The notes beneath the pieces are model-generated. The model saw only the letters and a list, made by a program, of their open reading frames with translations, was not told the origin of the DNA and did not search any database. This document shows positions 1 to 64,000 of a DNA stretch of 64,000 nt, piece by piece; position 1 is the first letter of the stretch; each line of letters starts with the position of its first letter. The position numbers were made by a program, and so were the translations under genes. The stretch is from Candidatus Woesearchaeota archaeon (GTDB taxonomy: Archaea > Nanobdellota > Nanobdellia > Woesearchaeales > UBA583), in NCBI GenBank assembly GCA_965205335.1, contig OZ242164.1:64001-128000 (forward strand). The letters are read 5' to 3'.

Positions 1-74
1 ACTAAGAGTTAAACAAAACTCTTATTCTAAATGCAAGAAAATACTTGCTGAAAAGTACAAATGCTTTGTAAGTA
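1..74 (+). pseudogene. IS481-family transposase fragment (second copy, runs off window start)
   Basis: Closely similar to 31791-31865 (ACTAAGA.TTAAA.AAAACTCTT.TTCTAAATGCAAGAAAATACTTGCTGA.AAGT.CAAAT.CTTTGTAAGTA); similarity stops at the family-B end at ~77. Confidence 0.7.
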
Positions 75-124
75 AATTTAGTCTCTACAATATTTTATCT
101 CTTAATTCTTTCGTCTCTCTATTT

Positions 125-1078
125 TTAATTTAGTTCATAATGCCAACCTTCAACTTTATCATAAGGTGTCATATCTGTATCACTTGTAGTTTCTATATAC
201 AATTGCATTTCTCCAGTATCTACGTACACTATAACATGATTAACGTCTTGAGGATCTGTTGGATTATCTGCATCCATATCAACTAAATTAACTTCCCAAT
301 CTTGAGGGACTGCTTTTAACATACTTGCCAATAATATGGCTGTATCTTCACAATCTCCTCCACCCGAAAGTAATGTCTCATATGGAAACTTTGGTGTTTC
401 TTCGTTTTCGTATGAATAAGTTGTCAATTGTGCGACCATATACCATAAATCATAAATAAATTCTTCATCATTTGAATAATCATTATACATTTCTCCAATA
501 ACATCTTCAAAAGAACTTCCATCAACATAAGATGTAAAATCCATTATTTCAAAAATTTCACCATCATCATTTCTTAATTTTATATACTTAACGTTAAAAT
601 TTCTTTCATAGAACCCACGAAATAAGTCATGTTCCATAGTACTAAATGGTGTAGTCCATTCAATAGTCTCATTATTAGGGAGTATAAAAGATGTGTAAAC
701 TGTTTGATTATATATAGTTATATATGGTGGAAATACGCCAATTTTTGCTAAATTATTATAACCATCTACAAGCTCATTGTAATCATTTATAATATTATCA
801 TATTTAATATCAAGAGATTTATAATTACTTTGAAGTCGGTTATGATAAATATTAAGTTCTTTATGTTCTTCTTCAAGATTATTATAATCAGTCTTCAATT
901 GATTTAATTCACTTTTAGTATTGTTTGCATATTCAATCCATCTCAATGTTTTTTGATATTCTTTTTCTGTGTGTACAGATAACTGATAGTGAAAGAATCC
1001 CAAAGCAACTAATGCTATAAATAAAATTACTATTATTCCATAAAGGATCCTCTTTAGTTTTTTGTTTTTGTTCTTCAT
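125..1078 (-). CDS. Membrane-anchored coiled-coil protein with transglutaminase-like Cys protease domain
   Basis: N-terminal TM helix, heptad coiled coil, GGGDCEDTA...NHV...IETT Cys-His-acid motif. Confidence 0.8.
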   Translation of the reverse strand: MKNKNKKLKRILYGIIVILFIALVALGFFHYQLSVHTEKEYQKTLRWIEYANNTKSELNQLKTDYNNLEEEHKELNIYHNRLQSNYKSLDIKYDNIINDYNELVDGYNNLAKIGVFPPYITIYNQTVYTSFILPNNETIEWTTPFSTMEHDLFRGFYERNFNVKYIKLRNDDGEIFEIMDFTSYVDGSSFEDVIGEMYNDYSNDEEFIYDLWYMVAQLTTYSYENEETPKFPYETLLSGGGDCEDTAILLASMLKAVPQDWEVNLVDMDADNPTDPQDVNHVIVYVDTGEMQLYIETTSDTDMTPYDKVEGWHYELN

Positions 1079-1176
1079 ATAATAGTTAAGGGTTTAAATT
1101 ATTTATATAAATTTATGTTAGTTTTTCGTGCAAAATAAGTTGATTTATTCAATTTCCTCTATCAACGCAGTTTTTG

Positions 1177-1255
1177 AAAAATTATTGTTTTTGCTAATAA
1201 TATTTAATTACTAATTTAGAATAAAAATTATTTGGTTTTGCTAATAATATTTTAT
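1177..1255 (-). repeat. Two units of the 47-bp-period repeat family (inverted relative to the 33.1-33.4 kb array)
   Basis: TTGCTAATAATATTT at 1191 and 1238 (47 bp apart); reverse complement matches the AAATATT.TTAGCAA core of the 33123 array. Confidence 0.65.
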
Positions 1256-1368
1256 CAATAGGATAAATAGGAAAATTTGAAAAGTGAAACATAATTCACA
1301 CTTTTTCTTACTTATTCTTGATATTAAAAGAAAAAGTATTTAAATAAGTGAAAACAAAATTTATAAAT

Positions 1369-2136
1369 ATGGTACAAATTCCGATAAAGGTTAAAGAGAG
1401 ACTTTATAAGGAAATTCCAAAGTTTAAGAAGATTCTTGAAAGGATTAAAGATAGGGATGTAAACGAAGCAGATACTGTCACTGTTGTAGTGGATATGCTT
1501 GAAAGAGTTTTTGGTTTTGATAGATATTCGGAAATTACAAGAGAATTTCAAATTAGGGGGACATATTGCGATTTAGCAATTAAAATGGGTGGAAAGGTAG
1601 AATACTTAGTGGAGGTCAAAGCAGTTGGGATTAAACTTAATCTCTCACATGTAAAACAAGCGAGAGATTACGGAGCGAACAAGGGAATCTTGTGGGTTGT
1701 TTTAACGAATGGAGTTCGTTGGATTCTCTATAAAATTTCTCTAAAAGGGAAAGTTGAGGAAGAAGTAGTAATAGATTTTAATTTTCTTAAGTTAGACCAC
1801 AGAAAAAATAGCAATGATTTTGAAAAAGTTTTTATATTATGCAAGAAAGGTTTATCAAAAAATCTTATGGATGAGATTTATGGGTATAAAAAAATTGTAA
1901 ATAGTAACGTTCTTGTTGATATTCTATTAGATTCTGAAGAAGTTAAATCTACAATTAGGAAGCAATTAAAAGTAATTGGTAATGGAACAAAAGCCAGTGA
2001 TGAAGAAATTGGAAATTTACTTAAAAACGAGGTAATAAAAAGGGAGTTTATTGAGAGAAGAAATGCTGATGGTTATAAGTCAGTTGTAAGGAAAAAGAAA
2101 AAAGTTACTAAGAATAAAGAGAAAGATGAAAAATGA
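1369..2136 (+). CDS. Stand-alone HsdR N-terminal (HSDR_N-like) PD-(D/E)xK nuclease domain protein
   Basis: NEADT...CDLAI...LVEVKA...QARDYG...VVLTNG motifs; ATG 1369 lies ~23 nt after a TATTTAAATA box. Confidence 0.8.
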   Translation: MVQIPIKVKERLYKEIPKFKKILERIKDRDVNEADTVTVVVDMLERVFGFDRYSEITREFQIRGTYCDLAIKMGGKVEYLVEVKAVGIKLNLSHVKQARDYGANKGILWVVLTNGVRWILYKISLKGKVEEEVVIDFNFLKLDHRKNSNDFEKVFILCKKGLSKNLMDEIYGYKKIVNSNVLVDILLDSEEVKSTIRKQLKVIGNGTKASDEEIGNLLKNEVIKREFIERRNADGYKSVVRKKKKVTKNKEKDEK

Positions 2137-2270
2137 CACAAAAACAGGCTAAAATCTTAAAACTTTTTCAAGCGGGGAAGACTACAAGACAGATAGCAAA
2201 AGAACTTAAAATAAGTGAGGTTGCAGTGAGACAACACAAACATAAAATTAAACTAAAAGAACTCAAATAA
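2133..2270 (+). CDS. Small LuxR-type HTH protein (45 aa; missing from ORF track)
   Basis: MTQKQAKILKLFQAGKTTRQIAKELKISEVAVRQHKHKIKLKELK*; ATGA overlap with upstream stop. Confidence 0.75.
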   Translation: MTQKQAKILKLFQAGKTTRQIAKELKISEVAVRQHKHKIKLKELK

Positions 2271-2275
2271 TTACA

Positions 2276-2395
2276 TAATCATTACATAATATTGAGAAAA
2301 TGCTATATATACAAGGAAAATCTATAAATTATGTAATCATTGCCTAATATTGAAAAAATGCTATATACATAAGGAAAATTCATAAATTAGGTAAT
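2276..2395. repeat. 58-bp imperfect tandem repeat, 2 copies
   Basis: TAATCATT.C.TAATATTGA.AAAATGCTATATA.A.AAGGAAAAT..ATAAATTA.G at 2276 and 2334. Confidence 0.8.
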
Positions 2396-2463
2396 GGGTA
2401 AATCTGCAACAGTAGAAATTTTTTAAGATAGATTTATATAGTTTGGATTGTTACTACTATATT

Positions 2464-3354
2464 ATGAATAAAAAATTAAAATGTCTTGTAATTATGTCAA
2501 TTATAACCATTGTAATTATCGGAGTTCTCACATTATTTATTTACTCTGATTTAGATACAGATGATAAACCAAAAACAAACATCATGAGTGATAAAAAAGA
2601 AGTTGAGATTGTAAGTATTCGTATTTTAGAAGAGAATCCTAAATTTAATTCTAATAATCAAATTTGGAGTATTTACCAAATTGAGAGGAGAGACACAAGA
2701 AGGGAAAACCCAAGTTTTTCAATTGCTCAAGAACAGGAAGAGCAACAGGAAGAAGAGATTGAGGAAGAAGTTGAGGAAACACAGGAAGAGGAGCTTGTTG
2801 AGGAGACAGTTGAGGAAGAAGAGCTTATTGAAGAAGAGGAAGTTGTTGAGGAAACTGAGGAAGTAATTGAAGAAACAGTTGTTGAAGAGGAAGAGGAAAC
2901 AGTTATTGAAGAAGAGGTTGAGGAAGAAGTAATTGAGGAAACAGTTATTGAAGAAGAAGTTGAAGAACAGGAAGAGGAAACAGTTATTGAAGAAGAGGTT
3001 GAGGAAGAAGTAATTGAGGAAACACAGGAAGAAGAAGTTGTTGAAGAGCAACAAGAAGAATTAGAAGAAGAACAGGAAGAGGAAGAAGTTGAGGAAATAG
3101 ATATACATAAATTATGGAGTTTACAAGTAGCCTCTGAGATTTATCTTGAAAATCTGGCAGAGATTAACTTCCACAAACAAGAAATAGAAAAAATTGAGAA
3201 TGATACAACCTTAACTTTCAGAGAAAAAAGATTACTCTGGGGTCGCCATTATGGTTTAATTTCAGGTTATCAAAGGAGTATTAGAATAAATTTGAAGTCG
3301 TATAATGTGACAGTTAAGGAAGTTAGGCAATATTTGAATTTAACAACCTCCTAA
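2464..3354 (+). CDS. Membrane-anchored Glu-rich low-complexity protein
   Basis: N-terminal TM; ~125-aa EEEVEEEVIEETVIEEE repeat stalk; small C-terminal helical domain. Confidence 0.75.
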   Translation: MNKKLKCLVIMSIITIVIIGVLTLFIYSDLDTDDKPKTNIMSDKKEVEIVSIRILEENPKFNSNNQIWSIYQIERRDTRRENPSFSIAQEQEEQQEEEIEEEVEETQEEELVEETVEEEELIEEEEVVEETEEVIEETVVEEEEETVIEEEVEEEVIEETVIEEEVEEQEEETVIEEEVEEEVIEETQEEEVVEEQQEELEEEQEEEEVEEIDIHKLWSLQVASEIYLENLAEINFHKQEIEKIENDTTLTFREKRLLWGRHYGLISGYQRSIRINLKSYNVTVKEVRQYLNLTTS

Positions 3355-3682
3355 AACACTTAAAAAAGTGTAAAAACATGGTCATCCATTCTAAAATTAT
3401 AGAAACTACTAATATCTCTCCTTTTTCTACACTGTAAAGTAATCTCCAAGCATTAGGTAAGTTGTATTTCCATAGATTGTGGATTTCATATTTTCGTTTG
3501 TATGCTCTTGGAATTAGTCTTTTTGGTATTTGGATGCCACAAAAAGCATTTTCTTCTATGTCTTTAAATGCTCTAATTAACCATTCATAAATCTTTTTTC
3601 CGTTAGAATTAGAATTTTCTAACTCTTCGAATGCTTCTTTTATTTTTTTATTTGCGAATCTAATTTTTGATGGTAGTTTCAT
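3323..3682 (-). pseudogene. Archaeal RelE/ParE-like toxin, C-terminus probably replaced
   Basis: CGIQIPKRLIP..Y...NLWKYNLPNAWRLLYS...ILEWM; the tail after ~3378 is unlike the family and overlaps the convergent gene. Confidence 0.6.
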
Positions 3683-3905
3683 TGTTTGATATTCCAAAAT
3701 AGATGTTTATTTTTAATATGCTTGTCTATGTCTTCTGGGTAATGAATCCATCCTATTTTATTTTCGGAATCAATAGAGATTTTTCGTGAGTAAAGCAAAT
3801 AGTCTAATATTACACAAAAGGTTTGATACATCATTTTTCCCATAAGGCTCTTTTCTTAAATTCTCCGTCATATTTTTTTATGAATTTTTCAACCATAAGA
3901 ACAGT
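3679..3905 (-). pseudogene. Frameshifted, 5'-truncated partner (antitoxin-like wHTH) of the RelE-like gene
   Basis: TVLMVEKFIKKYDGEFKKRALWEK / MMYQTFCVILDYLLYSRKISIDSENKIGWIHYP in two frames; stop overlaps the toxin ATG. Confidence 0.55.
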
Positions 3906-3909
3906 ATTA

Positions 3910-6822
3910 TTAGTAATTATCTAATATCTTATCTTGCTGATTGTTGTAGTTAATTGGTAGATCTTTAACTTCCGAATATTTCTCTATTTCTTTTAAAAAT
4001 TTACTCTCTTTTGATTTCATAGTATAAATAGTTAGTTCTTCTTTTGCTCTTGTTAAAGCCACATAAAACAATCTTCTCTCCTCTTTTTCTCCTTCAAAAC
4101 TATTTAAGGTTGCTATATTGAATATTGAAGAATTTTCCAATTCACAAGGAAATCCATATAATCCTTTAGTAACATCTAAAATATATACATATTTAGCTTG
4201 TAATCCTTTACTTTTATGAACTGACATTTTTCTAACTCTATTAATCCCTTCTCTGTTTGATTCAGAAAACTTTATCCCTTTTTTTCTTGCAAATTCATTT
4301 AAAGAATTATACAATTTTTTATTCTTCATTATCCTTCCAAGAATCAAAATATCATTGGGTTTAACTCCAGAACTAACTTTTTCATTAATGTCATTAATAC
4401 AATCCCTTGCAATTTGAATGTAATATTGACTTTCATAACCTTTCTGATGTAGCGAAGAAATAACTTTAATTTTTCTTTCTTCTTTATTAGAAGCAACTGT
4501 TTTCTTCTTTGTTTGAGAATTACCATTTACCTTAATTAAATCAGCTCCACAATCAACTATTGACTTTATACTTCTATAATTATTAATTAAATCAGTTCTA
4601 TGGGGTTTTTGAAAGTACTTTGAAAAATTTACAAAATAATCTAAATTAGAACCAGTAAAACTCATAATACTTTGCCAATCATCGCCTACTACAAATAATT
4701 TACAATTATCATTCTTCCTTAATAATTCATTAATTAATAAGTATCTTTGATAACTAATATCCTGATATTCATCAATTAAAATTTGGTCAAATTTATCGGT
4801 GTAGAGATTTTTATTTTTTTTTAATTCTTCAACTGCCAAATTAATCATGTCAGCAAAATCAATTTTACCTTCTTTTGATAGAATTTCTTGGTAATCCTTA
4901 AATAAACCTAAAGCCACTTTCGTAAATGCTATCTCCTTTCTTGACCAAGATTCATTATTTAATCTTTTCTGAATTCCCTCTGGTAATAATCCATAACTTT
5001 TTGCAATGGAAATAAACTTTGCAATATTTGATGGAAGTCCACGAACAGATTCTTTACATTCTTTCCAAACTTTTTCAATTAATTCATCATAAGGAATTTC
5101 TGTTAATTCATACTTTTTTTTAGGGTTTTTTTGTCTTAAAACTTCTAAAAATTTCTCTTTTAATAATTTATTATAATTATTAGAGGTTTTATATTCTCCA
5201 TAGGATATTTCAATTAATTCATATTTATCTTGTTCATTAAATTTAGATTTTTTAATATTCATTCCTTCAATATATTCCTTAGTAGGATTATCTCCAGAAA
5301 ACCAATCAGGAACTTTATTATCTTTATTTAAAGCCCAACACTCTAAATATATATCAAAATCAGGAAAAAAGAAATCAGGTGCTGGTTCTCTTTCTTGTCC
5401 TTGTTCATTTTTATACTTCATCCAAGATGCCTTTGTTTCATACTTTATTTTGATATTTTTTCCATTTAATTTATGTGTAAAAAAGAAATTCATTACATCC
5501 CTTTCAAACTCACTTTTAACCTTAGTTTCATTTAGTGAAGTAAATGAGAGATTTCTATTATACTCAATATAATCTTCTTTTTCTTCAAAATGTTCCTCTT
5601 CCTTTTCTATTTCATCATCTTTAAAATATCTAGCATAATCCAAGATTAAATTCTGAAATTTCTTGTCTGATAATTTATATTCATATTGTTTTTTAATAAA
5701 TTCCTTCAATTCCTTCTCAAAGTTATCTCCTGAAAATATTAAGGATATTTTTTTACCAGCATCTTCAAGAATCTTCCTTCCTAATGAATGAAATGTTCTA
5801 ACATCAACATCTACTTTGAAATTTGACTTTAATCTTTCTTTTATCTCATTAGCGGCTTTATTCTGAAATGCAATAGCCAAAATCTTATCTTCTTTAATTC
5901 CATCTGGATTTCTTTTTATTAAATATGCGATTCTTCTAATTAAAACCTCTGTTTTCCCTGAACCTGCTCCTGCTACAACTAAATTATGTTTATCATCCCT
6001 AACTATAGCTTCTTTTTGATAATTGTCTAATTCTCCGTAATCGGTTTTGAACAATGAAGCATATTTCTCTTTTCTAATCTTTACAAAATTATCGTTGTAC
6101 TTTATTATTTTGTCCTTAATTTCGTTCAAACTTTCATTAAATGAGGTTAATTTCTCTCTAACTTCTTCTAAACTACGAGTTTTAGGATATAAAATGTTAA
6201 TAGTCTCTAATACATCTGAAACTTCTTTCAACATTTTTTTTAAATCCGAATAGATTAAATAAGTATCTCTCTTTTCAATATTTTCATATTTCCTTTTAAG
6301 AGAATTAAGAGAGTCTTCTAACTTAGAGATTTCCTTAGTAAATAGATTAATTTTTTCTTTCTTTTCTTTATATGGTTGGGTTGTTAGATGAAATAATTTG
6401 AGAAAAGAATAAAGAATAAGAAGAGTGAATGCTAAGATAACAATAGTTTCTATTGTTTGTACAGCAATATTTTTGTTATTTTCAGTTATTTTATAACTAA
6501 CTTTTTTATTAGTCTCTTCAAATTTTAGATTGTACTTTCCAAAGAAATAATAATTGTTGTATGTTATAGTGTTGCAGGAATGTACTCTGTCGTTGAAAAT
6601 ACATAAACTTGACTTTATATCCCTGTCTAATTCTTCTGAAATTTTATCCATATTGGAAAGAGTTGGCAGATTATTAAGTTTTTCAAATAATTCTTCTTGA
6701 TTATCAATAATGTTTGTATTATAATAGAAAAAAGATAGTAAGAATATTGAGATAAGTGAAGTTAATAATAAATATAATTTGTATTTATTATCTTTTTTAG
6801 TTATTCCCTCTAATAGTTCCAT
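3910..6822 (-). CDS. UvrD/helicase IV-like SF1 helicase with N-terminal TM segments and an inserted nuclease-like domain
   Basis: AGAGSGKT, IDEYQD, VGDDWQSI, NYRS, HKSKGLQ, EERRLFYVALTRAK; internal PDF...YLECW; two hydrophobic N-terminal segments. Confidence 0.9.
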   Translation of the reverse strand: MELLEGITKKDNKYKLYLLLTSLISIFLLSFFYYNTNIIDNQEELFEKLNNLPTLSNMDKISEELDRDIKSSLCIFNDRVHSCNTITYNNYYFFGKYNLKFEETNKKVSYKITENNKNIAVQTIETIVILAFTLLILYSFLKLFHLTTQPYKEKKEKINLFTKEISKLEDSLNSLKRKYENIEKRDTYLIYSDLKKMLKEVSDVLETINILYPKTRSLEEVREKLTSFNESLNEIKDKIIKYNDNFVKIRKEKYASLFKTDYGELDNYQKEAIVRDDKHNLVVAGAGSGKTEVLIRRIAYLIKRNPDGIKEDKILAIAFQNKAANEIKERLKSNFKVDVDVRTFHSLGRKILEDAGKKISLIFSGDNFEKELKEFIKKQYEYKLSDKKFQNLILDYARYFKDDEIEKEEEHFEEKEDYIEYNRNLSFTSLNETKVKSEFERDVMNFFFTHKLNGKNIKIKYETKASWMKYKNEQGQEREPAPDFFFPDFDIYLECWALNKDNKVPDWFSGDNPTKEYIEGMNIKKSKFNEQDKYELIEISYGEYKTSNNYNKLLKEKFLEVLRQKNPKKKYELTEIPYDELIEKVWKECKESVRGLPSNIAKFISIAKSYGLLPEGIQKRLNNESWSRKEIAFTKVALGLFKDYQEILSKEGKIDFADMINLAVEELKKNKNLYTDKFDQILIDEYQDISYQRYLLINELLRKNDNCKLFVVGDDWQSIMSFTGSNLDYFVNFSKYFQKPHRTDLINNYRSIKSIVDCGADLIKVNGNSQTKKKTVASNKEERKIKVISSLHQKGYESQYYIQIARDCINDINEKVSSGVKPNDILILGRIMKNKKLYNSLNEFARKKGIKFSESNREGINRVRKMSVHKSKGLQAKYVYILDVTKGLYGFPCELENSSIFNIATLNSFEGEKEERRLFYVALTRAKEELTIYTMKSKESKFLKEIEKYSEVKDLPINYNNQQDKILDNY

Positions 6823-6824
6823 TT

Positions 6825-7619
6825 TTAATTACTTTTTGTGCAGGTATACTTCTCATCTAATCTTTCTACAATTACAGAATATGATTTGTAATAATCAGAG
6901 CCTAAATTTCTGTCAGCATAAACTGTAATTGAATAATTTTTGTTTACTGCAGAAATTTTATAAAACATATCCCTAAATTCTTTTCTTCCAATAACCTCGG
7001 TCTTGTATGGTTCTTTGTCTCGTACAATCCATTTCTGGAAATCTTCAATTTTGGGAGTGTCTGGAAAGTATTTTGCCACATCTAAAATTTCATTTTGTAC
7101 GTCTGATATCTCTTTTTGTTTAGTTGCATCGCTAATTTTAAAAGTTAATTCATTTAATTCTGATTTTTTAGTTGAAATCTGACTATTTAACGAATCTACT
7201 TGATTTTGTTTTGAGATTTTAATTCTTTCTAATTCTTGTCCTATTTTGATCTTCTCCTGTTTTTTTTGAGAAATTTGTTGGTTTAACACATCTACTTCTG
7301 AAGTTAAGTTTTGAATTGAATTTGTATATGATTTGCAGGCAAAACTAATTTTATTTCCTTCTTTTAGTAGGTATCCGTTTATTTCTATATATTCACCCAG
7401 GATTAAGTTGTATTTGTCAGAACATTCAATTAACTTAATTTTAATATTGTTTTTATCAACAATGTAATAAAATCCATCTTGATATATCATAACTTTTCCT
7501 TTAATATCAATATTTTTATTATAGTAGTTTTCATTATATATGAACTCGTTGTAATCGTTACTTCCTACACTACAACCAGATAGAATAATTAATAGTAAAA
7601 GTAGCATTATTGTTTTCAT
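6825..7619 (-). CDS. Lipoprotein-like protein with OB-fold-like domain and coiled coil
   Basis: LLLIILSGC lipobox-like signal; YYNKNIDIKGKV OB-like strand; heptads; 2 bp from the helicase start. Confidence 0.65.
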   Translation of the reverse strand: MKTIMLLLLLIILSGCSVGSNDYNEFIYNENYYNKNIDIKGKVMIYQDGFYYIVDKNNIKIKLIECSDKYNLILGEYIEINGYLLKEGNKISFACKSYTNSIQNLTSEVDVLNQQISQKKQEKIKIGQELERIKISKQNQVDSLNSQISTKKSELNELTFKISDATKQKEISDVQNEILDVAKYFPDTPKIEDFQKWIVRDKEPYKTEVIGRKEFRDMFYKISAVNKNYSITVYADRNLGSDYYKSYSVIVERLDEKYTCTKSN

Positions 7620-7672
7620 TCTTTATAAAATTATAATATAAGGTGAGAATATGCAATTTATAAAACTTTTGA

Positions 7673-8761
7673 GACCCTGTCCTGAAATTGTTTTCTTCAA
7701 AATTTGTACTAACTATATTCAATCAAAGAAAAAAATTATTTGTCAAAAATTACTTTATTTATATAATATTTTTCACCTGTATATTACTTCCAACATTCTC
7801 TACCACATTTACTATTTTAATTATTTATATCTATTCTTCAATTCTCTTATTTGTTTAACATCTTCAGTTTTCTTTATCTGCTGAATTTCTCCATTAATTA
7901 AATGAATTGATTCTAAAACTATTTCCTTAGAATTACAACTTGGACACTTTGCAGGGATTCCCATAGATTTCCTAATTTGCCATAAATAATTACAATCCGA
8001 GCAAATCATATATTGACCCTGATGAAGAATCCATTGTAAAATTTCCTTTTGTTTTTCTTTTAAGCTTAAAATAAGAGGTTCTTTTTCCTTATTCAACTTC
8101 TTTAGATATTCCTCCTTTATTTTCAGATATTCTTTCTTTGAATACCACTCACCTTGAAATTTAAGTAAACCTTTCTCAATTTGTTTTTTTTCATATTCTT
8201 CCTTTTCTCTTTGCTTTTCTCTCTTTTTTCTTTGTCTTTCCTCAGAAATCCTTATTTTTTCTCTTTGCTTTTCTCTCCTTTTTTCTCTTTGCTTCTGCAA
8301 TTGGTACTCATGCACTAATTTTTCAACAATATAAACATTTTTGTACTCATTAATACTAAAAAAAATAAATGGAATACCAAAGAGTACAAAAAAATAAATT
8401 AACCAAGACCCAGTTACTACTCCAAGAACTATTGAGAGAAAAAAACTAAGAAACCAACCAAAAGATACATTAACTTTTTGATTTAAATAAGTATTTCTAC
8501 AATCATAAACATATTTTAACATTTCCTTCTTAGTTCTAAATTCCTTATCTGCAAACCTAAAAACCATAAAATAAGTAATTATAAAATTATTTATAAAACT
8601 TCAGTTTAAAATTACCCTCGTCGCAAATTAAGAGGAGAATACAACGCGAGTTTTTTTTAAATAGGATTCTCTGAAACCTAATTATCCTAATAATTATTTA
8701 TTTATATAAATTTCGGTCTTTTATTAATATTTTAAGTTCTCTTGAATTTCCGGACAGAGTC
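7673..8761. mobile_element. IS5-type MITE split by a ~0.95-kb passenger insertion
   Basis: 7673-7772 matches the left 100 bp and 8725-8761 the right 37 bp of the 128-bp MITE; TAATATTTT occurs at both junctions. Confidence 0.8.
7821..8567 (-). CDS. Two-TM, charged coiled-coil, C-terminal Zn-ribbon protein
   Basis: TM hairpin; KQREKRREKQREK repeats; CSDC...CPSC. Confidence 0.75.
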   Translation of the reverse strand: MVFRFADKEFRTKKEMLKYVYDCRNTYLNQKVNVSFGWFLSFFLSIVLGVVTGSWLIYFFVLFGIPFIFFSINEYKNVYIVEKLVHEYQLQKQREKRREKQREKIRISEERQRKKREKQREKEEYEKKQIEKGLLKFQGEWYSKKEYLKIKEEYLKKLNKEKEPLILSLKEKQKEILQWILHQGQYMICSDCNYLWQIRKSMGIPAKCPSCNSKEIVLESIHLINGEIQQIKKTEDVKQIRELKNRYK

Positions 8762-8763
8762 TA

Positions 8764-9255
8764 TTAGAAATTATCTAATATCTTATCTTGTTGAATGTTG
8801 TAGTTAATTGATAGATCTTCAACATCAGAATATTTCTCAATTTCTTTTTTAATTTCTTTTTCTCTTACTAATGCCTCAAATCTATTTGATACCTCTTCAG
8901 AATATAATAATCTTTCAATACCGTATTTTTTGGTATACTGTGCTCCTCTTCCTCTACAATGTTGTTTATACCTAAACCGTAAATCATAAGTCATTCCTAC
9001 ATAAATTCTCTTATTTTTACACAATAATATATATACATAATGTGGTTTAAGTAATTTACTTTTATTATGTTTTAATTCATTATATATGCATTTTTGACTT
9101 AATTTTGTCTCATATTGAAGTATTAAATTTAATATTTCCTCTGAATCAATTTCCTCTAAATTAATTTGACTATAATTTCTTCTTCTCTTATTATGTCTTC
9201 TTCTTTTATAAATTGATTTTCTAATCAAGATACCAATCATCTTTTCTGTATTCAT
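8764..9255 (-). CDS. GIY-YIG nuclease (UPF0213-like) with a helicase-like tail
   Basis: HYVYILLC...YVGMT.DL..R..QH..G.GA.YTK...EAL.RE..IK; last 27 aa closely match the helicase C-terminus. Confidence 0.8.
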   Translation of the reverse strand: MNTEKMIGILIRKSIYKRRRHNKRRRNYSQINLEEIDSEEILNLILQYETKLSQKCIYNELKHNKSKLLKPHYVYILLCKNKRIYVGMTYDLRFRYKQHCRGRGAQYTKKYGIERLLYSEEVSNRFEALVREKEIKKEIEKYSDVEDLSINYNIQQDKILDNF

Positions 9256-9503
9256 TATTTACCAGTAATAACTTTATATATATATATAAACTTTATGCAA
9301 TTCTCAAGATTATTAATACATTGTTAGAGTTATTTATATCAAATTACAGATGAAAGTGAATATGTATATTTTGAAGAAAAGGAGATAGAGATGGTTCTGT
9401 CCATAAATTGTTTATCTTAAAATAAATTAGTAAGATTTTGTACAAAACACTTATAAAATAAATACCATTTTATTTTGTTAAAATAGAAAAAAAAGAAGAA
9501 ATA

Positions 9504-9803
9504 ATGGGAGTTGAAAAGTGTACTGATGAGATGTTATTATATTTTTATGAAGAGATAGTGATAAAAGATAATAAGTTTGTTGATAGATTTAACTATCTGA
9601 AGCATATGCAAGATATAGGAATTAATATAAGAAAGAACGCAGATGCAATTAACCATTCATTTGACAGTCTTAGTAACTGGGGTATAAAAATAGATAATAG
9701 TGTTGAAAATATTCTTGATATTGGAGTAAAGAATTTTTGTGTTAAAGGATTAACACCTGAGGGTATTAGAAAAGCTAAGGAGTTGAAGAATAAAAGAAAT
9801 TAG
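9504..9803 (+). CDS. Hypothetical protein, wHTH-like
   Basis: C-terminal GLTPEGIRKA wing-like motif. Confidence 0.55.
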   Translation: MGVEKCTDEMLLYFYEEIVIKDNKFVDRFNYLKHMQDIGINIRKNADAINHSFDSLSNWGIKIDNSVENILDIGVKNFCVKGLTPEGIRKAKELKNKRN

Positions 9804-9858
9804 ACTCTGATTAATTAAAGAAAAACTTAAAAATATTATACTCTTTGTTATATTTATT

Positions 9859-10020
9859 ATGAGAAAAAATATTAGATGTCCTGATTGCGAATGTACTGCT
9901 TTTCATATTAATAGAATCTCTGAAAATAAATATGAGTTAAAATGTTGGTCTCAAAGAAAATGTACAAAGTACATAAGAGTATTTACCACAAAAGATGACA
10001 CATTACAAGACTTAAAATGA
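9859..10020 (+). CDS. Small Zn-ribbon protein (53 aa; missing from ORF track)
   Basis: MRKNIRCPDCEC...KCWSQRKC; TATA upstream; ATGA overlap with the next gene. Confidence 0.6.
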   Translation: MRKNIRCPDCECTAFHINRISENKYELKCWSQRKCTKYIRVFTTKDDTLQDLK

Positions 10021-10361
10021 TAAAAACTAATAGAATGGATGATTATATATTTAAAAAACTACAAGAGATAAATTATAAAATGCAAATACACAGAGGGTGT
10101 GCAAGTGACAGATTTTATTCTTGTGCAAAAGAAATACAACATCATATCTTACCAAATATCTCAGTGGAAAATATACTTAGTACAAATTATTGTATTTTAT
10201 CTAAAAAAGAATTTCAAAATATGAAAAATGATATAGCAATTGTAGTTAAAGGAGGATTTAGAGTTATCAGAAGAAATAGTACTATTGCTAAATATATACA
10301 ATTTCTGAAAGATTTAGAATTAAATGAAGAATCTAGAAGGAGAATTTTATTAGGTGATTAA
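10017..10361 (+). CDS. Hypothetical protein
   Basis: ORF coupled to both neighbours (overlap and 2-bp gap). Confidence 0.55.
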   Translation: MIKTNRMDDYIFKKLQEINYKMQIHRGCASDRFYSCAKEIQHHILPNISVENILSTNYCILSKKEFQNMKNDIAIVVKGGFRVIRRNSTIAKYIQFLKDLELNEESRRRILLGD

Positions 10362-10363
10362 TA

Positions 10364-10786
10364 ATGAGTAAAAAAGAATTAAGGGATGATTTTAGGGAAT
10401 ACTTAAATCAGCAAAAGAAATTTTTAAAATTGCAAGAGAAGGATATTAATGAAAATAAAAAATATAGAAAAGAATTAACTAATTTTACATTTGTTTTGGC
10501 GCTTGGGGTGGTGGCCACATTAATATTAAATGTACTTTGGATTATTATTGAATTGAACAAATCCAAAACATTCTATAATTCTACAGTTTTAGTAATTTTT
10601 ATGTTCATATTAATAATTGTTTTATCTATAGTATCTAATAAAATTAATACTACAAAAGAAATATTAAATATCATTAAAGAAAGACCAATTTTTATGCGTA
10701 TTTGTATTTATATTATTATCTCTTTCTTTATTATTCTTGTTGTTTATTCTATAATAGAAGGGTATTACTTATTTTTTAAAAATTAA
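10364..10786 (+). CDS. Three-TM membrane protein
   Basis: Charged N-terminus plus three hydrophobic helices; stop codon lies inside the IS-end homology. Confidence 0.65.
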   Translation: MSKKELRDDFREYLNQQKKFLKLQEKDINENKKYRKELTNFTFVLALGVVATLILNVLWIIIELNKSKTFYNSTVLVIFMFILIIVLSIVSNKINTTKEILNIIKERPIFMRICIYIIISFFIILVVYSIIEGYYLFFKN

Positions 10787-10822
10787 TCTCTGGACAGAAC
10801 TTATTAGTAATTATTTAATATC

Positions 10823-11290
10823 TTATTCCTCAATTTGTATATTAGTTTCAACTTCACAAAATGGAGGTAATTTTTTTTCTTTTAGATATTTATTTTTCAG
10901 ATTATATAAAAATGCTACATCATTTCTATCCAAACTAACATCTTCAAATTCTTTAGGTTCTTCTATAGTGTCTCCCATTCTTTCTTTTATGTCTTCTAAT
11001 TCATTAATAAATTTTGTATGATCATTACCAATATTTTCCCCATCCTTAGTTTCCATTATTAACTCATCAACACAATTTATTAATTCTTCTAGTTTACACT
11101 TAATTTTATCTAATCCTTTTTTGAATTCTCTAATTTTTCCACATTTATTACAAGATTTAAAACACAGACAACGAATCTCCTTTCCTTTCACATAAACTCT
11201 TAGTTCTCTTCTAACCAAATGTTCTTCACAAGATTTACAAATCACTCTTTTTTTTATTCCTCCCATTTTACAAATGAAATCAATAACCAT
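10823..11290 (-). CDS. Hypothetical Zn-finger protein
   Basis: CKSC...CNKC followed by a helical region. Confidence 0.55.
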   Translation of the reverse strand: MVIDFICKMGGIKKRVICKSCEEHLVRRELRVYVKGKEIRCLCFKSCNKCGKIREFKKGLDKIKCKLEELINCVDELIMETKDGENIGNDHTKFINELEDIKERMGDTIEEPKEFEDVSLDRNDVAFLYNLKNKYLKEKKLPPFCEVETNIQIEE

Positions 11291-11453
11291 TTATTTAAAT
11301 AATTTATGGGAAACCCGCAGAAAAACTACATTTTAATTGACTCATAACACCTCAAACATTTTTCAAAACCTTTAATTTTACTTTCATCATAACAAATTTT
11401 TATTAATTTAGAAAGAGGAAGAAATATTTTTTGAAAAAGTTAAAGAAAAGTTT

Positions 11454-11606
11454 ATAAATTGTTTTCTCTAAAATCTATGCTAACTATATTCAATCAAAGA
11501 AAGAGATTATTTGTCAAAAATTACTTTATTTATATAATATTTTAAGTTCTTTTGAATTTATGGACAAAGTACATTACTAGGTTCTATCTGGAAATTCAAG
11601 AGAACT
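11454..11606. mobile_element. MITE copy (left TIR clipped) abutting an inverted MITE end across 8 bp
   Basis: 11454-11571 aligns to the 128-bp MITE; 11580-11606 is GGTTCTATCTGGAAATTCAAGAGAACT. Confidence 0.75.
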
Positions 11607-11619
11607 CTCTCCAGTCCAG

Positions 11620-11735
11620 ACAAAAGACAAAAATAATTAAAGATGTGTGTAAACTTTAGAAACTTAACGATTTATCAATCTTATTAATAGAACAAATAAA
11701 CAAGATTTGAAAAGTGCAGCACAATTCACACTTTT
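11620..11735 (+). mobile_element. Family-B right-end relic (gene tail plus hairpin)
   Basis: GATTTGAAAAGTGCAGCACAATTCACACTTTT shared with 1275 and 29233. Confidence 0.5.
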
Positions 11736-11977
11736 TAACAAAACAATTTTAACTCAGATATTAATTTATTTTTTTCAACAGTAAAAATATATCTCCAACT
11801 ACTATCCAAACGAAAATATCTATTATCATTATTTATGTCATTAAATTCTTTAATTAAATCTTTTAATCTTTCATAGTATGGTTCACAATATAATTTATAA
11901 AAATCTTTATTTTCATTTACATCTATATCTCCATTAAGTATTTTTTTCTTTAAATCTTTTATTTTAATCATTACCAT
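11735..11977 (-). CDS. Hypothetical protein
   Basis: 80-aa ORF with TTTATAA ~15-30 nt upstream. Confidence 0.45.
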   Translation of the reverse strand: MVMIKIKDLKKKILNGDIDVNENKDFYKLYCEPYYERLKDLIKEFNDINNDNRYFRLDSSWRYIFTVEKNKLISELKLFC

Positions 11978-12011
11978 AATATATTTAATTATAAACTCAT
12001 TATTTATAAAG

Positions 12012-13079
12012 TTAATTATCTTTCTCTAAAAACTCTTTCTCTAACTCTTTTTGATTTCTTTTATGTTCTTTGATTAATTCAATATTTCTATATCTATCAT
12101 TAGGGTCAGGTTTAATTGATTCTTTAATTTTCAAAAAAGATAAATTTAAGTTATAATCAATGTTTGAAGTATGAAAGTGCAATAACTCCGAAGTTTTGTC
12201 TATATTCTCTGCTTTATGAAAATCCATATACGAGCTTACTCTTTTATTTTTATTGCCTGAACAAATCTTTTTAATATAATTTTTTTGCTTTTCTTCTACA
12301 AAATAAATAACTTTGTAAGAATACAAATACTGTAAAGTATTTATCTCTAAAACATCTTTGCTTACTAAATTATAAATCTCATTCTTTGAATTAAAGTCAT
12401 AAACATCAGTATCAAACAAACAAATCATTAGATTCTTGTTTATTGGACAAAATATTTGTAGTCCTTTAGATTGTAATCCTTTGGAACCTAAAGATTTGAA
12501 GTTTAAAAATGAATTATGAAATATAATTGGATGGTCACTAAATATAAAATCAATTTTTGTTTCATTGTTTAATAAAACTATTCTCAAATCACTAATTAAT
12601 GGAAAACTATTTAGGGCTTGTTGTATTTTTATTAAATGCATACTTGGATGTGTTATTTTAACCTTATCTAATTCTTCTTTTGTTGCAACACCTTGCGAAA
12701 TCATCATTTCTTTTATGACATTTTCAGAAAAAAATTCCACAATCTCTTCAATTTCTTTTTTCTTTTTCTTAGTCCTAGTAAATTGAAGTGTAATAAATAT
12801 ATAAAAATTAATTAAATCTTCCTCAGATTCTATTAGAATTTTCTTATTCTCTATAATTTTTTTAAGAAATTTAGATAATTTAGTTTCTATTAAACCAAAT
12901 GCTTTTTCAATCTCTTTATTTTCGGAGTAGAAATTTTTTTCTTGACATTGAGTTTGAAATGGAACATTAAAAAGAAATGAGTTACTATCATTTTTATAAA
13001 TATTAATTTTTTCTTTACCATCAAGAAAATTTCTAAAATAGAATTTTGGAACATAATGTTGTTTTTTATTTTCTGTCAT
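12012..13079 (-). CDS. DUF4238-domain protein
   Basis: N-terminal KKQHYVPKFY, ..FYS..EIEK, FIFSDHP motifs. Confidence 0.85.
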   Translation of the reverse strand: MTENKKQHYVPKFYFRNFLDGKEKINIYKNDSNSFLFNVPFQTQCQEKNFYSENKEIEKAFGLIETKLSKFLKKIIENKKILIESEEDLINFYIFITLQFTRTKKKKKEIEEIVEFFSENVIKEMMISQGVATKEELDKVKITHPSMHLIKIQQALNSFPLISDLRIVLLNNETKIDFIFSDHPIIFHNSFLNFKSLGSKGLQSKGLQIFCPINKNLMICLFDTDVYDFNSKNEIYNLVSKDVLEINTLQYLYSYKVIYFVEEKQKNYIKKICSGNKNKRVSSYMDFHKAENIDKTSELLHFHTSNIDYNLNLSFLKIKESIKPDPNDRYRNIELIKEHKRNQKELEKEFLEKDN

Positions 13080-13392
13080 TCTTATTTTTCAATTTTTGTT
13101 TTAATTTAAATAATAATAGTTTTTTAATTTCTTGTTCAAGCTCTTGATATTCTTCTTTTGAAATGCCAAATTTTATACACAATTTGTCGATAATTTTAAT
13201 TTTAAGACCTAGCTTTTTTGTTCTATTACTTAATGTAGTTTCAAGTTGAGAATTTTTTTCTTTTAATAATCTTACTTGCCTACTTAAAATATTTATTTTT
13301 GATTTGTAATGTATAATCTCATTAGAAAGTTCTCTTCTTGCAGCCTTTCTCCTACCTTCTCTTAAATTGGGTGTGTCTCCTTTTTTTGCCAT
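13066..13392 (-). CDS. Small basic coiled-coil protein coupled to the DUF4238 gene
   Basis: 14-bp overlap; heptad pattern. Confidence 0.55.
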   Translation of the reverse strand: MAKKGDTPNLREGRRKAARRELSNEIIHYKSKINILSRQVRLLKEKNSQLETTLSNRTKKLGLKIKIIDKLCIKFGISKEEYQELEQEIKKLLLFKLKQKLKNKNDRK

Positions 13393-13605
13393 TTATACTT
13401 TAAACATATTCAATTATTTTTAAATTTAACTTCCACTCTGAAGGTGAATTAATAGAAGGGAAAACAACATTTTATTATGAAGATGGAACTATATATTAAA
13501 TACAAGAAAGAACATTTTTAGATTTAGAATTAATAGAAGGAAAGATAACACATTATAATGAAAATTGTAATATATTGTCCATATTAATAAGCACAAAACA
13601 CAATA

Positions 13606-13637
13606 TGTAGACTGGTGACATATGTCACTGCACTACA
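13606..13637. mobile_element. Solo IS481-type right terminal inverted repeat
   Basis: TGTAGACTGGTGACATATGTCACTGCACTACA; reverse complement matches 31702-31733; TGT...ACA termini. Confidence 0.65.
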
Positions 13638-13688
13638 CAACCTATTTTGAAAAGAAAACTATATAAATAAAAAAGTAACCATAAGACT

Positions 13689-14447
13689 ATGGCTAACTCA
13701 AAAAGTTGGAAAAAAATCTTTGATGATTATAAGATATTAGAAAATAATTTTAACAAAAATGGGTTTGTCTTAACTGCAGGAATGATTAAAGAATCTTGTC
13801 AAGACTTCAAAAAAACAGCAGAAAAAGAAGTAAGGATTTTATGCAAGCAAGATTCAAGAGAAAACCAACCTGACATTATGAGAGAAAATAATTTGTTCTT
13901 ACTTCCAACAAAAAATGGTGAATATATAATATTGAATGGTAAAGGATATTTAGATATTCCTGAAATTGAAGATAAACCAATAGTCTATGATTCTAAATTA
14001 AATTTCAATTTGGAGACTTCAAAAATTGGAGATTCTGAAATGCAACATTTAGATTTTGCTTATGCTTCAAGCATAATTAGAACTTTTATGAAAGATGAGA
14101 GCTTGGTTTTAACAATCAGAGGAAGAAAATACACGCCAGAATTTTCCTTTTTTGTAGGAAAACAGAAAATTGATGTTAAAAGTGTTCAAACAGAAGTTGA
14201 TGCAGGATATGAAGGTAAGGATAAAATTGTTTTGGTTGAGGCAAAAAACTCAAAAACAACAAACACAATAATAAGACAATTATTTTATCCTTATAGGCAA
14301 TGGAGTAGTCACACTAAGAAAAAAATTTATTTGCTCTTTTTTGAAAAAAGAGGGAATGAATATCTAATTTGGCAATACAAGTTTAAAGACTCAAATAATT
14401 ATAACTCCATAAGTTTGATTAGAAGTACGAGGTACGTAATAAAATAA
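13689..14447 (+). CDS. Putative type II restriction endonuclease
   Basis: QTEVDAGYEG...VLVEAKN...IRQLFYPYR PD-(D/E)xK pattern; adjacent to an MTase. Confidence 0.75.
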   Translation: MANSKSWKKIFDDYKILENNFNKNGFVLTAGMIKESCQDFKKTAEKEVRILCKQDSRENQPDIMRENNLFLLPTKNGEYIILNGKGYLDIPEIEDKPIVYDSKLNFNLETSKIGDSEMQHLDFAYASSIIRTFMKDESLVLTIRGRKYTPEFSFFVGKQKIDVKSVQTEVDAGYEGKDKIVLVEAKNSKTTNTIIRQLFYPYRQWSSHTKKKIYLLFFEKRGNEYLIWQYKFKDSNNYNSISLIRSTRYVIK

Positions 14448-14574
14448 AGAATTTAAACTTTTAGGTTCAAAGGGGTGGAAGAGATTATCTGAGAAAATTT
14501 ATGTAGAATGCATTAAGGAAGACAAGAATAGTGTTAATGAAAAATCTTAAAAGTAATGAAAGATTACAAAATAT

Positions 14575-15366
14575 ATGAATAAAGAAGATTATACTTTAAT
14601 TTTAGGTGATTGTTTAAAAGAACTTCAAAAAATTGAAGAAAGTTCTGTTGATATGATTTTCGCTGACCCTCCTTACTTTTTATCTAACAACGGATTCTCA
14701 GTCCATAGCGGAAAAAGAGTTTCAGTAAATAAAGGTAAATGGGATAAATCAAAAGGATTTAAAGAAAATTTAGAATTTACAAGAAAGTGGATTTCACTAT
14801 GTAGAAAGGCTTTGAAGGACGATGGGACAATTTGGATTTGTGGAACTTTACACAATATATATTTAGTTGGTTTTGTTTTAGAAGAATTAGGATTTAAAAT
14901 TGTAAATGATATATCTTGGTTTAAACCAAATGGTCCTCCTCACTTAGCATGTCGTTATTTCACACATTCACACGAAACAATACTATGGGCTAAAAGAAAT
15001 AAAAATTCTAAACACACATTTAATTATAAACTTATGAAAAATTGGGATAAATCAAATGATTTTATAAAAAACGAAGGAAAACAAATGAGAAGTGTTTGGA
15101 GCATTCCACTTACACCACAAAAAGAAAAATCTTATGGAAAACATCCAACACAAAAGCCAGAAGAACTTTTAAGAAGAATAATCTTATCTTCAACAAAAAA
15201 AGGAGATTTAGTTTTAGACCCATTTATCGGAAGTGGAACAACAGGAGTAGTCTCACTAAATTCAGGTAGAAAATTTATTGGCATAGAAATTGACAAGAAC
15301 TATTTTAATCTCAGCAAGGAAAGAGTTGAAAACGAATTAAATAAAACCTTAAACAACCATCTATAA
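14575..15366 (+). CDS. Beta-class N6-adenine/N4-cytosine DNA methyltransferase, DpnA-like
   Basis: FADPPY, SVNKGKWD, HPTQKP, LDPFIGSGTT. Confidence 0.9.
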   Translation: MNKEDYTLILGDCLKELQKIEESSVDMIFADPPYFLSNNGFSVHSGKRVSVNKGKWDKSKGFKENLEFTRKWISLCRKALKDDGTIWICGTLHNIYLVGFVLEELGFKIVNDISWFKPNGPPHLACRYFTHSHETILWAKRNKNSKHTFNYKLMKNWDKSNDFIKNEGKQMRSVWSIPLTPQKEKSYGKHPTQKPEELLRRIILSSTKKGDLVLDPFIGSGTTGVVSLNSGRKFIGIEIDKNYFNLSKERVENELNKTLNNHL

Positions 15367-15597
15367 GTTTACGTTCTTTATTTTTTACCAAGTAAATCTT
15401 TATTGTTCTTCTGCTTTTTCTCTTGTGTTTCTTTTATATTTCCATCTTTATTATATTTCTTCCAAAAACCTATCCAAGAAATATTAATTACATTTCTTAG
15501 TATATTATTTTTTTACTTATTTTTCCCGCATCTTTATTCTTAACAGAACCAAGATGTGATTAAATTTATAAACAATAGTTCACTATAATTTAATAAA

Positions 15598-15885
15598 ATG
15601 AGAAATAAAACAACAGCAGTAATTTTAGCAGTAATATTTGGGTGGTTTGCATGGTTATACACTTATAAAGAAGATAGTTGGAAATTTTGGTTAGGTACAA
15701 TTGGAGGAGTTCTTGCGTTTTTTGGTCTCATATTTAGTATGATAATTATAGAAATAGGAGAACCAATAATAACTGATTACATGCTTCTTATTTTTGATTT
15801 TTTGGGTTTAGTGGGTTTATATTTGTGGGCAATTATTGACTATGCAAGACAACCTAAAGAATACTTTGAGAATTATAAAGGTTGA
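15598..15885 (+). CDS. Small membrane protein (TM2-like)
   Basis: KTTAVILAVIFGWF...WAIID; TATA box ~26-33 nt upstream. Confidence 0.7.
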   Translation: MRNKTTAVILAVIFGWFAWLYTYKEDSWKFWLGTIGGVLAFFGLIFSMIIIEIGEPIITDYMLLIFDFLGLVGLYLWAIIDYARQPKEYFENYKG

Positions 15886-15954
15886 AACAAAAATAAAAAG
15901 AATTAAAAATATGTACCATATAATAGATATTATTACAGAAATAGATTATTAAAA

Positions 15955-18900
15955 ATGGAAGAAATGTCAAAAGAGGATAGAGAGAAATTTCAGGAATTAC
16001 TAGCTAATAGAGAAAATTGGGTAAATTCTACAAAAAAAAATAAGTTTGAGGGAATTAATAAATTTCTTACAAAACAGTATAGCAAAGATTTACACTTTAT
16101 TTATGAAATATTGCAGAATTCTGAGGATACAAAAGCCAAAGAAATAAAGTTTGAACTTTTCAGAGATAAATTAGATATTTACCATAATGGAAGAGATTTT
16201 GAATTTAAAGATATTGAAGCAATAACTGGAATTGGTAATTCTACAAAGGAAGAAGATTTAACAAAAATAGGAAAATTTGGTGTTGGTTTTAAATCAGTTT
16301 TTACAATTACACAAACTCCAAATATTTTTTCAGGAAAATATAGTTTCAGGATTGAAGAACTTGTAATTCCGAAAGAAGTTAAGCGTAATGAAGAAATATC
16401 AGGGACACTTATTAGAATACCCTTTAATTCTGATAAACCACCCAAAGAAAAAACATTTGAAACTTTAAGTAATGGATTAGAAAATTTTGAACTGAAAACT
16501 TTGCTATTTCTAAAAAACATTGAAAAGATTAAATGGAAAACTCCAAATTCTGGAGAAGATTATTTAAAGAAATCATCAAAAATTCTTCAAGATAAGAATT
16601 CTCTTGTTACAAGAAGAGTAAAACTGGAATCATCTCTTGGAATAAAAGAAGATTATATTGTTATAGAGAAATCTGTCAAAATAGAAAATAAGAATTTACC
16701 TATTGAAATTGCATTTAAATTAGACAATGATGAAAAAGGTAGGGAGACAATTGTTCCTCAGAAAAATTCAAAATTATTTGTGTTTTTTTCAACCGAAAAA
16801 GATACTTATCTTAAATTTATTATACAAGGTCCATATAAAACAACACCAAACCGTGAAAACATACCATTAGAAGATGAACAAAATAAAGAAATCATTGAAA
16901 AAACAGGAGAACTAATTGCAGATAGTTTATCTGTTATAAAAGACTTAGGTTATCTTAATTCTGATTTCTTAGATATTTTGCCAATAGATAGTTCATATTC
17001 AAAAGAGGATATTTATTCTGTTTTGTATGGAAAAGTTAAAGAAAAATTACTTCTGGAAGAATTTTTACCTACTTTTGATGGCAATCATGCTAGGCCTGAT
17101 GAATGCATATTGGCAAGAGGTAGAAGTTTAACTGAATTTTTGAAAAAAAATGATATTCAAGAACTATATTCAAAGAACTATTGGCTTGATACAAATATAA
17201 CCATTGATACAAAAAAAGAATTGAGAGACTACCTGATGAATGAACTTCAAGTAAAGGAAGTTGATTTTGGAAATTTTGTTAAAGATATAACAAAAGAATT
17301 TTTACAAAGTAAATCAGATGAATGGGTGATTGATTTTTATAGCAAATTGTTAGAACAAAAAAGTCAGTGGAAAGCTCTAAAACAAAAAGATATTATAAGA
17401 TTACATGATAATAGTCATATCTCTCTTCATGATAGTGAAGGTAAAATTCAAGCATATTTACCAACAAAAACAAAGTCTAATTATAAAACAGTGAAAAGTT
17501 CTCTTCTAAATCATAAATACTCTTCAAAGTTCCTTAAAGAGTTTGGAATGAAAGAACCAGACGAATTTGCAGAAGTTGAAGAATTTATCATTCCAAAATA
17601 CAAAAAGGAAAATGTCACAAGAGATGGGGATTATTATGATGACTTCAGGAAAATATTGAATGCTTATGATAAAATGTCACGAAATGAAGTGAATTCTTTC
17701 AAGAATGATTTATTGAAATGCTCTTTTATTCTCTCCGTTAGAAATGATGATACCAAAGAAGAAAGTTTAAGGTCTCCCAATAAATTATACTTTAGTAGTG
17801 ATGATTTAAAAGAGTTTTTCAATGGATATGAAGAAGCATATTTTGTCTCAGAGAAACTTTCTAAAAAATTTGAAAAGGAAAAGATGAAAAAGTTTCTTAA
17901 TTCTTTAGGTGTTAAGGATACTCCGAGAAGAATTAAAATTGGGAGAAGTTTGACTCTGGAAGAAAAAAAAATATTAAAAGGTAGAATATCTTCTTACGAA
18001 AATAATAGCTGTACAGATTATGAATATGAGGGTTTGGAGAATTTTATAAAAAAAGGAATAACACTCAGAAAGTCACGCTTGCTTTGGAGGTTATTGTTAA
18101 GAAGTATCGAAAAACTTGGTACTTGGGGTAAATTCTTCGAATTTGAATATGAGTGGTATTATTATACTTCTCATTCAGAATATTTTGAAGCAAAATTTTT
18201 AAAAACTCTCCAACAAACAGGGTGGTTACTTGATAAAGATGATAAGTTGAGAAAACCTTCTGATATTACTTTTTCACAATTGCATGATGATTACGTAAAA
18301 GACAATTCACAAATTCTAGAAAAAGTTCTAAGATTTAAACCTGATATTTTAGAACAACTTCCTGATGAATATAAAGAGACTCTTGAAAAAGGTAAGATGG
18401 TAGAAGAATTAGGTTTAACCGAAGATGATTTGAAAGAAGTTGCAAAGAAGAAAAGTCAAGAGCAAAATAAAGTACAAGAAACTTGGACACCTGAATGTGA
18501 ACCTGAGAATATGTTAAATTCAGAAATAGAAGAGGTAGATCCTTCTAAAATAATTACTCCAGATAGGGATTTGTCAAATCAGAGGAGAAGTAATAGAACA
18601 AAAGAAATAGAAGAATTATCAGAGGAAACTAAAATAACAGGAAGAGAAACTTTTGAGAAGACACCTGCAGATAAAAAAGCAATTGGAGATTGGGGAGAAA
18701 AATATGTTTACGAATATCTAAAGGAAAAATACAAAGAACAAGAAGGATGCGAAATAATATGGATGAATGATAATATGACTGGAGAAGGTTACGATTTTTG
18801 TATCAAAAAAAACGGAGAGGAAATTAAATATATAGAAGTAAAAAGCAAAACCGAAGAAAATCCTATGTTGGTGGAAATACAAGGAGCACAATGGGAATTT

Positions 18901-19059
18901 GCCAGAAAACTCTTTGAATGTAATGAAGGAATGAAGTATTCTCTTTATGTTGTGTCAAATACAGGAAAAGAAAATGCAAAAATAAAACGTTATCAAAATC
19001 CAGTTAAACTTTGGAAAGAAGGCAGACTTTATGCACATCCTGTCAATCTTAAATTATAG
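15955..19059 (+). CDS. Sacsin-like GHKL ATPase with C-terminal DUF3883 (NO VEIN-like) nuclease
   Basis: FIYEILQNSED, HNG..F, IGKFGVGFKSVF; C-terminal IGDWGE...GYDF...YIEVKS. Confidence 0.85.
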   Translation: MEEMSKEDREKFQELLANRENWVNSTKKNKFEGINKFLTKQYSKDLHFIYEILQNSEDTKAKEIKFELFRDKLDIYHNGRDFEFKDIEAITGIGNSTKEEDLTKIGKFGVGFKSVFTITQTPNIFSGKYSFRIEELVIPKEVKRNEEISGTLIRIPFNSDKPPKEKTFETLSNGLENFELKTLLFLKNIEKIKWKTPNSGEDYLKKSSKILQDKNSLVTRRVKLESSLGIKEDYIVIEKSVKIENKNLPIEIAFKLDNDEKGRETIVPQKNSKLFVFFSTEKDTYLKFIIQGPYKTTPNRENIPLEDEQNKEIIEKTGELIADSLSVIKDLGYLNSDFLDILPIDSSYSKEDIYSVLYGKVKEKLLLEEFLPTFDGNHARPDECILARGRSLTEFLKKNDIQELYSKNYWLDTNITIDTKKELRDYLMNELQVKEVDFGNFVKDITKEFLQSKSDEWVIDFYSKLLEQKSQWKALKQKDIIRLHDNSHISLHDSEGKIQAYLPTKTKSNYKTVKSSLLNHKYSSKFLKEFGMKEPDEFAEVEEFIIPKYKKENVTRDGDYYDDFRKILNAYDKMSRNEVNSFKNDLLKCSFILSVRNDDTKEESLRSPNKLYFSSDDLKEFFNGYEEAYFVSEKLSKKFEKEKMKKFLNSLGVKDTPRRIKIGRSLTLEEKKILKGRISSYENNSCTDYEYEGLENFIKKGITLRKSRLLWRLLLRSIEKLGTWGKFFEFEYEWYYYTSHSEYFEAKFLKTLQQTGWLLDKDDKLRKPSDITFSQLHDDYVKDNSQILEKVLRFKPDILEQLPDEYKETLEKGKMVEELGLTEDDLKEVAKKKSQEQNKVQETWTPECEPENMLNSEIEEVDPSKIITPDRDLSNQRRSNRTKEIEELSEETKITGRETFEKTPADKKAIGDWGEKYVYEYLKEKYKEQEGCEIIWMNDNMTGEGYDFCIKKNGEEIKYIEVKSKTEENPMLVEIQGAQWEFARKLFECNEGMKYSLYVVSNTGKENAKIKRYQNPVKLWKEGRLYAHPVNLKL

Positions 19060-19368
19060 TTAAAATTTTATCAATTAATCTTACTCGAACATCCTCTAAT
19101 CTATCAATATCAAAAGTTGTTTGTAGAGGAAGTTTTAAATTTTTTCCATTAGCATATTTATACTTAGTAACATAGTACTTATTATTGCTAATTTTCATAA
19201 TTTAGATTATAATCCAAAGTCTTTAATTTTTGTTAAAGGTCAATCTCATTATAAGGTAGAAATTGAATTTTTTGATAAGAATTGAATTAAAATTATAATA
19301 ATAAGCAAATTTCCTGAATTACCAACTAAAGAGATAATTATATAAATTGTAAATTTTAGAGCATTATT

Positions 19369-19482
19369 ATGGAACATAAAAAAGATGACCCTGTAGATAC
19401 ACCTAATTTTGAGTTAAAAAGTGATTTAGATGATCCAGTGGATGACCCTTCATTTGAAGAGGATAGTTATAATGAAGATTAG
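19369..19482 (+). CDS. 37-aa acidic peptide with an internal repeat (missing from ORF track)
   Basis: MEHKKDDPVDTPNFELKSDLDDPVDDPSFEEDSYNED*; TATATAAA ~23-30 nt upstream; overlaps the next ATG. Confidence 0.5.
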   Translation: MEHKKDDPVDTPNFELKSDLDDPVDDPSFEEDSYNED

Positions 19483-19969
19483 TGAGTTAAAAAAAAGTTT
19501 AACTGAAGTTAGATGTAATTATTATAGAGAATTACAAGGATTTAGAGATATTGAAATTAAATCTTCTTTTTTTCTTGTATTAAATTTTCTATTAATTATA
19601 GAATTTTTAGATATTAAAAATGGTCATTTGAGTGGTTTACTTATTTTTATTATAATGTTAATTGTATTTTATCCTTTTTATAAAGTATATAAACTAAGAC
19701 TTGTGATGATACCACATAAAGAACTTAATCTTAAAAAGGATGATAAACAGCAATATGAACATTATAATGATCTTAATGATGTTTTTGATAAATTGGGTAA
19801 AATGAAGGGTATAAAATATTATGAAGAATTATATAATCGTTATAAACAATGTTATTATTCTAATAAAATATGTATTCGTCATAAAACAAAATGGTTTAAA
19901 TCAATTTTTAACAACACAATTGTTTTAGTTGTTTTTATATTCTTTGTAAAAATACTTTTCTTTTTCTAA
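19472..19969 (+). CDS. Three-TM membrane protein, Pycsar-effector-like topology
   Basis: IEIKSSFFL TM1-TM2, soluble loop, N...I..K..W before TM3; family call is tentative. Confidence 0.5.
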   Translation: MKISELKKSLTEVRCNYYRELQGFRDIEIKSSFFLVLNFLLIIEFLDIKNGHLSGLLIFIIMLIVFYPFYKVYKLRLVMIPHKELNLKKDDKQQYEHYNDLNDVFDKLGKMKGIKYYEELYNRYKQCYYSNKICIRHKTKWFKSIFNNTIVLVVFIFFVKILFFF

Positions 19970-20047
19970 TAAAAATAAAAGGAAAAAATTTAAATAGATG
20001 GAGGATAAATTTATTAATATGGAAGAAATATTAAAGAATTTTAAAAT

Positions 20048-21091
20048 TCAAATACTACTTACTTTATTATTTAGTTTATTTCTATTTGGATGTATGTCTT
20101 GTACTAATTCATCACAGTTTCTATATCTTTCTCCTTTTTCACCAAACTTTTGAAAATATCTTTCATATTGTGGTTGATTATTATCATTTGGACTGGTGTA
20201 GCGAATGAGAGTAATAGGAAGTTCTTTTTTATCTTCATCACTAAAAATTTTATCCACGTTAAACTTTAGGCTTTGATGTCCAACTCCTAAAAATGTAAGC
20301 CTTATCTCCACGTTTGAATATTCTCCCATTAAATCTTTGATTCTTTTCTTTATGTGAGAAAAAGTGAACTGTATCTTTGCATCGTGGCAAGATACAGTGT
20401 TGGTTAAAGTTGAGTTTATAGTATTTGCCAGAAGACCTTCATCGGACATAGAGTTTTTAAATGTAAAACTACTTGGAAAACAATTTCCTTTTTTAATTTT
20501 TAAATATTCAAACTCAGGTAAAAATATTCCGTGTGGATAGAATATATCTTTTGCACAATTTATATAATGATCCTCAATCTCAAAACCTTTGTTTATTTCG
20601 TGTTCTCTTTTTTTCCCAATGGATATGCTTTTATATTCCTCTCTAAAGAAATCAATAATCTTTAAAAGAAGAATATTGTCATAATTAAAATTCACAAACA
20701 TAATCTTGTTTTCGGTGTTGCTATTGGGCAATAATCTGTTCAGATCGTGATTCTTAATAAACTTGTCAATCCAATCGTTTTTTGGCCTAATGTTGGTTTT
20801 TGATTTAAATATTTCATTTACACCTGCAAAAAGCACATCTTCGATTTCTGAGCCATTTTCCTTAGTTTTGGCAACCTCACTAATCATTTCATCAACTGTT
20901 TCATATCCATTAGGTTTGCCTATCTTTTCTAATCCTTCTAAGAGGGTTTGACGAATGGTAGAACTGATGTTTTTGTTATTGCTTATATGTTCTCTTAGTA
21001 AGTTCTGTAATTCTCTCCATAGAGGTAACCCATAATCCTTTGATGCACCTGCTCCTAAGATGAATATGTCAATATATTTTGTTTTTTTCAT
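20048..21091 (-). CDS. SIR2-like domain protein (possible NADase defence effector)
   Basis: FILGAGAS.DYGLP, FVNFNYD, YPHG, TFLGVG motifs. Confidence 0.8.
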   Translation of the reverse strand: MKKTKYIDIFILGAGASKDYGLPLWRELQNLLREHISNNKNISSTIRQTLLEGLEKIGKPNGYETVDEMISEVAKTKENGSEIEDVLFAGVNEIFKSKTNIRPKNDWIDKFIKNHDLNRLLPNSNTENKIMFVNFNYDNILLLKIIDFFREEYKSISIGKKREHEINKGFEIEDHYINCAKDIFYPHGIFLPEFEYLKIKKGNCFPSSFTFKNSMSDEGLLANTINSTLTNTVSCHDAKIQFTFSHIKKRIKDLMGEYSNVEIRLTFLGVGHQSLKFNVDKIFSDEDKKELPITLIRYTSPNDNNQPQYERYFQKFGEKGERYRNCDELVQDIHPNRNKLNNKVSSI

Positions 21092-21134
21092 AATTATTCT
21101 ACATAAGTTTGTATTATAAATTTATTGTGTAGTG

Positions 21135-21262
21135 GGTTCTGTCCAGAAATTGTTTTTTCCGAATTTAATACTAATTATATTTAATTAAAGAAAAAAATTA
21201 TTTGTTAAAAATTGTTTTATTTATATAACATCTTGAGTTCTCTTGACTTTCCGGACAGAGCC
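21135..21262. mobile_element. Complete 128-bp MITE with IS5-type TIRs
   Basis: GGTTCTGTCCAGAAA...TTTCCGGACAGAGCC; collinear with the reverse complement of 48469-48596; no TSD. Confidence 0.85.
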
Positions 21263-21372
21263 GATTAATTATTTTATCAAATAGCTGATAAAAGAACTTA
21301 GGTAGAAAATAAAGAGAGAAAACATTAAAAAATAAAGTAAAATTTATATGAAAGAAAAAATTCTTTATATTA

Positions 21373-22500
21373 ATGGGCTTAAAATTAATAGAATTTTCTG
21401 TAGAAAACTATAGAAATTTGAATATTGATAAAGTAAAGGTGAATAATAAATTATCTATTGTTGGAATTAATAATATAGGAAAAACTAATTTAATTAAACT
21501 TATTTCTTATGTTTTACATCCTGACAGATATCCTTCAAATAATGAATTTTTTTCCAAAAAAGAGAATTATTCTAATCCTGATAAACCAATAATTGTTGAT
21601 TTGGCTTTTAGTGTGGATGAAGATATTAAACAGGATGGATATTTTATGAAATACTTTGAAGATTTTATTCATCAAGATAAAATATTTCTAAAATTTGAAA
21701 GAAAATGGCATGGTGAAGCAAACTTCTATATTGCTGGTTCAGGTGATTTTTATAGAGAATATCCTGAATGGGTTAAACAACATAGATTTAGACAATTTAA
21801 TGCTTATTTCATTACAACAGAAAAAAGTTACTTAGACGACTTCAATTTAGATAACAATAATTCATTAATTTCCGATTACTTGGAATTTCTTAAGACATAT
21901 GATTATCCCAAATTTGAAGAATTTTCTGATAGAAATAAATTAGTTGATACTCTCTCAAATTTGAATTTAAAAATTAATTTACAAAGGTTTTTCCCACAGA
22001 TTAAAGAATACTATTTTGAATTTAATAGTGAGGAAAATAAACTTGAAATATATATTAATGAAAATGGGACAAATAGGTCTTTAAATCAGATGGGATCGGG
22101 TTTAAAAAAATTATTTTTGTTAAATATTTATTTTTATTTCTTTGAGATTCTAAAGAGTAGTAAAGGACAGATGTTATTGTTAATTGATGAACCTGAAGTT
22201 AATCTTCATCCTTCTGCTCAAAGATCTATTTCAGAACTATTAAATGAGATTTCTAAAAATCAGCAAATTATAATAACTACACATTCTCCTTATATTATAG
22301 AAGATTTATTTAATATTGAGGATATTTTACTTCTCAAAAAAGATAATAACTCAAATCAGACATCTGGAAATCAAATAAATATAACAACCTTAAATGAAAT
22401 AAGTGAAGAGAAAATAATTTCCGAATTAAATTCAATAAAAAAAGAAATATTTTTTGCAGATAAAGTTATAATTGTAGAAGGATATTCTGATTATTTATAG
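21373..22500 (+). pseudogene. OLD-family ATP-dependent nuclease truncated at the start of TOPRIM
   Basis: GINNIGKT, MGSG, LIDEPEVNLHP, TTHS; stops right after FFADKVIIVEGYSD. Confidence 0.8.
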
Positions 22501-24529
22501 TTCAAACGGTGATGGTTTTGCTGAATATGATAGAACTAAAAAATCAGGTAAAATTGAAAGGGAGTTAAAATTAGAACAATTTCCATCACCTGAAGAACTC
22601 TGGGAAAGATATAAAGAAGCAAGAGACATAAAAGATCCAGAAGTTGAAAAATTAATTACTCAAGATTATTATGTAGATGTTAATTCTGATAGAGAGCCGA
22701 GATATTATCAGAGGGTTGCCATTAATAGAACAATTGAAGCGGTTGCAAAAGGACAAAACAGGATTTTACTCGTTATGGCAACAGGAACAGGAAAAACTTA
22801 TACTGCATTTCAAACTATTTGGAGACTTTGGAAATCTGGAGTTAAAAAAAGAATTTTATTCTTAGCAGACAGGAATATCTTAGTAGATCAAACTATGGCG
22901 AATGATTTTAGACATTTTGGAGATAAAATGACTAAAGTTACTAAAAGAAAGGTTGATACATCATATGAAATCTATTTAGCATTATATCAAGGTTTAACTG
23001 GTGAAGATGAAGTAAAAAATATTTACAAACAATTTTCTAAAGATTTTTTTGATTTGGTTATTGTGGATGAGTGTCATAGAGGAAGTGCGGCAGAGGATTC
23101 TGCCTGGAGAGAAGTATTGGAATACTTTTCAAGTGCAACCCAAATAGGAATGACTGCAACACCAAAAGAAACTAAAGAGGTTTCAAATATTCATTATTTT
23201 GGAGAACCAATATACACATATTCCTTAAAGCAAGGTATTGAAGATGGGTTTTTAGCACCTTATAGAGTAATTAGAATTACATTTGATAAGGACATTGAAT
23301 GGAGGCCTTATTTACAACAAACAGATAGATATGGAGAATTAATACCAGATAGAGAATATAATATTAAAGATTATGATAGGAAAATTGTTTTAGAAAAAAG
23401 AACTGAACTTGTAGCAAAAAAAGTTAGTGAATATTTAAAGGAAACAGATAGATTTGATAAGACAATAATTTTCTGTACTGATATTGAACACGCAGAACGC
23501 ATGACACTTGCTTTAATGAATGAAAATAGCGATTTGGTAGCTAAGAATAGAAAATACGTGATGCAGATTACAGGTGATAATGATGAAGGTAAAAAAGAAT
23601 TAGATAATTTCATTGACCCTGAAATTTCATATCCTGTTATTGCTACAACATCCAAGTTAATGACTACTGGTGTTGATGCTCAAACTTGTAAATTAATTGT
23701 TTTAGATTCTAATATACAGTCAATGACTGAATTTAAACAAATTATTGGTAGGGGAACAAGAATTAATGAAGAATTTGGAAAATTTTATTTTACTATTCTT
23801 GATTTTAGAGGCGTTACTCGTTTATTTGCTGACCCTGATTTTGATGGTGAGCCTGTTGAAATATATGAATCATCAGGAGATGAACCACCAGTAATTAAAG
23901 AAGATGAGGCAGTTGAGGAAGAAGTAGAAGTAAAAGAAGGAGTTTACTTTAACAAAAGAAAAGAAAAAATTAGAAAATATTATGTTAATAATGTGCATGT
24001 AAGTGTAGCATCTCAAAGAGTACAATATTATGATAGTGATGGTAAATTAATTACTGAAAGTCTAAAAGATTATTCTAAGAAGAATATTCTTCAGGAATAC
24101 AGAGAAATGAGTGATTTCTTAACAAAATGGGGAAGTTTTAAGAAATCTGCTGTGATTAAGGAACTTGAAGAACAAGGTGTTTTATTTAGTGAGTTAGAAA
24201 AAGAGATAGGTAAAGATTTAGATCCCTTTGATTTGGTTTGTCATATTGCTTACGACCAAAAACCCCTAACAAGAAAGGAAAGAGCCAATAATGTTAAAAA
24301 AAGAAACTATTTTGGGAAATATGGAGATAAAGCAAGAAAAGTTATTGATGTACTTTTAGATAAATATGCAAGTAGTGGAATTGAAAATATTGAAGATTTA
24401 AATGTGTTAAAAGTTAAACCATTATCCGATATGGGTTCACAGTTAGAAATTGTAAATATTTTTGGGGGAAAATCTGGTTACTTAAAAGTTATAGCAGAAC
24501 TTGAAAAACAATTGTATGGAGAGTTATAA
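22496..24529 (+). pseudogene. hsdR: Type I restriction subunit (EcoAI-like) lacking its N-terminal nuclease region
   Basis: Frame reads YSSNGDGF...FPSPEELW...PRYYQ upstream of MATGTGKT; DECH, GMTATP, QIIGRGTR present; no start codon or ExK catalytic motif upstream. Confidence 0.85.
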
Positions 24530-24533
24530 TAAG

Positions 24534-25955
24534 ATGACAGTTAATACAACAAATATTAAATCAATACAAGACATTATGCGTAAAGATGCTGGTGTAGATG
24601 GTGATGCTCAAAGAATTTCACAATTGGTTTGGATGATTTTTTTAAAAGTATTTGATGATAAGGAAAAGGAATGGGAATTAAAGGATAATTATGAATCTCC
24701 AATCCCGGAAGAGTTAAGATGGCGTAGTTGGGCTTCGGATAAAGAAGGTATTACTGGTGATGGATTATTGGATTTTGTTAATAATAATTTATTTAAATCT
24801 CTAAAAAATTTATCTATTAGCAAGGATAATGAAAAGGGAATTTTAGTTAGAGACGTGTTTGAGGATGCTTATAATTATATGAAGTCTGGAACTTTAATTA
24901 GACAAGTCGTAAATGAGATTAATAAGATTGATTTTACAAGTTCTGAAGATAGACACACATTTAATGATATTTATGAAAACATTTTGAAGGATTTGCAGAG
25001 TGCAGGAAATGCTGGAGAGTTCTATACGCCAAGGGCAGTCACTCAGTTTATTGTAGACATGATTAATCCCCAATTAGGTGAAAATGTGGTTGATCCTGCT
25101 TGTGGTACTGGTGGTTTTTTAATTTGTTCATTAGAACACTTAAGGGAACAAGTAAAAGATGTTGAAGGTAGAAAAATATTACAAGAATCTATATTAGGTA
25201 CTGAAAAAAAACCTCTACCTCATTTGCTTTGTACTACTAATATGATTTTACACGATATTGAAATACCAAATATTAGACATGATAATTCTTTAGCAAGACC
25301 ACTTAGAAGCATCGGACAATCTGAAAGGGTAGAAGTTGTTGTAACCAATCCACCTTTTGGAGGTGTTGAGGAAGATGGTATTTTAGCAAATTTTCCTTCT
25401 GCTTACAAGACGAAAGAAACAGCAGATTTATTCTTAGTTCTTGTAATGCAAATGCTTAAAGATAGAGGCAGATGTGGTTTAGTTTTGCCAGATGGTTTTT
25501 TATTTGGTGAGGGTGTTAAGACAAGGATTAAAGAAAAACTGTTAGCAGAATTTAATTTGCACACAATTGTAAGATTGCCTAATGGAGTATTCAGTCCTTA
25601 TACTGGAATCAATACTAATTTATTATTTTTTGAAAAAGGAACGCCTACTAAAGAAATTTGGTATTTTGAACACCCATATCCTGAAGGTGTTAAAAATTAC
25701 AACAAGACGAAGCCTATTCACATCAAAGAATTTGATTTGGAGAAATCTTGGTGGGATAACAGGGTTAAAAATCAGTATGCTTGGAAGGTTAGTATTGATG
25801 AGATTAAAGGGAGAAATTATAATTTAGATATTAAAAACCCAAATAAAACAGTTGAAGAAAAACAATACAGTTCCAAAGAATTAATTGAAATGCTTGATAA
25901 AAGTATTGCTAAAAGCAAATCAACATTAGATTTGATTAAAAATGAATTATTATAA
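24534..25955 (+). CDS. hsdM: Type I RM methyltransferase subunit
   Basis: IQDIMRKDAGVDGDAQR, GEFYTPR, DPACGTGGFL, NPPFGG. Confidence 0.95.
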   Translation: MTVNTTNIKSIQDIMRKDAGVDGDAQRISQLVWMIFLKVFDDKEKEWELKDNYESPIPEELRWRSWASDKEGITGDGLLDFVNNNLFKSLKNLSISKDNEKGILVRDVFEDAYNYMKSGTLIRQVVNEINKIDFTSSEDRHTFNDIYENILKDLQSAGNAGEFYTPRAVTQFIVDMINPQLGENVVDPACGTGGFLICSLEHLREQVKDVEGRKILQESILGTEKKPLPHLLCTTNMILHDIEIPNIRHDNSLARPLRSIGQSERVEVVVTNPPFGGVEEDGILANFPSAYKTKETADLFLVLVMQMLKDRGRCGLVLPDGFLFGEGVKTRIKEKLLAEFNLHTIVRLPNGVFSPYTGINTNLLFFEKGTPTKEIWYFEHPYPEGVKNYNKTKPIHIKEFDLEKSWWDNRVKNQYAWKVSIDEIKGRNYNLDIKNPNKTVEEKQYSSKELIEMLDKSIAKSKSTLDLIKNELL

Positions 25956-25957
25956 AA

Positions 25958-27439
25958 ATGAAAGCACCTGAAAAATTTAGAATTATAGCTGGCAGTCCAT
26001 TTTCAAAAATAGCTTCTTACTATATTGATGTAATCCTAAAAAATTTACCTGAAAAAACTATTAAAGACTATAAATTAGAAATTAATACTGGTAAAACTCC
26101 TTCAATGTCTAAACAAAAATATTATGACTATGAAGAATTTAATTGGTTTAAACCAAATGAAATAGGGAATGGAATTTATTTGAATGAGTCAGAAAATAAA
26201 ATCTCAAATCTTGCTATTAAAGAAAAACAAGCGACAGTTTTTAAAAAACACACATTACTGATAAATTGTATTGGTGATGTTGGAAGGTTAGGAATTTTAA
26301 CCAAAGAAGCATCAAGTAATCAACAAATAACAGGAATATTATTTAATGACAAAGTATTACCTGAATTTGCTTACTTTTATTTACTTGGAAAAAAAGATTA
26401 CTTTATATTAAATTCGTCTTCTACCACTTTACCTATAATTAATCAAAAGAAATTATTATCATTTCCATTTAAATGTCCATCCATTCCAGAACAAAGAAAT
26501 ATTGTTGATTTTATATTATATTGTTGGGATTGTTTTGATAAGAACTTAATACCTGAAAAATTCAATTTTGATTTAACAAATGAAGTTTATGAGTTTTCTA
26601 AAAAAATATTTCAAATTTATTACACTCAGAATTCTATTATTTTAGAACAAGAAAATCAGCAAAAAAATCTAAATAAACTTAAAGAAGCAATATTACAAGA
26701 AGCAGTTCAAGGAAAGTTAGTTAAACAAAACTCTAATGATGAACCAGCATCGGTTTTACTTGAAAAAATTAAAAAAGAAAAAGAGCAATTAATTAAAGAA
26801 AAGAAAATTAAAAAAGAAAAACTATTACCTGAAATAACACAAGATGAAATTCCTTATGACTTACCTAATAATTGGGAGTGGAGTAGATTGGGAAATATTA
26901 GTGAAATAATAATGGGACAATCCCCTCCTTCAGCAACATACAATGATAAAATGGTTGGATTACCATTTTATCAAGGAAAAACTAATTTTGGAAAAATTCA
27001 TCCAACACCTACAAGTTGGTGTTCTAAGCCGGTGAAAATTATACAAAAAGATGATATTTTGATTTCTGTAAGAGCACCTGTAGGTCCAACAAATTTAAGT
27101 ATAGAAGAATCTTGTATTGGGAGAGGTTTGGCTGGAATTCGTCCAATTTTAGTAAATTACAAATATATATTAATATTTTTTAAAGCAATTGAACCTATAT
27201 TTTCAAAAAAAGGATATGGTTCCACATTTTCTGCAATTACAAAAAAAGACTTATATTTTGAGTTGCTACCGCTTCCACCATTAGAAGAACAAAAAAGAAT
27301 TGTTGAGAAAGTTGATACACTTATGATTTATTGTGATGAATTGGAACAGGAGATTAATAAATCTAAACAACAAGCAGAACAATTGACACAATCTGTATTA
27401 AAAGAAGCATTTACAGAAAAATTAGAATTAAAATTATAA
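25958..27439 (+). CDS. hsdS: Type I RM specificity subunit
   Basis: Two TRDs; PSIPEQRNIV, AVQGKLV.Q...DEPAS.LL, PLPPLEEQKRIV. Confidence 0.92.
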   Translation: MKAPEKFRIIAGSPFSKIASYYIDVILKNLPEKTIKDYKLEINTGKTPSMSKQKYYDYEEFNWFKPNEIGNGIYLNESENKISNLAIKEKQATVFKKHTLLINCIGDVGRLGILTKEASSNQQITGILFNDKVLPEFAYFYLLGKKDYFILNSSSTTLPIINQKKLLSFPFKCPSIPEQRNIVDFILYCWDCFDKNLIPEKFNFDLTNEVYEFSKKIFQIYYTQNSIILEQENQQKNLNKLKEAILQEAVQGKLVKQNSNDEPASVLLEKIKKEKEQLIKEKKIKKEKLLPEITQDEIPYDLPNNWEWSRLGNISEIIMGQSPPSATYNDKMVGLPFYQGKTNFGKIHPTPTSWCSKPVKIIQKDDILISVRAPVGPTNLSIEESCIGRGLAGIRPILVNYKYILIFFKAIEPIFSKKGYGSTFSAITKKDLYFELLPLPPLEEQKRIVEKVDTLMIYCDELEQEINKSKQQAEQLTQSVLKEAFTEKLELKL

Positions 27440-27483
27440 AATATGCAAATTCCCTAAATTATTAACTAAATCAAAATAGAAAT

Positions 27484-28719
27484 CTAATGTGAAATATTAG
27501 CTAAATGCAAAGTTAAGAAAACTTCTTTTTTTGAACCATGTGAAGATAAGAATTTATATTTAAAACTACTTTCAGAAACATCTTTCTCAAAGGAAATATA
27601 ATTAGAATGATTTTCTATATATTCTTTTGATTTTTCAAGAACATCTTGAAAATCGCTATTTCTAGAAAATATTATGTAACTACATTTGGAATCCCTCCAA
27701 GTTAAATTATCTAAAAGTTGAGTTATTCCTTCAATAAAATATATTTCTCCTTTCCAGATTTTACACTCAGAAATATATAAATTCTTATCTTTATATCTTA
27801 TTAATATATCTGTTTTACCACTCCTATTAAATGCTTCAGATGAGACAAGTCCATTAAATGAAGCAGAAGCATTGAGAGCAGTAACTATCATATCTCTTAA
27901 TGATTCTTCTTTTAAATCTTTAATAGGTTTGGAACATCTTTCAATATTAATTAAGATAGAGTTTATAGTTCTAGTAATTTTATCATAGGTTGATTCATAT
28001 AAAATTGGATCTTTAGAGGGAGAATCTTCATTTAATATCTCTATGTTGAACTTCTCTATTGGGTTAACAAAACCAATGGGATTAGCATCTTCTTTTTTCT
28101 TTGAAGGTATTCCTAAAGAGTTTATTATTTCATCATCTTTTTCTAGTTTACTTTTTCTAGTTTGAATTTCAGAAGATATTAAATTTTGTATTTGTTCGTT
28201 ATATTGTGAAATATCTTTATTTAACCAATTTAAATACTTTAAGACCAATTCCTCATCATATTTTATTCTTTTAAGAAGTTCTTCAGATGATTCAGATTCT
28301 GATAAAAAGTCAAAATTCAAGATTACTTCATTTTCTAAAACTTTACCCTTTGGATAAACAGTTGTATAAGAAGAAGGCATTACTGAAAATAAATCTAATG
28401 TTCCTCCTGAAAATGGAATATGTATCTTTATCCTTTTTCCTTTTTTAATTATTCTTTTTCCCGTATGGGATGCAAAATATTTTGGGTTTTGACTTAAATC
28501 AATATCAACTTCTCCACCATCACTTTGATAATAATCTTCAGTTTTAAATGGTTCTATTTTCCATTTGTGAAATAAGATTAAGGATAATGAATCTTCTGAA
28601 TTCTCTAAAGCCTTTTTATCTAAATTATTAATGTCATTTTTTACTAAATTTTTTCTCACTTCAAAATATCCATAAGAATCATATTTAGTAAATAGATAAT
28701 CCATAAAATAAACTTCCAT
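27484..28719 (-). CDS. Protein with a C-terminal PD-(D/E)xK-like nuclease domain
   Basis: EESLRD...EAFNRSGKTDILI...ISECKIW.G. Confidence 0.7.
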   Translation of the reverse strand: MEVYFMDYLFTKYDSYGYFEVRKNLVKNDINNLDKKALENSEDSLSLILFHKWKIEPFKTEDYYQSDGGEVDIDLSQNPKYFASHTGKRIIKKGKRIKIHIPFSGGTLDLFSVMPSSYTTVYPKGKVLENEVILNFDFLSESESSEELLKRIKYDEELVLKYLNWLNKDISQYNEQIQNLISSEIQTRKSKLEKDDEIINSLGIPSKKKEDANPIGFVNPIEKFNIEILNEDSPSKDPILYESTYDKITRTINSILINIERCSKPIKDLKEESLRDMIVTALNASASFNGLVSSEAFNRSGKTDILIRYKDKNLYISECKIWKGEIYFIEGITQLLDNLTWRDSKCSYIIFSRNSDFQDVLEKSKEYIENHSNYISFEKDVSESSFKYKFLSSHGSKKEVFLTLHLANISH

Positions 28720-28883
28720 TTTATAGTTTATATTATTTTTGTTTATTCATTTTTCTTTTTATGAGTATATTATATTCATGAAAACAGTAATATTATTTAG
28801 TAATTTTATAGAATATTGGTAAATAGTATTTTATTTCTTTAGTTTTGCCTATATCCTTATAGTGATATTCTTCAGAATATATT

Positions 28884-29320
28884 TTTGTCTCTACAATATT
28901 CTAATTATTGCTTATTAAACCCATTATTGCTCCAATTATGCCTCCTAATATCAATCCTATAAGTAATCCTAATATTGTTACTATTCCCATCACTATTATT
29001 CTTTTTGTTATTGTATATTCTTCTCCTATAATTGTTCCTATGAATAATCCTATAAACCCTAAAACCACGCCACCATATCTTGCTCCTTTCTCTGTATTTC
29101 TATGTATTGCTTTAATTCTTTTTTTATATGAAATTTTTTTTCTAGCCATAAAAATTAGAGAGTTAAATTATTTATAAATTTATGTCAATTTTGTCTCTGT
29201 CCAGAAATTAATTCACTTAAAACAAAAAAGGAAGATTTGAAAAGTACAGCACAATTCCCACTTTCCTAATTTTAATGATATTATTAAAAGGAAAAGATAT
29301 TTAAGTAGTTGGAGACTAAA
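28884..29320. mobile_element. Family-B end pair enclosing a small membrane gene
   Basis: TTTGTCTCTACAATATT ... GTTGGAGACTAAA inverted termini; hairpin at 29238-29264; internal IS5-type end at 29193. Confidence 0.5.
28901..29149 (-). CDS. Small glycine-zipper two-TM protein
   Basis: GxxxG-rich helices; TATA box upstream. Confidence 0.65.
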   Translation of the reverse strand: MARKKISYKKRIKAIHRNTEKGARYGGVVLGFIGLFIGTIIGEEYTITKRIIVMGIVTILGLLIGLILGGIIGAIMGLISNN

Positions 29321-29328
29321 TAACTTTA

Positions 29329-29775
29329 TCAAAGAATTTGGTTGCAAAAATCTTTTATAAGATCTTTATCCAATTCAAATTCTTTTCTATATCCAAGATA
29401 ATTTCTTGATTTTGGCGTTATTTTTTTACCTTCTTTTAGTTCTTTGAAAGTTATACATTTAATATGTTTTCTTGAAACAACAATAAAATAACAATTCTTA
29501 TATGGATATCCTTTAGGTAAATTTTTTATTGAAAATTCTTCATTAACTCTAAACTTCACTTCTATAAAATAAATTTTTTTACCCTTTTGAACAACAAAAT
29601 CAGGCATACTCCTTATATATGTAGCCACATCACTTTTAACTCCTTTTAGACGAGGCATTATGCCTGGGACAGTTTTTTCCATTCCATATCCATACACATT
29701 ATAATCTGAATTAAGAAAAAGTTCTTCAATTAAATTTTCAGTAGTTCTTCCTTTAATCACATTTTCTTTTTTCAT
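29329..29775 (-). CDS. PD-(D/E)xK nuclease
   Basis: GRTTE..IEELF, MPDFVV, FIEVKFR. Confidence 0.75.
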   Translation of the reverse strand: MKKENVIKGRTTENLIEELFLNSDYNVYGYGMEKTVPGIMPRLKGVKSDVATYIRSMPDFVVQKGKKIYFIEVKFRVNEEFSIKNLPKGYPYKNCYFIVVSRKHIKCITFKELKEGKKITPKSRNYLGYRKEFELDKDLIKDFCNQIL

Positions 29776-29807
29776 TCTTTGATTTTTTATTAATTAATAA
29801 TTTGCTT

Positions 29808-30605
29808 TCACTTTATTTTATTTTTATAGTATTTATTCTTGAAATCATGTAAATTCATAGTTCCCATAGACCTATTACAACTCATACAAATAGGCTTTAA
29901 ATTTGATATATTATCACTTCCACCTTTAGCAACTGCTTTAATATGTCCTGCTTCAAATCTATGAGTGTCAATTGATTTGCTGCATACAAAACAATTTCCT
30001 TTATACTTTTTTCCAAAATTTCTTATCCACAAATCTTTTTTTACAGATTTAGGAATGCTCTTTCTTTTCCCTTGATGTTCGTAACTATCATCATTAAATA
30101 AATCTAATCCAAAATCCATAGCACTTCCTTTTTTCTTTATTGTTTTAATAGGTGGTTCTTCGCCTAACCATATCCAATAATCTTCTTTCCATTCTTTATT
30201 TGAACCATGATTACATTTTTTACAAATAAAATAATGTCTATCATATTTCTTTTCTCTCATTATAGTTTTTTGGCTACTTTCATCATCTTCAGTAGTTCCA
30301 TCCTCATATTGAAATTCTCTTTCATAATAAGTATAGGGTTCTTTTTTAATTCCTAAATCTTCTTCCCATTCTGTATTTTCATTTTTTGTGAATATTCTTT
30401 TACATCTTGGACATTGTGTATTGTAAATATGATAAGTTCCCATTCCTGAGAGGATTGGAACAATAATAAAATATATCTTTAAACTTGTATTGGTTGAATA
30501 CATAAATAAAAGAACTTCTATTATTACAGTGATTAATGTAATTCCACCTAAAATATATAGTGGATTTTTGTAGTATTCCAGAGGTTCTATATCATAACTT
30601 TCCAT
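29808..30605 (-). CDS. Membrane-anchored Zn-finger HNH endonuclease
   Basis: Two TMs, CPRC..CKKC, CFVC...GHIKAVAKGGSDNISNLKPICMSCN. Confidence 0.85.
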   Translation of the reverse strand: MESYDIEPLEYYKNPLYILGGITLITVIIEVLLFMYSTNTSLKIYFIIVPILSGMGTYHIYNTQCPRCKRIFTKNENTEWEEDLGIKKEPYTYYEREFQYEDGTTEDDESSQKTIMREKKYDRHYFICKKCNHGSNKEWKEDYWIWLGEEPPIKTIKKKGSAMDFGLDLFNDDSYEHQGKRKSIPKSVKKDLWIRNFGKKYKGNCFVCSKSIDTHRFEAGHIKAVAKGGSDNISNLKPICMSCNRSMGTMNLHDFKNKYYKNKIK

Positions 30606-30653
30606 ATTAAATATAAGTTTCAGTTTAATCTTTTATAAACTTAATTATTTGAT

Positions 30654-31684
30654 GGCACTGTCCATAAATTCAAATCGAAGAATTAATAAAGTGTAAAGTT
30701 GATAGTTTTTTATGTTAGAACACACCAACTTTACTAATAGTTTACATAAGGAAGTACTTAAACTTTGTCATAGTTTAAGGTTAAGGCCTCACAATTTTGT
30801 GAGGGGTTGCAAACTCTTTAACAATTATCAAAGAGTTTCTATAATAGTCTTATACATCCAATCAGGAAAATCCTTTAGAAGGTTTGTAAGCAACATAGAC
30901 GGCAGTTTAACTATTTGGAAACATTGGTTGCAGTTAAAACGCCTTCCAAAGAAATCAACGCTTCATAAGTGGTTAAAGTTCTTCTCAGTTAGTTTTATCC
31001 GCAACCTAATTAGACTTTCTTTAGAAAATCCTAATCCGGACATTGTAGCAATTGATGGTTCGGGAATTGATGCAGACCATAAAACTACTTATTACAAACA
31101 TCGGATTGGATTTGAACCCAAATCACCTTGGCACAAATTAGATATGATTTGTGACGTACAAGGCTCTAAACAAATAATAGACTTTTCTTTCTTGGTTAAG
31201 AATCAGCATGATTCAAAAGTTGCAAACAAACTTTTCAAAAGACTCAAAATAAAGAAGAGTGTTATTGTGGCAGACAAAGGATACTTTTCCTTTGATCATT
31301 TAGAAAATTTAAATGAAAAAGACATAGATTTGATTTTCCCCCCCAAAAGACTATGCGAAAACCAAGCATAATGCTTTTAAGCATTGGAAAATCAAACAAA
31401 AATACCTGAAAAATAAAGAAATATACAATAAAAGGAACAATGTGGAGAGTGTGTTTTCATCCCTCAAGAGAGTTCAAGGCCTAAATATCAGAAGTAGGAT
31501 ACATTTTATGAAAAAAAGGGAGATGGCATGGAATATTCTTTGGTATAACATAAGAAAAAAACTTTCTTATGTAATTTTCTTCTATGAAAATTGGATAATT
31601 TTCAAAAGAAAAATAATAATGTTTTAGTATCAAATTGTATTTTCATCTCTTTTATTTTAAAAAAATTAATTTATGGACAGAGCC
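30654..31684 (+). mobile_element. IS5-family insertion sequence, 1031 bp
   Basis: 17-bp TIRs GGCACTGTCCATAAATT / AATTTATGGACAGAGCC; 8-bp TSD TATTTGAT at 30646-30653 and 31685-31692. Confidence 0.92.
30712..31627 (+). pseudogene. IS5-family DDE transposase, frameshifted at a C7 tract
   Basis: AIDGSG, HD, VADKGY, then Y..R..VESVFSSLKR in the next frame; removing one C at 31338-31344 restores one ORF. Confidence 0.85.
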
Positions 31685-31701
31685 TATTTGATGAGTTGTT
31701 G

Positions 31702-32074
31702 TGTAAACGGGTGACATATGTCACCAGTCTAAAAATTAACAAGACTTGTTAATTTTATGAAAAAATACGAAATTAGGAAAGTTTTCATAAAACTAAGAAT
31801 TAAAGAAAACTCTTGTTCTAAATGCAAGAAAATACTTGCTGAGAAGTGCAAATACTTTGTAAGTATTCGTACTTTAAAACGTTGACAACAACGTTTTGAT
31901 AAAGAAATATGGAATTATCAAGATAAGTCTACAAGACCAAACAAGATCTATTACAAAGTTACTTTAGAAGCTGAGAAAGCAATTTTAAATCTTTGATATA
32001 GAACTGATTGGAGGAGCTAAAAAGCTTCATAAATTCCTACTAATCAGGATATTTCAGAGATAACCATTAACAGG
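31702..32074 (+). pseudogene. IS481-family left end and decayed transposase 5' half
   Basis: TGTAAACGGGTGACATATGTCACC TIR; ATG 31757 reads ...SIRTLKR*..RF...QDKSTRP...W/GAKKL...ISEITINR with stops and frameshifts. Confidence 0.7.
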
Positions 32075-32316
32075 TAGATAGGGCAGGAAGAGTATTATAT
32101 AAATATTTAAGAGGTAAAATAAGAGGAAATCAGAAACATATTTTGAGAAGAATTATAAAAGTCCTTTTATCTCTAAACAATAATTATGAATATAATCGTA
32201 ACTATAAGTATGTGATGATAACCTCTCTTAGTAATTTATGTAAATTTATAGAAAGAGAAAAAAGATTACTTTCAGATTATGAAGTTAAGAAAATTCTTAC
32301 TTTACTGGGTTACTAA
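32071..32316 (+). pseudogene. Headless 3' fragment of an unknown basic protein
   Basis: 82-codon open frame ending ...YEVKKILTLLGY*, joined directly to the IS481 relic. Confidence 0.45.
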
Positions 32317-32336
32317 TTTTCTAATAAATTTTCTCA

Positions 32337-32658
32337 TATTTATAATGTAAGTGACTTTAAATGAGAATAAAGAATTGTATATTTATAATGTAAGTGATTT
32401 TAAATGAGAATAAAGAGTTGTATATTTATAATGTAAGTGATTTTAAATGAGAATAAAGAGTTGTATATTTATAATGTAAGTGATTTTAAATGAGAATAAA
32501 GAGTTGTATATTTATAATGTAAGTGATTTTAAATGAGAATAAAGAGTTGTATATTTATAATGTGAGTGACTTTAAATGAAAATAAATATTGAAACAAAAA
32601 AGTAAAGAATTGTATATTTATAATGTAAGTGATTTTAAATGAAAGTAAAGAGTCGTAT
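32337..32658. repeat. 43-bp tandem repeat array, ~7 copies
   Basis: Unit ATATTTATAATGTAAGTGATTTTAAATGAGAATAAAGAGTTGT; central copies identical; ~19-bp insertion in copy 6. Confidence 0.95.
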
Positions 32659-32684
32659 AAAAATAAAAAACAAACCTTATATAA

Positions 32685-32718
32685 AAAAGTGCGTATAATA
32701 TACATTATACGAACTTTT
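32685..32718. other. dif/loxP-like tyrosine-recombinase site
   Basis: AGTGCGTATAA-TATACA-TTATACGAACT (11-6-11, arms 10/11 palindromic, extended by A/T runs). Confidence 0.75.
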
Positions 32719-33122
32719 TGAGTGTGGACATGTTCTGAAATCGGGTTTCTAATGGGTTTAGGATCATCTCTTAAAAAAAGTGCTCTTTAAATGGCTCTAA
32801 ATTTGATGAGGTTCTCAAAGTGCAAAATTTGAGCAGTATGTGGTTTCTACAACATTCAAGAGAGTATCAGTTAAGGAGATCGGTTGAAGATATGAAGATT
32901 CTTCAGGATTTTGATGAATAGAAATTAAGAAATCAAATTTTGAAATTTAAATCTAAACTTGAACTCAAATTTAAACCTGAAAATATCATCAAAAAATATT
33001 TCTTTTGTAAATTTCCTGAAGAATTAAAAATTACTAAAAGGTTCAAAAAATTGAAATGTGTTAAAAGTGTGCATTAATTATCACATAGAAATTATACAAA
33101 AATTACAAATTATTAAAAATAT

Positions 33123-33380
33123 TTAGCAATACTAACATTATTCTATGATTTAATTATTATCAAAAGTAATTAGCAATAACAATAATATTCTATGAAGTAA
33201 TATTAACTAAAAATGGTTAGAAATGCTAACAATTTATTGTGATAACTATTTGCTTAAATATTGTTAGTAAAAATAATATTATTTCACAATAATTTCATAC
33301 TTAAATATTATTGGCAATACTCATAATTATTAGTAATTTGTGTTTGATTAAAACTTATTATCAATACTAATAATATTATG
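33123..33380. repeat. Degenerate array with an exact 47-bp period, 6 units
   Basis: TTAGCAATACTAA-like cores at 33123, 33170, 33217, 33264, 33311, 33358. Confidence 0.8.
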
Positions 33381-33464
33381 TAAAACAAGAAAATCATCAT
33401 ATTTCATTATCTTACATCTTTCCAATTTTCTGACCCATTTCAAATTGTATACAATCATATACAC

Positions 33465-33582
33465 TTGTAAATAAACTACAACGAATCCTATCATTTTAGG
33501 TGTTTTTTTGTTATTTATGCATATATAATTGTATATGTTTGTAAATAAACTACAACGAATCCTATCGTTTTAGGTGTTTTTT
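33465..33582. repeat. 44-bp direct repeat, 2 copies, 74 bp apart
   Basis: TTGTAAATAAACTACAACGAATCCTATC(A/G)TTTTAGGTGTTTTTT at 33465 and 33539. Confidence 0.9.
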
Positions 33583-34294
33583 AATTCTCCATTTGTATAT
33601 CATCATCACCTTGACTTGTTTGAATGTTGTCATCCTGGTCTCCTACTTTGGAGCTATCATCTAGTTCTTCTTCTTCAAAGTCCTCATCTATTTCATATTT
33701 GATGTCTTCATCTTGTTCTCCTACTTCGGTGCTATCATCTAGTTCTTCTTCTTCAAAGTCCTCATCCATTTCATATTTGATGTCTTCATCTTGTTCTCCT
33801 ACATTGGTGTTATCATCCAATTCTTCTACTTCGGTGCTATCATTATGTTCCGGCTGGTTACTAACATCTTGTTGTTCTAAATTCTTCCGAATTCGTTCCC
33901 TTTCATCTTTATCCACATGCGAATAACTTAGGTCCCAACTATCACAGAAATTCTTAACATCTTTTATATATTTAAATTTCAATTGAACAACTTTTTCTTT
34001 TTCTGCTACTGTTTTAGATTCTAATGATATTTTTTGTATATCATCTCTCAAATTCAAAAGATCACCTAATACTAAAGTAGGTAAATCATATTGATTTATC
34101 TCTTCCTTTACTTTTAGGTTAAACATCCTGATGTAACCCCTTGCAGTCTGAATGTTAACATCATAAGCCTCAGCAATATACTCAGATGATGTAACATTTT
34201 CCCCTGATTTCCATTTCAGAATCATATCATCAATAATGAAATCAGTCCTTGTGAGCTTTTTCTTATTATTTTTTCTATTAATTTTATCTGTCAT
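33581..34294 (-). CDS. HTH protein with acidic 26-aa C-terminal repeats
   Basis: SSEYIAEAYDVNIQTARGYI HTH; ELDDSTEVGEQDEDIKYEIDEDFEEE x~2.6. Confidence 0.7.
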   Translation of the reverse strand: MTDKINRKNNKKKLTRTDFIIDDMILKWKSGENVTSSEYIAEAYDVNIQTARGYIRMFNLKVKEEINQYDLPTLVLGDLLNLRDDIQKISLESKTVAEKEKVVQLKFKYIKDVKNFCDSWDLSYSHVDKDERERIRKNLEQQDVSNQPEHNDSTEVEELDDNTNVGEQDEDIKYEMDEDFEEEELDDSTEVGEQDEDIKYEIDEDFEEEELDDSSKVGDQDDNIQTSQGDDDIQMEN

Positions 34295-34316
34295 TTTCAA
34301 TTATAAAAAGTCACTA

Positions 34317-34380
34317 TGACAGTAATCTGTCAGTGCTCACCCAGGACCCAAATTTTATCCTTTATAAAGATATTTATTGG
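34317..34380 (-). promoter_or_regulatory. TATA promoter with a TGACAG-N4-CTGTCA palindrome
   Basis: Palindrome at 34317-34332; AAATTTTATCCTTTATAAAGATATTTATT identical to ~35371-35399. Confidence 0.55.
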
Positions 34381-34642
34381 TATTTATTTACAATATTCTA
34401 AAAATAAATATATAAAACATATATAATTATATATGAGTGTTTATAAAAAACCATATTTAATTCTTATTTATTTCAAGTGAATGTTAGTCTAAATAATCAA
34501 CTCTACAACACTTTTTCTTATATTATTCCTCCTCCCTTTATCCGATTCTCATTAAAGTTCTCAATTTTTTACCAGATTCACTTAAAACCTCTTTCTTCTT
34601 TGTCTACTATAATTCAATAGAAATTGAAATATTTATCAAAAA

Positions 34643-35002
34643 TTACTCTTTCGACATTTCAACGATTAAAGATAAGGTAGATTCATAGTTTCTAAAGTGT
34701 GCTTGTTGTAATTCAAAGTGAGTTTCTTTTACACTCTTTTTAATTCTAATTATCTGAATATCTAATTCACTTTCTAAATCAAGAAGTTTCATTTTATCCT
34801 TAATGAATCTTGTTGTTTTTAACATCTTTTTGATCTCTTTCTCCCAATGAAGACAACTTCTCAAGATAATATTATTTAATTCAGAACTAGAATATGAAAG
34901 ATTTTTATGATTTCTTACATCTTTTTTCCTTTTAGAAGTCTCTTTTTTTTCATCCTCAGAAGGATGCTTCTTCTTTTCTATATCATCATTTGTTTTTACC
35001 AT
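34643..35002 (-). CDS. Hypothetical helical protein
   Basis: KEIKKML.....IKDKMKLL...D.QII.I motif shared with the neighbouring gene. Confidence 0.6.
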   Translation of the reverse strand: MVKTNDDIEKKKHPSEDEKKETSKRKKDVRNHKNLSYSSSELNNIILRSCLHWEKEIKKMLKTTRFIKDKMKLLDLESELDIQIIRIKKSVKETHFELQQAHFRNYESTLSLIVEMSKE

Positions 35003-35023
35003 TGAAAGTTCACCTTTAGTATT

Positions 35024-35359
35024 TTATTTTAAATTAAGAGATTTCATATAACTCTCTTCCTGCATACATCTAATATTAAGAATTTGTTTGTCTCGATTCA
35101 AATCAAACTTAATTAATTCTATTTTTCTTTTAATGTTTTTCGAGTTTCTAAACATTTCTCTAATTTCTTTCTTCTTTTCAATACAACACTTCTCATAATG
35201 TGCAACTGATTTATCGAATTGTTCGCTGGAATTTAGAAACTTTTCTGTAGCAGTTATCATATCTTCAAAATCTTTTTTTCTATCTATAGTAGATATAACA
35301 TATTTTTTAAAATCCTCAAAAGATCTAGGATCTTGTTTTTTATTAATATTTTCTTCCAT
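35024..35359 (-). CDS. Hypothetical helical protein, paralogue of 34643-35002
   Basis: KEIREMF.....IKRKIELI...DKQIL.I; TATA box 23 nt upstream. Confidence 0.6.
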   Translation of the reverse strand: MEENINKKQDPRSFEDFKKYVISTIDRKKDFEDMITATEKFLNSSEQFDKSVAHYEKCCIEKKKEIREMFRNSKNIKRKIELIKFDLNRDKQILNIRCMQEESYMKSLNLK

Positions 35360-35745
35360 AATAATTTAGTAAATTTTATCCTTTATAAAGATATTTATTC
35401 TAAATGAAACTGAGAATCTATAAACGATTATAAACGATTATAAATAAATGTTTTTTAAAAAAAGGAAAATTAAAGGTTTATCTTGGATTTTAAACTCTAA
35501 ATTTGTTTTTTAGTTTTGTGCTTCAAGAGATTTTGTCAATTAGCTGATGATTTTTCCTTCCAATCAACCTTTCCATTATTTCCTCTAAATTAATCTCCTT
35601 TTGGTTCAATAATGATTTGATAAGTTAAATCATTTCATTAATTAAATTCTATATTCCTCCAATACTCTAAGTTATCACAATCATACTCTTCTTTGTTGTT
35701 TATCTTCCAATGAGGGTATGAAAAGTTAGCAATACTTCCAATTAT

Positions 35746-38298
35746 TTATAATTCTTCTATACTTTTAATCGCTTTAAAATCTCCAAAATTCCCATTTAAT
35801 CCTATTTCCTTAAAATGTTTTTCTCCACATTTTATTTTAAACTTCTCACTTTCTCTTAAATCTGTTTTTAAATTATTTACAAATTTAGTTTCTCTAACTA
35901 AATATAATTTTTCATTTTTGTTTTCATCATAACGAACAACAGCCCAATCAGGGTTATATGAACCAATAGGAGTTTTGATTTTAAACCAATTAGGAAGTTT
36001 TACAAATAATTTTACATATTTCCTCTTATCTAATTCCTGAGCAAATTTCTTTTCTCCATCACTATCAAAAATGATTTCTTCATATATTGAATCTTCTACT
36101 TTCAGAACATTATCCTCATAAGTTTCTATTTCTTTAAACAGTTCTTGTTGCCACATTTCATCTATTTTAACATACTTTAAACCTTCTTTTAAGAATTCTC
36201 TTAATGTAATTTCCAAAGTATCCATCAATTCTTTTAGATACATCTTAGGATTTTCAAAAATTAAATTTAAATTCTCTATTTGTGATAAAATTTTTATTAA
36301 GATTTTTTTATTTATTTTAACTTCTTCAGTAATTTCTTTCAAGATGTTTTTAATTCGAAAACCACTATTGTAATCTACATGGCTTTTCATACTTATATTT
36401 TCACCATCTAATTTCCCTTTCTTAAATTCTAATTCTACTCTACTGAGGCTTAACTTAGTTTTTTCAACCTTTGATATTTTATTTATCAGTTCAACAGATT
36501 TATTAATAAATTTTTGTTCATCAATTTCAATTCTATATTTAGTTTTCTTATTTATTTTCTCCCATATCTCTTTAAAATTCTCATCTAACTGAAAACCTTT
36601 TTTTAATTTTATTACTTTTCTTTTTCTTGCGTTTTTTACTGGAACAGACAAGACATTTCCTAATTCATCAATGTACTCTGTCTGTAATCTTTCAACATAA
36701 GATTTGTAACTTTCATTTGCTATTACTGTTAAAGGTTTTAAACTCTCTAACCTCTCTCCATCCTGATTTAAGGGCAATCTTAGTCCTCTACCAATTTCCT
36801 GTCTCTTTTTTAGATTTGATTGAGTTTCATTTAGTGTGCAAATGTTAAAAACATTAGGATTATCCCATCCTTCCCTTAAAGCACTATGAGAGAAAATAAA
36901 CTGTGTTTTCTCGTCAAACGATAATAACCTTTCCTTATCTTTCATAATTAAGTCAAATACTTCTTTATCGTTCTCCATATTTCTTTTTTTTTGGGAAAAA
37001 TAACCATTATGAACATCTTTAGCATCCAAATCCTTATACTCCTCTTTATCTTGTTTTATAATATTAAACTCTTCTTCAAAAATTTTCCTAATAACTCCTT
37101 CTTCATCTTGATAGTTATCAACCTTATCAATAAAGAATAATGATATAACTTTTACATTAGTTTCTTTCAACTCTTTCTGCTTTTTAATATGTTCTCTAAT
37201 TGTTTGTTTTATTTGTTCCCTAAATATTATTTTTTTATTTTTTCCAGTGTCTTCGCCTGATTTTATCTTCTTTTGATTTGATAATCTGATAAAACCATCT
37301 CTAAAATCAATTTCAATTATTTTTAAATCTTTATAATCTTGATTATTCGTTTTTTTAAATAAGTCATCACCATCTTTACAAGTAATTTTTTTCATTTTAT
37401 ACTCTCTATTTGATAATTTAACATTAACTTCTAATTTTACTTTAATTCCTTTCTTATCTGATTTTATTTCATCAACTTTAATATGATAATCATTAACATT
37501 TTCATCTACAACTGATAAAACTTCAATTTTCTTAACCAATCCCATATCATAAGCTTCAATTGGTGTTAATCTGTAAATTAAATTATAATATTCTTTATGT
37601 GTTGCTGAATATCTTAGACTAAAAAGAGGATTTAATTCTTTTATTGCCTGTTTTGATTTTTCACTCTCCATATTTTGAGGTTCATCTAAGATTAAAATTG
37701 GGTTTGTTTTCTTAATTAAATCAATTGGTTTTTTCCCTTGAAGTTTGTCTAATTCATCATAAACTTTATTTATATCCTTCTTGTTAAAACTATCTAATGT
37801 CATTATCATAATTTCAATATTTCTATTTTGTGAAAATTGTCGTACCTGATTAAGATTTTTTGAGTTATATTCATAATAATTATAACTTACATTATCATAG
37901 ATCTCTTTAAAGTGTTCTTTTGTTTGTATTATTGTTTTTATAACTCCTTCTTTTATTGCTATGCTTGGAACAATTATTATAAACTTTGTAAATCCCAATT
38001 TTTTATTTAATTCAAATATTGTTCTCATATACACATAGGTTTTACCTGTCCCTGTTTCCATTTCAACGGAAAAGTCTTTTAATTCCAAATTCTCAATTTG
38101 TTCTATGTTGTTTTCTTTTTTTATTTGTTTTAGATTCTCTAAAATTTGAACATTATTTAAACTTAAATTATTGCCAATTATTCCAAATTCTGTTACAAAA
38201 TCTTCCTTTTTAATATACTCCTGACCTTTAAAGATTTGAATTGCACTATTAACTGCCTTTAATTGATGATCTAAACTTGGATTGAATTTGAACTTCAT
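35746..38298 (-). CDS. res: Type III restriction endonuclease subunit
   Basis: EMETGTGKT, LDEPQ, RYSATH, LREGWDNPN, QEIGRGLR, YNPDWA...RETK. Confidence 0.95.
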   Translation of the reverse strand: MKFKFNPSLDHQLKAVNSAIQIFKGQEYIKKEDFVTEFGIIGNNLSLNNVQILENLKQIKKENNIEQIENLELKDFSVEMETGTGKTYVYMRTIFELNKKLGFTKFIIIVPSIAIKEGVIKTIIQTKEHFKEIYDNVSYNYYEYNSKNLNQVRQFSQNRNIEIMIMTLDSFNKKDINKVYDELDKLQGKKPIDLIKKTNPILILDEPQNMESEKSKQAIKELNPLFSLRYSATHKEYYNLIYRLTPIEAYDMGLVKKIEVLSVVDENVNDYHIKVDEIKSDKKGIKVKLEVNVKLSNREYKMKKITCKDGDDLFKKTNNQDYKDLKIIEIDFRDGFIRLSNQKKIKSGEDTGKNKKIIFREQIKQTIREHIKKQKELKETNVKVISLFFIDKVDNYQDEEGVIRKIFEEEFNIIKQDKEEYKDLDAKDVHNGYFSQKKRNMENDKEVFDLIMKDKERLLSFDEKTQFIFSHSALREGWDNPNVFNICTLNETQSNLKKRQEIGRGLRLPLNQDGERLESLKPLTVIANESYKSYVERLQTEYIDELGNVLSVPVKNARKRKVIKLKKGFQLDENFKEIWEKINKKTKYRIEIDEQKFINKSVELINKISKVEKTKLSLSRVELEFKKGKLDGENISMKSHVDYNSGFRIKNILKEITEEVKINKKILIKILSQIENLNLIFENPKMYLKELMDTLEITLREFLKEGLKYVKIDEMWQQELFKEIETYEDNVLKVEDSIYEEIIFDSDGEKKFAQELDKRKYVKLFVKLPNWFKIKTPIGSYNPDWAVVRYDENKNEKLYLVRETKFVNNLKTDLRESEKFKIKCGEKHFKEIGLNGNFGDFKAIKSIEEL

Positions 38299-38301
38299 TT
38301 T

Positions 38302-40233
38302 TCAAATCACTTTTAAAGTTAAAGTCTCGTCTAGATTTAATTTATTTGAAGTTGTTAAACTCTCATCTAAGCAAATAAATAAGTTATCTTTTCCCAAATT
38401 TAAATTTTCAATGTTTTCTTCTTTAATTTCTTTATCTAAACATAATATAAAAAATCTTTCTTCATCACTAACTTTTAAAAAAGTATTTTCTTTGATTTTT
38501 ATTTCTTCTATTCTGCAGTTTAAATCGTAACCTTCCTTAAGAATTGCTTCATTTAAAACGTCATCTAATTCCCAATTGTCAATTAAGGAATTCTCAAATA
38601 GTTTTATCAGGGATTTTAATTTTTGTTCTCTTTGCTCATCTTCACTGTCAATATCCTCCCATATTTTATAATTAGATTTATTTAATTCAAAGACCTTAAA
38701 TCCTAAATCTATTTTATCATAATTTTCTTTCTTTTCTTCTTTTATCTTTTTAATTACTCTTCTTATTCTTTCCTTTGTTATTTGTGATATTGTTTTATAA
38801 CCTTTTTTATATGCTTGTGAGTTTTCATCTGTTTTCTCATCTAATTGGACTAATATATACTTTCTATTTCTATTATCTTTTAGATTTTGTTCCATTACTG
38901 CTTGACATGTAGTTCCACTTCCTGCAAAAAAATCTAAAATTATATCGTTTTTATCTGTTGATATTTGCATTAAGTGTTGAATCAGTTGATATGGTTTTGA
39001 GTATCCAAAAATATTTTCTCCAAAAATATTTTTTAATTCATTTGTGGAAGATGCGGTTTTTACATTATCAATTATCCCTCTTGGTCTGAATGTTCTTTCT
39101 ATAATCTCATCATTATTATCAACGTTTCTGTATTGTTTATATTTTACTGACCATTTATTATCTTTATTTTTCTTTTTTATTATAAATCCATTTTTGATTC
39201 CCCATTCAACTTTCTTTTTTGACCATAACCATGTCTTTATTTTTTTTTCATCTTCATTTGCTTTTACGGAGACACCATCTGGAAAATTAATTGCGTAATT
39301 TAATGAATCTCCATATCTTCTACTTCCTGTTAATAATTCTCTTAGATAATATTTCCCGCGTCTACTTTTATATTCATCTGATAAGGTATAAGTCTTTTCA
39401 TTAGTAATTTCTAATCCTTTAATTTTACACAACTTGTTATTCTTAGCATATGATAAAATATATTCATGTTCAATTGAAAAATGTCTGCTATCATTACCTC
39501 CACCCCCAATAGATTTCCATACTAATTTTGCTATGAAATTCTCTTCTCCAAAGATTTCATTACAAATCATTCTTAGATTATGCACTTCATTATCATCAAT
39601 ACTAATAAAAATAATTCCATCATCTTTCAACAAATTTCTTGCAAGTTCTAATCTTGGACACATCATAGTAAGCCAATCACTATGATACCTTCCGTTTGTT
39701 TCAGTGTTAGTTGTCATTTTCACACCATCCTTGTTCTGTCCTGTCTGCTCTAAATAATTTCTTGAATTATCTCTAAAGTTATCCTTGTATATAAAATCAC
39801 TCCCAGTATTATAAGGAGGGTCAATATATATCATTTTAATTTTATTAAAATATGATTTTTGCAGTAACTTTAAAACCTCCAAATTATCACCTTCAATAAA
39901 AATACTTTCCGTTGTGTCAAAATTAATGCTTTCTTTTTTATTTGGATTTAAGGTTAAATTCGTTGGAGTCTGTAAGATTTTATATACATTATCTTTCCCA
40001 TTCCAATTAAACTCATATTTTCCATTTGATTCTTCTTCAATTACACTAAAAACCTTTTTTGCCCTTTCTATATCAAAATTTCCTTTTTCATCAAAGATAT
40101 TAGGAAATAACTCTTTTAATTTTTTCTTATTTTCCTCAAATAAGTTTAAACTTTGTTTCTCAACTTTATTAATAATACCCTGTTGCCTAAGTGGAGGATG
40201 TGATATATTGGTTGTTAATTCTTTCTTCGCCAT
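38302..40233 (-). CDS. mod: Type III RM methyltransferase
   Basis: IEGDNLEVLKLL, YIDPPYNTG, HSDWLTMM, LDFFAGSGTT. Confidence 0.95.
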   Translation of the reverse strand: MAKKELTTNISHPPLRQQGIINKVEKQSLNLFEENKKKLKELFPNIFDEKGNFDIERAKKVFSVIEEESNGKYEFNWNGKDNVYKILQTPTNLTLNPNKKESINFDTTESIFIEGDNLEVLKLLQKSYFNKIKMIYIDPPYNTGSDFIYKDNFRDNSRNYLEQTGQNKDGVKMTTNTETNGRYHSDWLTMMCPRLELARNLLKDDGIIFISIDDNEVHNLRMICNEIFGEENFIAKLVWKSIGGGGNDSRHFSIEHEYILSYAKNNKLCKIKGLEITNEKTYTLSDEYKSRRGKYYLRELLTGSRRYGDSLNYAINFPDGVSVKANEDEKKIKTWLWSKKKVEWGIKNGFIIKKKNKDNKWSVKYKQYRNVDNNDEIIERTFRPRGIIDNVKTASSTNELKNIFGENIFGYSKPYQLIQHLMQISTDKNDIILDFFAGSGTTCQAVMEQNLKDNRNRKYILVQLDEKTDENSQAYKKGYKTISQITKERIRRVIKKIKEEKKENYDKIDLGFKVFELNKSNYKIWEDIDSEDEQREQKLKSLIKLFENSLIDNWELDDVLNEAILKEGYDLNCRIEEIKIKENTFLKVSDEERFFILCLDKEIKEENIENLNLGKDNLFICLDESLTTSNKLNLDETLTLKVI

Positions 40234-40252
40234 CTTTAATTTCAGAAATACC

Positions 40253-40268
40253 GCCCTATATATAGGGC
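40253..40268. promoter_or_regulatory. Perfect 16-bp palindrome over the likely mod TATA box
   Basis: GCCCTATATATAGGGC between divergent mod and ArsR-like genes. Confidence 0.6.
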
Positions 40269-40307
40269 TCCATATTTATTTATAAATATAACCCCAAAAT
40301 TTGTGCG

Positions 40308-40547
40308 ATGTTGGATGAAGAAGTTTATAAGAGAATCAAAGTTCTATCTAATGAAAAAAGATTTAAGATTCTTCAATTGGTTTCAGAAAGAGAATATACA
40401 ATTACTGAATTAAGTTCCAAGTTAGAATTGACTTATAATAAAAGTAGGGATTATGTAACTATAATGCACTCTCTAGGTCTTGTGACTAAAGTAAAGAAAG
40501 GCAGAAATGTTTTAGTTTCTACAAAAGTAAAGATTGTTATTTCTTAG
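40308..40547 (+). CDS. ArsR-family wHTH regulator
   Basis: LSNEKRFKILQLV...TITELS...LGLV...KKGR. Confidence 0.85.
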   Translation: MLDEEVYKRIKVLSNEKRFKILQLVSEREYTITELSSKLELTYNKSRDYVTIMHSLGLVTKVKKGRNVLVSTKVKIVIS

Positions 40548-40583
40548 TATTCAAAAATATTTTTTATAATAAAAATTTATGAT

Positions 40584-42068
40584 TTATTCGTATATTTTTC
40601 TGAGTTTCTCCTTAATATTATTACAAATTTCAAAATTATCTTTTGTTATTTCTTGATATATTTTAAAAGGCTTATTATTTGAGCCTTCATCTATCTCTAA
40701 TTCATCAGCTAGATTATTCTCTAATATAATGCTATAACCTAAGTTTTCATCTATTTTATTTTCTATTTCTGGAAAATCTTTCTCTCCGTCAGAATCATAT
40801 ACTGAAACATATTTGATTTTGAAGGCATTTAGGAATCCTATATAAGCAACTTGATTTTGCTTATTTTCACAATTTATTATTGAATAAGAGAACTTAAAGT
40901 AACTTGGCAGAAATTCATTAATTAATATTGGGATAGCAATTTTTTCAGATGGACCTTCAACTAAGATAACTTTATCAGCGAAGAAAACTTCATTTCTTTC
41001 AGGGTTTAACCAAAAAGTTAGATTTAGATTTCTGACTTTTTCTTGTCTTAATCTATCATCTCCTTCAAATTCAAATAAATCGTCTTTAATCTGCAGTATA
41101 TTAGTATTATTACTTTTTTTCTCTAACTTTATTATTGATTTGTAATCTCTTAGTTCCAGAAAGTAACCAGAGTGTGTTGTTAGAAAAATTGTATTTCCTC
41201 CTTCTGCCAGAGTTTTTAATATAGAGTAAAGTTCCCTTTGCATTTGTGGGTGTAGATAGATTTCAGGTTCTTCAAATAATAATATAAATTTCTTGTTATT
41301 ATTTTTTAATTTATTGAAAACTTTTAATAAAACAAATAAGAAATTCCTTTGAAAACCCATTCCTTTATTTTCTAAATCTGTCTCAGTTCCATCATCAAAT
41401 ATATAATTAGTATTTAATTTTATTATTTCTCTAAAATCTGGAAAATTAAACTCAAAATCAAATCTACAATCCCAATTAGATAACTCCTCTTCAATATTTT
41501 CTTTTAATTCCTTGATTTTATCAAAATAATATTCTCCATTTCCATCTTTGTTCATTTTATCTTTAATTAAAGTAAAATTGTCATTAATATTTCTGAATTC
41601 TTCTTCATCTTGCAAATTTGAAAATAGGTTATCAATTACTTTATTTAAAAAGTTACTCTTATTTTTTGGTGAAATTTCTTCATTAGAGTCTTTTAATAGG
41701 GCAGGTATGTAGTAAATCTCATCAGTTATTGGTTCTTTAAAGACTTTACTTCTTCCATCATAATTAGGATATTTGTTATATATTTCTCCTTCCTTTCTCT
41801 CAACTTTAACTTCTTCTTTTGAGAAACTTTTTTTAATTATTTCCTTCCCTTCTCCATCCTCAAATTCAATCTCAATAAATCCTTCTTCTCCTCCTTTTCT
41901 TATATAACTTTCATCAAATTTTATTTTGTTGAAGAAAAATAGAAGAGCAGTCAAAATATTTGTTTTCCCAAAACTATTTTTACCAACCAAAATATTTAAA
42001 TTATTTATTTTTAATTCTATATCCTTTATAGATTTCCAGTTATATATTTTTATTTTCACGGGTTTCAT
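40584..42068 (-). CDS. OLD-family ATP-dependent nuclease (ABC ATPase plus TOPRIM)
   Basis: GKNSFGKT, KGMGFQR, FEEPEIYLHP, TTHS, LVEGPSE, YDSD. Confidence 0.9.
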   Translation of the reverse strand: MKPVKIKIYNWKSIKDIELKINNLNILVGKNSFGKTNILTALLFFFNKIKFDESYIRKGGEEGFIEIEFEDGEGKEIIKKSFSKEEVKVERKEGEIYNKYPNYDGRSKVFKEPITDEIYYIPALLKDSNEEISPKNKSNFLNKVIDNLFSNLQDEEEFRNINDNFTLIKDKMNKDGNGEYYFDKIKELKENIEEELSNWDCRFDFEFNFPDFREIIKLNTNYIFDDGTETDLENKGMGFQRNFLFVLLKVFNKLKNNNKKFILLFEEPEIYLHPQMQRELYSILKTLAEGGNTIFLTTHSGYFLELRDYKSIIKLEKKSNNTNILQIKDDLFEFEGDDRLRQEKVRNLNLTFWLNPERNEVFFADKVILVEGPSEKIAIPILINEFLPSYFKFSYSIINCENKQNQVAYIGFLNAFKIKYVSVYDSDGEKDFPEIENKIDENLGYSIILENNLADELEIDEGSNNKPFKIYQEITKDNFEICNNIKEKLRKIYE

Positions 42069-42071
42069 TGT

Positions 42072-42284
42072 TCAATTTATTTTTTCATAGTGAAAGTTCT
42101 TAGTCAAATATTTTTGAACAAAACTTCCTAATGAATCTGAACTTCTAAATCTTTCATAAGTTATTTTATCAACTCCAAAATATTGATAAATACTCCCCCC
42201 TTTAAACTCAATCTCTAAAATCTCATCTTCTTTATTATAGCCGACTGAAACTAAATTACTTGACTCAACTTCTTCTCTTTCCAT
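42072..42284 (-). CDS. KTSC-domain protein
   Basis: VESSNLVSVGY...LEIEF..G.IYQY..V....Y......S.GSF. Confidence 0.9.
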   Translation of the reverse strand: MEREEVESSNLVSVGYNKEDEILEIEFKGGSIYQYFGVDKITYERFRSSDSLGSFVQKYLTKNFHYEKIN

Positions 42285-42682
42285 AATAAGAGAATTTATT
42301 ACTTTCTTTTAAATATTCCTATATTTCACAAAACTCGCCTAATTCAATTTTTTCAATATAATCCTTATCAGTTAATTTTATTTTAAATTTATAGAAATTC
42401 CTCCTATAAATGTAATTATAATTACAATAATTCCCAATATCGTCCAAAAAGGAGGTAAGCCCATGTAATCTTTAATTCAAGGCATTATATAAATTTTTGG
42501 ACAAATGTTAGTTATTTTACCTAATTCCTATAGATACTATTGAGAAAATATTTGGGAATTATGATTTTATTAATAAAGGTTGGGAGGCTTTGAATTATTC
42601 TCTTATAGTAAAACTTAAGTTTATTAATAATAAAAAATTTCTAACAATAATATTTATAAAAAAATTATAATCTTATTTATAG

Positions 42683-43297
42683 ATGAAAAAATTTGATTTA
42701 AATATTGAGAAGGTACTTGAAGATTGGGAGATACATCATGCCATTAGAGAAGTAATTGCAAATGCACTTGATGAACAAGCATTAACAAATACAGAGGAAA
42801 TCAGAATTTATAGGGATAAAGATGATGAGTGGCATATACAAGATTATGGTAGAGGTCTTAAATATGAACATCTTACACAAAACGAATGTGATGAAAAATT
42901 AAAGAATCCTGAAAAAGTGATTGGGAAATTTGGAGTTGGTTTGAAGGATGCTTTTGCAACGTTTGACCGAAATAATATTGAAATAACAATTAAATCTAAA
43001 TTTAATGATATAACTCTTGGAAAATCGGAGAAAACTGATTTTGAAGATATAATCACACTGCATGCGTTAGTTTCAGAACCATCAGATCAAAATTTTGTTG
43101 GAACTGACATAATCCTAAGAGACATTAGTGAACAAGATATTAAAATAGCAAAGAGTTTTTTTCTAAAATTTTCAGATAAGAGATTATTGGAAAAAACCAA
43201 ATACGGATCTGTTTTAGATAAGAAGAAAAATATGTCTTATATGATGAGAAAGTATTTTTTAGGTTTTTTAATTTTCAAAATAAGGAAGAGTTTCTAA
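42683..43297 (+). pseudogene. GHKL ATPase N-terminal fragment joined to an unrelated headless ORF (~43222-43527)
   Basis: AIREVIANALDE, QDYGRG, IGKFGVGLKDA, GT; a ~100-codon start-less frame begins at ~43222. Confidence 0.65.
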
Positions 43298-43600
43298 AAA
43301 TTAAAAACATTGATTCAAATAAAATTTATTTAGTTAAAAGCATCAATACTTGGTCTATATTAGATTTAAAACCTGAAAAAATTAAGAATCTGAAAACAGG
43401 GGAACATATTAAATGTTTTTGTAAAAAAGAAGAAATATCAATTGACTCTTTTTCACAAGAGAAACCAAAAGACTTTGTTTTTTATTTTCCATATTATCTT
43501 GAAAAAACTAAAGAAAACAATTTTTGAACCTTAATTTTTCTATTTAGAATTATTTCATATTGGAAAATTACTCTGAATATGATAAAAGGGATTTTCAGAT

Positions 43601-44758
43601 TTATTCTCCAATCATTTTGCACATTATATTAATCCCCTTTCTTAATTCATCTTCTGTATAATAATTTTTTCTATTAATGATATTTTCATCATTAGTCCCA
43701 GCAATTAATCCTAATGTATTTGGATTATCTCCTAAATGATGTATTTGGTGTCTTATATATACTAAATCTGGATGTTCTTGCTCTGTGCCATTATTTCTAT
43801 AATATATTCTTTCACTACTAAGTACATTAATATCATTAATTCTATCTTCAAGCTCATCTCCTAATTTTCCTTCTAATTTATTGTATAACCAAATATATAA
43901 TAATTCATCTTCAATTCCATAAACAATATTTCTTTCAGATAGTTTTGTCACATTATTTTCCTTAATAAAAGAATAAATAACTTTATCATCATCCATGTTT
44001 TTAAAGGCAAAGTAAGGGTCATGTGTTGTTATAATTATTTGAATATTATCTTCTTTTGAAATCTCTTCTAAGGTATTATTTAAAGTTCTTTTTAATTTAG
44101 GGTGTAAATAAATTTCTGGTTCTTCAAATAATATCAATATTTTTTTACCTTGTAATAAACCTCTTTCTTTTAATAAGTCTTTGTATGACTTTAAAATTGA
44201 GGATACTATTATTCTCTGTGTTCCTTGTCCTAATTTATCTAAATTCACATCTCTTCCACTTTCATTGCAAGTTATATTATCTATAATCGCCTGAATTACA
44301 ACTTCTCTTTTCAAATTATCGTTAAAATTAATTTCTAATTCATGGTTTTGACTTCCAGTAAATTTTTTTAAGTTATTATTTGTTTTACTTATAACATCTG
44401 AAATTATATTTTTAACATCTTCTCTGTTATCTAATTGAAAATCTATATCTAGTTCAGAAAAGAGTTTTGTCAGTTTTTTTATTAAATTAGTATTTGAGGC
44501 AGAAGCCTTACACTCACTATTAGCAGGACTAACGTTATCACATGGAAAATGAATTAATTCTATACTATTAATATCTATTATTGTGTCATTCTCATCATAC
44601 ATTTTGATATATCTTTTATTATTTATTGCATTAATAAATGTTGTCTTACCTGCATTATTTTCACCAGTAATAATTAATAAATTTTCTAATTCTATTTCGA
44701 AACCAGAAGGAATACATCTATCTTCCTGAGTAAATTTTATTTTCTTAATCATTTTCAT
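43601..44758 (-). CDS. ABC/AAA ATPase (OLD-like) with a short C-terminal domain, possibly HEPN-like
   Basis: GENNAGKT, LGQGTQR, FEEPEIYLHP, TTHD; C-terminal IRHQIHH (Rx4H). Confidence 0.8.
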   Translation of the reverse strand: MKMIKKIKFTQEDRCIPSGFEIELENLLIITGENNAGKTTFINAINNKRYIKMYDENDTIIDINSIELIHFPCDNVSPANSECKASASNTNLIKKLTKLFSELDIDFQLDNREDVKNIISDVISKTNNNLKKFTGSQNHELEINFNDNLKREVVIQAIIDNITCNESGRDVNLDKLGQGTQRIIVSSILKSYKDLLKERGLLQGKKILILFEEPEIYLHPKLKRTLNNTLEEISKEDNIQIIITTHDPYFAFKNMDDDKVIYSFIKENNVTKLSERNIVYGIEDELLYIWLYNKLEGKLGDELEDRINDINVLSSERIYYRNNGTEQEHPDLVYIRHQIHHLGDNPNTLGLIAGTNDENIINRKNYYTEDELRKGINIMCKMIGE

Positions 44759-44792
44759 TTAACCTCTGAATTATTTATATATTTATTCATCT

Positions 44793-45425
44793 TTATCTGT
44801 CTCTATTTTTTACTTCTAAAAGTTTTTCAATTATTTTGTGTATCATTGTGGATGGATTGCTTTTCTCAGAAAGCATTTCTATCTCTTTACTTTTCATTTC
44901 TTCTTCTATTTTCTTGGAGTTCTTTATTGCTTTCTTTATTTTTGGATATAGATGTCCTTTTATTATCTCTTTAATCTTAGATTTTGAATACTTTCCACTA
45001 GGAAGACATTCTCCTAATTCTTTTTTTACTTCCTTGTTTGTCATACTTCTATTTAACCTATCCTTAAAATGTAATAAAAACCACAACTCTAAAGAGGGAT
45101 TTGAAAGAATCAGTTTGATTTCTTTATACCCTGCAATTTCTTTCTTTGCTTCATCAATCTTTTTCTGCTTGTGATTATCTAAATCAAACACACAAAAATA
45201 TTTATCCCCTAGTATGAAGTTGTTCTCTCGCTCGTTCTTTTTCAAAAGTTCAACTGCTATTTTAGAAATGTTTTTAGGGTCTTTTTGCTTTGAAACGACA
45301 CATTCAATATTTAAATTATAAATTCTCAATATTTCTTTTAGAGTTTCAAAATACTTTTGTTCTGTTTTACCCTCACATATGATGTGAAATGTATTAATAG
45401 TAATATTTTTTGAAACTCTTGCCAT
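44793..45425 (-). CDS. rloB: RloB-family protein
   Basis: ICEGKTEQKYF, CVFDLD, SNPSLELWFLLHF, NPST. Confidence 0.9.
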   Translation of the reverse strand: MARVSKNITINTFHIICEGKTEQKYFETLKEILRIYNLNIECVVSKQKDPKNISKIAVELLKKNERENNFILGDKYFCVFDLDNHKQKKIDEAKKEIAGYKEIKLILSNPSLELWFLLHFKDRLNRSMTNKEVKKELGECLPSGKYSKSKIKEIIKGHLYPKIKKAIKNSKKIEEEMKSKEIEMLSEKSNPSTMIHKIIEKLLEVKNRDR

Positions 45426-45428
45426 TTT

Positions 45429-46664
45429 CTAATTAGATTCTTTGATGATTATTGGGATTGCTCCAAATCTTCCGCTATAGTAAGCCTTTTTTATATCTAA
45501 GTCTTTTCTTATACCTTTAAAGTCATATACAGAAACTAAACTTGTATTTTTATTTGGAGCTTTTTCCATAAACCAGATTTGGTCTCTCCTTAATAGATTG
45601 AGATCCAAAAGATCTGTATTATGTGTAGTAAATATCAATTGTGAACTCTTATTTTTTTTACTATTGAAGATATTAACAATATGTTCCATTATTAATGGAT
45701 GCAAACTTTTTTCTAATTCATCAATCAATAATACTTTATTATTTTCAAGAGCATCAATTATACTTCCAGCAATTGAAAATATTTTCTGAGTTCCAGATGA
45801 TTCTTCATTAAAGTCAAAAGATATTGACTCATTTTTACCCTCATTTTCCTGCTCATGTATAAATTCTATTTTGTATTTACGATCTAATAAGATTTGTTTA
45901 CGTAATTTTCTAGGAATATCTGGAGGCATATCATCTTCTGATATCTTTTTAATTTTAATATCAACAATTCCTAGATCACATGATTTTAATAAGTTCATAA
46001 TTTTGTTTTTAAGTTTTTTATTCTTATACATTAACTCAGTTGTCTCATCTTTATCAAACAAATTATCAAATAAATTAAATCCATTATTATCTGAAATTGA
46101 GATTATAATATTCTCCTTGAACCATAAATATATATCTCTTAATATTCCTTCTTCTTTTAAATTTACTGCTCTTGATATAAATAACATATTGTCTAATGTT
46201 TGTTGTGAATATGATTTGTATGATTTATATTTTCTGCCATACGAAAATTTCTCAGTTTCTTCCCTAAGATATATTTTTTTTCTGCCTTCATATAAAGATT
46301 CAGAATAAATTCTTTCATTATCTAATGAAACCATATATATATACCTATTATTATTAAGCAAGAACTCAATTTCAAAACTACTTTTCTTTTTTAGGTATTT
46401 CCTATTCAATCTATATGGAATTCTATTTGTTCTATATCTTGCTGAATTACTATGTGAAAATAAAATTAACTCTAAAAAAAACTTAAATGCTTTTAACAAA
46501 TTTGTTTTTCCTGATGCATTATGTCCATAAATTACACAGGATTTTAATAATCCGTTACCAAAAACATTATCTTTTAATGAATTATCATTACTTCCTGCCA
46601 CTAAGTCAAGAGTTACCTTATCTCTTATAGATAAAAAGTTTTCTACACTGAATTTTGTTATCAT
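45429..46664 (-). CDS. rloA: RloA-like AAA_21 ATPase
   Basis: YGHNASGKTN, EESSGTQK, IDELEKSLHP, QLIFTTH, RRDQIWF, Y..GRFGAIP. Confidence 0.88.
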   Translation of the reverse strand: MITKFSVENFLSIRDKVTLDLVAGSNDNSLKDNVFGNGLLKSCVIYGHNASGKTNLLKAFKFFLELILFSHSNSARYRTNRIPYRLNRKYLKKKSSFEIEFLLNNNRYIYMVSLDNERIYSESLYEGRKKIYLREETEKFSYGRKYKSYKSYSQQTLDNMLFISRAVNLKEEGILRDIYLWFKENIIISISDNNGFNLFDNLFDKDETTELMYKNKKLKNKIMNLLKSCDLGIVDIKIKKISEDDMPPDIPRKLRKQILLDRKYKIEFIHEQENEGKNESISFDFNEESSGTQKIFSIAGSIIDALENNKVLLIDELEKSLHPLIMEHIVNIFNSKKNKSSQLIFTTHNTDLLDLNLLRRDQIWFMEKAPNKNTSLVSVYDFKGIRKDLDIKKAYYSGRFGAIPIIIKESN

Positions 46665-46802
46665 GTTACATTACAGAATATCCACTTATTTATAAATATT
46701 TGTGAAAATATCACAAAAATAATAGAATTTTAGTTAAATATTGTGCAAAATTTCTTGATTTTTGAAATAGGAAATGATTTGAGGGTGATAGGGTTTGATG
46801 TT

Positions 46803-46871
46803 ATATCGTTTTGCTGACGTCAGCAAAATGGTTAAAAACATCACTTCTGGTTGTCTTACAAGATTCTTTTT
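46803..46871 (-). pseudogene. dinD: DinD-like fragment containing a 24-bp palindrome
   Basis: KESCKTTRSDVFNHFADVSKTI*; CGTTTTGCTGACGTCAGCAAAATG at 46807-46830. Confidence 0.55.
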
Positions 46872-46993
46872 AAGTTCTTTACCGTTTGCGAGTACAAAAA
46901 TAAAGTAGTTTCTATTGTTTTTCTTTGAATTTTGCGGAAAATCTTCAAAAATTAGCGAAAATTATTTAAATACAGACGAATTATTCTATAATT

Positions 46994-48265
46994 ATGCTAA
47001 TTAGTTTCAAAGTTAAGAATTTTTTATCAATAAAAGATGAAATTGAGTTGAGTTTAGACTCTACATCTAGCAAATCTAATCCTAAGAATTTGTTTAAGGC
47101 GGGAGGTTATACTCTATTAAAATCTTGTGTAATTTATGGTCCTAATGCTTCAGGCAAGTCAAATATTATCAAAGCAATTTTTTTTGTATGGAATTTAGTT
47201 AAAAATTCACTTAATTTTAATGAGGATGTTAGATTATCAGATCCTCCATTTAATTTGAGGCAATTTAAATTAGATAAAAAGATGTCCCAAATGCCAAGTG
47301 AGTTTGAAATTCATTTTATTAAAAATGATATTGAGTACATATATGGTTTTTCCTGTAATGAAACTAAGATAATTAAGGAGTTTCTGAAGTATAAACCAAA
47401 GAGGGAAAATTTTAAAGAAATTTTTGCGAGAAATGAACAATCCAAAGAGGAATTCAAATTTACTCATGATAAGAATAAACAAAAGAAAATTGAGGAATTT
47501 ACAAATAAAAACACATTGTATTTGTCAAAATCAACTCAGTTTAATTATGAAAAGATAAAACCTGCTTATGATTTTCTTGCTAATGAATTAGTTATTAACC
47601 ATAATCCTGCTTCAAGTATTGATACAATGAAAAAAATCTATGGGGATGTCAAATTTAAAGATAAAGTGGTTGATATATTAGAGAGAACAGATTTTGGAGG
47701 AATTGTTGACTTAAATGTGAGGAAAAAGAAAATGAAAGTTAGGGAGATTAAATTTGAAGGTGAGAGCACAAAACTTAATGAGTTTGCTGATGAAAAAGAT
47801 TTTTATAATCTAAAAATATCTCACCTAACTAAGGATGGTAAGGTAGAATATTTTGAGATAAATGAAGAATCAATAGGGACCCAGAAAGTATTTAACATGT
47901 TAGGACCAATCTTTAATACTTTTGAAACTGGAAAAGTTTTAATTATTGATGAATTAGACTCAAGTTTACATCCGAATATTACTCGTTTTTTAGTTAAGTT
48001 ATTTAGTAGCAAGTATAATAAGAAGAATGGGCAAATTATTTTTACGACACATGACACAACTTTATTGAAAGATGAGGAATTACTTAGGAGAGATCAGGTT
48101 TACCTTTGTTCTAAAAGACCTAATGAACAAACAGAGTTATATAGTTTAGTTGATTTTAAGTTAAGAGAAGATATGAACTTTGAGAAAGCCTATTTTGGAG
48201 GAAGAGTTGGAGGACTTCCATTCATTGATGAAACTTTTTTTGATGAAAATGACGAGGAGAAATAG
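46994..48265 (+). CDS. rloA: Second RloA-like AAA_21 ATPase
   Basis: YGPNASGKSN, EESIGTQK, IDELDSSLHP, RRDQVY, Y..GRVGGLP. Confidence 0.88.
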   Translation: MLISFKVKNFLSIKDEIELSLDSTSSKSNPKNLFKAGGYTLLKSCVIYGPNASGKSNIIKAIFFVWNLVKNSLNFNEDVRLSDPPFNLRQFKLDKKMSQMPSEFEIHFIKNDIEYIYGFSCNETKIIKEFLKYKPKRENFKEIFARNEQSKEEFKFTHDKNKQKKIEEFTNKNTLYLSKSTQFNYEKIKPAYDFLANELVINHNPASSIDTMKKIYGDVKFKDKVVDILERTDFGGIVDLNVRKKKMKVREIKFEGESTKLNEFADEKDFYNLKISHLTKDGKVEYFEINEESIGTQKVFNMLGPIFNTFETGKVLIIDELDSSLHPNITRFLVKLFSSKYNKKNGQIIFTTHDTTLLKDEELLRRDQVYLCSKRPNEQTELYSLVDFKLREDMNFEKAYFGGRVGGLPFIDETFFDENDEEK

Positions 48266-48449
48266 GAATATTAAAAAATCTACTAGAACTTTATGGATAT
48301 TTTGTGAAGGTCATACTGAAGATAGATATTTTAAGAATTTGAAGTTTAATGAGCGTTTGAGAATCAAATCTAGAAATATGGAAGTTGCATATTTGCAAAT
48401 TATAGAATCACCAGGTTTTAAATTTTTTGTAGTTGAAAATAGACTTTAA
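48249..48449 (+). pseudogene. rloB: Truncated RloB
   Basis: IFCEGHTEDRYF, then similarity is lost after ~40 aa; MITE 20 bp downstream. Confidence 0.75.
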
Positions 48450-48468
48450 ATTAACAACTCATAATTGG

Positions 48469-48596
48469 GGCACTGTCCGGAAATTCAAGAGAACTTAAAA
48501 TGTTATATAAATAAAGCAATTTTTGATAAATAATTTTTTTCTTTGATTGAATATGGCTAGCATAAATTTTAGAAAAAACAATTTCAGGACAGAGCC
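48469..48596. mobile_element. Complete 128-bp MITE (opposite orientation)
   Basis: GGCACTGTCCGGAAATT...AATTTCAGGACAGAGCC. Confidence 0.88.
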
Positions 48597-48641
48597 ATAC
48601 CACCCAAGTATTTTTAAAATGGAGTATGTTTTTAATTATTT

Positions 48642-48857
48642 ATGGAGAAGCCAAAGGAAGAGATAGAAGATGACAAAGTTCAGGAGGCTTGTGGGAAACT
48701 AACTGGTGAAGAAAGAGAAATTAAGGAATTTGTGATGAAGATAAAAAATGAAGATCCTGAATTTAATTCAATAGTAGATTGTGTGATTGAGAGTGTTTCC
48801 AAGAATGGATTTTCAGAGAATACTTTTGAACAGAAATTTAGAAATAAAAATGAATAA
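48642..48857 (+). CDS. Small acidic protein coupled to the RloC-like gene
   Basis: TTTTAAAA box upstream; 8-bp overlap with ATG 48850. Confidence 0.55.
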   Translation: MEKPKEEIEDDKVQEACGKLTGEEREIKEFVMKIKNEDPEFNSIVDCVIESVSKNGFSENTFEQKFRNKNE

Positions 48858-51213
48858 GATAAAAAAGATTGTCATAACTGGTTTTAGAGGAATAAAGAAT
48901 ACTTTTGAAGTTGATTTCTCTTCAAAAGGAAATTCAATTATTATATATGGAAGAAATGGAACTGGGAAAAGTTCAATAACTGACGCTTGGGAATGGGCAC
49001 TTAGTAAAGAAATAGAGCACTTGAAAAGAGAAAATGCTGGTCCTTCTTCATATCCTCATAAAGAAGCTAATGAAACTTCTGTTACTATTGAAGCAAATAT
49101 TGACAAACAAGAATTAGCTTTTAATGTTCTATGGGATGAGAGGAATGTCATAATTTCAGATGAATCTCACTATAATAATTTCAAAGAATTAAATAAATAT
49201 CCTTGTTATCTTAGACAATCAGATTTACAAAGATTTGTCCTTATGACAAAAACAAATAAATATGAATACCTTATGAAATATTTAGGTTTAAATGTACATC
49301 TTAAAACTCAAAATGATTTAAGAACATATTATGGAAAATTAACTCAAAAAGAGGAAGAAAGTAAAGACATATTGAATAGATTAATTAACGATATTTGTAA
49401 TACTCTAAATATCACTCAATTTAAAGAAGAAATAATATTGCAAGAATTAAATAGTAATTTATCAAGATACAAAATTCCAATAGATAAATTATCTGAATCA
49501 GAATTGAATACTGTCTTAGAGAGGTTTAAAGATTTAGTTGATAAAAACCCTATATCAAAAGAATTAGATGAGTTAAAGAGGATTCAAAAAGAATATTCTA
49601 ATTTTTTAGATATTCCGGAATTTGTCAAAGAAATAGAAGATCTAAAAAAATTATTTGATGAACTAAACAAAAACCAAGAAAACTTTAAGAAACTAATACT
49701 TGGAGATATTTACTCTAACTCACTTGAATACTTAAACCGAGATGATATTAAGGATAAAAACATCTGCCCTGTATGTGAACAAGAGCGAAGTAATTTAATT
49801 AATTTTTTAGAGAAAAAGAGTAATCTGTTGCAAGAACTAAAAGAACAAAAATCATGTTTTGATGATTTACAAGAAAGATTAAAATCAAAATTTGATAAAT
49901 ATATTATTACTATTTCCAATATTAAGGAGATAAATAATGACTTTGTTACAGAAAAAAATTCTTCTTTTAATATCTCATTAAAATTATTAAATTCCTTAAA
50001 GAATAATTGTGAAATAGATATACTGGATATTAGAAATTTTAAGGAGTTAACTAATTCTGATAGAAAATTAATCTTTTCAGTATTAAATGATGAAGTATTT
50101 ACAGACAAATTGAACAATAAAGTAGATAAGCTTGAGAAACCTACTAGCGAAGATAAACTGAGTGAAGTATTTCAAAAGATATCTACCTTTAACGATTTAA
50201 TTTCAGAATATTGGAATAAAGATGAGGAATATGAATTACTAAAGTTTGAGAAGGAAAGTTTTAGAATAATCTTTTCAGAATTTACCTCATATGTTAAATC
50301 GAGACTAAATAAAAAGTTTGATATTATTAAGGAAGATATTTCTAATTTTTTTAATGTTTTAGAGAATAATACTAGTAGACATCTTTCAAGTCCTAAAATT
50401 GAATTATTAGACACTAACAAAGCAATTGAAATTGAAATTGGAATTGAAGATTCCAGAGTCTCACCTGCCTTTAAAATCATGAGTGAATCACAAGTAAATA
50501 GTTTAGGATTATCTGTATTTCTCGCATGTATCAAAACTTTCAACAACAATTTAAAATTTATAATTCTTGATGATATTGTAAGTAGTTTAGATGGACATAA
50601 GAAGGATAATTTACTAAAATTATTAAATGATTATTTTAGAGATTATCAAATATTAATGCTTACTCATGATAACCTTTGGTTTAATAAAGTAAGAAATAAG
50701 TTTAGGAACTGGAAAATACAAAAATTTACTGGTTGGAAATATAATCATGGACCTATTACTATTAATAGTGGTGGAACAATCGAGGATATTAGGGAAGACA
50801 TAAGTGAAGATGACTCTCACAGTGCTGGTCATAAACTTGGAGTTTATTTGGAGTGTGAATTGCAAGATATTAATGAAAAAATTAAATCAAATGTCAAATA
50901 CAAATCCTACAATGAATATACTCTCTCTGAACTTCTTAATAGTTTTCGGGCAAGAATTAAAGATGTTTTGGGAAGTTCACACGATGTATGTATGATAGAT
51001 TTAGATACCTCATTTAGAAATTTTGTAGACCATCATAAAAACCTTGAAGGAAATGTCACTACAGAAGATATTAGAAATGCACTTGAAGAATGGCAAAAAG
51101 TTGAAAGTATTTTGAAATGTAATGAATGTAATGAATATGTTCTTTATGATGATGTCTCAAAGAAGTTAAGATGTGAATGTCTGATAAAAATACTTGAAAA
51201 ACAAAAAAATTAG
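48850..51213 (+). CDS. Rad50/SMC-like ATPase with zinc hook and C-terminal HEPN-like domain (RloC-like architecture)
   Basis: GRNGTGKS, CPVC hook, MSESQ, ILDDIVSSLD, LTHD, RNFVDH, C-terminal CNEC..CEC. Confidence 0.75.
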   Translation: MNKIKKIVITGFRGIKNTFEVDFSSKGNSIIIYGRNGTGKSSITDAWEWALSKEIEHLKRENAGPSSYPHKEANETSVTIEANIDKQELAFNVLWDERNVIISDESHYNNFKELNKYPCYLRQSDLQRFVLMTKTNKYEYLMKYLGLNVHLKTQNDLRTYYGKLTQKEEESKDILNRLINDICNTLNITQFKEEIILQELNSNLSRYKIPIDKLSESELNTVLERFKDLVDKNPISKELDELKRIQKEYSNFLDIPEFVKEIEDLKKLFDELNKNQENFKKLILGDIYSNSLEYLNRDDIKDKNICPVCEQERSNLINFLEKKSNLLQELKEQKSCFDDLQERLKSKFDKYIITISNIKEINNDFVTEKNSSFNISLKLLNSLKNNCEIDILDIRNFKELTNSDRKLIFSVLNDEVFTDKLNNKVDKLEKPTSEDKLSEVFQKISTFNDLISEYWNKDEEYELLKFEKESFRIIFSEFTSYVKSRLNKKFDIIKEDISNFFNVLENNTSRHLSSPKIELLDTNKAIEIEIGIEDSRVSPAFKIMSESQVNSLGLSVFLACIKTFNNNLKFIILDDIVSSLDGHKKDNLLKLLNDYFRDYQILMLTHDNLWFNKVRNKFRNWKIQKFTGWKYNHGPITINSGGTIEDIREDISEDDSHSAGHKLGVYLECELQDINEKIKSNVKYKSYNEYTLSELLNSFRARIKDVLGSSHDVCMIDLDTSFRNFVDHHKNLEGNVTTEDIRNALEEWQKVESILKCNECNEYVLYDDVSKKLRCECLIKILEKQKN

Positions 51214-51217
51214 AAGA

Positions 51218-51274
51218 AAAGAAAAAAATTATTCATCAAAAATTGCTCTATTTCTTGAATTTCTGAACGGAGTT
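51218..51274. mobile_element. Internally deleted MITE right part
   Basis: AAAGAAAAAAATTATTCATCAAAAATTGCTCTATTT|CTTGAATTTCTGAACGGAGTT. Confidence 0.6.
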
Positions 51275-51307
51275 TATAGTTGAAGATTATACTATTAGTG
51301 AGGATTA

Positions 51308-52234
51308 TTAATCTTTATATTTTCCAAATACTTTACTAAACTTCTCGGATGTGACCATTAACCATTCCAAATGATAATCCCTATTATTATCAGTTATTAT
51401 AAAATTTTCTTTAGTTGCTTTAATTCTTGATGCTTTTTTACCTTCTAATTGCATCCATTCTAATTTCATATCTAATTCTTTTTCTATCTTATCTTTATTA
51501 CTTTCAAATTTGTAATATAAATCCTTTGAGTCAGGAATATAAATCTCAGTTCCTATTTGGTTTGTTTGTGAATTAATAGTTAATGCAATATGACTTTCCG
51601 AGCTTCTATAACTTAGATCTAACCAATGTTGAGGATGTGCTTTTCGGAATCTTAGCTTGGAACCTTTTTCCTTACAATATTCTTTTAGTTTATTCCAAAA
51701 CTCTAATTGCATTAATTTAGTGTCAGAGTGCCCTCCTTTTCTCTGAGAAGTTTTAATTGCTTTAGTCCACGAGTTAGGTTTTGAAACTATTTCAAATTTG
51801 GGTGCAAAATCAGAATTTCCAATTTGCCATAGTTCCATTTTAATTGCAAAGAAATTTAATTTTTCATCAGAGTGTTCATTTAACCAATCAATGGCCTGTT
51901 TGTGTTCATCTCTTACATTTTTAACTAGCCAAATAACAATTTCAGCATCATATCCTGAAGCATAAGTAATAATTTTACCTAAATGATTATGGTCTGTATT
52001 TTCTAATTGATTTTCAATAATTATTTTCCTACCTGTGATTTCTTCTTCTGCTAGGATATCCACATTATATCTTCCAACACTTGCTTCTGTTTCTATTACT
52101 TTAATTCCTACATCTATTTCTTCACTTAGAATTGCCAGATTCTCTTCTTTAACTAACCAGTTTGTGAAATCTAATGCTTCATTTTTCCATGCTTTTCTTA
52201 AATCTATTTTTTTCAACTCGCCCAAATTTACCAT
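51308..52234 (-). CDS. DUF4268-domain protein with an N-terminal PD-(D/E)xK-like domain
   Basis: W.NEA.DFT.WL, VDILA, IIENQL..TDH.HLG...YA; C-terminal QLEFW...LEW. Confidence 0.85.
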   Translation of the reverse strand: MVNLGELKKIDLRKAWKNEALDFTNWLVKEENLAILSEEIDVGIKVIETEASVGRYNVDILAEEEITGRKIIIENQLENTDHNHLGKIITYASGYDAEIVIWLVKNVRDEHKQAIDWLNEHSDEKLNFFAIKMELWQIGNSDFAPKFEIVSKPNSWTKAIKTSQRKGGHSDTKLMQLEFWNKLKEYCKEKGSKLRFRKAHPQHWLDLSYRSSESHIALTINSQTNQIGTEIYIPDSKDLYYKFESNKDKIEKELDMKLEWMQLEGKKASRIKATKENFIITDNNRDYHLEWLMVTSEKFSKVFGKYKD

Positions 52235-52364
52235 AAGGTATTATTAATTTGATTCTTTATAAAGATTTTTGTTAAAAGATACTGTTAAATTTGAGGGTGT
52301 TTTTATTTACTGATATAAAGTAGTACAATTCTCTTATAAAATATATTTTATTAACTAATTATAC

Positions 52365-52919
52365 ATGGCAGAAGCAACTGAAGAATTAGTAAAAGTATAT
52401 CTTGAACAAAAAGGATATTTAGTTACAACATCTAAAAAAATAGATGTGAGAACAACAAAAAACAGCCCAAGAACAGAACTTGATTTAATTGCAGTCAAAA
52501 CAGAAGGTAAAGATAAAGATGGTTTACCGTCAAGAATCTTAGGGGAAGTAAAAGGATATGGAATACATCATCGTCTTTTTAAAGAACTAGATGAAAAATT
52601 ACGTAAAAGAGATGAATATGAATCACGGGAAGAATATGGGAAATTCAAATATTACAATAATAATGAATATAAAAGAGAAATATTAAATAAACTAAAAGAA
52701 GAATATGGTTACAAAGATTTTACATGTGTTTTGTTTTGTTATAGTATTAATGGAAATTATGAACAAGAAATTAGAGAATTTCTTGAAAAAGAGAATATAA
52801 TGATTGTTCTACTTGCTGATGTTCTGAAATATTTATTTGAAGAAAGTAATACAGAGTATAATAATCATCCAATACTTAATACAATTAGTTTAATTAAAAA
52901 AAGTAAATTATCTTTTTGA
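52365..52919 (+). CDS. PD-(D/E)xK nuclease, copy 1
   Basis: EELVK.YLEQKGY, ELDLIA, LGEVKG. Confidence 0.75.
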   Translation: MAEATEELVKVYLEQKGYLVTTSKKIDVRTTKNSPRTELDLIAVKTEGKDKDGLPSRILGEVKGYGIHHRLFKELDEKLRKRDEYESREEYGKFKYYNNNEYKREILNKLKEEYGYKDFTCVLFCYSINGNYEQEIREFLEKENIMIVLLADVLKYLFEESNTEYNNHPILNTISLIKKSKLSF

Positions 52920-52978
52920 TTTTAAATAATTTGAATTTATCAATTTATCATAGTTTTCTTCTTCTTTTTTATAAATTT

Positions 52979-53551
52979 TTATTTTTTTATTTTACCCCAA
53001 ATAGCAATTTTATTTTTTCTTGGGTCTTGATTTCTTGGATTTGTTTTTAGATAATTCTCTTTTTTTCTAATCTCTGGCTTTAATATTTTATTAAATTTCT
53101 CTAATTTTATAATTGCTTTCTCACCTTTTTTTATAGTTAGTATGATGAAATTAAATTTATGATTGGGAATGACTATAATTAGGATTTTATCAATAAGGAA
53201 TGCAACTATTAATTTTAGGATTGTAAGAAAATTCCTAATCAGTTTATCTATTTTTTTTCTATCTTCTTTAGAGATGTCATTTAACTCATCAATGTATTCT
53301 TTTATTATTTCAATTTCTTTATTATTTATACTAAGTTGTGATTTCATGTATTCAACTTCTTTTGAAATAAACTCTCTAAATAAGATATTATTTCTCTCTG
53401 TTTTTCTTTTACAGAAGATTAGAATTTTTGTTTTATAGTAGAAGTGTTTCAGTATTTGTTTTATTCTATAGACTTGAAGTTTGTTTAATTCAGATTTTAT
53501 CTCTCTTCTTTCTCCTCCTAATTTTTCATTTTTATTCTTAATTAGATTCAT
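52979..53551 (-). CDS. Hypothetical helical protein with a hydrophobic segment
   Basis: 14-bp overlap with the upstream gene; FLTILKLIVAFLIDKILIIVI. Confidence 0.6.
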   Translation of the reverse strand: MNLIKNKNEKLGGERREIKSELNKLQVYRIKQILKHFYYKTKILIFCKRKTERNNILFREFISKEVEYMKSQLSINNKEIEIIKEYIDELNDISKEDRKKIDKLIRNFLTILKLIVAFLIDKILIIVIPNHKFNFIILTIKKGEKAIIKLEKFNKILKPEIRKKENYLKTNPRNQDPRKNKIAIWGKIKK

Positions 53552-54422
53552 TTTTTAGTACATTTCTTCTCTCTTCTTTTAGTAATTTTTTAATGTGATT
53601 GTTTAATTTAAATACATTCCAAGTTCCCCAAGTAATATCGCAATTATCTCTATTTTTTTCATCTACTATAAAGTCTGCTAATGATAAACCATAGTGATGA
53701 TTGCAGTGATATTGTGCTATGAATTCTTTTTTAATTTCTTTTTGGTTGAATTTTTTTAATAATTCTTTGTTTAGATTTTCTTTAGTATATTTTGCATAGA
53801 GAATAGGTTTATCTCTATATAATGAAAAAGCATCTCTTGAACCATGTCCTATTAGGTATAATCTTTTGTATTCGTTGTTATAAATAATTTCATCAAGTTT
53901 ATCTTCTGTTAGGTTGGTAAATATTTTAAATTTCCATCTTCTTAGTTTTACTAATTCACAAATATATTTAAGATTAATATCAAAAGTAGGTACTAGCCAA
54001 TCCCTTAAATTAAATTTATCAAAATTTGCGATAACTATTGCAGTATCAGATTTTTTGGACTCTAATTTTTTGTATTTGTGTAAGTGGTATCTGTAAAGAA
54101 TAAATTTATATATAAGATTACAAATGAGAAGAATTGTAAGTAGGCTTATGTATGGGGCAATCTCTACTAGTCCCAAAATAATGCCGTATCCTGTAAGATA
54201 AACAAATAGTAAAGTATTAGATTTCAAAAGATTAACTAATATGATTGTACTAATTATAATATAAATTAATATTATAATATGTCCTAAACTAAAGAATTTT
54301 CTTTTCCAATTTTTTCTGTTTTTTATTTCCTTTGTTTTCTTTAGTATTTTCTTCTTATGTTCTTCTGAGTATTTCACTTTACAATTAAGTTCATCATTTA
54401 GTTTTTTAACCAATCTATTCAT
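53538..54422 (-). CDS. Membrane-anchored caspase-like (clan CD) protease
   Basis: 2-3 TMs, then TAIVIAN...FKIFTNLTEDKL...LYLIGHG...FIAQYHC. Confidence 0.6.
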   Translation of the reverse strand: MNRLVKKLNDELNCKVKYSEEHKKKILKKTKEIKNRKNWKRKFFSLGHIIILIYIIISTIILVNLLKSNTLLFVYLTGYGIILGLVEIAPYISLLTILLICNLIYKFILYRYHLHKYKKLESKKSDTAIVIANFDKFNLRDWLVPTFDINLKYICELVKLRRWKFKIFTNLTEDKLDEIIYNNEYKRLYLIGHGSRDAFSLYRDKPILYAKYTKENLNKELLKKFNQKEIKKEFIAQYHCNHHYGLSLADFIVDEKNRDNCDITWGTWNVFKLNNHIKKLLKEERRNVLKNESN

Positions 54423-54631
54423 TTTATTTTAGTATAACCAAAAACCTCATTAATAAATTTATGAAAATATTTTCCTTTCGAAGATGCTTCCATTAAATCA
54501 TCAAAAATATTTTCTGGAACATTATAATAAACGTATATACCTCCTGAGTTAAACTCTATTTCTAATTGTGATTTAGCTTTATCATATCCAACTGATTTTA
54601 GATTTGATGAACTTACATTTATTCTTTCCAT
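54419..54631 (-). CDS. KTSC-domain protein, copy 2
   Basis: VSSSNLKSVGYD...LEIEF.SGGIY.Y..VP......M.ASSKGKYF. Confidence 0.9.
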   Translation of the reverse strand: MERINVSSSNLKSVGYDKAKSQLEIEFNSGGIYVYYNVPENIFDDLMEASSKGKYFHKFINEVFGYTKIK

Positions 54632-54634
54632 TTC

Positions 54635-54919
54635 TTATCTTCCCTTATTTGAGAAACCTTTCTTTCTCATTCTTTCATTTATTGAACCATTATCGTTAGA
54701 CATTCTGACTAATGTTCTTCCATATTTATCTTTTCCAACTCTTGTAACATTAGCAGAGTTGTTTGATTTTCCAAGCATTCCAGCTAAAGTTCTTTTAGCA
54801 GAACTTGCACCTCTTCTCCCTGTTTCAGGAGCTCTAACATTAGTAAGTCTGAAATTTTCACCATTGGCAAACTTTCCAGAATCACCATCAAATAGTTTTT
54901 TTATTTTTCTTTTTACCAT
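54635..54919 (-). CDS. Minimal thermonuclease (SNase-like) protein without signal peptide
   Basis: DGD, RL..VRAPE, DKYGRTL, IN..M...G. Confidence 0.8.
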   Translation of the reverse strand: MVKRKIKKLFDGDSGKFANGENFRLTNVRAPETGRRGASSAKRTLAGMLGKSNNSANVTRVGKDKYGRTLVRMSNDNGSINERMRKKGFSNKGR

Positions 54920-54970
54920 TATAAGTATGTAATGGTTTTTAAAATATATATTATTAATCTTTCATCTCTT

Positions 54971-54999
54971 GAGAACATTGTTCTCTTTAGGAGAACAAT
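54971..54999. promoter_or_regulatory. Triple GAGAACA operator in the divergent promoter
   Basis: GAGAACA-T-TGTTCTC-TTTAG-GAGAACAAT forms two overlapping palindromes. Confidence 0.65.
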
Positions 55000-55032
55000 A
55001 AGATTAATAAGTAAATCTGACGATTAAATTAT

Positions 55033-55698
55033 ATGCCAACCGAAATTAATCCTTCTGATTGTCCTAAATTCGTAGATTATCTTAAATTCTTAAAAGGCTT
55101 AACAGATAAAGAAGTTGGCAATTATCTAAAATTAATTGGCAGAGGACATATTACAAAAGATACAGTTTTAGAAAAAACAAAGATTACTAATCAATCGCAA
55201 CCCTATAAACTTTTAGGAAAATTAGAAAATGCTAAACTAGTAAGCCTAGTTTCTAATAATAGGAAGAAAACATATCAAATGATAAATCCTAGAACTATAT
55301 TTGAGGAAATGAAAATTGAGGTAGAATCAATAGATGATGAAATTGGTTTACTTCAAGAACAATATGAGAATACTAATTTTGAACTTCAGGAGTGTGATAA
55401 AGTTCAAGATTTAAAAACAGAAGTTGAGATTGAGCATGAATTGTTCAATCTAAAATCAAATAGTTTTGAAATTGAATTTTGTGTGAAAGAAAAATCAAAA
55501 ATAATGAAACTAAAAAGATTTGATAAATACAATAAAACATCTGCAAACTTGGATTTTATTCTTTTTAAAAGTGGAAAAAATGCAGGAGTAATATTACTAG
55601 AATTAATTGAAGATGATAAATGCACTAGAGTTAGTGGAGTTAAAATTAATTCAAAAAATCTGTTCACAGAGTATAAGGGCTTAAAAAATGGAAACTAA
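55033..55698 (+). CDS. TrmB-like wHTH regulator
   Basis: GLTDKEV..YL.L......T......T......Y..L.KL....LV......K.Y...NP. Confidence 0.75.
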   Translation: MPTEINPSDCPKFVDYLKFLKGLTDKEVGNYLKLIGRGHITKDTVLEKTKITNQSQPYKLLGKLENAKLVSLVSNNRKKTYQMINPRTIFEEMKIEVESIDDEIGLLQEQYENTNFELQECDKVQDLKTEVEIEHELFNLKSNSFEIEFCVKEKSKIMKLKRFDKYNKTSANLDFILFKSGKNAGVILLELIEDDKCTRVSGVKINSKNLFTEYKGLKNGN

Positions 55699-56122
55699 AA
55701 AACAAATCATTCTAAGTATATTTCACCAACTTCAAGAAATATATGGAAGAACATATATTCAAAAATTGGTGTTTTTATTGAATAAGGAAGTATTCAAGCA
55801 AGAATTATTTTCTTATTTAAATTATAAATTCGGACCATATAGTATAGAAGTAAATTCTGAATTAACTAATTTAGTTAAAGAGGGTTTAGTTGATGAATTA
55901 GAAGAAATGTCAAAACATTCAAATAATTTAGTATATAAATATAAATTAACTGAAATGGGTCTAAATGAAGCTAAAAAATCTTATAATAATTTAGATAGGA
56001 AAACTAAAGACTTGATAAACGATTATATTAAAAAATTTGCAGATTTCACACCAACTGAGATATTGAGATATGTATATAAAAAATATCCAGAGGTTACTGT
56101 TAATAGTCAATTTGAAATGTAA
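55688..56122 (+). CDS. Panacea/SocA (DUF4065)-like wHTH protein
   Basis: GRTYIQKLVFLL, YKFGPYS, Y.LTE.G, YVYKKYP. Confidence 0.7.
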   Translation: METKKQIILSIFHQLQEIYGRTYIQKLVFLLNKEVFKQELFSYLNYKFGPYSIEVNSELTNLVKEGLVDELEEMSKHSNNLVYKYKLTEMGLNEAKKSYNNLDRKTKDLINDYIKKFADFTPTEILRYVYKKYPEVTVNSQFEM

Positions 56123-56323
56123 AGATGCTTAAAAGTACTAATTCATATGTCAAAGAGAGTTTAAACACTAAGCCAATTTCAAATAAGACTTATGATATTG
56201 AAAAAGCAATATTGAAATATACTAATGAGGGAAGAAGAAAAAAGAGTTAGAGAATCAATTAAGAAAATTATTTGGTTAAAAGGATATGTAAGGAGCAAGT
56301 TCTGTAACAACTTCAGATTTTAA

Positions 56324-57511
56324 TTATTTTTTATCTTCCAGTTTATCGGAAACTGTTAAAATTCCTTTTTTTACAGCTTGAGATTTTAACTTCAAATTAT
56401 ATTCTTTTAACTCTTTTTGATTAATTAATTTCTTTTGAGAATCATTAGGTAATGAAATGTATGCTTTTTTCTCTTCAAGTTCTAACTCTTTCAAGTCATC
56501 ATCATTAAATATGTCTTGAACGTTATTATTTAGATATTCATCATTTTCACCAAATAATACATCTACTTTTGTTCTCAAATTATTATGGTGTCTATATTGA
56601 CCAATTAACCACATAATTTTACTCTTCTTCTCAGGATCAAAATCTTTTAATTCTTCAATTCCATCTAAGATTTTAAAAGTTTGAATAATTGAACTAAATT
56701 GTTGGATAGGTATTACTTGAACTTCTCCTTTAGCTTTTCTAAAAGGAAAATTATATACATCTAAATAATTTAAAACTTCAAATGGTGCAACCAGATATAA
56801 AGTAGAAAAAACATCTTTTTGAGCGTATTTCTCCATATCTATAGCTGATTTTTTCACTGATGTTTTAATTTTTTCTTTAATAATTGATTCTCTTTTGGAA
56901 ATATCTTCCATATTAAAAATTTCTGCAGTTAATTTAGGTGACTTTGCATCAAAAATATAATACATTCCCCCAATTTCAACAGTAAATTCTGGCTCTCCTT
57001 TAACAGGAGAATCAGTTTTCACATAATAAGTTAAGTTATTAGTTTTACAATATTCCCCTAGATTATTAATGACATCAGATTCGTGGGTTCTAAACTGTTT
57101 CTCTATTTTCTCAAATTTTAGTTTAGTTTCAGCTTCCTTACCTTCTTGTAATTCTTTTTTTAACTTCTCCAAAGCTTCCTTTGCATCAGAAAAAGATTTG
57201 CTCTCTGCAGAAAATTTATTCAATCCTTTTTTCTCATCAGATTTTTTCTCTGATAATTGAGTATTTAAATCTTTTATTTCTTGACTTTGTTCAATTTCTT
57301 TATTTTTTAAATCATGATAATCATTAAACTTTTCAAATTCATTTACTAAATTATCGTAATCCTTATTTAAACTTGAGAACTCAGAATTTGCATCAATTCT
57401 TAACTTACTCGAAAATCCAATGAAATTTAAAATGAAATTCTTAAAGGATCCAACTTCTGAAATTTTAACCATAAAATTTCTTAAATTATCATAAGTTATT
57501 TTCTCTCTCAT
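56324..57511 (-). CDS. Coiled-coil plus PD-(D/E)xK protein, RmuC-like
   Basis: Long coiled coil, HE, GEPEF...IFDAKSP, MEKY...LYLVAP. Confidence 0.6.
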   Translation of the reverse strand: MREKITYDNLRNFMVKISEVGSFKNFILNFIGFSSKLRIDANSEFSSLNKDYDNLVNEFEKFNDYHDLKNKEIEQSQEIKDLNTQLSEKKSDEKKGLNKFSAESKSFSDAKEALEKLKKELQEGKEAETKLKFEKIEKQFRTHESDVINNLGEYCKTNNLTYYVKTDSPVKGEPEFTVEIGGMYYIFDAKSPKLTAEIFNMEDISKRESIIKEKIKTSVKKSAIDMEKYAQKDVFSTLYLVAPFEVLNYLDVYNFPFRKAKGEVQVIPIQQFSSIIQTFKILDGIEELKDFDPEKKSKIMWLIGQYRHHNNLRTKVDVLFGENDEYLNNNVQDIFNDDDLKELELEEKKAYISLPNDSQKKLINQKELKEYNLKLKSQAVKKGILTVSDKLEDKK

Positions 57512-57516
57512 TAAAA

Positions 57517-59420
57517 ATTAAACTTTGTACTATTATATAAAACTATCTCTCATTAATTCCTTAATTTGAATTTCCTGATAGAGTTTTTTTGCAGAGTTTA
57601 TTTGATGATTACAATAGAAAGATAATATTTCAGACTTTATTTCAATTTTACACCAGAACTCCTAAATATTTTTAAAATTAAGTACATTCTTAGTTATTTA
57701 TGAAAGATGTGAATCTAAAAAAGAAGACTACTAAAAGTTATGGGGATGGTTTAGATGGGATTTTTTGATAAATTGTTGGGAAGAAAAAAACCATCTGAAG
57801 AAGTCAAAGTATCAGGCTTAGATGATTCTATTGGAGAAATTGACCGTTGCCCGTATTGTAAAGAGAAATTAGATCTTATTCCCTTAAGAAAGAAGAAATG
57901 TCCTCATTGTGGAGAAACTATGTATAGTAGAACTAGACCTGCAGATAGGAAGAAAATCCTAATAACTGAGCAACAAAAAGATGAAGTTGAAGTACAATGG
58001 TCTAAGTACCATGAAATTCAAGAAGAAACTAAACTTATAGGGAATCCTGAATTTGCTGATGCAAAGAAAGAACTTACTAAACAATTCGGGAAAGAACCAA
58101 GTCTAAATGACGTTAAATGGAGGGTTTATAATCAGAATATTATTAAATATGCATCAGAAAGGCAATGGGGCTTATATCGTAATAATAAGCTTGATATGGC
58201 AAATCTTTTACAAAAAGAAGGGAGATATAAAACAGCATTAAGTATGCTATTTGAGGTCATCTATTTAGATGTAAATGGGTGCAATAATGTAGGAATGATC
58301 TATTCTTCTAAGTCTGAAATGGATGAATTAGGCATTAAGGAATTTGATCTAAAATTAGCTTTTATGGCTCCGGGAGTAATAAGACCTATTCAGGATTTAA
58401 TCGAGCAATTAAATCTATCAGAGAAGGAAGCAAGGAACCTATTTATTTCTGTAAATAAGGAAATTAAGCCATCAAAGAATATGCCTATTTCAGAAGATAA
58501 AGCATGGGAGAAAATTATCAAAGAGATTAATATTAATAAGGCGAATGCAAAAAAAGTGGAAGAACTTGACGCAAGCAACATAGAATCTGTGGTTAAGGAA
58601 ATTAAGGATCTTATTAAAACAAAGAATAAGGATACTCTTAACTCTATTGTCTATAAATTCAGAAATGAACATAAAACTAAAGAAATGATCAATTCTAATG
58701 CCTCAGGAATAAGAAAAGTCATTAAAACTTTACTTGATCATAAAGAAGAGGCTAATGAACTTGGAGTTTCAATTCTCTTATTTTACATAAAGAAAGATTC
58801 AGAATTATTTAGTGATATTGTAGAAGAGTATATAAAAGACAATATGAAGAAATTTGAGAGATGTCCTGAAGAACACACTATTGGAGAACTCGGAAAAATA
58901 AACCCCACTTGGGTAAAAAACTTAATACCAGAAATGATCAAACAACTTCAAAAAAATGCTGAGTGGAATACTAGAAGATTTATTGCATTTAATTTAGGAA
59001 ATATTGGATCCAAACACCCAGAATTGGTAAAAAAAGCGATTCCTATTATGATTGATTACATTAAAAATCCTACTGAAATTACGAGACCAAAACCATTAAA
59101 GATTGAAGAAAATGGAGTTAAGTTATCAATTGAAATATCTGTAAATATATTTAAGAAATATCAAACTCAATGGTTAAAAGATTCATATATTGATTCATTA
59201 GGAATGATCGCAAAAGGAGATCATGAACTTATTAGCAAATACAAATCATTATTTTCTAAAATAGCTAAAAATGACAAAAGTGAGTATTCTAGAAAGAAAG
59301 CTCAAACTGTTTTAGATCTTCTCTAATTCTTCTAACTAAAAAACTTTATAGATTAAATTTTGTACTATTATATATGATTTTCCTTTTTTAATTCTTTAAT
59401 TTGAATTTATGGACAGATCC
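57517..59420. mobile_element. ~70-bp direct repeats of an IS5-type left end flanking one gene
   Basis: 57517-57585 and 59352-59420 share ATTAAA.TTTGTACTATTATATA...TTAATTC.TTAATTTGAATTT...GA.AGA; the distal part is the reverse complement of 30654-30688. Confidence 0.65.
57755..59326 (+). CDS. Zn-ribbon plus helical/HEAT-repeat protein
   Basis: CPYC..CPHC; RRFIAFNLGNIG..HPELV and DSLGMIA HEAT-like repeats. Confidence 0.75.
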   Translation: MGFFDKLLGRKKPSEEVKVSGLDDSIGEIDRCPYCKEKLDLIPLRKKKCPHCGETMYSRTRPADRKKILITEQQKDEVEVQWSKYHEIQEETKLIGNPEFADAKKELTKQFGKEPSLNDVKWRVYNQNIIKYASERQWGLYRNNKLDMANLLQKEGRYKTALSMLFEVIYLDVNGCNNVGMIYSSKSEMDELGIKEFDLKLAFMAPGVIRPIQDLIEQLNLSEKEARNLFISVNKEIKPSKNMPISEDKAWEKIIKEININKANAKKVEELDASNIESVVKEIKDLIKTKNKDTLNSIVYKFRNEHKTKEMINSNASGIRKVIKTLLDHKEEANELGVSILLFYIKKDSELFSDIVEEYIKDNMKKFERCPEEHTIGELGKINPTWVKNLIPEMIKQLQKNAEWNTRRFIAFNLGNIGSKHPELVKKAIPIMIDYIKNPTEITRPKPLKIEENGVKLSIEISVNIFKKYQTQWLKDSYIDSLGMIAKGDHELISKYKSLFSKIAKNDKSEYSRKKAQTVLDLL

Positions 59421-59464
59421 TAATAATTGAAATGTTTATAAATATCAAGTTTTGTGTTTTTAAT

Positions 59465-60364
59465 ATGGTGAAGAAATTATTTTTTGTGCCTGAATTTATT
59501 TTGGATTCAAATCCACAAATACGAAAGTTTGAGAAATTTGATAAATTAATTGATTTTGAAGAATTTCAGAGATACTCAAAAGATTATAAACCTAAAAACA
59601 TTCTAAAAGAGTTAGACAAGGAATCATTAGACAAAGAAGTATTTAAGGAGTTAGGATTAGATAAATACGAGAAGCATATTTCATATGAAGAATTAAAATC
59701 AAGTTCAAATAAGGTTTTATCTGATATTAGTCCACATTATAACCCTAAGAAGTTTAAAAATGAGGGTATAAGAAAGAGTGTTGTTTTGAAATCCTTGCAT
59801 ACATTTGTAATACAATTTGTAGAGAATACCTATTTCAAGGATAATTTTGATTCATATTTAATTGATGTGGATAAAGTTAATGATAATAACTACTTAGGCT
59901 ATAAATTCCTATTTGAAACACGTTTCAAGTATGATTTCTTATCAAATTTACTCTCATATATTGGAAACATTTTAGAATATAATAAGTACCAGTACAATTT
60001 GGTAATTAAGGAAACTTCAAAATATAGACCCAGAGGAATTAATAAACTATTAGGGATGATTCTTTCAGACTTACAGAATTATATGTCCAAGATTGTTTTC
60101 TTTTACAATAGAGAAAGAAGACAAATTGAATTAAATTTGAGATGGGTAAAAAACTATAGTCCAGAATCTTATGAACTATCATTGGAGTTAATTAAAAAGA
60201 TAGATATTGAAATAAACAATTTAGAAGTAAAATCTAAAGAAATTGATAAAATTAGAAGTTTAATTAATAGAAACTTTCTTAAAAGACTTTGGGACAGCCT
60301 ACCTCCAATAAAAAGAATAAGAGGAAAAGTATCTGATATTGAAGGGGAAATAGAGTTCAAATAG
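59465..60364 (+). CDS. Hypothetical protein
   Basis: 299-aa ORF; TTTATAAA ~23 nt upstream of ATG 59465. Confidence 0.65.
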   Translation: MVKKLFFVPEFILDSNPQIRKFEKFDKLIDFEEFQRYSKDYKPKNILKELDKESLDKEVFKELGLDKYEKHISYEELKSSSNKVLSDISPHYNPKKFKNEGIRKSVVLKSLHTFVIQFVENTYFKDNFDSYLIDVDKVNDNNYLGYKFLFETRFKYDFLSNLLSYIGNILEYNKYQYNLVIKETSKYRPRGINKLLGMILSDLQNYMSKIVFFYNRERRQIELNLRWVKNYSPESYELSLELIKKIDIEINNLEVKSKEIDKIRSLINRNFLKRLWDSLPPIKRIRGKVSDIEGEIEFK

Positions 60365-60579
60365 AAATTAAATCTTCAAATTAAATAGAATATTCATATT
60401 TTCTGTTACTTCTTCGTTTAACTCGTGTAAACCTTCTAACTTCTCTGTAATTTTTTCTTCTGAATTCATGGTCTTGGTTTTCTTCATATTTATCTAAGGG
60501 AGTAAACATTTATAAATCTTTTGAGAATTTTGAGAATTTTTGGGCAAATGTTAGTTATTTTACCTAATTCCTATAGATA

Positions 60580-61143
60580 CTATTGAGAAAATATTTTTTT
60601 TTTATTTTTTTTAGTTAAACTAATTGTGTTAAGTATTGGATGATTGTTATACTCATTGTTACTTTCTTCAAATAAACATTTCAGAATTTCGTCATGTGTG
60701 ATAATCATTATATTCTCTTTTTTAAGAAATTCTCTAATTTCTTGTTCATAGTTTCTATTAACACTATAGCAAAACAAAACACAAGAAAAATCTTTGTAAC
60801 CATATTCCTTTTCTAATTCATTTAAGATTTTTCTTTTATATTCTTTATTATTATATGCTTTAAATCTTCCATATTCTTCTCTTGATTTATATTTATCTCT
60901 TTTGCGTAATTTTTTATCTAGTTTTTTAAAACAACGATGATGTATTCCAAATCCTTTAACTTCTCCTAAAATTCTTAGTGGTAAACCATCTTTATCTTTT
61001 CCTTTTGTTTTAACTGCAATTAAATCTAGTTCAGTTCTTGGACTACTTTTTGTAGTCCTCACATTAACTTTTTTAGATGTTGTAACTAAATATCCTTTTT
61101 GTTCAAGATATATTTTTACTAATTCTTCAGTCGCTTCTGCCAT
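60580..61143 (-). CDS. PD-(D/E)xK nuclease, copy 2 (inverted paralogue of 52365-52919)
   Basis: Highly similar protein and ~87 bp of shared upstream DNA. Confidence 0.78.
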   Translation of the reverse strand: MAEATEELVKIYLEQKGYLVTTSKKVNVRTTKSSPRTELDLIAVKTKGKDKDGLPLRILGEVKGFGIHHRCFKKLDKKLRKRDKYKSREEYGRFKAYNNKEYKRKILNELEKEYGYKDFSCVLFCYSVNRNYEQEIREFLKKENIMIITHDEILKCLFEESNNEYNNHPILNTISLTKKNKKKIFSQ

Positions 61144-61244
61144 ATATAGTTAGTTAATAAATTAGAATTTATATAAGGATTGTACTACTTTATATTGATA
61201 AATAAAAACACCCTGAAATTTAACAGAACCTACACTTAAAAAAA

Positions 61245-62201
61245 TTAAATTAATGATTCATTAAATTTGTAATAATTAATTCCAAAATTCAAATCTCTTC
61301 TTCCTAAATACATTAAAAACATACAACAAAAAATTACGCTAACATTAAATAATCCCTTTTCAACAAGTGATCTACAAGAAGATATAATATATATTGTTGA
61401 AGGATTTCTATTTATATAATCAATTTTATTTTGTATATTTACCTTTAATTTTTTCAAATTAAAACATTCTATTGTTTTTTCACCTTCTAAACTTTTAATT
61501 AAAATCTCTAATTTTCCTAAAATTGGCTGAAATATATTTTCTATTGTTAACTGATTATAATGATTTACTCCATTATTTATAATATTAATATAAGTTGGGT
61601 AATTTTTTAATTTTTTAAAATTATATTTTTTTAATATTCTTGAGTTTCTAAAATGTTCAAATAAATTTTTTTTATATCCTTGTTTAAATAATAAACTCAT
61701 TGAATTTTCATATAAATTTGGGTGGAAGAAGAATTTATTCCTTATAACTCCAAATACTTTTAAAAAATTAATAAATATCTCTAAATCATTATTAGTTATT
61801 TCATCATTAACCTTTTCCAAATATCCTAATTTTTTGCCGAAAGTATAATTTCCTTTTTTAATTTTTTTAAAAATGTCTGCTTTATATTCCTCCTTTAATC
61901 GTGGATAAGATAAAATAAATTTATCCATAAGATTTTCACTAAATAAAATTGTATTTAAAATAACTGAATAATCATTCTTAATATAGAGATTATTTTTTAC
62001 TTCCTCTAATAAATTCAACATTTGAGTATATGTTACTTCACTTTTGGGATAAGATTGTCTAGTATTATTCCCCATATTATTAAATATATTTTCTATTCTA
62101 AGATTTAATTCATCAATGATTTTGTAAATATGTGGGTTTTCGATTTCAAGTTTTCTCTCTATTTTCTCTTTATTTATTTCATATAATGTTTTAGTTTTCA
62201 T
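61245..62201 (-). CDS. HEPN-like (MtlR-like) protein
   Basis: E..MD.FI...TFGKKL..L...IRNKFFFH. Confidence 0.5.
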   Translation of the reverse strand: MKTKTLYEINKEKIERKLEIENPHIYKIIDELNLRIENIFNNMGNNTRQSYPKSEVTYTQMLNLLEEVKNNLYIKNDYSVILNTILFSENLMDKFILSYPRLKEEYKADIFKKIKKGNYTFGKKLGYLEKVNDEITNNDLEIFINFLKVFGVIRNKFFFHPNLYENSMSLLFKQGYKKNLFEHFRNSRILKKYNFKKLKNYPTYINIINNGVNHYNQLTIENIFQPILGKLEILIKSLEGEKTIECFNLKKLKVNIQNKIDYINRNPSTIYIISSCRSLVEKGLFNVSVIFCCMFLMYLGRRDLNFGINYYKFNESLI

Positions 62202-62652
62202 TTTAACTATACAAATCCTTACTCCTAGTTACTTATAAACATATTTGATTTACTCATATAACTCCACTATTCTCTCTCTCATTAAAAATAAAATTTTAGT
62301 TTTATAAAGTAGAAATACTTATTATTTTATTCATCTTTCTTCTCTATATTTTCTATCTCTTCTTTAAATAACTCATAAACTTTTTGTCCTAATTTAGATA
62401 TTTTTATATGTAATGGTTTATTATAATCATTAGTGGGCATTGACGCAATTGCTCCTTTATATTCACTTATAAAACCACACTCAATTAAATCATAATCTAC
62501 CATAGTAAAATTTTGAGTAATCTTTTGTAATTCTTTTTCTCTTTTTATTCTTGTTTCTTCATTTACTTCAAAATCTTTAATTTTTGTTCTATTGAGAGGT
62601 GCTGATTATAAAGTAGAAATTGAATTTTTTGATAAAAAATCAAATAATTAAC

Positions 62653-62949
62653 TTATCTTAAATTAATAATTAAAGTAATAACTAAAACTATTATATTTGT
62701 GATTGTTAAATAGATAAACCAATTAGTGTGTCTTTGCATTTCTTTAATTTGTTTATTTGCTAGTTTAACTTGTCTATCTAATACCATAATTTGTTGTTGA
62801 GCAAGTATTTTAACCCATTTGTCTTTTGTATCTTTGCTTAATGGTTTCCAATTTCCTAGTTTTTTATCTAATTTCTGAAACATAGTAAAGATTTTATTGA
62901 ATTTCCTTCCGATTTGTTCTATTTCTTCATCTGTGTAATGTTGTGCCAT
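62653..62949 (-). CDS. Small protein with a C-terminal TM helix
   Basis: Coiled coil plus WFIYLTITNIIVLVITLII. Confidence 0.6.
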   Translation of the reverse strand: MAQHYTDEEIEQIGRKFNKIFTMFQKLDKKLGNWKPLSKDTKDKWVKILAQQQIMVLDRQVKLANKQIKEMQRHTNWFIYLTITNIIVLVITLIINLR

Positions 62950-63039
62950 AGAATTAGTTGGAATTTAGCAAATAAATACTTTTCGGACAAAGCCGACTTT
63001 TGGAATATATTTATAAACTCTGAAGTTTTTAATTATATT

Positions 63040-63222
63040 ATGGCAGAAAAACAAGAAATTAAGAAAAATTTAAGTGGGCAAGATAGTTTAAATACAGAAT
63101 TTAAAAGTCTTGGTAAAGAAAATTTAACAAATAAAACTGCTCAACCGTCCTTTGGAGGAGTAAGCAGTTTCTTCGCTGGTAAGAAAATTACGAAGAAACC
63201 ACTAAATATAAAAATTAAATAA
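63040..63222 (+). CDS. Small disordered protein
   Basis: TTTATAAA ~23-30 nt upstream of ATG 63040; IS5-type end at 62978-62994 just upstream. Confidence 0.45.
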   Translation: MAEKQEIKKNLSGQDSLNTEFKSLGKENLTNKTAQPSFGGVSSFFAGKKITKKPLNIKIK

Positions 63223-63223
63223 A

Positions 63224-63763
63224 TTAACAATAAAATAACTCTATTTCATTTATTCTAAAAAACATCAAATTAATATCTAATTTGATTTCTTCATCATCTT
63301 TTCTAATTAATATAATTTTAGTTTTTTTGCCTTCACAAATTCCTATTAAATCCCTATCCAAATAATATAAGTAACCCACATACCTAATTCCACTCTTTAA
63401 TTCTACTGCGATATACAATGGTTTCTCATATAACAAAATTTCATCTAATGTTTTATTAGGTTTAGAAGAAAGATTTTCCCTATAATACAATACTAAACAA
63501 ATTGTAAGTACAAATAAGAGCAATAAATATAATAGAACCCAATTAATCCCTTTAGTTCCGAAACTAGAAACTGAGATAATGTAAAATAAACTTCCAATTC
63601 CAAAGATAAATAATCCACCTTCCCAATGAGTAAATTTATCAAATCCTTTTGGAAGATTTCTATCTAAAAGATAAAATATTATATATGGAGGGACTAATAA
63701 GATAAGTATATATAATAAAGATATTTCGCTTAATAATGTATTTAATATTCCAACTTCTGACAT
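63224..63763 (-). CDS. Three-TM protein with a C-terminal Sm-like beta domain
   Basis: Three TMs; YIAVELKSGIRYVGYL...D...I. Confidence 0.65.
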   Translation of the reverse strand: MSEVGILNTLLSEISLLYILILLVPPYIIFYLLDRNLPKGFDKFTHWEGGLFIFGIGSLFYIISVSSFGTKGINWVLLYLLLLFVLTICLVLYYRENLSSKPNKTLDEILLYEKPLYIAVELKSGIRYVGYLYYLDRDLIGICEGKKTKIILIRKDDEEIKLDINLMFFRINEIELFYC

Positions 63764-63934
63764 ATAAATTAAAATATTTGATTATATATAAACTTTCTTA
63801 ATTTGGAAGTGATTAACCATAAAAGTTTGGGAAATAATAATTTTTGGAGAATGTAAACATCATACAACTCTGAACTCTGAATAATCTACTTATTAATAGT
63901 AAAATATAAAAAAGAAGTTTGATATTTCCTTATT

Positions 63935-64000
63935 ATGAAACTTACCAATATTAAAATTAAGAATTTTAAGTCTTTAAAAGAGATGGACGTTGATTTAAAT
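63935..64000 (+). CDS. Start of another ABC/AAA ATPase (partial, runs off window)
   Basis: MKLTNIKIKNFKSLKEMDVDLN. Confidence 0.65.
   Translation, partial: MKLTNIKIKNFKSLKEMDVDLN

Follow-up and report, generated by a model that had tools for sequence, protein, structure and literature searches.

A probable chromosomal dif site of XerA within a defence-gene block of a woesearchaeal genome

What is the function of a short, nearly symmetrical sequence that stands between genes in the midst of a long run of defence systems? The question arises from a 34-bp near-palindrome at positions 32685..32718 of the window (the whole 64,000-nt stretch of DNA that was analysed). An initial annotation had likened the sequence to both dif and loxP, and had suggested that it is either the chromosomal dif or the resolution site of an integrated plasmid or virus. 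The plus strand reads AAAAGTGCGTATAATATACATTATACGAACTTTT and the minus strand AAAAGTTCGTATAATGTATATTATACGCACTTTT, the latter being exactly the letters claimed at the outset; 15 of 17 positions pair, and the feature is entered without a strand. Set out in an 11-6-11 layout the sequence is AGTGCGTATAA-TATACA-TTATACGAACT. The left 11-bp arm, a putative half-site of XerA, occupies 32688..32698 on the plus strand (AGTGCGTATAA), and is followed by an asymmetric 6-bp centre at 32699..32704, the presumed region of strand exchange (TATACA on the plus strand, TGTATA on the minus strand), and by the right 11-bp arm at 32705..32715, again on the plus strand (TTATACGAACT). The inner arms carry TAA-N6-TTA, the criterion used in PMC11840125, the available text of which describes this motif as the most conserved feature of archaeal dif.

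The candidate dif is alone among the window's 34-mers in having 15 or more complementary pairs out of 17. One way to judge this is by comparison to a null (random) model: in 100 first-order Markov simulations the mean number of such 34-mers was 0.16 and the maximum 2. The palindrome by itself is only mildly improbable, and the real support for the candidate dif is its conservation. Allowing up to three mismatches, the 34-mer has a single occurrence in the window, and none of 100 shuffles contained a match. When scored with a position weight matrix (PWM) built from 27 sites, all from other genomes, the sequence reaches 40.7 bits; the runner-up in the whole genome scores 4.6 bits and the maxima of five shuffles range from 7.0 to 11.9. 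The uniqueness that had been proposed as a check was borne out, there being one copy in the entire 1.2-Mb genome (a single contig of 1,199,749 bp). By PWM there is no second full dif-like copy in the window or the genome (the next-best place in the window scores -7 bits), and a search of the window for half-sites returned the two arms and no others (2 found, 1.53 expected).

The location is intergenic: a stretch of 2.2 kb around the candidate dif is free of open reading frames (ORFs) of 100 aa or more, and the lone overlap is with one 58-aa ORF that passes through tandem repeats. All of the features listed by Cortez et al. (PMC2958812), namely 11-bp inverted repeats, a 6-bp spacer, uniqueness, conservation and an intergenic position, are present. 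Scans of the window for Rfam families (at gathering thresholds) and for tRNAs gave no matches. Contigs from three public runs of one sample, possibly the source of the assembly itself, include one of 1,070 nt that bridges the candidate dif unchanged; among the matches listed for the contigs of these three runs there were no joints or loose ends at the site, a result that carries no weight for or against recombination.

Conservation was assessed within the genus and then across the order, and the search for the motif in relatives that had been recommended proved positive at both levels. When all 20 genomes of the genus were searched with a 26-mer, an identical 20-bp core, CGTATAATATACATTATACG, appeared in ten of them, at one place in each, and BLAST with the locus added the core in four more (G001, G004, G015 and G016). 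The core is present in all 12 genus genomes that are at least 90% complete; the six genomes with no match are 71–88% complete. Beyond approximately 26–28 bp the flanks are unrelated in most pairs of genus members. Allowing up to three mismatches, the 22-mer was found in 47 of the 301 genomes sampled from the order; among the 223 genomes of high quality the number is 36, and 39 of the 216 genera are represented. There is one place per matching genome, with the exception of G292, which has two. As a control the same 22-mer pattern was reversed; this matched five genomes, showing that some of the three-mismatch matches are due to chance.

Comparison of 28 sites shows where the sequence is free to vary. 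Most variation is in the 6-bp centre, which is TATACA in 17 of the 28 and takes seven other forms in the remainder; there is further variation at CG[T/C]ATAA. Arm positions 1–8 are nearly invariant, and as these lie inside the search pattern their order-wide conservation is partly a product of construction. Positions 9 and 10 are outside the pattern: the former is symmetric in 25 of 28 sites (18.0 expected) and the latter in 15 of 28 (10.4 expected). An excess of symmetry at these two positions is to be expected if one protein reads both arms. The order-wide consensus, GTTCGTATAA-TATACA-TTATACGAAC, provides a simple handle for finding the landmark in fragmentary genomes. A separate observation concerns three loci with homologous flanks (L018 in G014, L020 in G005 and L024 in G019): between G014 and G019, 149 of about 200 aligned positions are identical, yet the centre is TATACA in G014 and TGTATA in G019, the centre of G019 being inverted relative to the flanks.

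In a public collection the exact 20-mer is found in 53 species genomes, of which 39 are labelled archaeal (DPANN groups and the Methanofastidiosum type) and 14 bacterial. Many of the bacterial-labelled matches sit on short contigs of low G+C content, and these matches could be either true bacterial dif-type sites or archaeal contigs that have been mis-binned. The 14 bins (loci within L059-L102) comprise SR1, Peregrinibacteria, FCPU426 (twice), Limisphaerales (twice) and others, and some of their outer arms are palindromic. A lone exact match in a collection of viral contigs was taken to be chance, because the outer arms do not fit; the ORFs on this contig resemble those of a large eukaryotic virus, as judged by eye and without a family search.

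If the sequence is a recombination site, then an enzyme is needed to act on it. The claim that the window contains no recombinase holds for tyrosine recombinases; a broken DDE transposase is present at 30712-31627. The only PF00589 match in the genome is a protein of 274 aa encoded at 1,154,774-1,155,598 (1,155 kb), approximately 1.06 Mb from the candidate dif. In Pfam terms it consists of Phage_int_SAM_4 and Phage_integrase; it passes the NCBIfam model recomb_XerA_Arch (NF040815) with 232.5 bits against a cut-off of 220, and its best solved relative is XerA of P. abyssi (4A8E, E 2.7e-47). The proposed search for XerA or Cre-like genes was successful for the former, with one equivalog in the genome, and fruitless for the latter, none being encoded. 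Alignment with IntI4 (2A3V) leaves 20 residues in XerA where IntI4 has 63. By this alignment the protein is without the IntI-specific additional domain, which the available text of PMC9668308 treats as defining for an integron integrase.

At E <=1e-20, XerA-family genes were detected in 245 of the 301 genomes of the order, 138 scoring above the cut-off (these tallies include eight unpublished genomes). In order to determine whether site and gene are linked, 1.5 kb was kept on each side of 30 loci from other families (the counts of site loci include the unpublished G227). In 25 of the 30, xerA falls inside this range, always with the N-terminus facing the site, and in 21 of the 25 the distance from the site to the first aligned xerA codon is 121 nt or less. 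The five loci that have no xerA nearby comprise four three-mismatch matches, which may be chance matches, and one match with two mismatches. In the window's genus xerA is nearby in none of ten loci: it is 1.06 Mb from the site in the window's genome and 0.28 Mb in the genus member G007, and synteny between these two genomes is scrambled. Thus the xerA–dif module that is common in the order is split in the window's genus. Separated and adjacent layouts have both been described in archaea (available text of PMC5357621, with haloarchaeal examples in that of PMC11840125). The adjacent layout of the 25 loci recalls bacterial XerS/difSL and XerH/difH, where, according to the available text of PMC5357621, one recombinase has its site beside its gene as a module; difSL, however, is 31 bp long and has an 11-bp centre, whereas the window's site has a 6-bp centre, its enzyme is an XerA equivalog and the module is split.

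The position of the site relative to replication landmarks was likewise to be checked, and here the outcome was divided. The clearest result comes from G007, a single contig of 1,540,096 bp, in which the site is at 513,225 and Cdc6 at 1,425,875, separated by 41% of the circle or 147 degrees. The site is 0.4–4 kb from the maxima of compositional skew (detrended GC maximum at 513,638, keto maximum at 517,212, AT minimum at 517,289, change-point at 516.3 kb), and the keto-skew minimum, at 1,426,270, falls at Cdc6. The arc is close to the 122–144 degrees reported for Thermococcales (available text of PMC5357621). The possibility that the repeat-flanked locus is a replication origin was rejected, since in G007 the skew changes at the site with a sign opposite to that of its change at Cdc6. 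In G103, a genome of another family assembled as a single contig of 909,956 bp, the site is at 182.2 kb and Cdc6 at 588.6 kb, 161 degrees apart; skew extremes are found at 93–110 kb and 602–611 kb, and the site is 72–89 kb from the anti-origin extreme.

In the window's own genome (G+C content 30.9%) the site lies at 96.7 kb, which is 303 kb or 91 degrees from the only Cdc6/Orc1 gene (993.5 kb); no convincing DnaA was found in this genome, the only match being one of 24.5 bits in an 844-aa frame, and this combination marks the genome as archaeal. Polarity is strong one way from 185 to 975 kb, strong in the opposite sense between 980 and 1,145 kb, weakly reversed beyond that point up to 1,190 kb, and approximately neutral from there, across the ends of the contig, to 180 kb. 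The site falls within this neutral part, with no sharp switch at the site itself; the switches are at about 180–185 kb and about 1,145 kb, the nearest being some 85 kb away. Position therefore supports the identification as dif strongly in G007, loosely in G103 and only broadly in the window's genome. Two further features of the latter are apparent: polarity is very asymmetric about Cdc6, extending approximately 165 kb to the right and, with the other sign, approximately 790 kb to the left, and the sharp switch at about 1,145 kb is close to xerA (1,155 kb).

We conclude, with a probability of roughly 0.85, that the sequence at 32685-32718 is the chromosomal dif of XerA. The conclusion is drawn from sequence comparison, and the reasons for it are the architecture of the site, its uniqueness and conservation, the presence of a lone XerA, the linkage of site and xerA in relatives, and the coincidence with the skew maximum in G007; all of these fit the original suggestion of a chromosomal dif served by a single homomeric XerA. 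Very probably this is a chromosomal dif of a kind already known, here with the enzyme gene at a distance and the site inside an acquired block of defence genes. Arms this similar are suited to a single homomeric enzyme, and the asymmetry of the centre gives the site a direction. By analogy with characterised XerA/dif systems, one XerA monomer would bind each 11-bp arm, and two sites, present as direct repeats on a chromosome dimer, would synapse as a tetramer. Cleavage at the borders of the 6-bp centre would be followed by strand exchange, and two monomers would be restored before division, which is to say that the predicted role is dimer resolution. A literature search combining DPANN or Woesearchaeota with dif and Xer returned nothing relevant. 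As dif, the site would give the chromosome of this DPANN lineage, on which little work has been done, a fixed landmark: the place of dimer resolution and, probably, the region of the terminus.

The site shares with archaeal XerA/dif systems (Pyrococcus abyssi, Thermococcus kodakarensis and Thermoplasma acidophilum) a 28-bp imperfect palindrome of 11-6-11 layout with TAA-N6-TTA, a single intergenic copy, conservation among relatives, and a lone XerA homologue in the genome. The dif of T. kodakarensis, which binds XerA in ChIP-seq according to the available text of PMC11840125, matches the window's site at 17 of 28 positions by hand count. The differences here are the DPANN lineage, the 91 degrees from Cdc6, the accessory DNA and the flanking polar motif described below.

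The chromosome of E. coli K-12 (NC_000913.3) reads GGTGCGCATAATGTATATTATGTTAAAT near 1,590.7 kb, between yneL and hipA, and this we take to be E. coli dif, although the feature table consulted does not mark it. Its letters match the window's site at 20 of 28 positions; for a different comparator, Pyrococcus against a bacterial consensus, the figure in the available text of Cortez et al. is 14 of 28. The centre TGTATA is identical, so that the 11-6-11 reading with the E. coli spacer stands when set against the E. coli letters, and a 14-nt run, ATAATGTATATTAT, is exact. The claimed resemblance of one arm to the XerC arm was reproduced by hand count, with AGTGCGTATAA, the left arm on the plus strand, matching GGTGCGCATAA at 9 of 11 positions. 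A further similarity is the terminus-type position in G007. E. coli differs in having two recombinases, unlike arms and FtsK control, whereas the window's genome has one recombinase and near-identical arms.

The surroundings of the site are not those of the chromosome at large. Between 20 and 180 kb of the window's genome only 15 of 124 ORFs of at least 100 aa have a homologue in G007, compared to 450 of 833 elsewhere. The candidate dif is embedded in this accessory, skew-neutral block of approximately 160 kb, which is densely filled with defence genes. Those in the window include type I and type III restriction-modification systems, OLD-family and AAA_21 ATPases, an RloB protein, an HNH nuclease, a UvrD-like helicase with a GIY-YIG nuclease, DUF4238, and DUF6996/6997 with a methylase. 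A Sacsin/NOV_C protein of 1034 aa is also found within the block. The notion of an integration hotspot on the terminus side, raised in the initial annotation, is upheld insofar as the accessory, skew-neutral block does hold the site, and weakened by the lack of a sharp skew switch there in this genome. On the identification as dif, a large block of defence genes sits at this landmark.

A second kind of signal flanks the site. The 8-mer AAAGTGTG is present 27 times within 1.5 kb of the site in nine of the ten genus loci, against 1.0 expected from the background of G000 (the window's genome) and G007, and all 27 copies point away from the site, being on the minus strand to the left and on the plus strand to the right. 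Counts for AAAGTGWG show the same bias: 28 copies point away and one toward the site in the genus, while in 18 loci of other families 28 point away and five toward, with ten loci leaning away and two toward. Three control motifs gave 0–5 copies each. In G103 all seven copies within 10 kb of the site follow the away-pointing rule. A run of TTTAAAA often precedes the polar motif, which in other genus members forms dense arrays at a spacing of 30–200 nt with no genes between the copies.

In the window's genome the polar element is 40 nt long, AAAAGTGTGAAT-N7-CACTTTTCAAATCTTCC, and has seven copies scoring 37–62 bits by PWM; the next-best place in this genome scores 15 bits and shuffles no more than 10. 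The copies, at genome positions 32,382, 33,560, 43,182, 52,230, 65,294, 75,724 and 93,254, are all on the minus strand and all to the left of the site, at a spacing of 1.2–17.5 kb across 64 kb of defence genes. Four lie outside the window (genome 32.4–52.2 kb). Those inside it, each on the minus strand, are at 1266..1305 (54.9 bits, intergenic), 11696..11735 (AAAAGTGTGAAT...CACTTTTCAAATCTT, 57.6 bits, intergenic) and 29226..29265 (GGAAAGTGGGAAT...TACTTTTCAAATCTTCC, 37.5 bits), the last being 3.4 kb to the left of the candidate dif. A check of the six copies from 32,382 to 75,724 showed each of them to be intergenic. On the right of the site, at a distance of 345 bp, a diverged copy of the polar motif (AAAAGTGTGCAT) occupies 33063..33074 on the plus strand. 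The first 12 nt of the 40-nt element match the left arm of the site at 10 of 12 positions by hand count. The idea that the element is the promoter of one gene family was rejected, as the six neighbouring genes examined share no homology.

The polar motif may represent additional XerA half-sites, signals that direct another protein toward dif or stop it, borders of captured modules, or promoter-like elements. KOPS and Ter are polar or accessory sequences around dif in bacteria. As with these, the XerD-binding XDS of B. subtilis and the repeats of Thermococcales, AAAGTGWG flanks the site and its orientation flips exactly there, and it resembles a half-site; it differs in keeping to the neighbourhood of the site, over kilobases to tens of kilobases, and in not being spread genome-wide. 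We regard as possible, if rather unlikely, a broader arrangement in which dif would anchor a polar array of dif-related elements of 26–40 nt, pointing outward on both sides across the order and, in the window's genome, dividing 64 kb of defence genes into modules. Such an array could be either a platform on which genes are captured with the help of XerA, building defence islands at the terminus, or a polar protein-binding system (a fork trap, a translocase guide or SMC unloading sites) that makes archaeal dimer resolution directional in the absence of FtsK. To our knowledge archaea do not have FtsK, and the motif bears on the open question of how Xer recombination is given directionality there. 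Inverted repeats flank dif in Thermococcales (available text of Cortez et al., PMC2958812), and in T. kodakarensis a domain boundary is set by sequences around dif and not by dif itself (available text of PMC11840125, which also cites XDS).

Several explanations compete with the chromosomal dif. One is that the XerA target is mainly the entry of a gene-capture platform (integron-like, IMEX-like or akin to Acinetobacter pdif) that has built the island, dimer resolution being secondary or absent. The position within the accessory block, the seven minus-strand elements on the left of the site and nowhere else in the genome, with their spacing, and the match of their first 12 nt to the left arm all speak for this. 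In integrons and in Acinetobacter pdif, too, modules are split by short recombination-site-like repeats near the target of a tyrosine recombinase (available texts of PMC9668308 and PMC6449649); here, however, XerA has no IntI domain or IntI-specific insertion, the 40-nt elements are not full copies of dif, and the modules, of 1–17 kb, are multi-gene. The absence of a second dif-like copy from window and genome, and the fact that the same motif forms dense, gene-free arrays in other genus members, also argue against capture, as does the coincidence with the skew maximum in G007, which fits a terminus role. No joint between element copies was seen in the contigs of the three runs, a weak argument given that only contigs were available. 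We therefore consider a capture platform improbable as the main function. Two specific versions were rejected outright: an integron, because the IntI-specific domain is missing from XerA and no integrase is encoded next to the site (xerA being 1.06 Mb distant), and an IMEX-type element at dif, because no two dif-like sites bracket anything, there being neither a second full site nor extra half-sites.

That the sequence instead serves an integrated plasmid or virus for resolution or attachment, with the element's own recombinase acting on it, would suit the IS remnants and acquired genes around it. This half of the original proposal found no support: the site is chromosomal across genus and order, with one per chromosome in the genus and occurrences in 39 of 216 sampled genera, no duplicated site brackets an element, and no recombinase is borne by one, the genome's sole tyrosine recombinase being the distant XerA. 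The viral contig collection contributes a single exact match to the core, in which the outer arms are unlike and the neighbouring ORFs appear by eye to be unrelated. On these comparisons a plasmid or virus site seems already largely refuted, and we give it very little weight. An equally slim chance attaches to an operator for a transcription factor, or a hairpin (terminator or cruciform), with no role in recombination. A 15-bp stem is possible, and in other families the site overlaps the xerA promoter region, where XerA binding may also regulate xerA; but in the genus xerA is 0.28–1.06 Mb away and no gene next to the site is conserved, and it is the sequence, not just the pairing, that is conserved, the asymmetric 6-bp centre included, with several one-sided changes in the arms that break pairing. 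Least credible of all is that a Cre-like recombinase uses the sequence as a natural site of the loxP type. The identity to loxP of phage P1 that had prompted the comparison was confirmed by hand count at 27 of 34 letters in register (arms 11/13 and 10/13, spacer 6/8, using the loxP letters as quoted in the initial annotation). Cre/loxP shares with the window's site symmetric arms and a homomeric enzyme, and G078, elsewhere in the order, has a site with outer arms AACTTCGTATAA / TTATACGAAGTT. However, the genome encodes no Cre-like gene, its sole tyrosine recombinase being an XerA equivalog that does not qualify for the Cre clade; the site is chromosomal and lineage-wide rather than carried by a phage or plasmid; and the likeness follows from a style of half-site common to Xer and Cre.

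Several repeats lie close to the candidate dif. To its left, the DDE transposase at 30712-31627 is IS5-like, its frame interrupted after 219 aa; after it, at 31700-32075, comes a repeat of approximately 374 bp, of which at least eight further copies, 91–95% identical, occur elsewhere in the genome. To the right, a 74-bp unit is present twice at 33448-33595 and recurs at genome 324.5, 676.5, 827.3 and 899.3 kb with 78–90% identity, and a 239-aa ORF with no Pfam match, on the minus strand at 33581-34300, contains 78-bp tandem repeats at 33630-33832. Closest to the site is a tandem array of approximately seven 43-bp units on the plus strand at 32325..32666, which ends 19 bp from it and has no counterpart elsewhere in the genome. 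Every complete unit of this array contains TATAATGTA, a 9-nt run in common with the minus strand of the site.

Follow-up and report, generated by a model that had tools for sequence, protein, structure and literature searches.

A probable new caspase-fold protein family, putatively proteolytic, in an archaeal defence island

The six genes described here belong to a 1.2-Mb AT-rich archaeal genome, that of Candidatus Woesearchaeota archaeon, and lie in a stretch of 64,000 nucleotides (GCA_965205335.1 OZ242164.1:64001-128000), referred to as the window. The locus (52979-56122) is best explained as a local composite of small conflict-type modules in a defence island, a reading that we hold with middling confidence. 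Its core would be X, a probable membrane-tethered caspase-fold protease. X probably represents a new family with the caspase fold, as judged from its predicted structure, and is a putative protease. Table 1 lists the features of the locus.

Table 1. Genes and operator-like site of the locus, with positions counted from the first nucleotide of the window
Feature	Coordinates	Strand	Description
190-aa protein	52979..53551	-	Lysine-rich ORFan; one hydrophobic segment at residues 107-133 (hydropathy)
X, 294 aa	53538..54422	-	Membrane-anchored; predicted caspase/CHAT-fold domain
KTSC protein, 70 aa	54419..54631	-	Pfam KTSC
SNase-like protein, 94 aa	54635..54919	-	Pfam SNase, partial
Operator-like site	54971..54997		Palindrome plus third half-site, in 113-bp divergent promoter region
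TrmB-like regulator, 221 aa	55033..55698	+	Pfam TrmB, marginal
Panacea-like protein, 144 aa	55688..56122	+	PADLOC PDC-M19A, PHROG 14939; SocA/DarG-C-like

Four of the genes are on the minus strand and the other two are divergent from them. The minus-strand genes are tightly coupled: a 3-bp gap separates the SNase-like and KTSC genes, the KTSC stop codon overlaps the start codon of X in a 4-bp ATGA read directly in the sequence, and the X and 190-aa genes overlap by 14 bp. The TrmB-like and Panacea-like genes overlap by 11 bp. An earlier note on this DNA had described six genes with their overlaps, along with the sequence motifs and an operator, and all were found where it had placed them. Within 17 kb upstream of the locus the window includes Type III R-M, Old, AAA_21 with RloB, an LmuB-like ATPase and PDC-S11. 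The Pfam and PADLOC matches in the window place the locus in a dense defence island. Among the proteins of the locus the sole match in PADLOC-DB 2.0 was the Panacea protein (PDC-M19A, 1.5e-18); the 190-aa, X, KTSC and SNase-like proteins had no match there at E<=0.1.

X has a basic helix at its N-terminus, a hydrophobic region (residues 42-110) and a domain of about 170 amino acids, predicted to have the caspase/CHAT fold, that includes G192-H193-G194 and H239-C240. The hydrophobic stretch (68 residues) could form either two or three helices. The translation carries the motifs AIVIAN, FKIFTNLT, LYLIGHG and FIAQYHC. X had no match in Pfam, NCBIfam, PADLOC or PHROG. A word-indexed search returned four matches, including X itself, and the family comprised 71 representatives or clusters at E<=1e-3 among 1.84 billion proteins. 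A profile of the soluble domain gave 70 matches, in none of which a Pfam domain was found; their source names are all "hypothetical" and those that are named are archaeal. H193, G194, H239 and C240 are invariant in all 65 aligned members, an alignment made of 62 of the 71 matches (nine short fragments were omitted), two proteins from the word search and the window protein. Invariant positions were also seen in a 17-sequence alignment of the domain (G74/H75/G76 and Q119/H121/C122/N123). None of the sequence methods used tied the family to clan CD. None of the 65 members matched CHAT or Peptidase_C14 in Pfam at E<=0.01 or at the gathering score; at E<=10, CHAT appeared in two (best E 0.011) and Peptidase_C14 in one (E 0.058). 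Profile searches of the PDB with the family reached caspase-3 only at E 0.44 and 1.1, and hhalign against one CHAT sequence gave no match. Since neither HMM matched at its cut-off, X is better kept apart as a family of its own with this fold than counted as a member of either. It is an unnamed, mostly archaeal family of proteins of about 200-290 amino acids with an N-terminal membrane anchor and a minimal clan CD domain. No description of it was found in full-text searches of the literature for DUF6642 and for archaeal or DPANN caspase-like defence.

The AlphaFold2 model of X has a mean pLDDT of 88.2, with blocks of 92-98 in the soluble domain. In a search of the model with VIA against the PDB (48,161 chains) the best match was the SAVED-CHAT chain 8tl0_A (Z 9.4, rmsd 4.0, 151 aligned residues; X 123-288 against CHAT 304-465), followed among caspases by caspase-8 (Z 8.4) and caspase-9 (Z 8.2); these scores are middling, models with no true match typically reaching a best Z of 7-8 according to the tool's own note. 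By title, rows 1-28 (Z 9.4-6.3) are caspases, metacaspases, paracaspase, legumain, GPI8 or CHAT, with the exception of 3bij, and the earliest clearly unrelated row is at rank 29 (Z 6.2). The title of 3bij is only GSU0716. A further comparison with the PDB gave Z>=8 for 143 of 999 chains, and the top 50 were all caspases or SAVED-CHAT. The matches listed by Foldseek were all caspase, CED-3 or SAVED-CHAT, the best being caspase-3 (E 6.3e-4, prob 0.99). For the Atlas model of P0003, a homologue 50% identical to X, clusters of CHAT and caspase structures were among the nearest (TM 0.40-0.44 over 137-147 residues), matches that the tool flagged as "under the bar".

The clan CD motif consists of a hydrophobic strand followed by His-Gly and a further strand followed by Cys, and the residue before the Cys is usually Ala. 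The model of X has the alpha/beta/alpha caspase-type fold, though with middling Z values. In it, the hydrophobic strand 187-191 is followed by G192-H193-G194 and the next parallel strand, 234-238, by H239-C240. The caspase pattern that had been read in the membrane protein from its sequence was thus recovered in a confident model, with His-Gly and Cys ending consecutive strands. In X a His stands in place of this Ala, and the site may therefore bind a metal or follow some other chemistry. After the Cys strand the model has no strand of three or more residues, and the p10 part of caspases seems to be replaced by helices. The caspase-fold reading is supported by the confident model, the SAVED-CHAT and caspase matches, and the invariant His, Gly, His and Cys. 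On the strength of the invariant His-Gly after predicted strand beta3 and the invariant Cys after beta4, the likeliest role for X is that of a cysteine protease tethered to the membrane.

X occurs sporadically, as an accessory gene whose neighbours vary. Four genomes out of 201 in the order carry it (that of the window included), as do 7 of 401 in the class and 39 of 401 in a methanogen class; neither of two genomes of the same genus has it. Flanks were obtained for 37 distinct X loci, and in 18 of these they include recognised genes of R-M, defence, toxin-antitoxin or mobile elements; these are raw counts, which link X to defence only by association. Type I R-M subunits lie within a few kb of X, or flank it, at seven of the 37 (L005, L006, L018, L020, L022, L093 and L096). 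TIR genes are found about 3 kb upstream of X, beyond hsdS, in L018 and L022. Other neighbours across the loci include CBASS-type NTase/Cap15, DarT, Fic, Cas1 and integrases.

The partners proposed for X in the window are not shared by the related loci examined. Homologues of the SNase-like, KTSC, 190-aa and TrmB-like proteins were absent from all 21 related X loci in public collections (phmmer, E<=1e-3), from five X loci of the same class and from 20 X loci of the methanogen class (E<=1e-4). The earlier note had proposed a four-gene system; across these 21, 5 and 20 loci its genes never co-occur, the outcome that the note itself had named as refuting, and the proposal is not supported. The four-gene operon is best read as a local composite, a one-off arrangement and not a conserved system.

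The SNase-like protein scored above the cut-off for Pfam SNase (PF00565; E 6.7e-7; 30.2 bits, cut-off 21), but the match spans only positions 2-74 of the 107 in the profile and the protein lacks the C-terminal third of the fold; it also matched PHROG 452 endonuclease (1e-8). It is basic (24 K+R among 94 residues), with no hydrophobic segment and no signal peptide. In the numbering of S. aureus nuclease, the complete catalytic set comprises the calcium site (D21, D40 and T41) together with R35, E43 and R87. Alignment with thermonuclease chains indicated that the equivalents of D21, R35, E43 and R87 are kept and that D40 is replaced by Arg; one metal ligand is therefore missing. The KTSC protein aligned with all 58 positions of its Pfam family (PF13619; E 6.2e-25; 87.1 bits, cut-off 25). 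The labels "signal-less basic SNase-like" and "KTSC" that these two proteins had been given are borne out, the first with a partial profile match, and the hydrophobic segment noted in the 190-aa protein is also there. A second KTSC gene (42078-42284, 43% identity) lies in the same island, 9 bp upstream of an Old-type nuclease gene. Across the order KTSC is found in only 4 of 201 genomes and keeps other partners there, namely the Old nuclease of this island and, in L057, a ClpP-like protease, ASCH and a C5 methylase. The available part of a published account presents KTSC as a DNA-binding domain coupled with endoDNases in conflict systems (PMC9503650). The 190-aa protein matched only itself among 5.8 billion proteins and no family at a significant E in Pfam, NCBIfam, PADLOC or PHROG. 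With no homologue found, its proposed role as the effector of the system is not supported.

The divergent pair and the operator were confirmed as described in the earlier note. The TrmB-like protein is a marginal match to Pfam TrmB (PF01978; E 8.2e-6), its 26.0 bits lying just above the cut-off of 25.6, and its N-terminal portion of about 90 residues matches proteins of about 250 amino acids in 93 of 201 genomes of the order, a count that takes in the unpublished genomes G112, G132 and G183. The Panacea protein scored below the cut-off for Pfam SocA_Panacea (E 5.5e-4, 21.3 bits against 25.7) and has further support from PHROG 14939 (5.5e-16) and the NCBIfam DarG C-terminal region (8.5e-5), in addition to the PADLOC match. 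The operator, GAGAACA-T-TGTTCTC-TTTAG-GAGAACA, consists of a perfect palindrome (54971-54985) and a third GAGAACA (54991-54997). The exact palindrome occurs once in the genome. Among the genome's 134 palindromes with perfect 7-nt arms, a loop of 0-3 and at least three G/C per arm, it is the only one with a third half-site within 12 nt. A looser test with two mismatches allowed was not discriminating, as a match was obtained in 29 of 100 shuffles of the window.

We propose that X would be a self-contained conflict effector or toxin-like protease, latent until triggered and then cutting cellular or viral targets. Its catalytic domain would face the cytoplasm, as suggested by lysine-rich stretches on both sides of the hydrophobic region. 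The SNase-like and KTSC proteins may form a separate DNA-binding/nuclease pair; the second KTSC gene likewise adjoins a nuclease gene, that of the Old type. Both divergent promoters would be controlled by the TrmB-like protein, perhaps together with the Panacea protein, through binding to the palindrome-plus-half-site, an arrangement that may be likened to type II antitoxin/regulator pairs. The 190-aa ORFan would be a lineage-specific add-on.

An alternative that we consider rather unlikely is that X is a toxin-like effector held by the Panacea protein, as in PanAT systems, with the TrmB-like gene supplying the HTH, the pair repressing both promoters, and the SNase-like, KTSC and 190-aa genes as passengers. 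One methanogen lineage does have a Panacea-like gene (29% identical, E 1e-12; PADLOC PDC-M19A 1.4e-13) shortly downstream of X. In L093 the Panacea-like frame overlaps that of X by 11 bp stop to stop, with a gap of 28 bp from the first start codon; the other distances are 37 bp (L021), 430 bp (L018) and about 1.7 kb (L110). The window X, which also has a Panacea-like gene as divergent neighbour, is only about 25% identical to the X proteins of that lineage, and this is therefore a second, independent co-occurrence. The available part of the PanAT study mentions 343 PanA antitoxins with N-terminal HTH domains and some PanT toxins that are membrane proteins (PMC8832971). However, among 47 loci searched by HMM a Panacea-like gene was near X in only these four and the window. 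The Panacea-like protein of L018 carries a UPF0175 tail and its gene precedes one for DUF3368, so that it may have a toxin of its own. The window's Panacea gene stands 1.3 kb from X in divergent orientation and runs in the same direction as the TrmB-like gene, with which it overlaps, and none of 14 TrmB-like loci of the order adjoin a Panacea gene.

X could also have no role in immunity. It might be a membrane-associated enzyme with a housekeeping or niche function, such as a processing protease or a transpeptidase of the legumain/GPI8 kind, or else a scaffold without catalytic activity that happens to lie in variable regions. GPI transamidase and legumain are indeed structural matches of the model (Z 6.7-7.2), 14 of 20 methanogen X loci had no recognisable defence neighbour against a limited local library, and the X genes of L003, L004, L052 and L053 adjoin genes for purine synthesis, topoisomerase/eRF1, pyrophosphatase, glycosyltransferase and TFIIB. 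In L056, X lies between two Ser/Thr kinase genes. A housekeeping role does not fit the patchy distribution, down to the two genomes of the same genus, or the ever-changing neighbours, and X recurs near or between Type I R-M genes and beside the conflict genes and integrases listed above; we regard this explanation as unlikely. Slightly less likely still is a single inducible system in which the SNase-like and KTSC proteins sense nucleic acid and activate X, which then cleaves and releases the 190-aa membrane protein as death effector: the tight coupling, the supported caspase fold, the regulated divergent promoter and the precedent for protease-plus-effector immunity in the accessible part of the type IV Thoeris report (10.1101/2024.10.24.620036) speak for it, but no other X locus examined has the partners, the supposed effector is an ORFan, KTSC keeps other company, the SNase-like protein is incomplete, no PADLOC model covers any of the four genes, and sensing by SNase/KTSC that feeds the protease would be pure conjecture. 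The "sensor-protease-effector" operon is judged an over-reading.

In bacterial immunity, proteases of the caspase family have lately come to be recognised as executioners, as in craspase, SAVED-CHAT, gasdermin activation and type IV Thoeris. To our knowledge, almost nothing comparable has been described for archaea. The X family escapes Pfam, NCBIfam, PADLOC and PHROGs, yet it has a confident caspase-fold model and an invariant His/Cys pair, and it recurs in R-M and defence neighbourhoods of methanogens and small-genome archaea. A bolder proposal, which we put forward as a long shot, is that X founds a class of minimal membrane-tethered caspase-fold proteases that serve as latent abortive-infection effectors in archaea, are cargo of R-M operons and defence islands, and are restrained by Panacea proteins in at least two lineages. 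If this is true, X-type proteases would be to archaea what the newly discovered caspase-like immune proteases are to bacteria. If active, X would give experimenters a very small and tractable caspase core tied to the membrane, and the family could serve as a new marker of defence islands in archaea.

Several known systems resemble X in part. PrrC/RloC-type effectors are latent suicide (anticodon) nucleases embedded in Type I R-M operons, and X is similarly placed between or beside hsdS, hsdM and hsdR at the seven Type I loci. Unlike them, it is a predicted caspase-fold membrane protein and not an anticodon nuclease, and the window X has no Type I R-M beside it. DdvA is likewise a membrane protein with a CHAT-type His-Cys module, is tied to defence-island control and is a structural match (Z 7.1); however, it is a bacterial single-pass protein of about 1000 amino acids with an anti-sigma domain, a TPR scaffold and a periplasmic CHAT domain, whereas X has none of these parts and its domain is probably cytoplasmic, judging from its sequence. 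With the caspases, metacaspases and paracaspase (Peptidase_C14), X appears to share the fold and both halves of the clan CD motif, but it is membrane-anchored, has His for Ala before the Cys and has no significant sequence similarity to them. PanAT systems (Panacea/DUF4065), as far as the available part of their description goes (PMC8832971), are resembled by the Panacea gene overlapping an HTH gene beside the operon and by the Panacea-like gene after X in one methanogen lineage; the differences are that the Pfam Panacea score is below its cut-off, that the co-directional partner is TrmB-like and not a recognised toxin, and that no more than two lineages show the pairing with X. Type IV Thoeris, which the accessible part of its report describes as a TIR protein with a caspase-like protease (10.1101/2024.10.24.620036), may serve by analogy as a working model for X as an abortive-infection effector, although no TIR gene lies beside X in the window. 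The CHAT-domain proteases of prokaryotic immunity include SAVED-CHAT (8tl0), the best structural match, and the TPR-CHAT protein Csx29/craspase (7y9x). X differs in that it lacks SAVED, TPR and any other sensor domain and consists of a predicted catalytic core of about 170 amino acids on a membrane anchor, and the window has no CRISPR type III context. Like these proteases, X has a His and then a Cys on consecutive strands of its model and is found in defence loci.

X, the 294-aa membrane-anchored product of the second-to-last gene of the four-gene operon, had no match in Pfam, NCBIfam, PADLOC or PHROGs. A word-indexed search recovered 3 relatives and an exhaustive search 71 representatives at E ≤ 1e-3. 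Of these representatives, 62 (9 fragments of 65-188 aa were omitted), two word-index proteins and X itself were aligned, and H193, G194, H239 and C240 are invariant in 65/65 sequences. A profile of the soluble domain, made from 17 sequences taken from the loci, recovered 70 proteins, all annotated as hypothetical and none with a Pfam domain. Most family members carry an N-terminal hydrophobic region of about 60 residues, which in X is bordered by lysine-rich stretches. Sub-threshold Pfam matches among the 65 members were to CHAT (two) and Peptidase_C14 (one). Sequence-profile searches of the PDB gave caspase-3 (6wi4), aligned along the first two strands, at non-significant E values of 1.1 and 0.44, and a low-power hhalign comparison of the X domain profile with one CHAT sequence of the phylum, where CHAT was found in 1 of 151 genomes, gave a probability of 0.2 and left the dyad unaligned. 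No description of the family was found in the literature. X is a separate family, outside Peptidase_C14 and CHAT.

The caspase-like character that an earlier note had read from the soluble part of X is supported by structure prediction. The AlphaFold2 model (mean pLDDT 88.2, pTM 0.74, soluble domain 92-98), computed from the 65-sequence alignment, has the order beta(127-131), alpha, beta(165-168), alpha, beta(187-191), G-H193-G, hairpin, beta(234-238), H-C240 and helices. When the model was compared to the PDB with Foldseek, the rows listed were all caspase, CED-3 or SAVED-CHAT, with caspase-3 1nms as the best match (E 6.3e-4, probability 0.99). VIA-align against 48,161 representative chains placed SAVED-CHAT 8tl0_A first (Z 9.4, rmsd 4.0, 151 residues aligned), followed by caspase-8 (Z 8.4) and caspase-9 (Z 8.2), values in the middling range according to the warning that the tool gives; further matches were Dronc, metacaspases, MALT1, GPI8, DdvA, legumains, c-FLIP and Csx29. 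By title, rows 1-28 are caspase-type throughout, 3bij being named just as GSU0716, and Rossmann-like or flavodoxin-like chains start at rank 29 with Z ≤ 6.2. In a second look, 143 of 999 chains had Z of at least 8. For the independent ESM Atlas model of P0003, a 50%-identical homologue, the nearest structures included CHAT and caspase clusters at TM 0.40-0.44, flagged as under the bar, and caspase-domain proteins stood near the top of the BFVD viral structures, none reaching E ≤ 0.001. The models support a predicted caspase/CHAT-type fold for X in which the invariant pair occupies the two clan CD-defining positions.

The genome is a single contig of 1.2 Mb, 95% complete, in which the window takes up 64001-128000; the G+C content is about 31% (about 25% in the window). 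It matches the archaeal SSU rRNA model at 1320 bits, and the closest named homologues of X come from Nanoarchaeota and methanogen MAGs. Direct reading gave the same six ORFs and junctions as had been described, and the domain labels held. The KTSC gene matches its Pfam family at E 6.2e-25. The SNase-like gene is partial (Pfam E 6.7e-7, profile positions 2-74 of 107 alone covered); by alignment with thermonuclease, its product keeps the equivalents of D21, R35, E43 and R87 (S. aureus nuclease numbering), has Arg in place of D40 and is missing the fold's C-terminal third. The TrmB-like gene is marginal (26.0 bits, cut-off 25.6), and the Panacea gene falls under the Pfam cut-off and matches PADLOC PDC-M19A (1.5e-18) and PHROG 14939 (5.5e-16). 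The operator-like site GAGAACA-T-TGTTCTC-TTTAG-GAGAACA is present as described. Its palindrome occurs once in the genome, and of the 134 perfect palindromes genome-wide with 7-nt arms and at least three G/C per arm, no other has a third half-site within 12 nt. GAGAACA also recurs about 60 nt apart in a tandem repeat of some 15 units, each with variable positions. This repeat has no unique spacers and is therefore not a CRISPR array; it is read as coding and unrelated to the operator. No Rfam family was found in 48000-64000 and no tRNA in the window by tRNA scan. Comparison of 44001-64000 with two same-genus genomes gave no match, a DNA comparison that, run without a positive control, shows little.

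The TrmB-like and Panacea genes do not form a conserved pair. The TrmB-like N-terminal domain is generic: 93 of the order's 201 genomes have a match (unpublished G112, G132 and G183 included), and a Panacea gene lies beside the TrmB-like gene in none of the 14 best loci. A Panacea-like gene directly follows X at L018, L021, L093 and L110, all of a single related lineage, and a search of 47 locus sequences found such a gene near X nowhere else besides the window. The window X is just ~25% identical to the X of that lineage; the window is therefore a second, independent co-occurrence of X and Panacea. HTH-bearing Panacea antitoxins with membrane toxins among their partners are described in PMC8832971, which keeps alive a reading of the locus as a toxin-antitoxin variant with X as the toxin. 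Against it, the Panacea-like protein of L018 carries a UPF0175 tail, and a DUF3368 gene comes after it; we consider this variant unlikely.

The locus sits in a dense defence island (first table). The region 35746-51213 also contains a HATPase_c fragment, and its AAA_15/AAA_21 ATPases number three, one of them followed by RloB. A second copy of the PDC-S11/DUF4268 protein, 94% identical, is encoded at a distance of about 19 kb in the genome. Between the arms of an inverted repeat of 631 nt, 87% complementary, lies a segment of 7.7 kb with the entire locus and three unannotated genes (395, 523 and 310 aa); it may be a cassette that inverts or recombines. Each arm carries a gene of about 185 aa; the two proteins are 82% identical and had no family match. 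The 523-aa protein has an N-terminal zinc ribbon and weak matches to HEAT repeats and to NCBIfam MADS5 (1.3e-4), and 72-nt direct repeats, 78% identical, lie upstream of its gene and of the next one.

Features of the island and related sequences (window coordinates unless marked genome)
Feature	Position	Strand	Detail
Type III R-M, res and mod genes	35746-40233		
Old-family ATPase-TOPRIM nuclease	40584-42068	-	PADLOC Old 7.9e-58
Second KTSC gene	42078-42284	-	Pfam 1.5e-19; 43% identical to first KTSC
AAA_21 and RloB	44793-46664		
Further AAA_21 ATPase	46994-48265		
LmuB-like SMC ATPase	48787-51213		
PDC-S11/DUF4268	51308-52234	-	PADLOC 5.2e-117
Inverted-repeat arm	52277-52907		
~185-aa gene	52365-52919	+	
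X	53538-54422	-	
Operator-like site	54971-54997		
Direct repeat	57511-57582		
523-aa protein	57755-59326	+	
Direct repeat	59346-59417		
~185-aa gene	60580-61143	-	
Inverted-repeat arm	60601-61231		
PDC-S11/DUF4268, second copy	genome 135653-136576		outside window
60-nt tandem repeat	genome 45027-45876		outside window

X is sporadic in distribution. Within the order, 4 of 201 genomes carry it, with weak matches in all but the window's own; it was found in neither of two same-genus genomes, in 7 of 401 genomes of the class and in 39 of 401 of a methanogen class. A separate search of genome contigs used a profile from the 10 closest sequences. A tblastn search with the X domain gave no match in 72,556 plasmid and 50,697 phage records, and none of 52 pattern matches on viral contigs was confirmed. 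Defence, R-M or mobile neighbours were recognised at 10 of the 12 collection loci that have flanks (the exceptions, L003 and L004, are housekeeping contexts), at 2 of 5 loci of the window's own class (L054 and L055; L052 and L053 are housekeeping) and at 6 of 20 methanogen loci, the other 14 being without a match to a local library of about 50 proteins. Together, 18 of 37 distinct loci have such neighbours, and Type I R-M subunits occur at 7 of the 37 (second table). In the methanogen Type I R-M operon of L093, five cargo genes occupy the hsdS-hsdR interval: a CBASS-type nucleotidyltransferase, a Cap15-like 2TM effector, a dual-specificity-phosphatase-like protein, X and a Panacea-like protein; the last three are shared with L018 and L021. 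These counts have no background rate, and the link of X to defence remains guilt by association. A non-immune role for X, which would suit the housekeeping surroundings of some loci and sit poorly with the R-M operons of others, seems quite improbable to us.

Neighbours at loci of X homologues
Locus	Gene order or neighbours
L002	integrase, CcdA
L005	hsdS-152aa-X-hsdM
L006	hsdS-154-164-X-PDC-S13-hsdM
L007	PD-(D/E)xK protein
L009	PDC-S13-like Bro-N protein, nucleotidyltransferase
L016	DarT-macro, DNA methylase, HerA/nSTAND
L018	TIR-hsdS-294-DSPc-X-Panacea-like...hsdR
L020	X-Fic-hsdR
L021	DSPc-X-Panacea-like
L022	hsdS-NTase-Cap15 2TM effector-X...Fic
L054	transposase and Type IIG R-M
L055	Cas1 and HNH
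L056 (G510:C4:59300-69800)	X homologue between two Ser/Thr protein kinase genes, 694 and 800 aa, 4-bp overlaps
L093 (G705:C3:99100-111700)	hsdM-hsdS-NTase-Cap15-DSPc-X-Panacea-like...hsdR
L096	hsdS-X...Fic-hsdR
L103 and L106	integrase immediately upstream
L110	Panacea-like gene, Fic
L111	methylase at 5 kb distance

The neighbours of X vary between loci, and its operon partners were not found beside it at the other loci compared. At 21 related loci drawn from collections of genomes and metagenomes (16 distinct places, 12 with usable flanks), homologues of the KTSC, SNase, 190-aa and TrmB proteins were absent at E ≤ 1e-3, as were those of the flanking 184-aa, PDC-S11 and 395-aa genes. All of these were likewise absent at the 5 loci of the window's class and, at E ≤ 1e-4, at the 20 of the methanogen class, where only closely related cassettes share any neighbours. 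The 190-aa protein matched only itself among 5.8 billion proteins. A co-directional ORF lies within 120 bp downstream of 27 of 40 copies of X, with a hydrophobic segment in 8 of those 27, and no pattern of a positional analogue of the 190-aa protein emerged. The SNase-KTSC-X-190-aa operon, proposed earlier as a four-gene system, is thus not a conserved system. The integrated cascade built on it, in which nucleic-acid sensing would lead to proteolysis by X, agrees with the coupled gene junctions of this one locus and, its partners being missing at the other X loci and its 190-aa protein having no homologues, has a poor chance of being right.

KTSC is itself rare, with 4 of the order's 201 genomes carrying it (unpublished G132 included). 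The second KTSC copy precedes the Old nuclease gene by 9 bp, and the island thus pairs KTSC with a nuclease in two places. At L057, a KTSC-bearing locus, its partners are a ClpP-like protease, an ASCH protein and a C5 methylase. PMC9503650 presents KTSC as a domain that binds DNA and is coupled to endoDNases in conflict systems. Because of this description and of the other partners of KTSC elsewhere, we read the SNase-like and KTSC genes as a small unit of their own.

A composite reading, to which we give roughly even chances, would accommodate these observations. The TrmB-like protein, perhaps with Panacea, would control the divergent promoters from the palindrome and its additional half-site; X would be a membrane-tethered cysteine protease acting as a latent conflict effector; the SNase-like and KTSC proteins would form a separate DNA-directed unit; and the 190-aa ORFan would be a local addition.

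The multi-gene system of the earlier note is not a conserved entity, and X is a new caspase-fold family, probably related to conflict. Its nearest counterparts are the CHAT proteases of CRISPR- and CBASS-linked immunity and the caspases and metacaspases. It is also near DdvA, a transmembrane TPR-CHAT anti-sigma factor (PMC11506125), and near the caspase-like protease of type IV Thoeris (10.1101/2024.10.24.620036). X differs from all of these in its size, the lack of a sensor domain, its membrane anchor, its sequence and the domain of life of its host, and has in common with them the predicted fold and the positions of the dyad.
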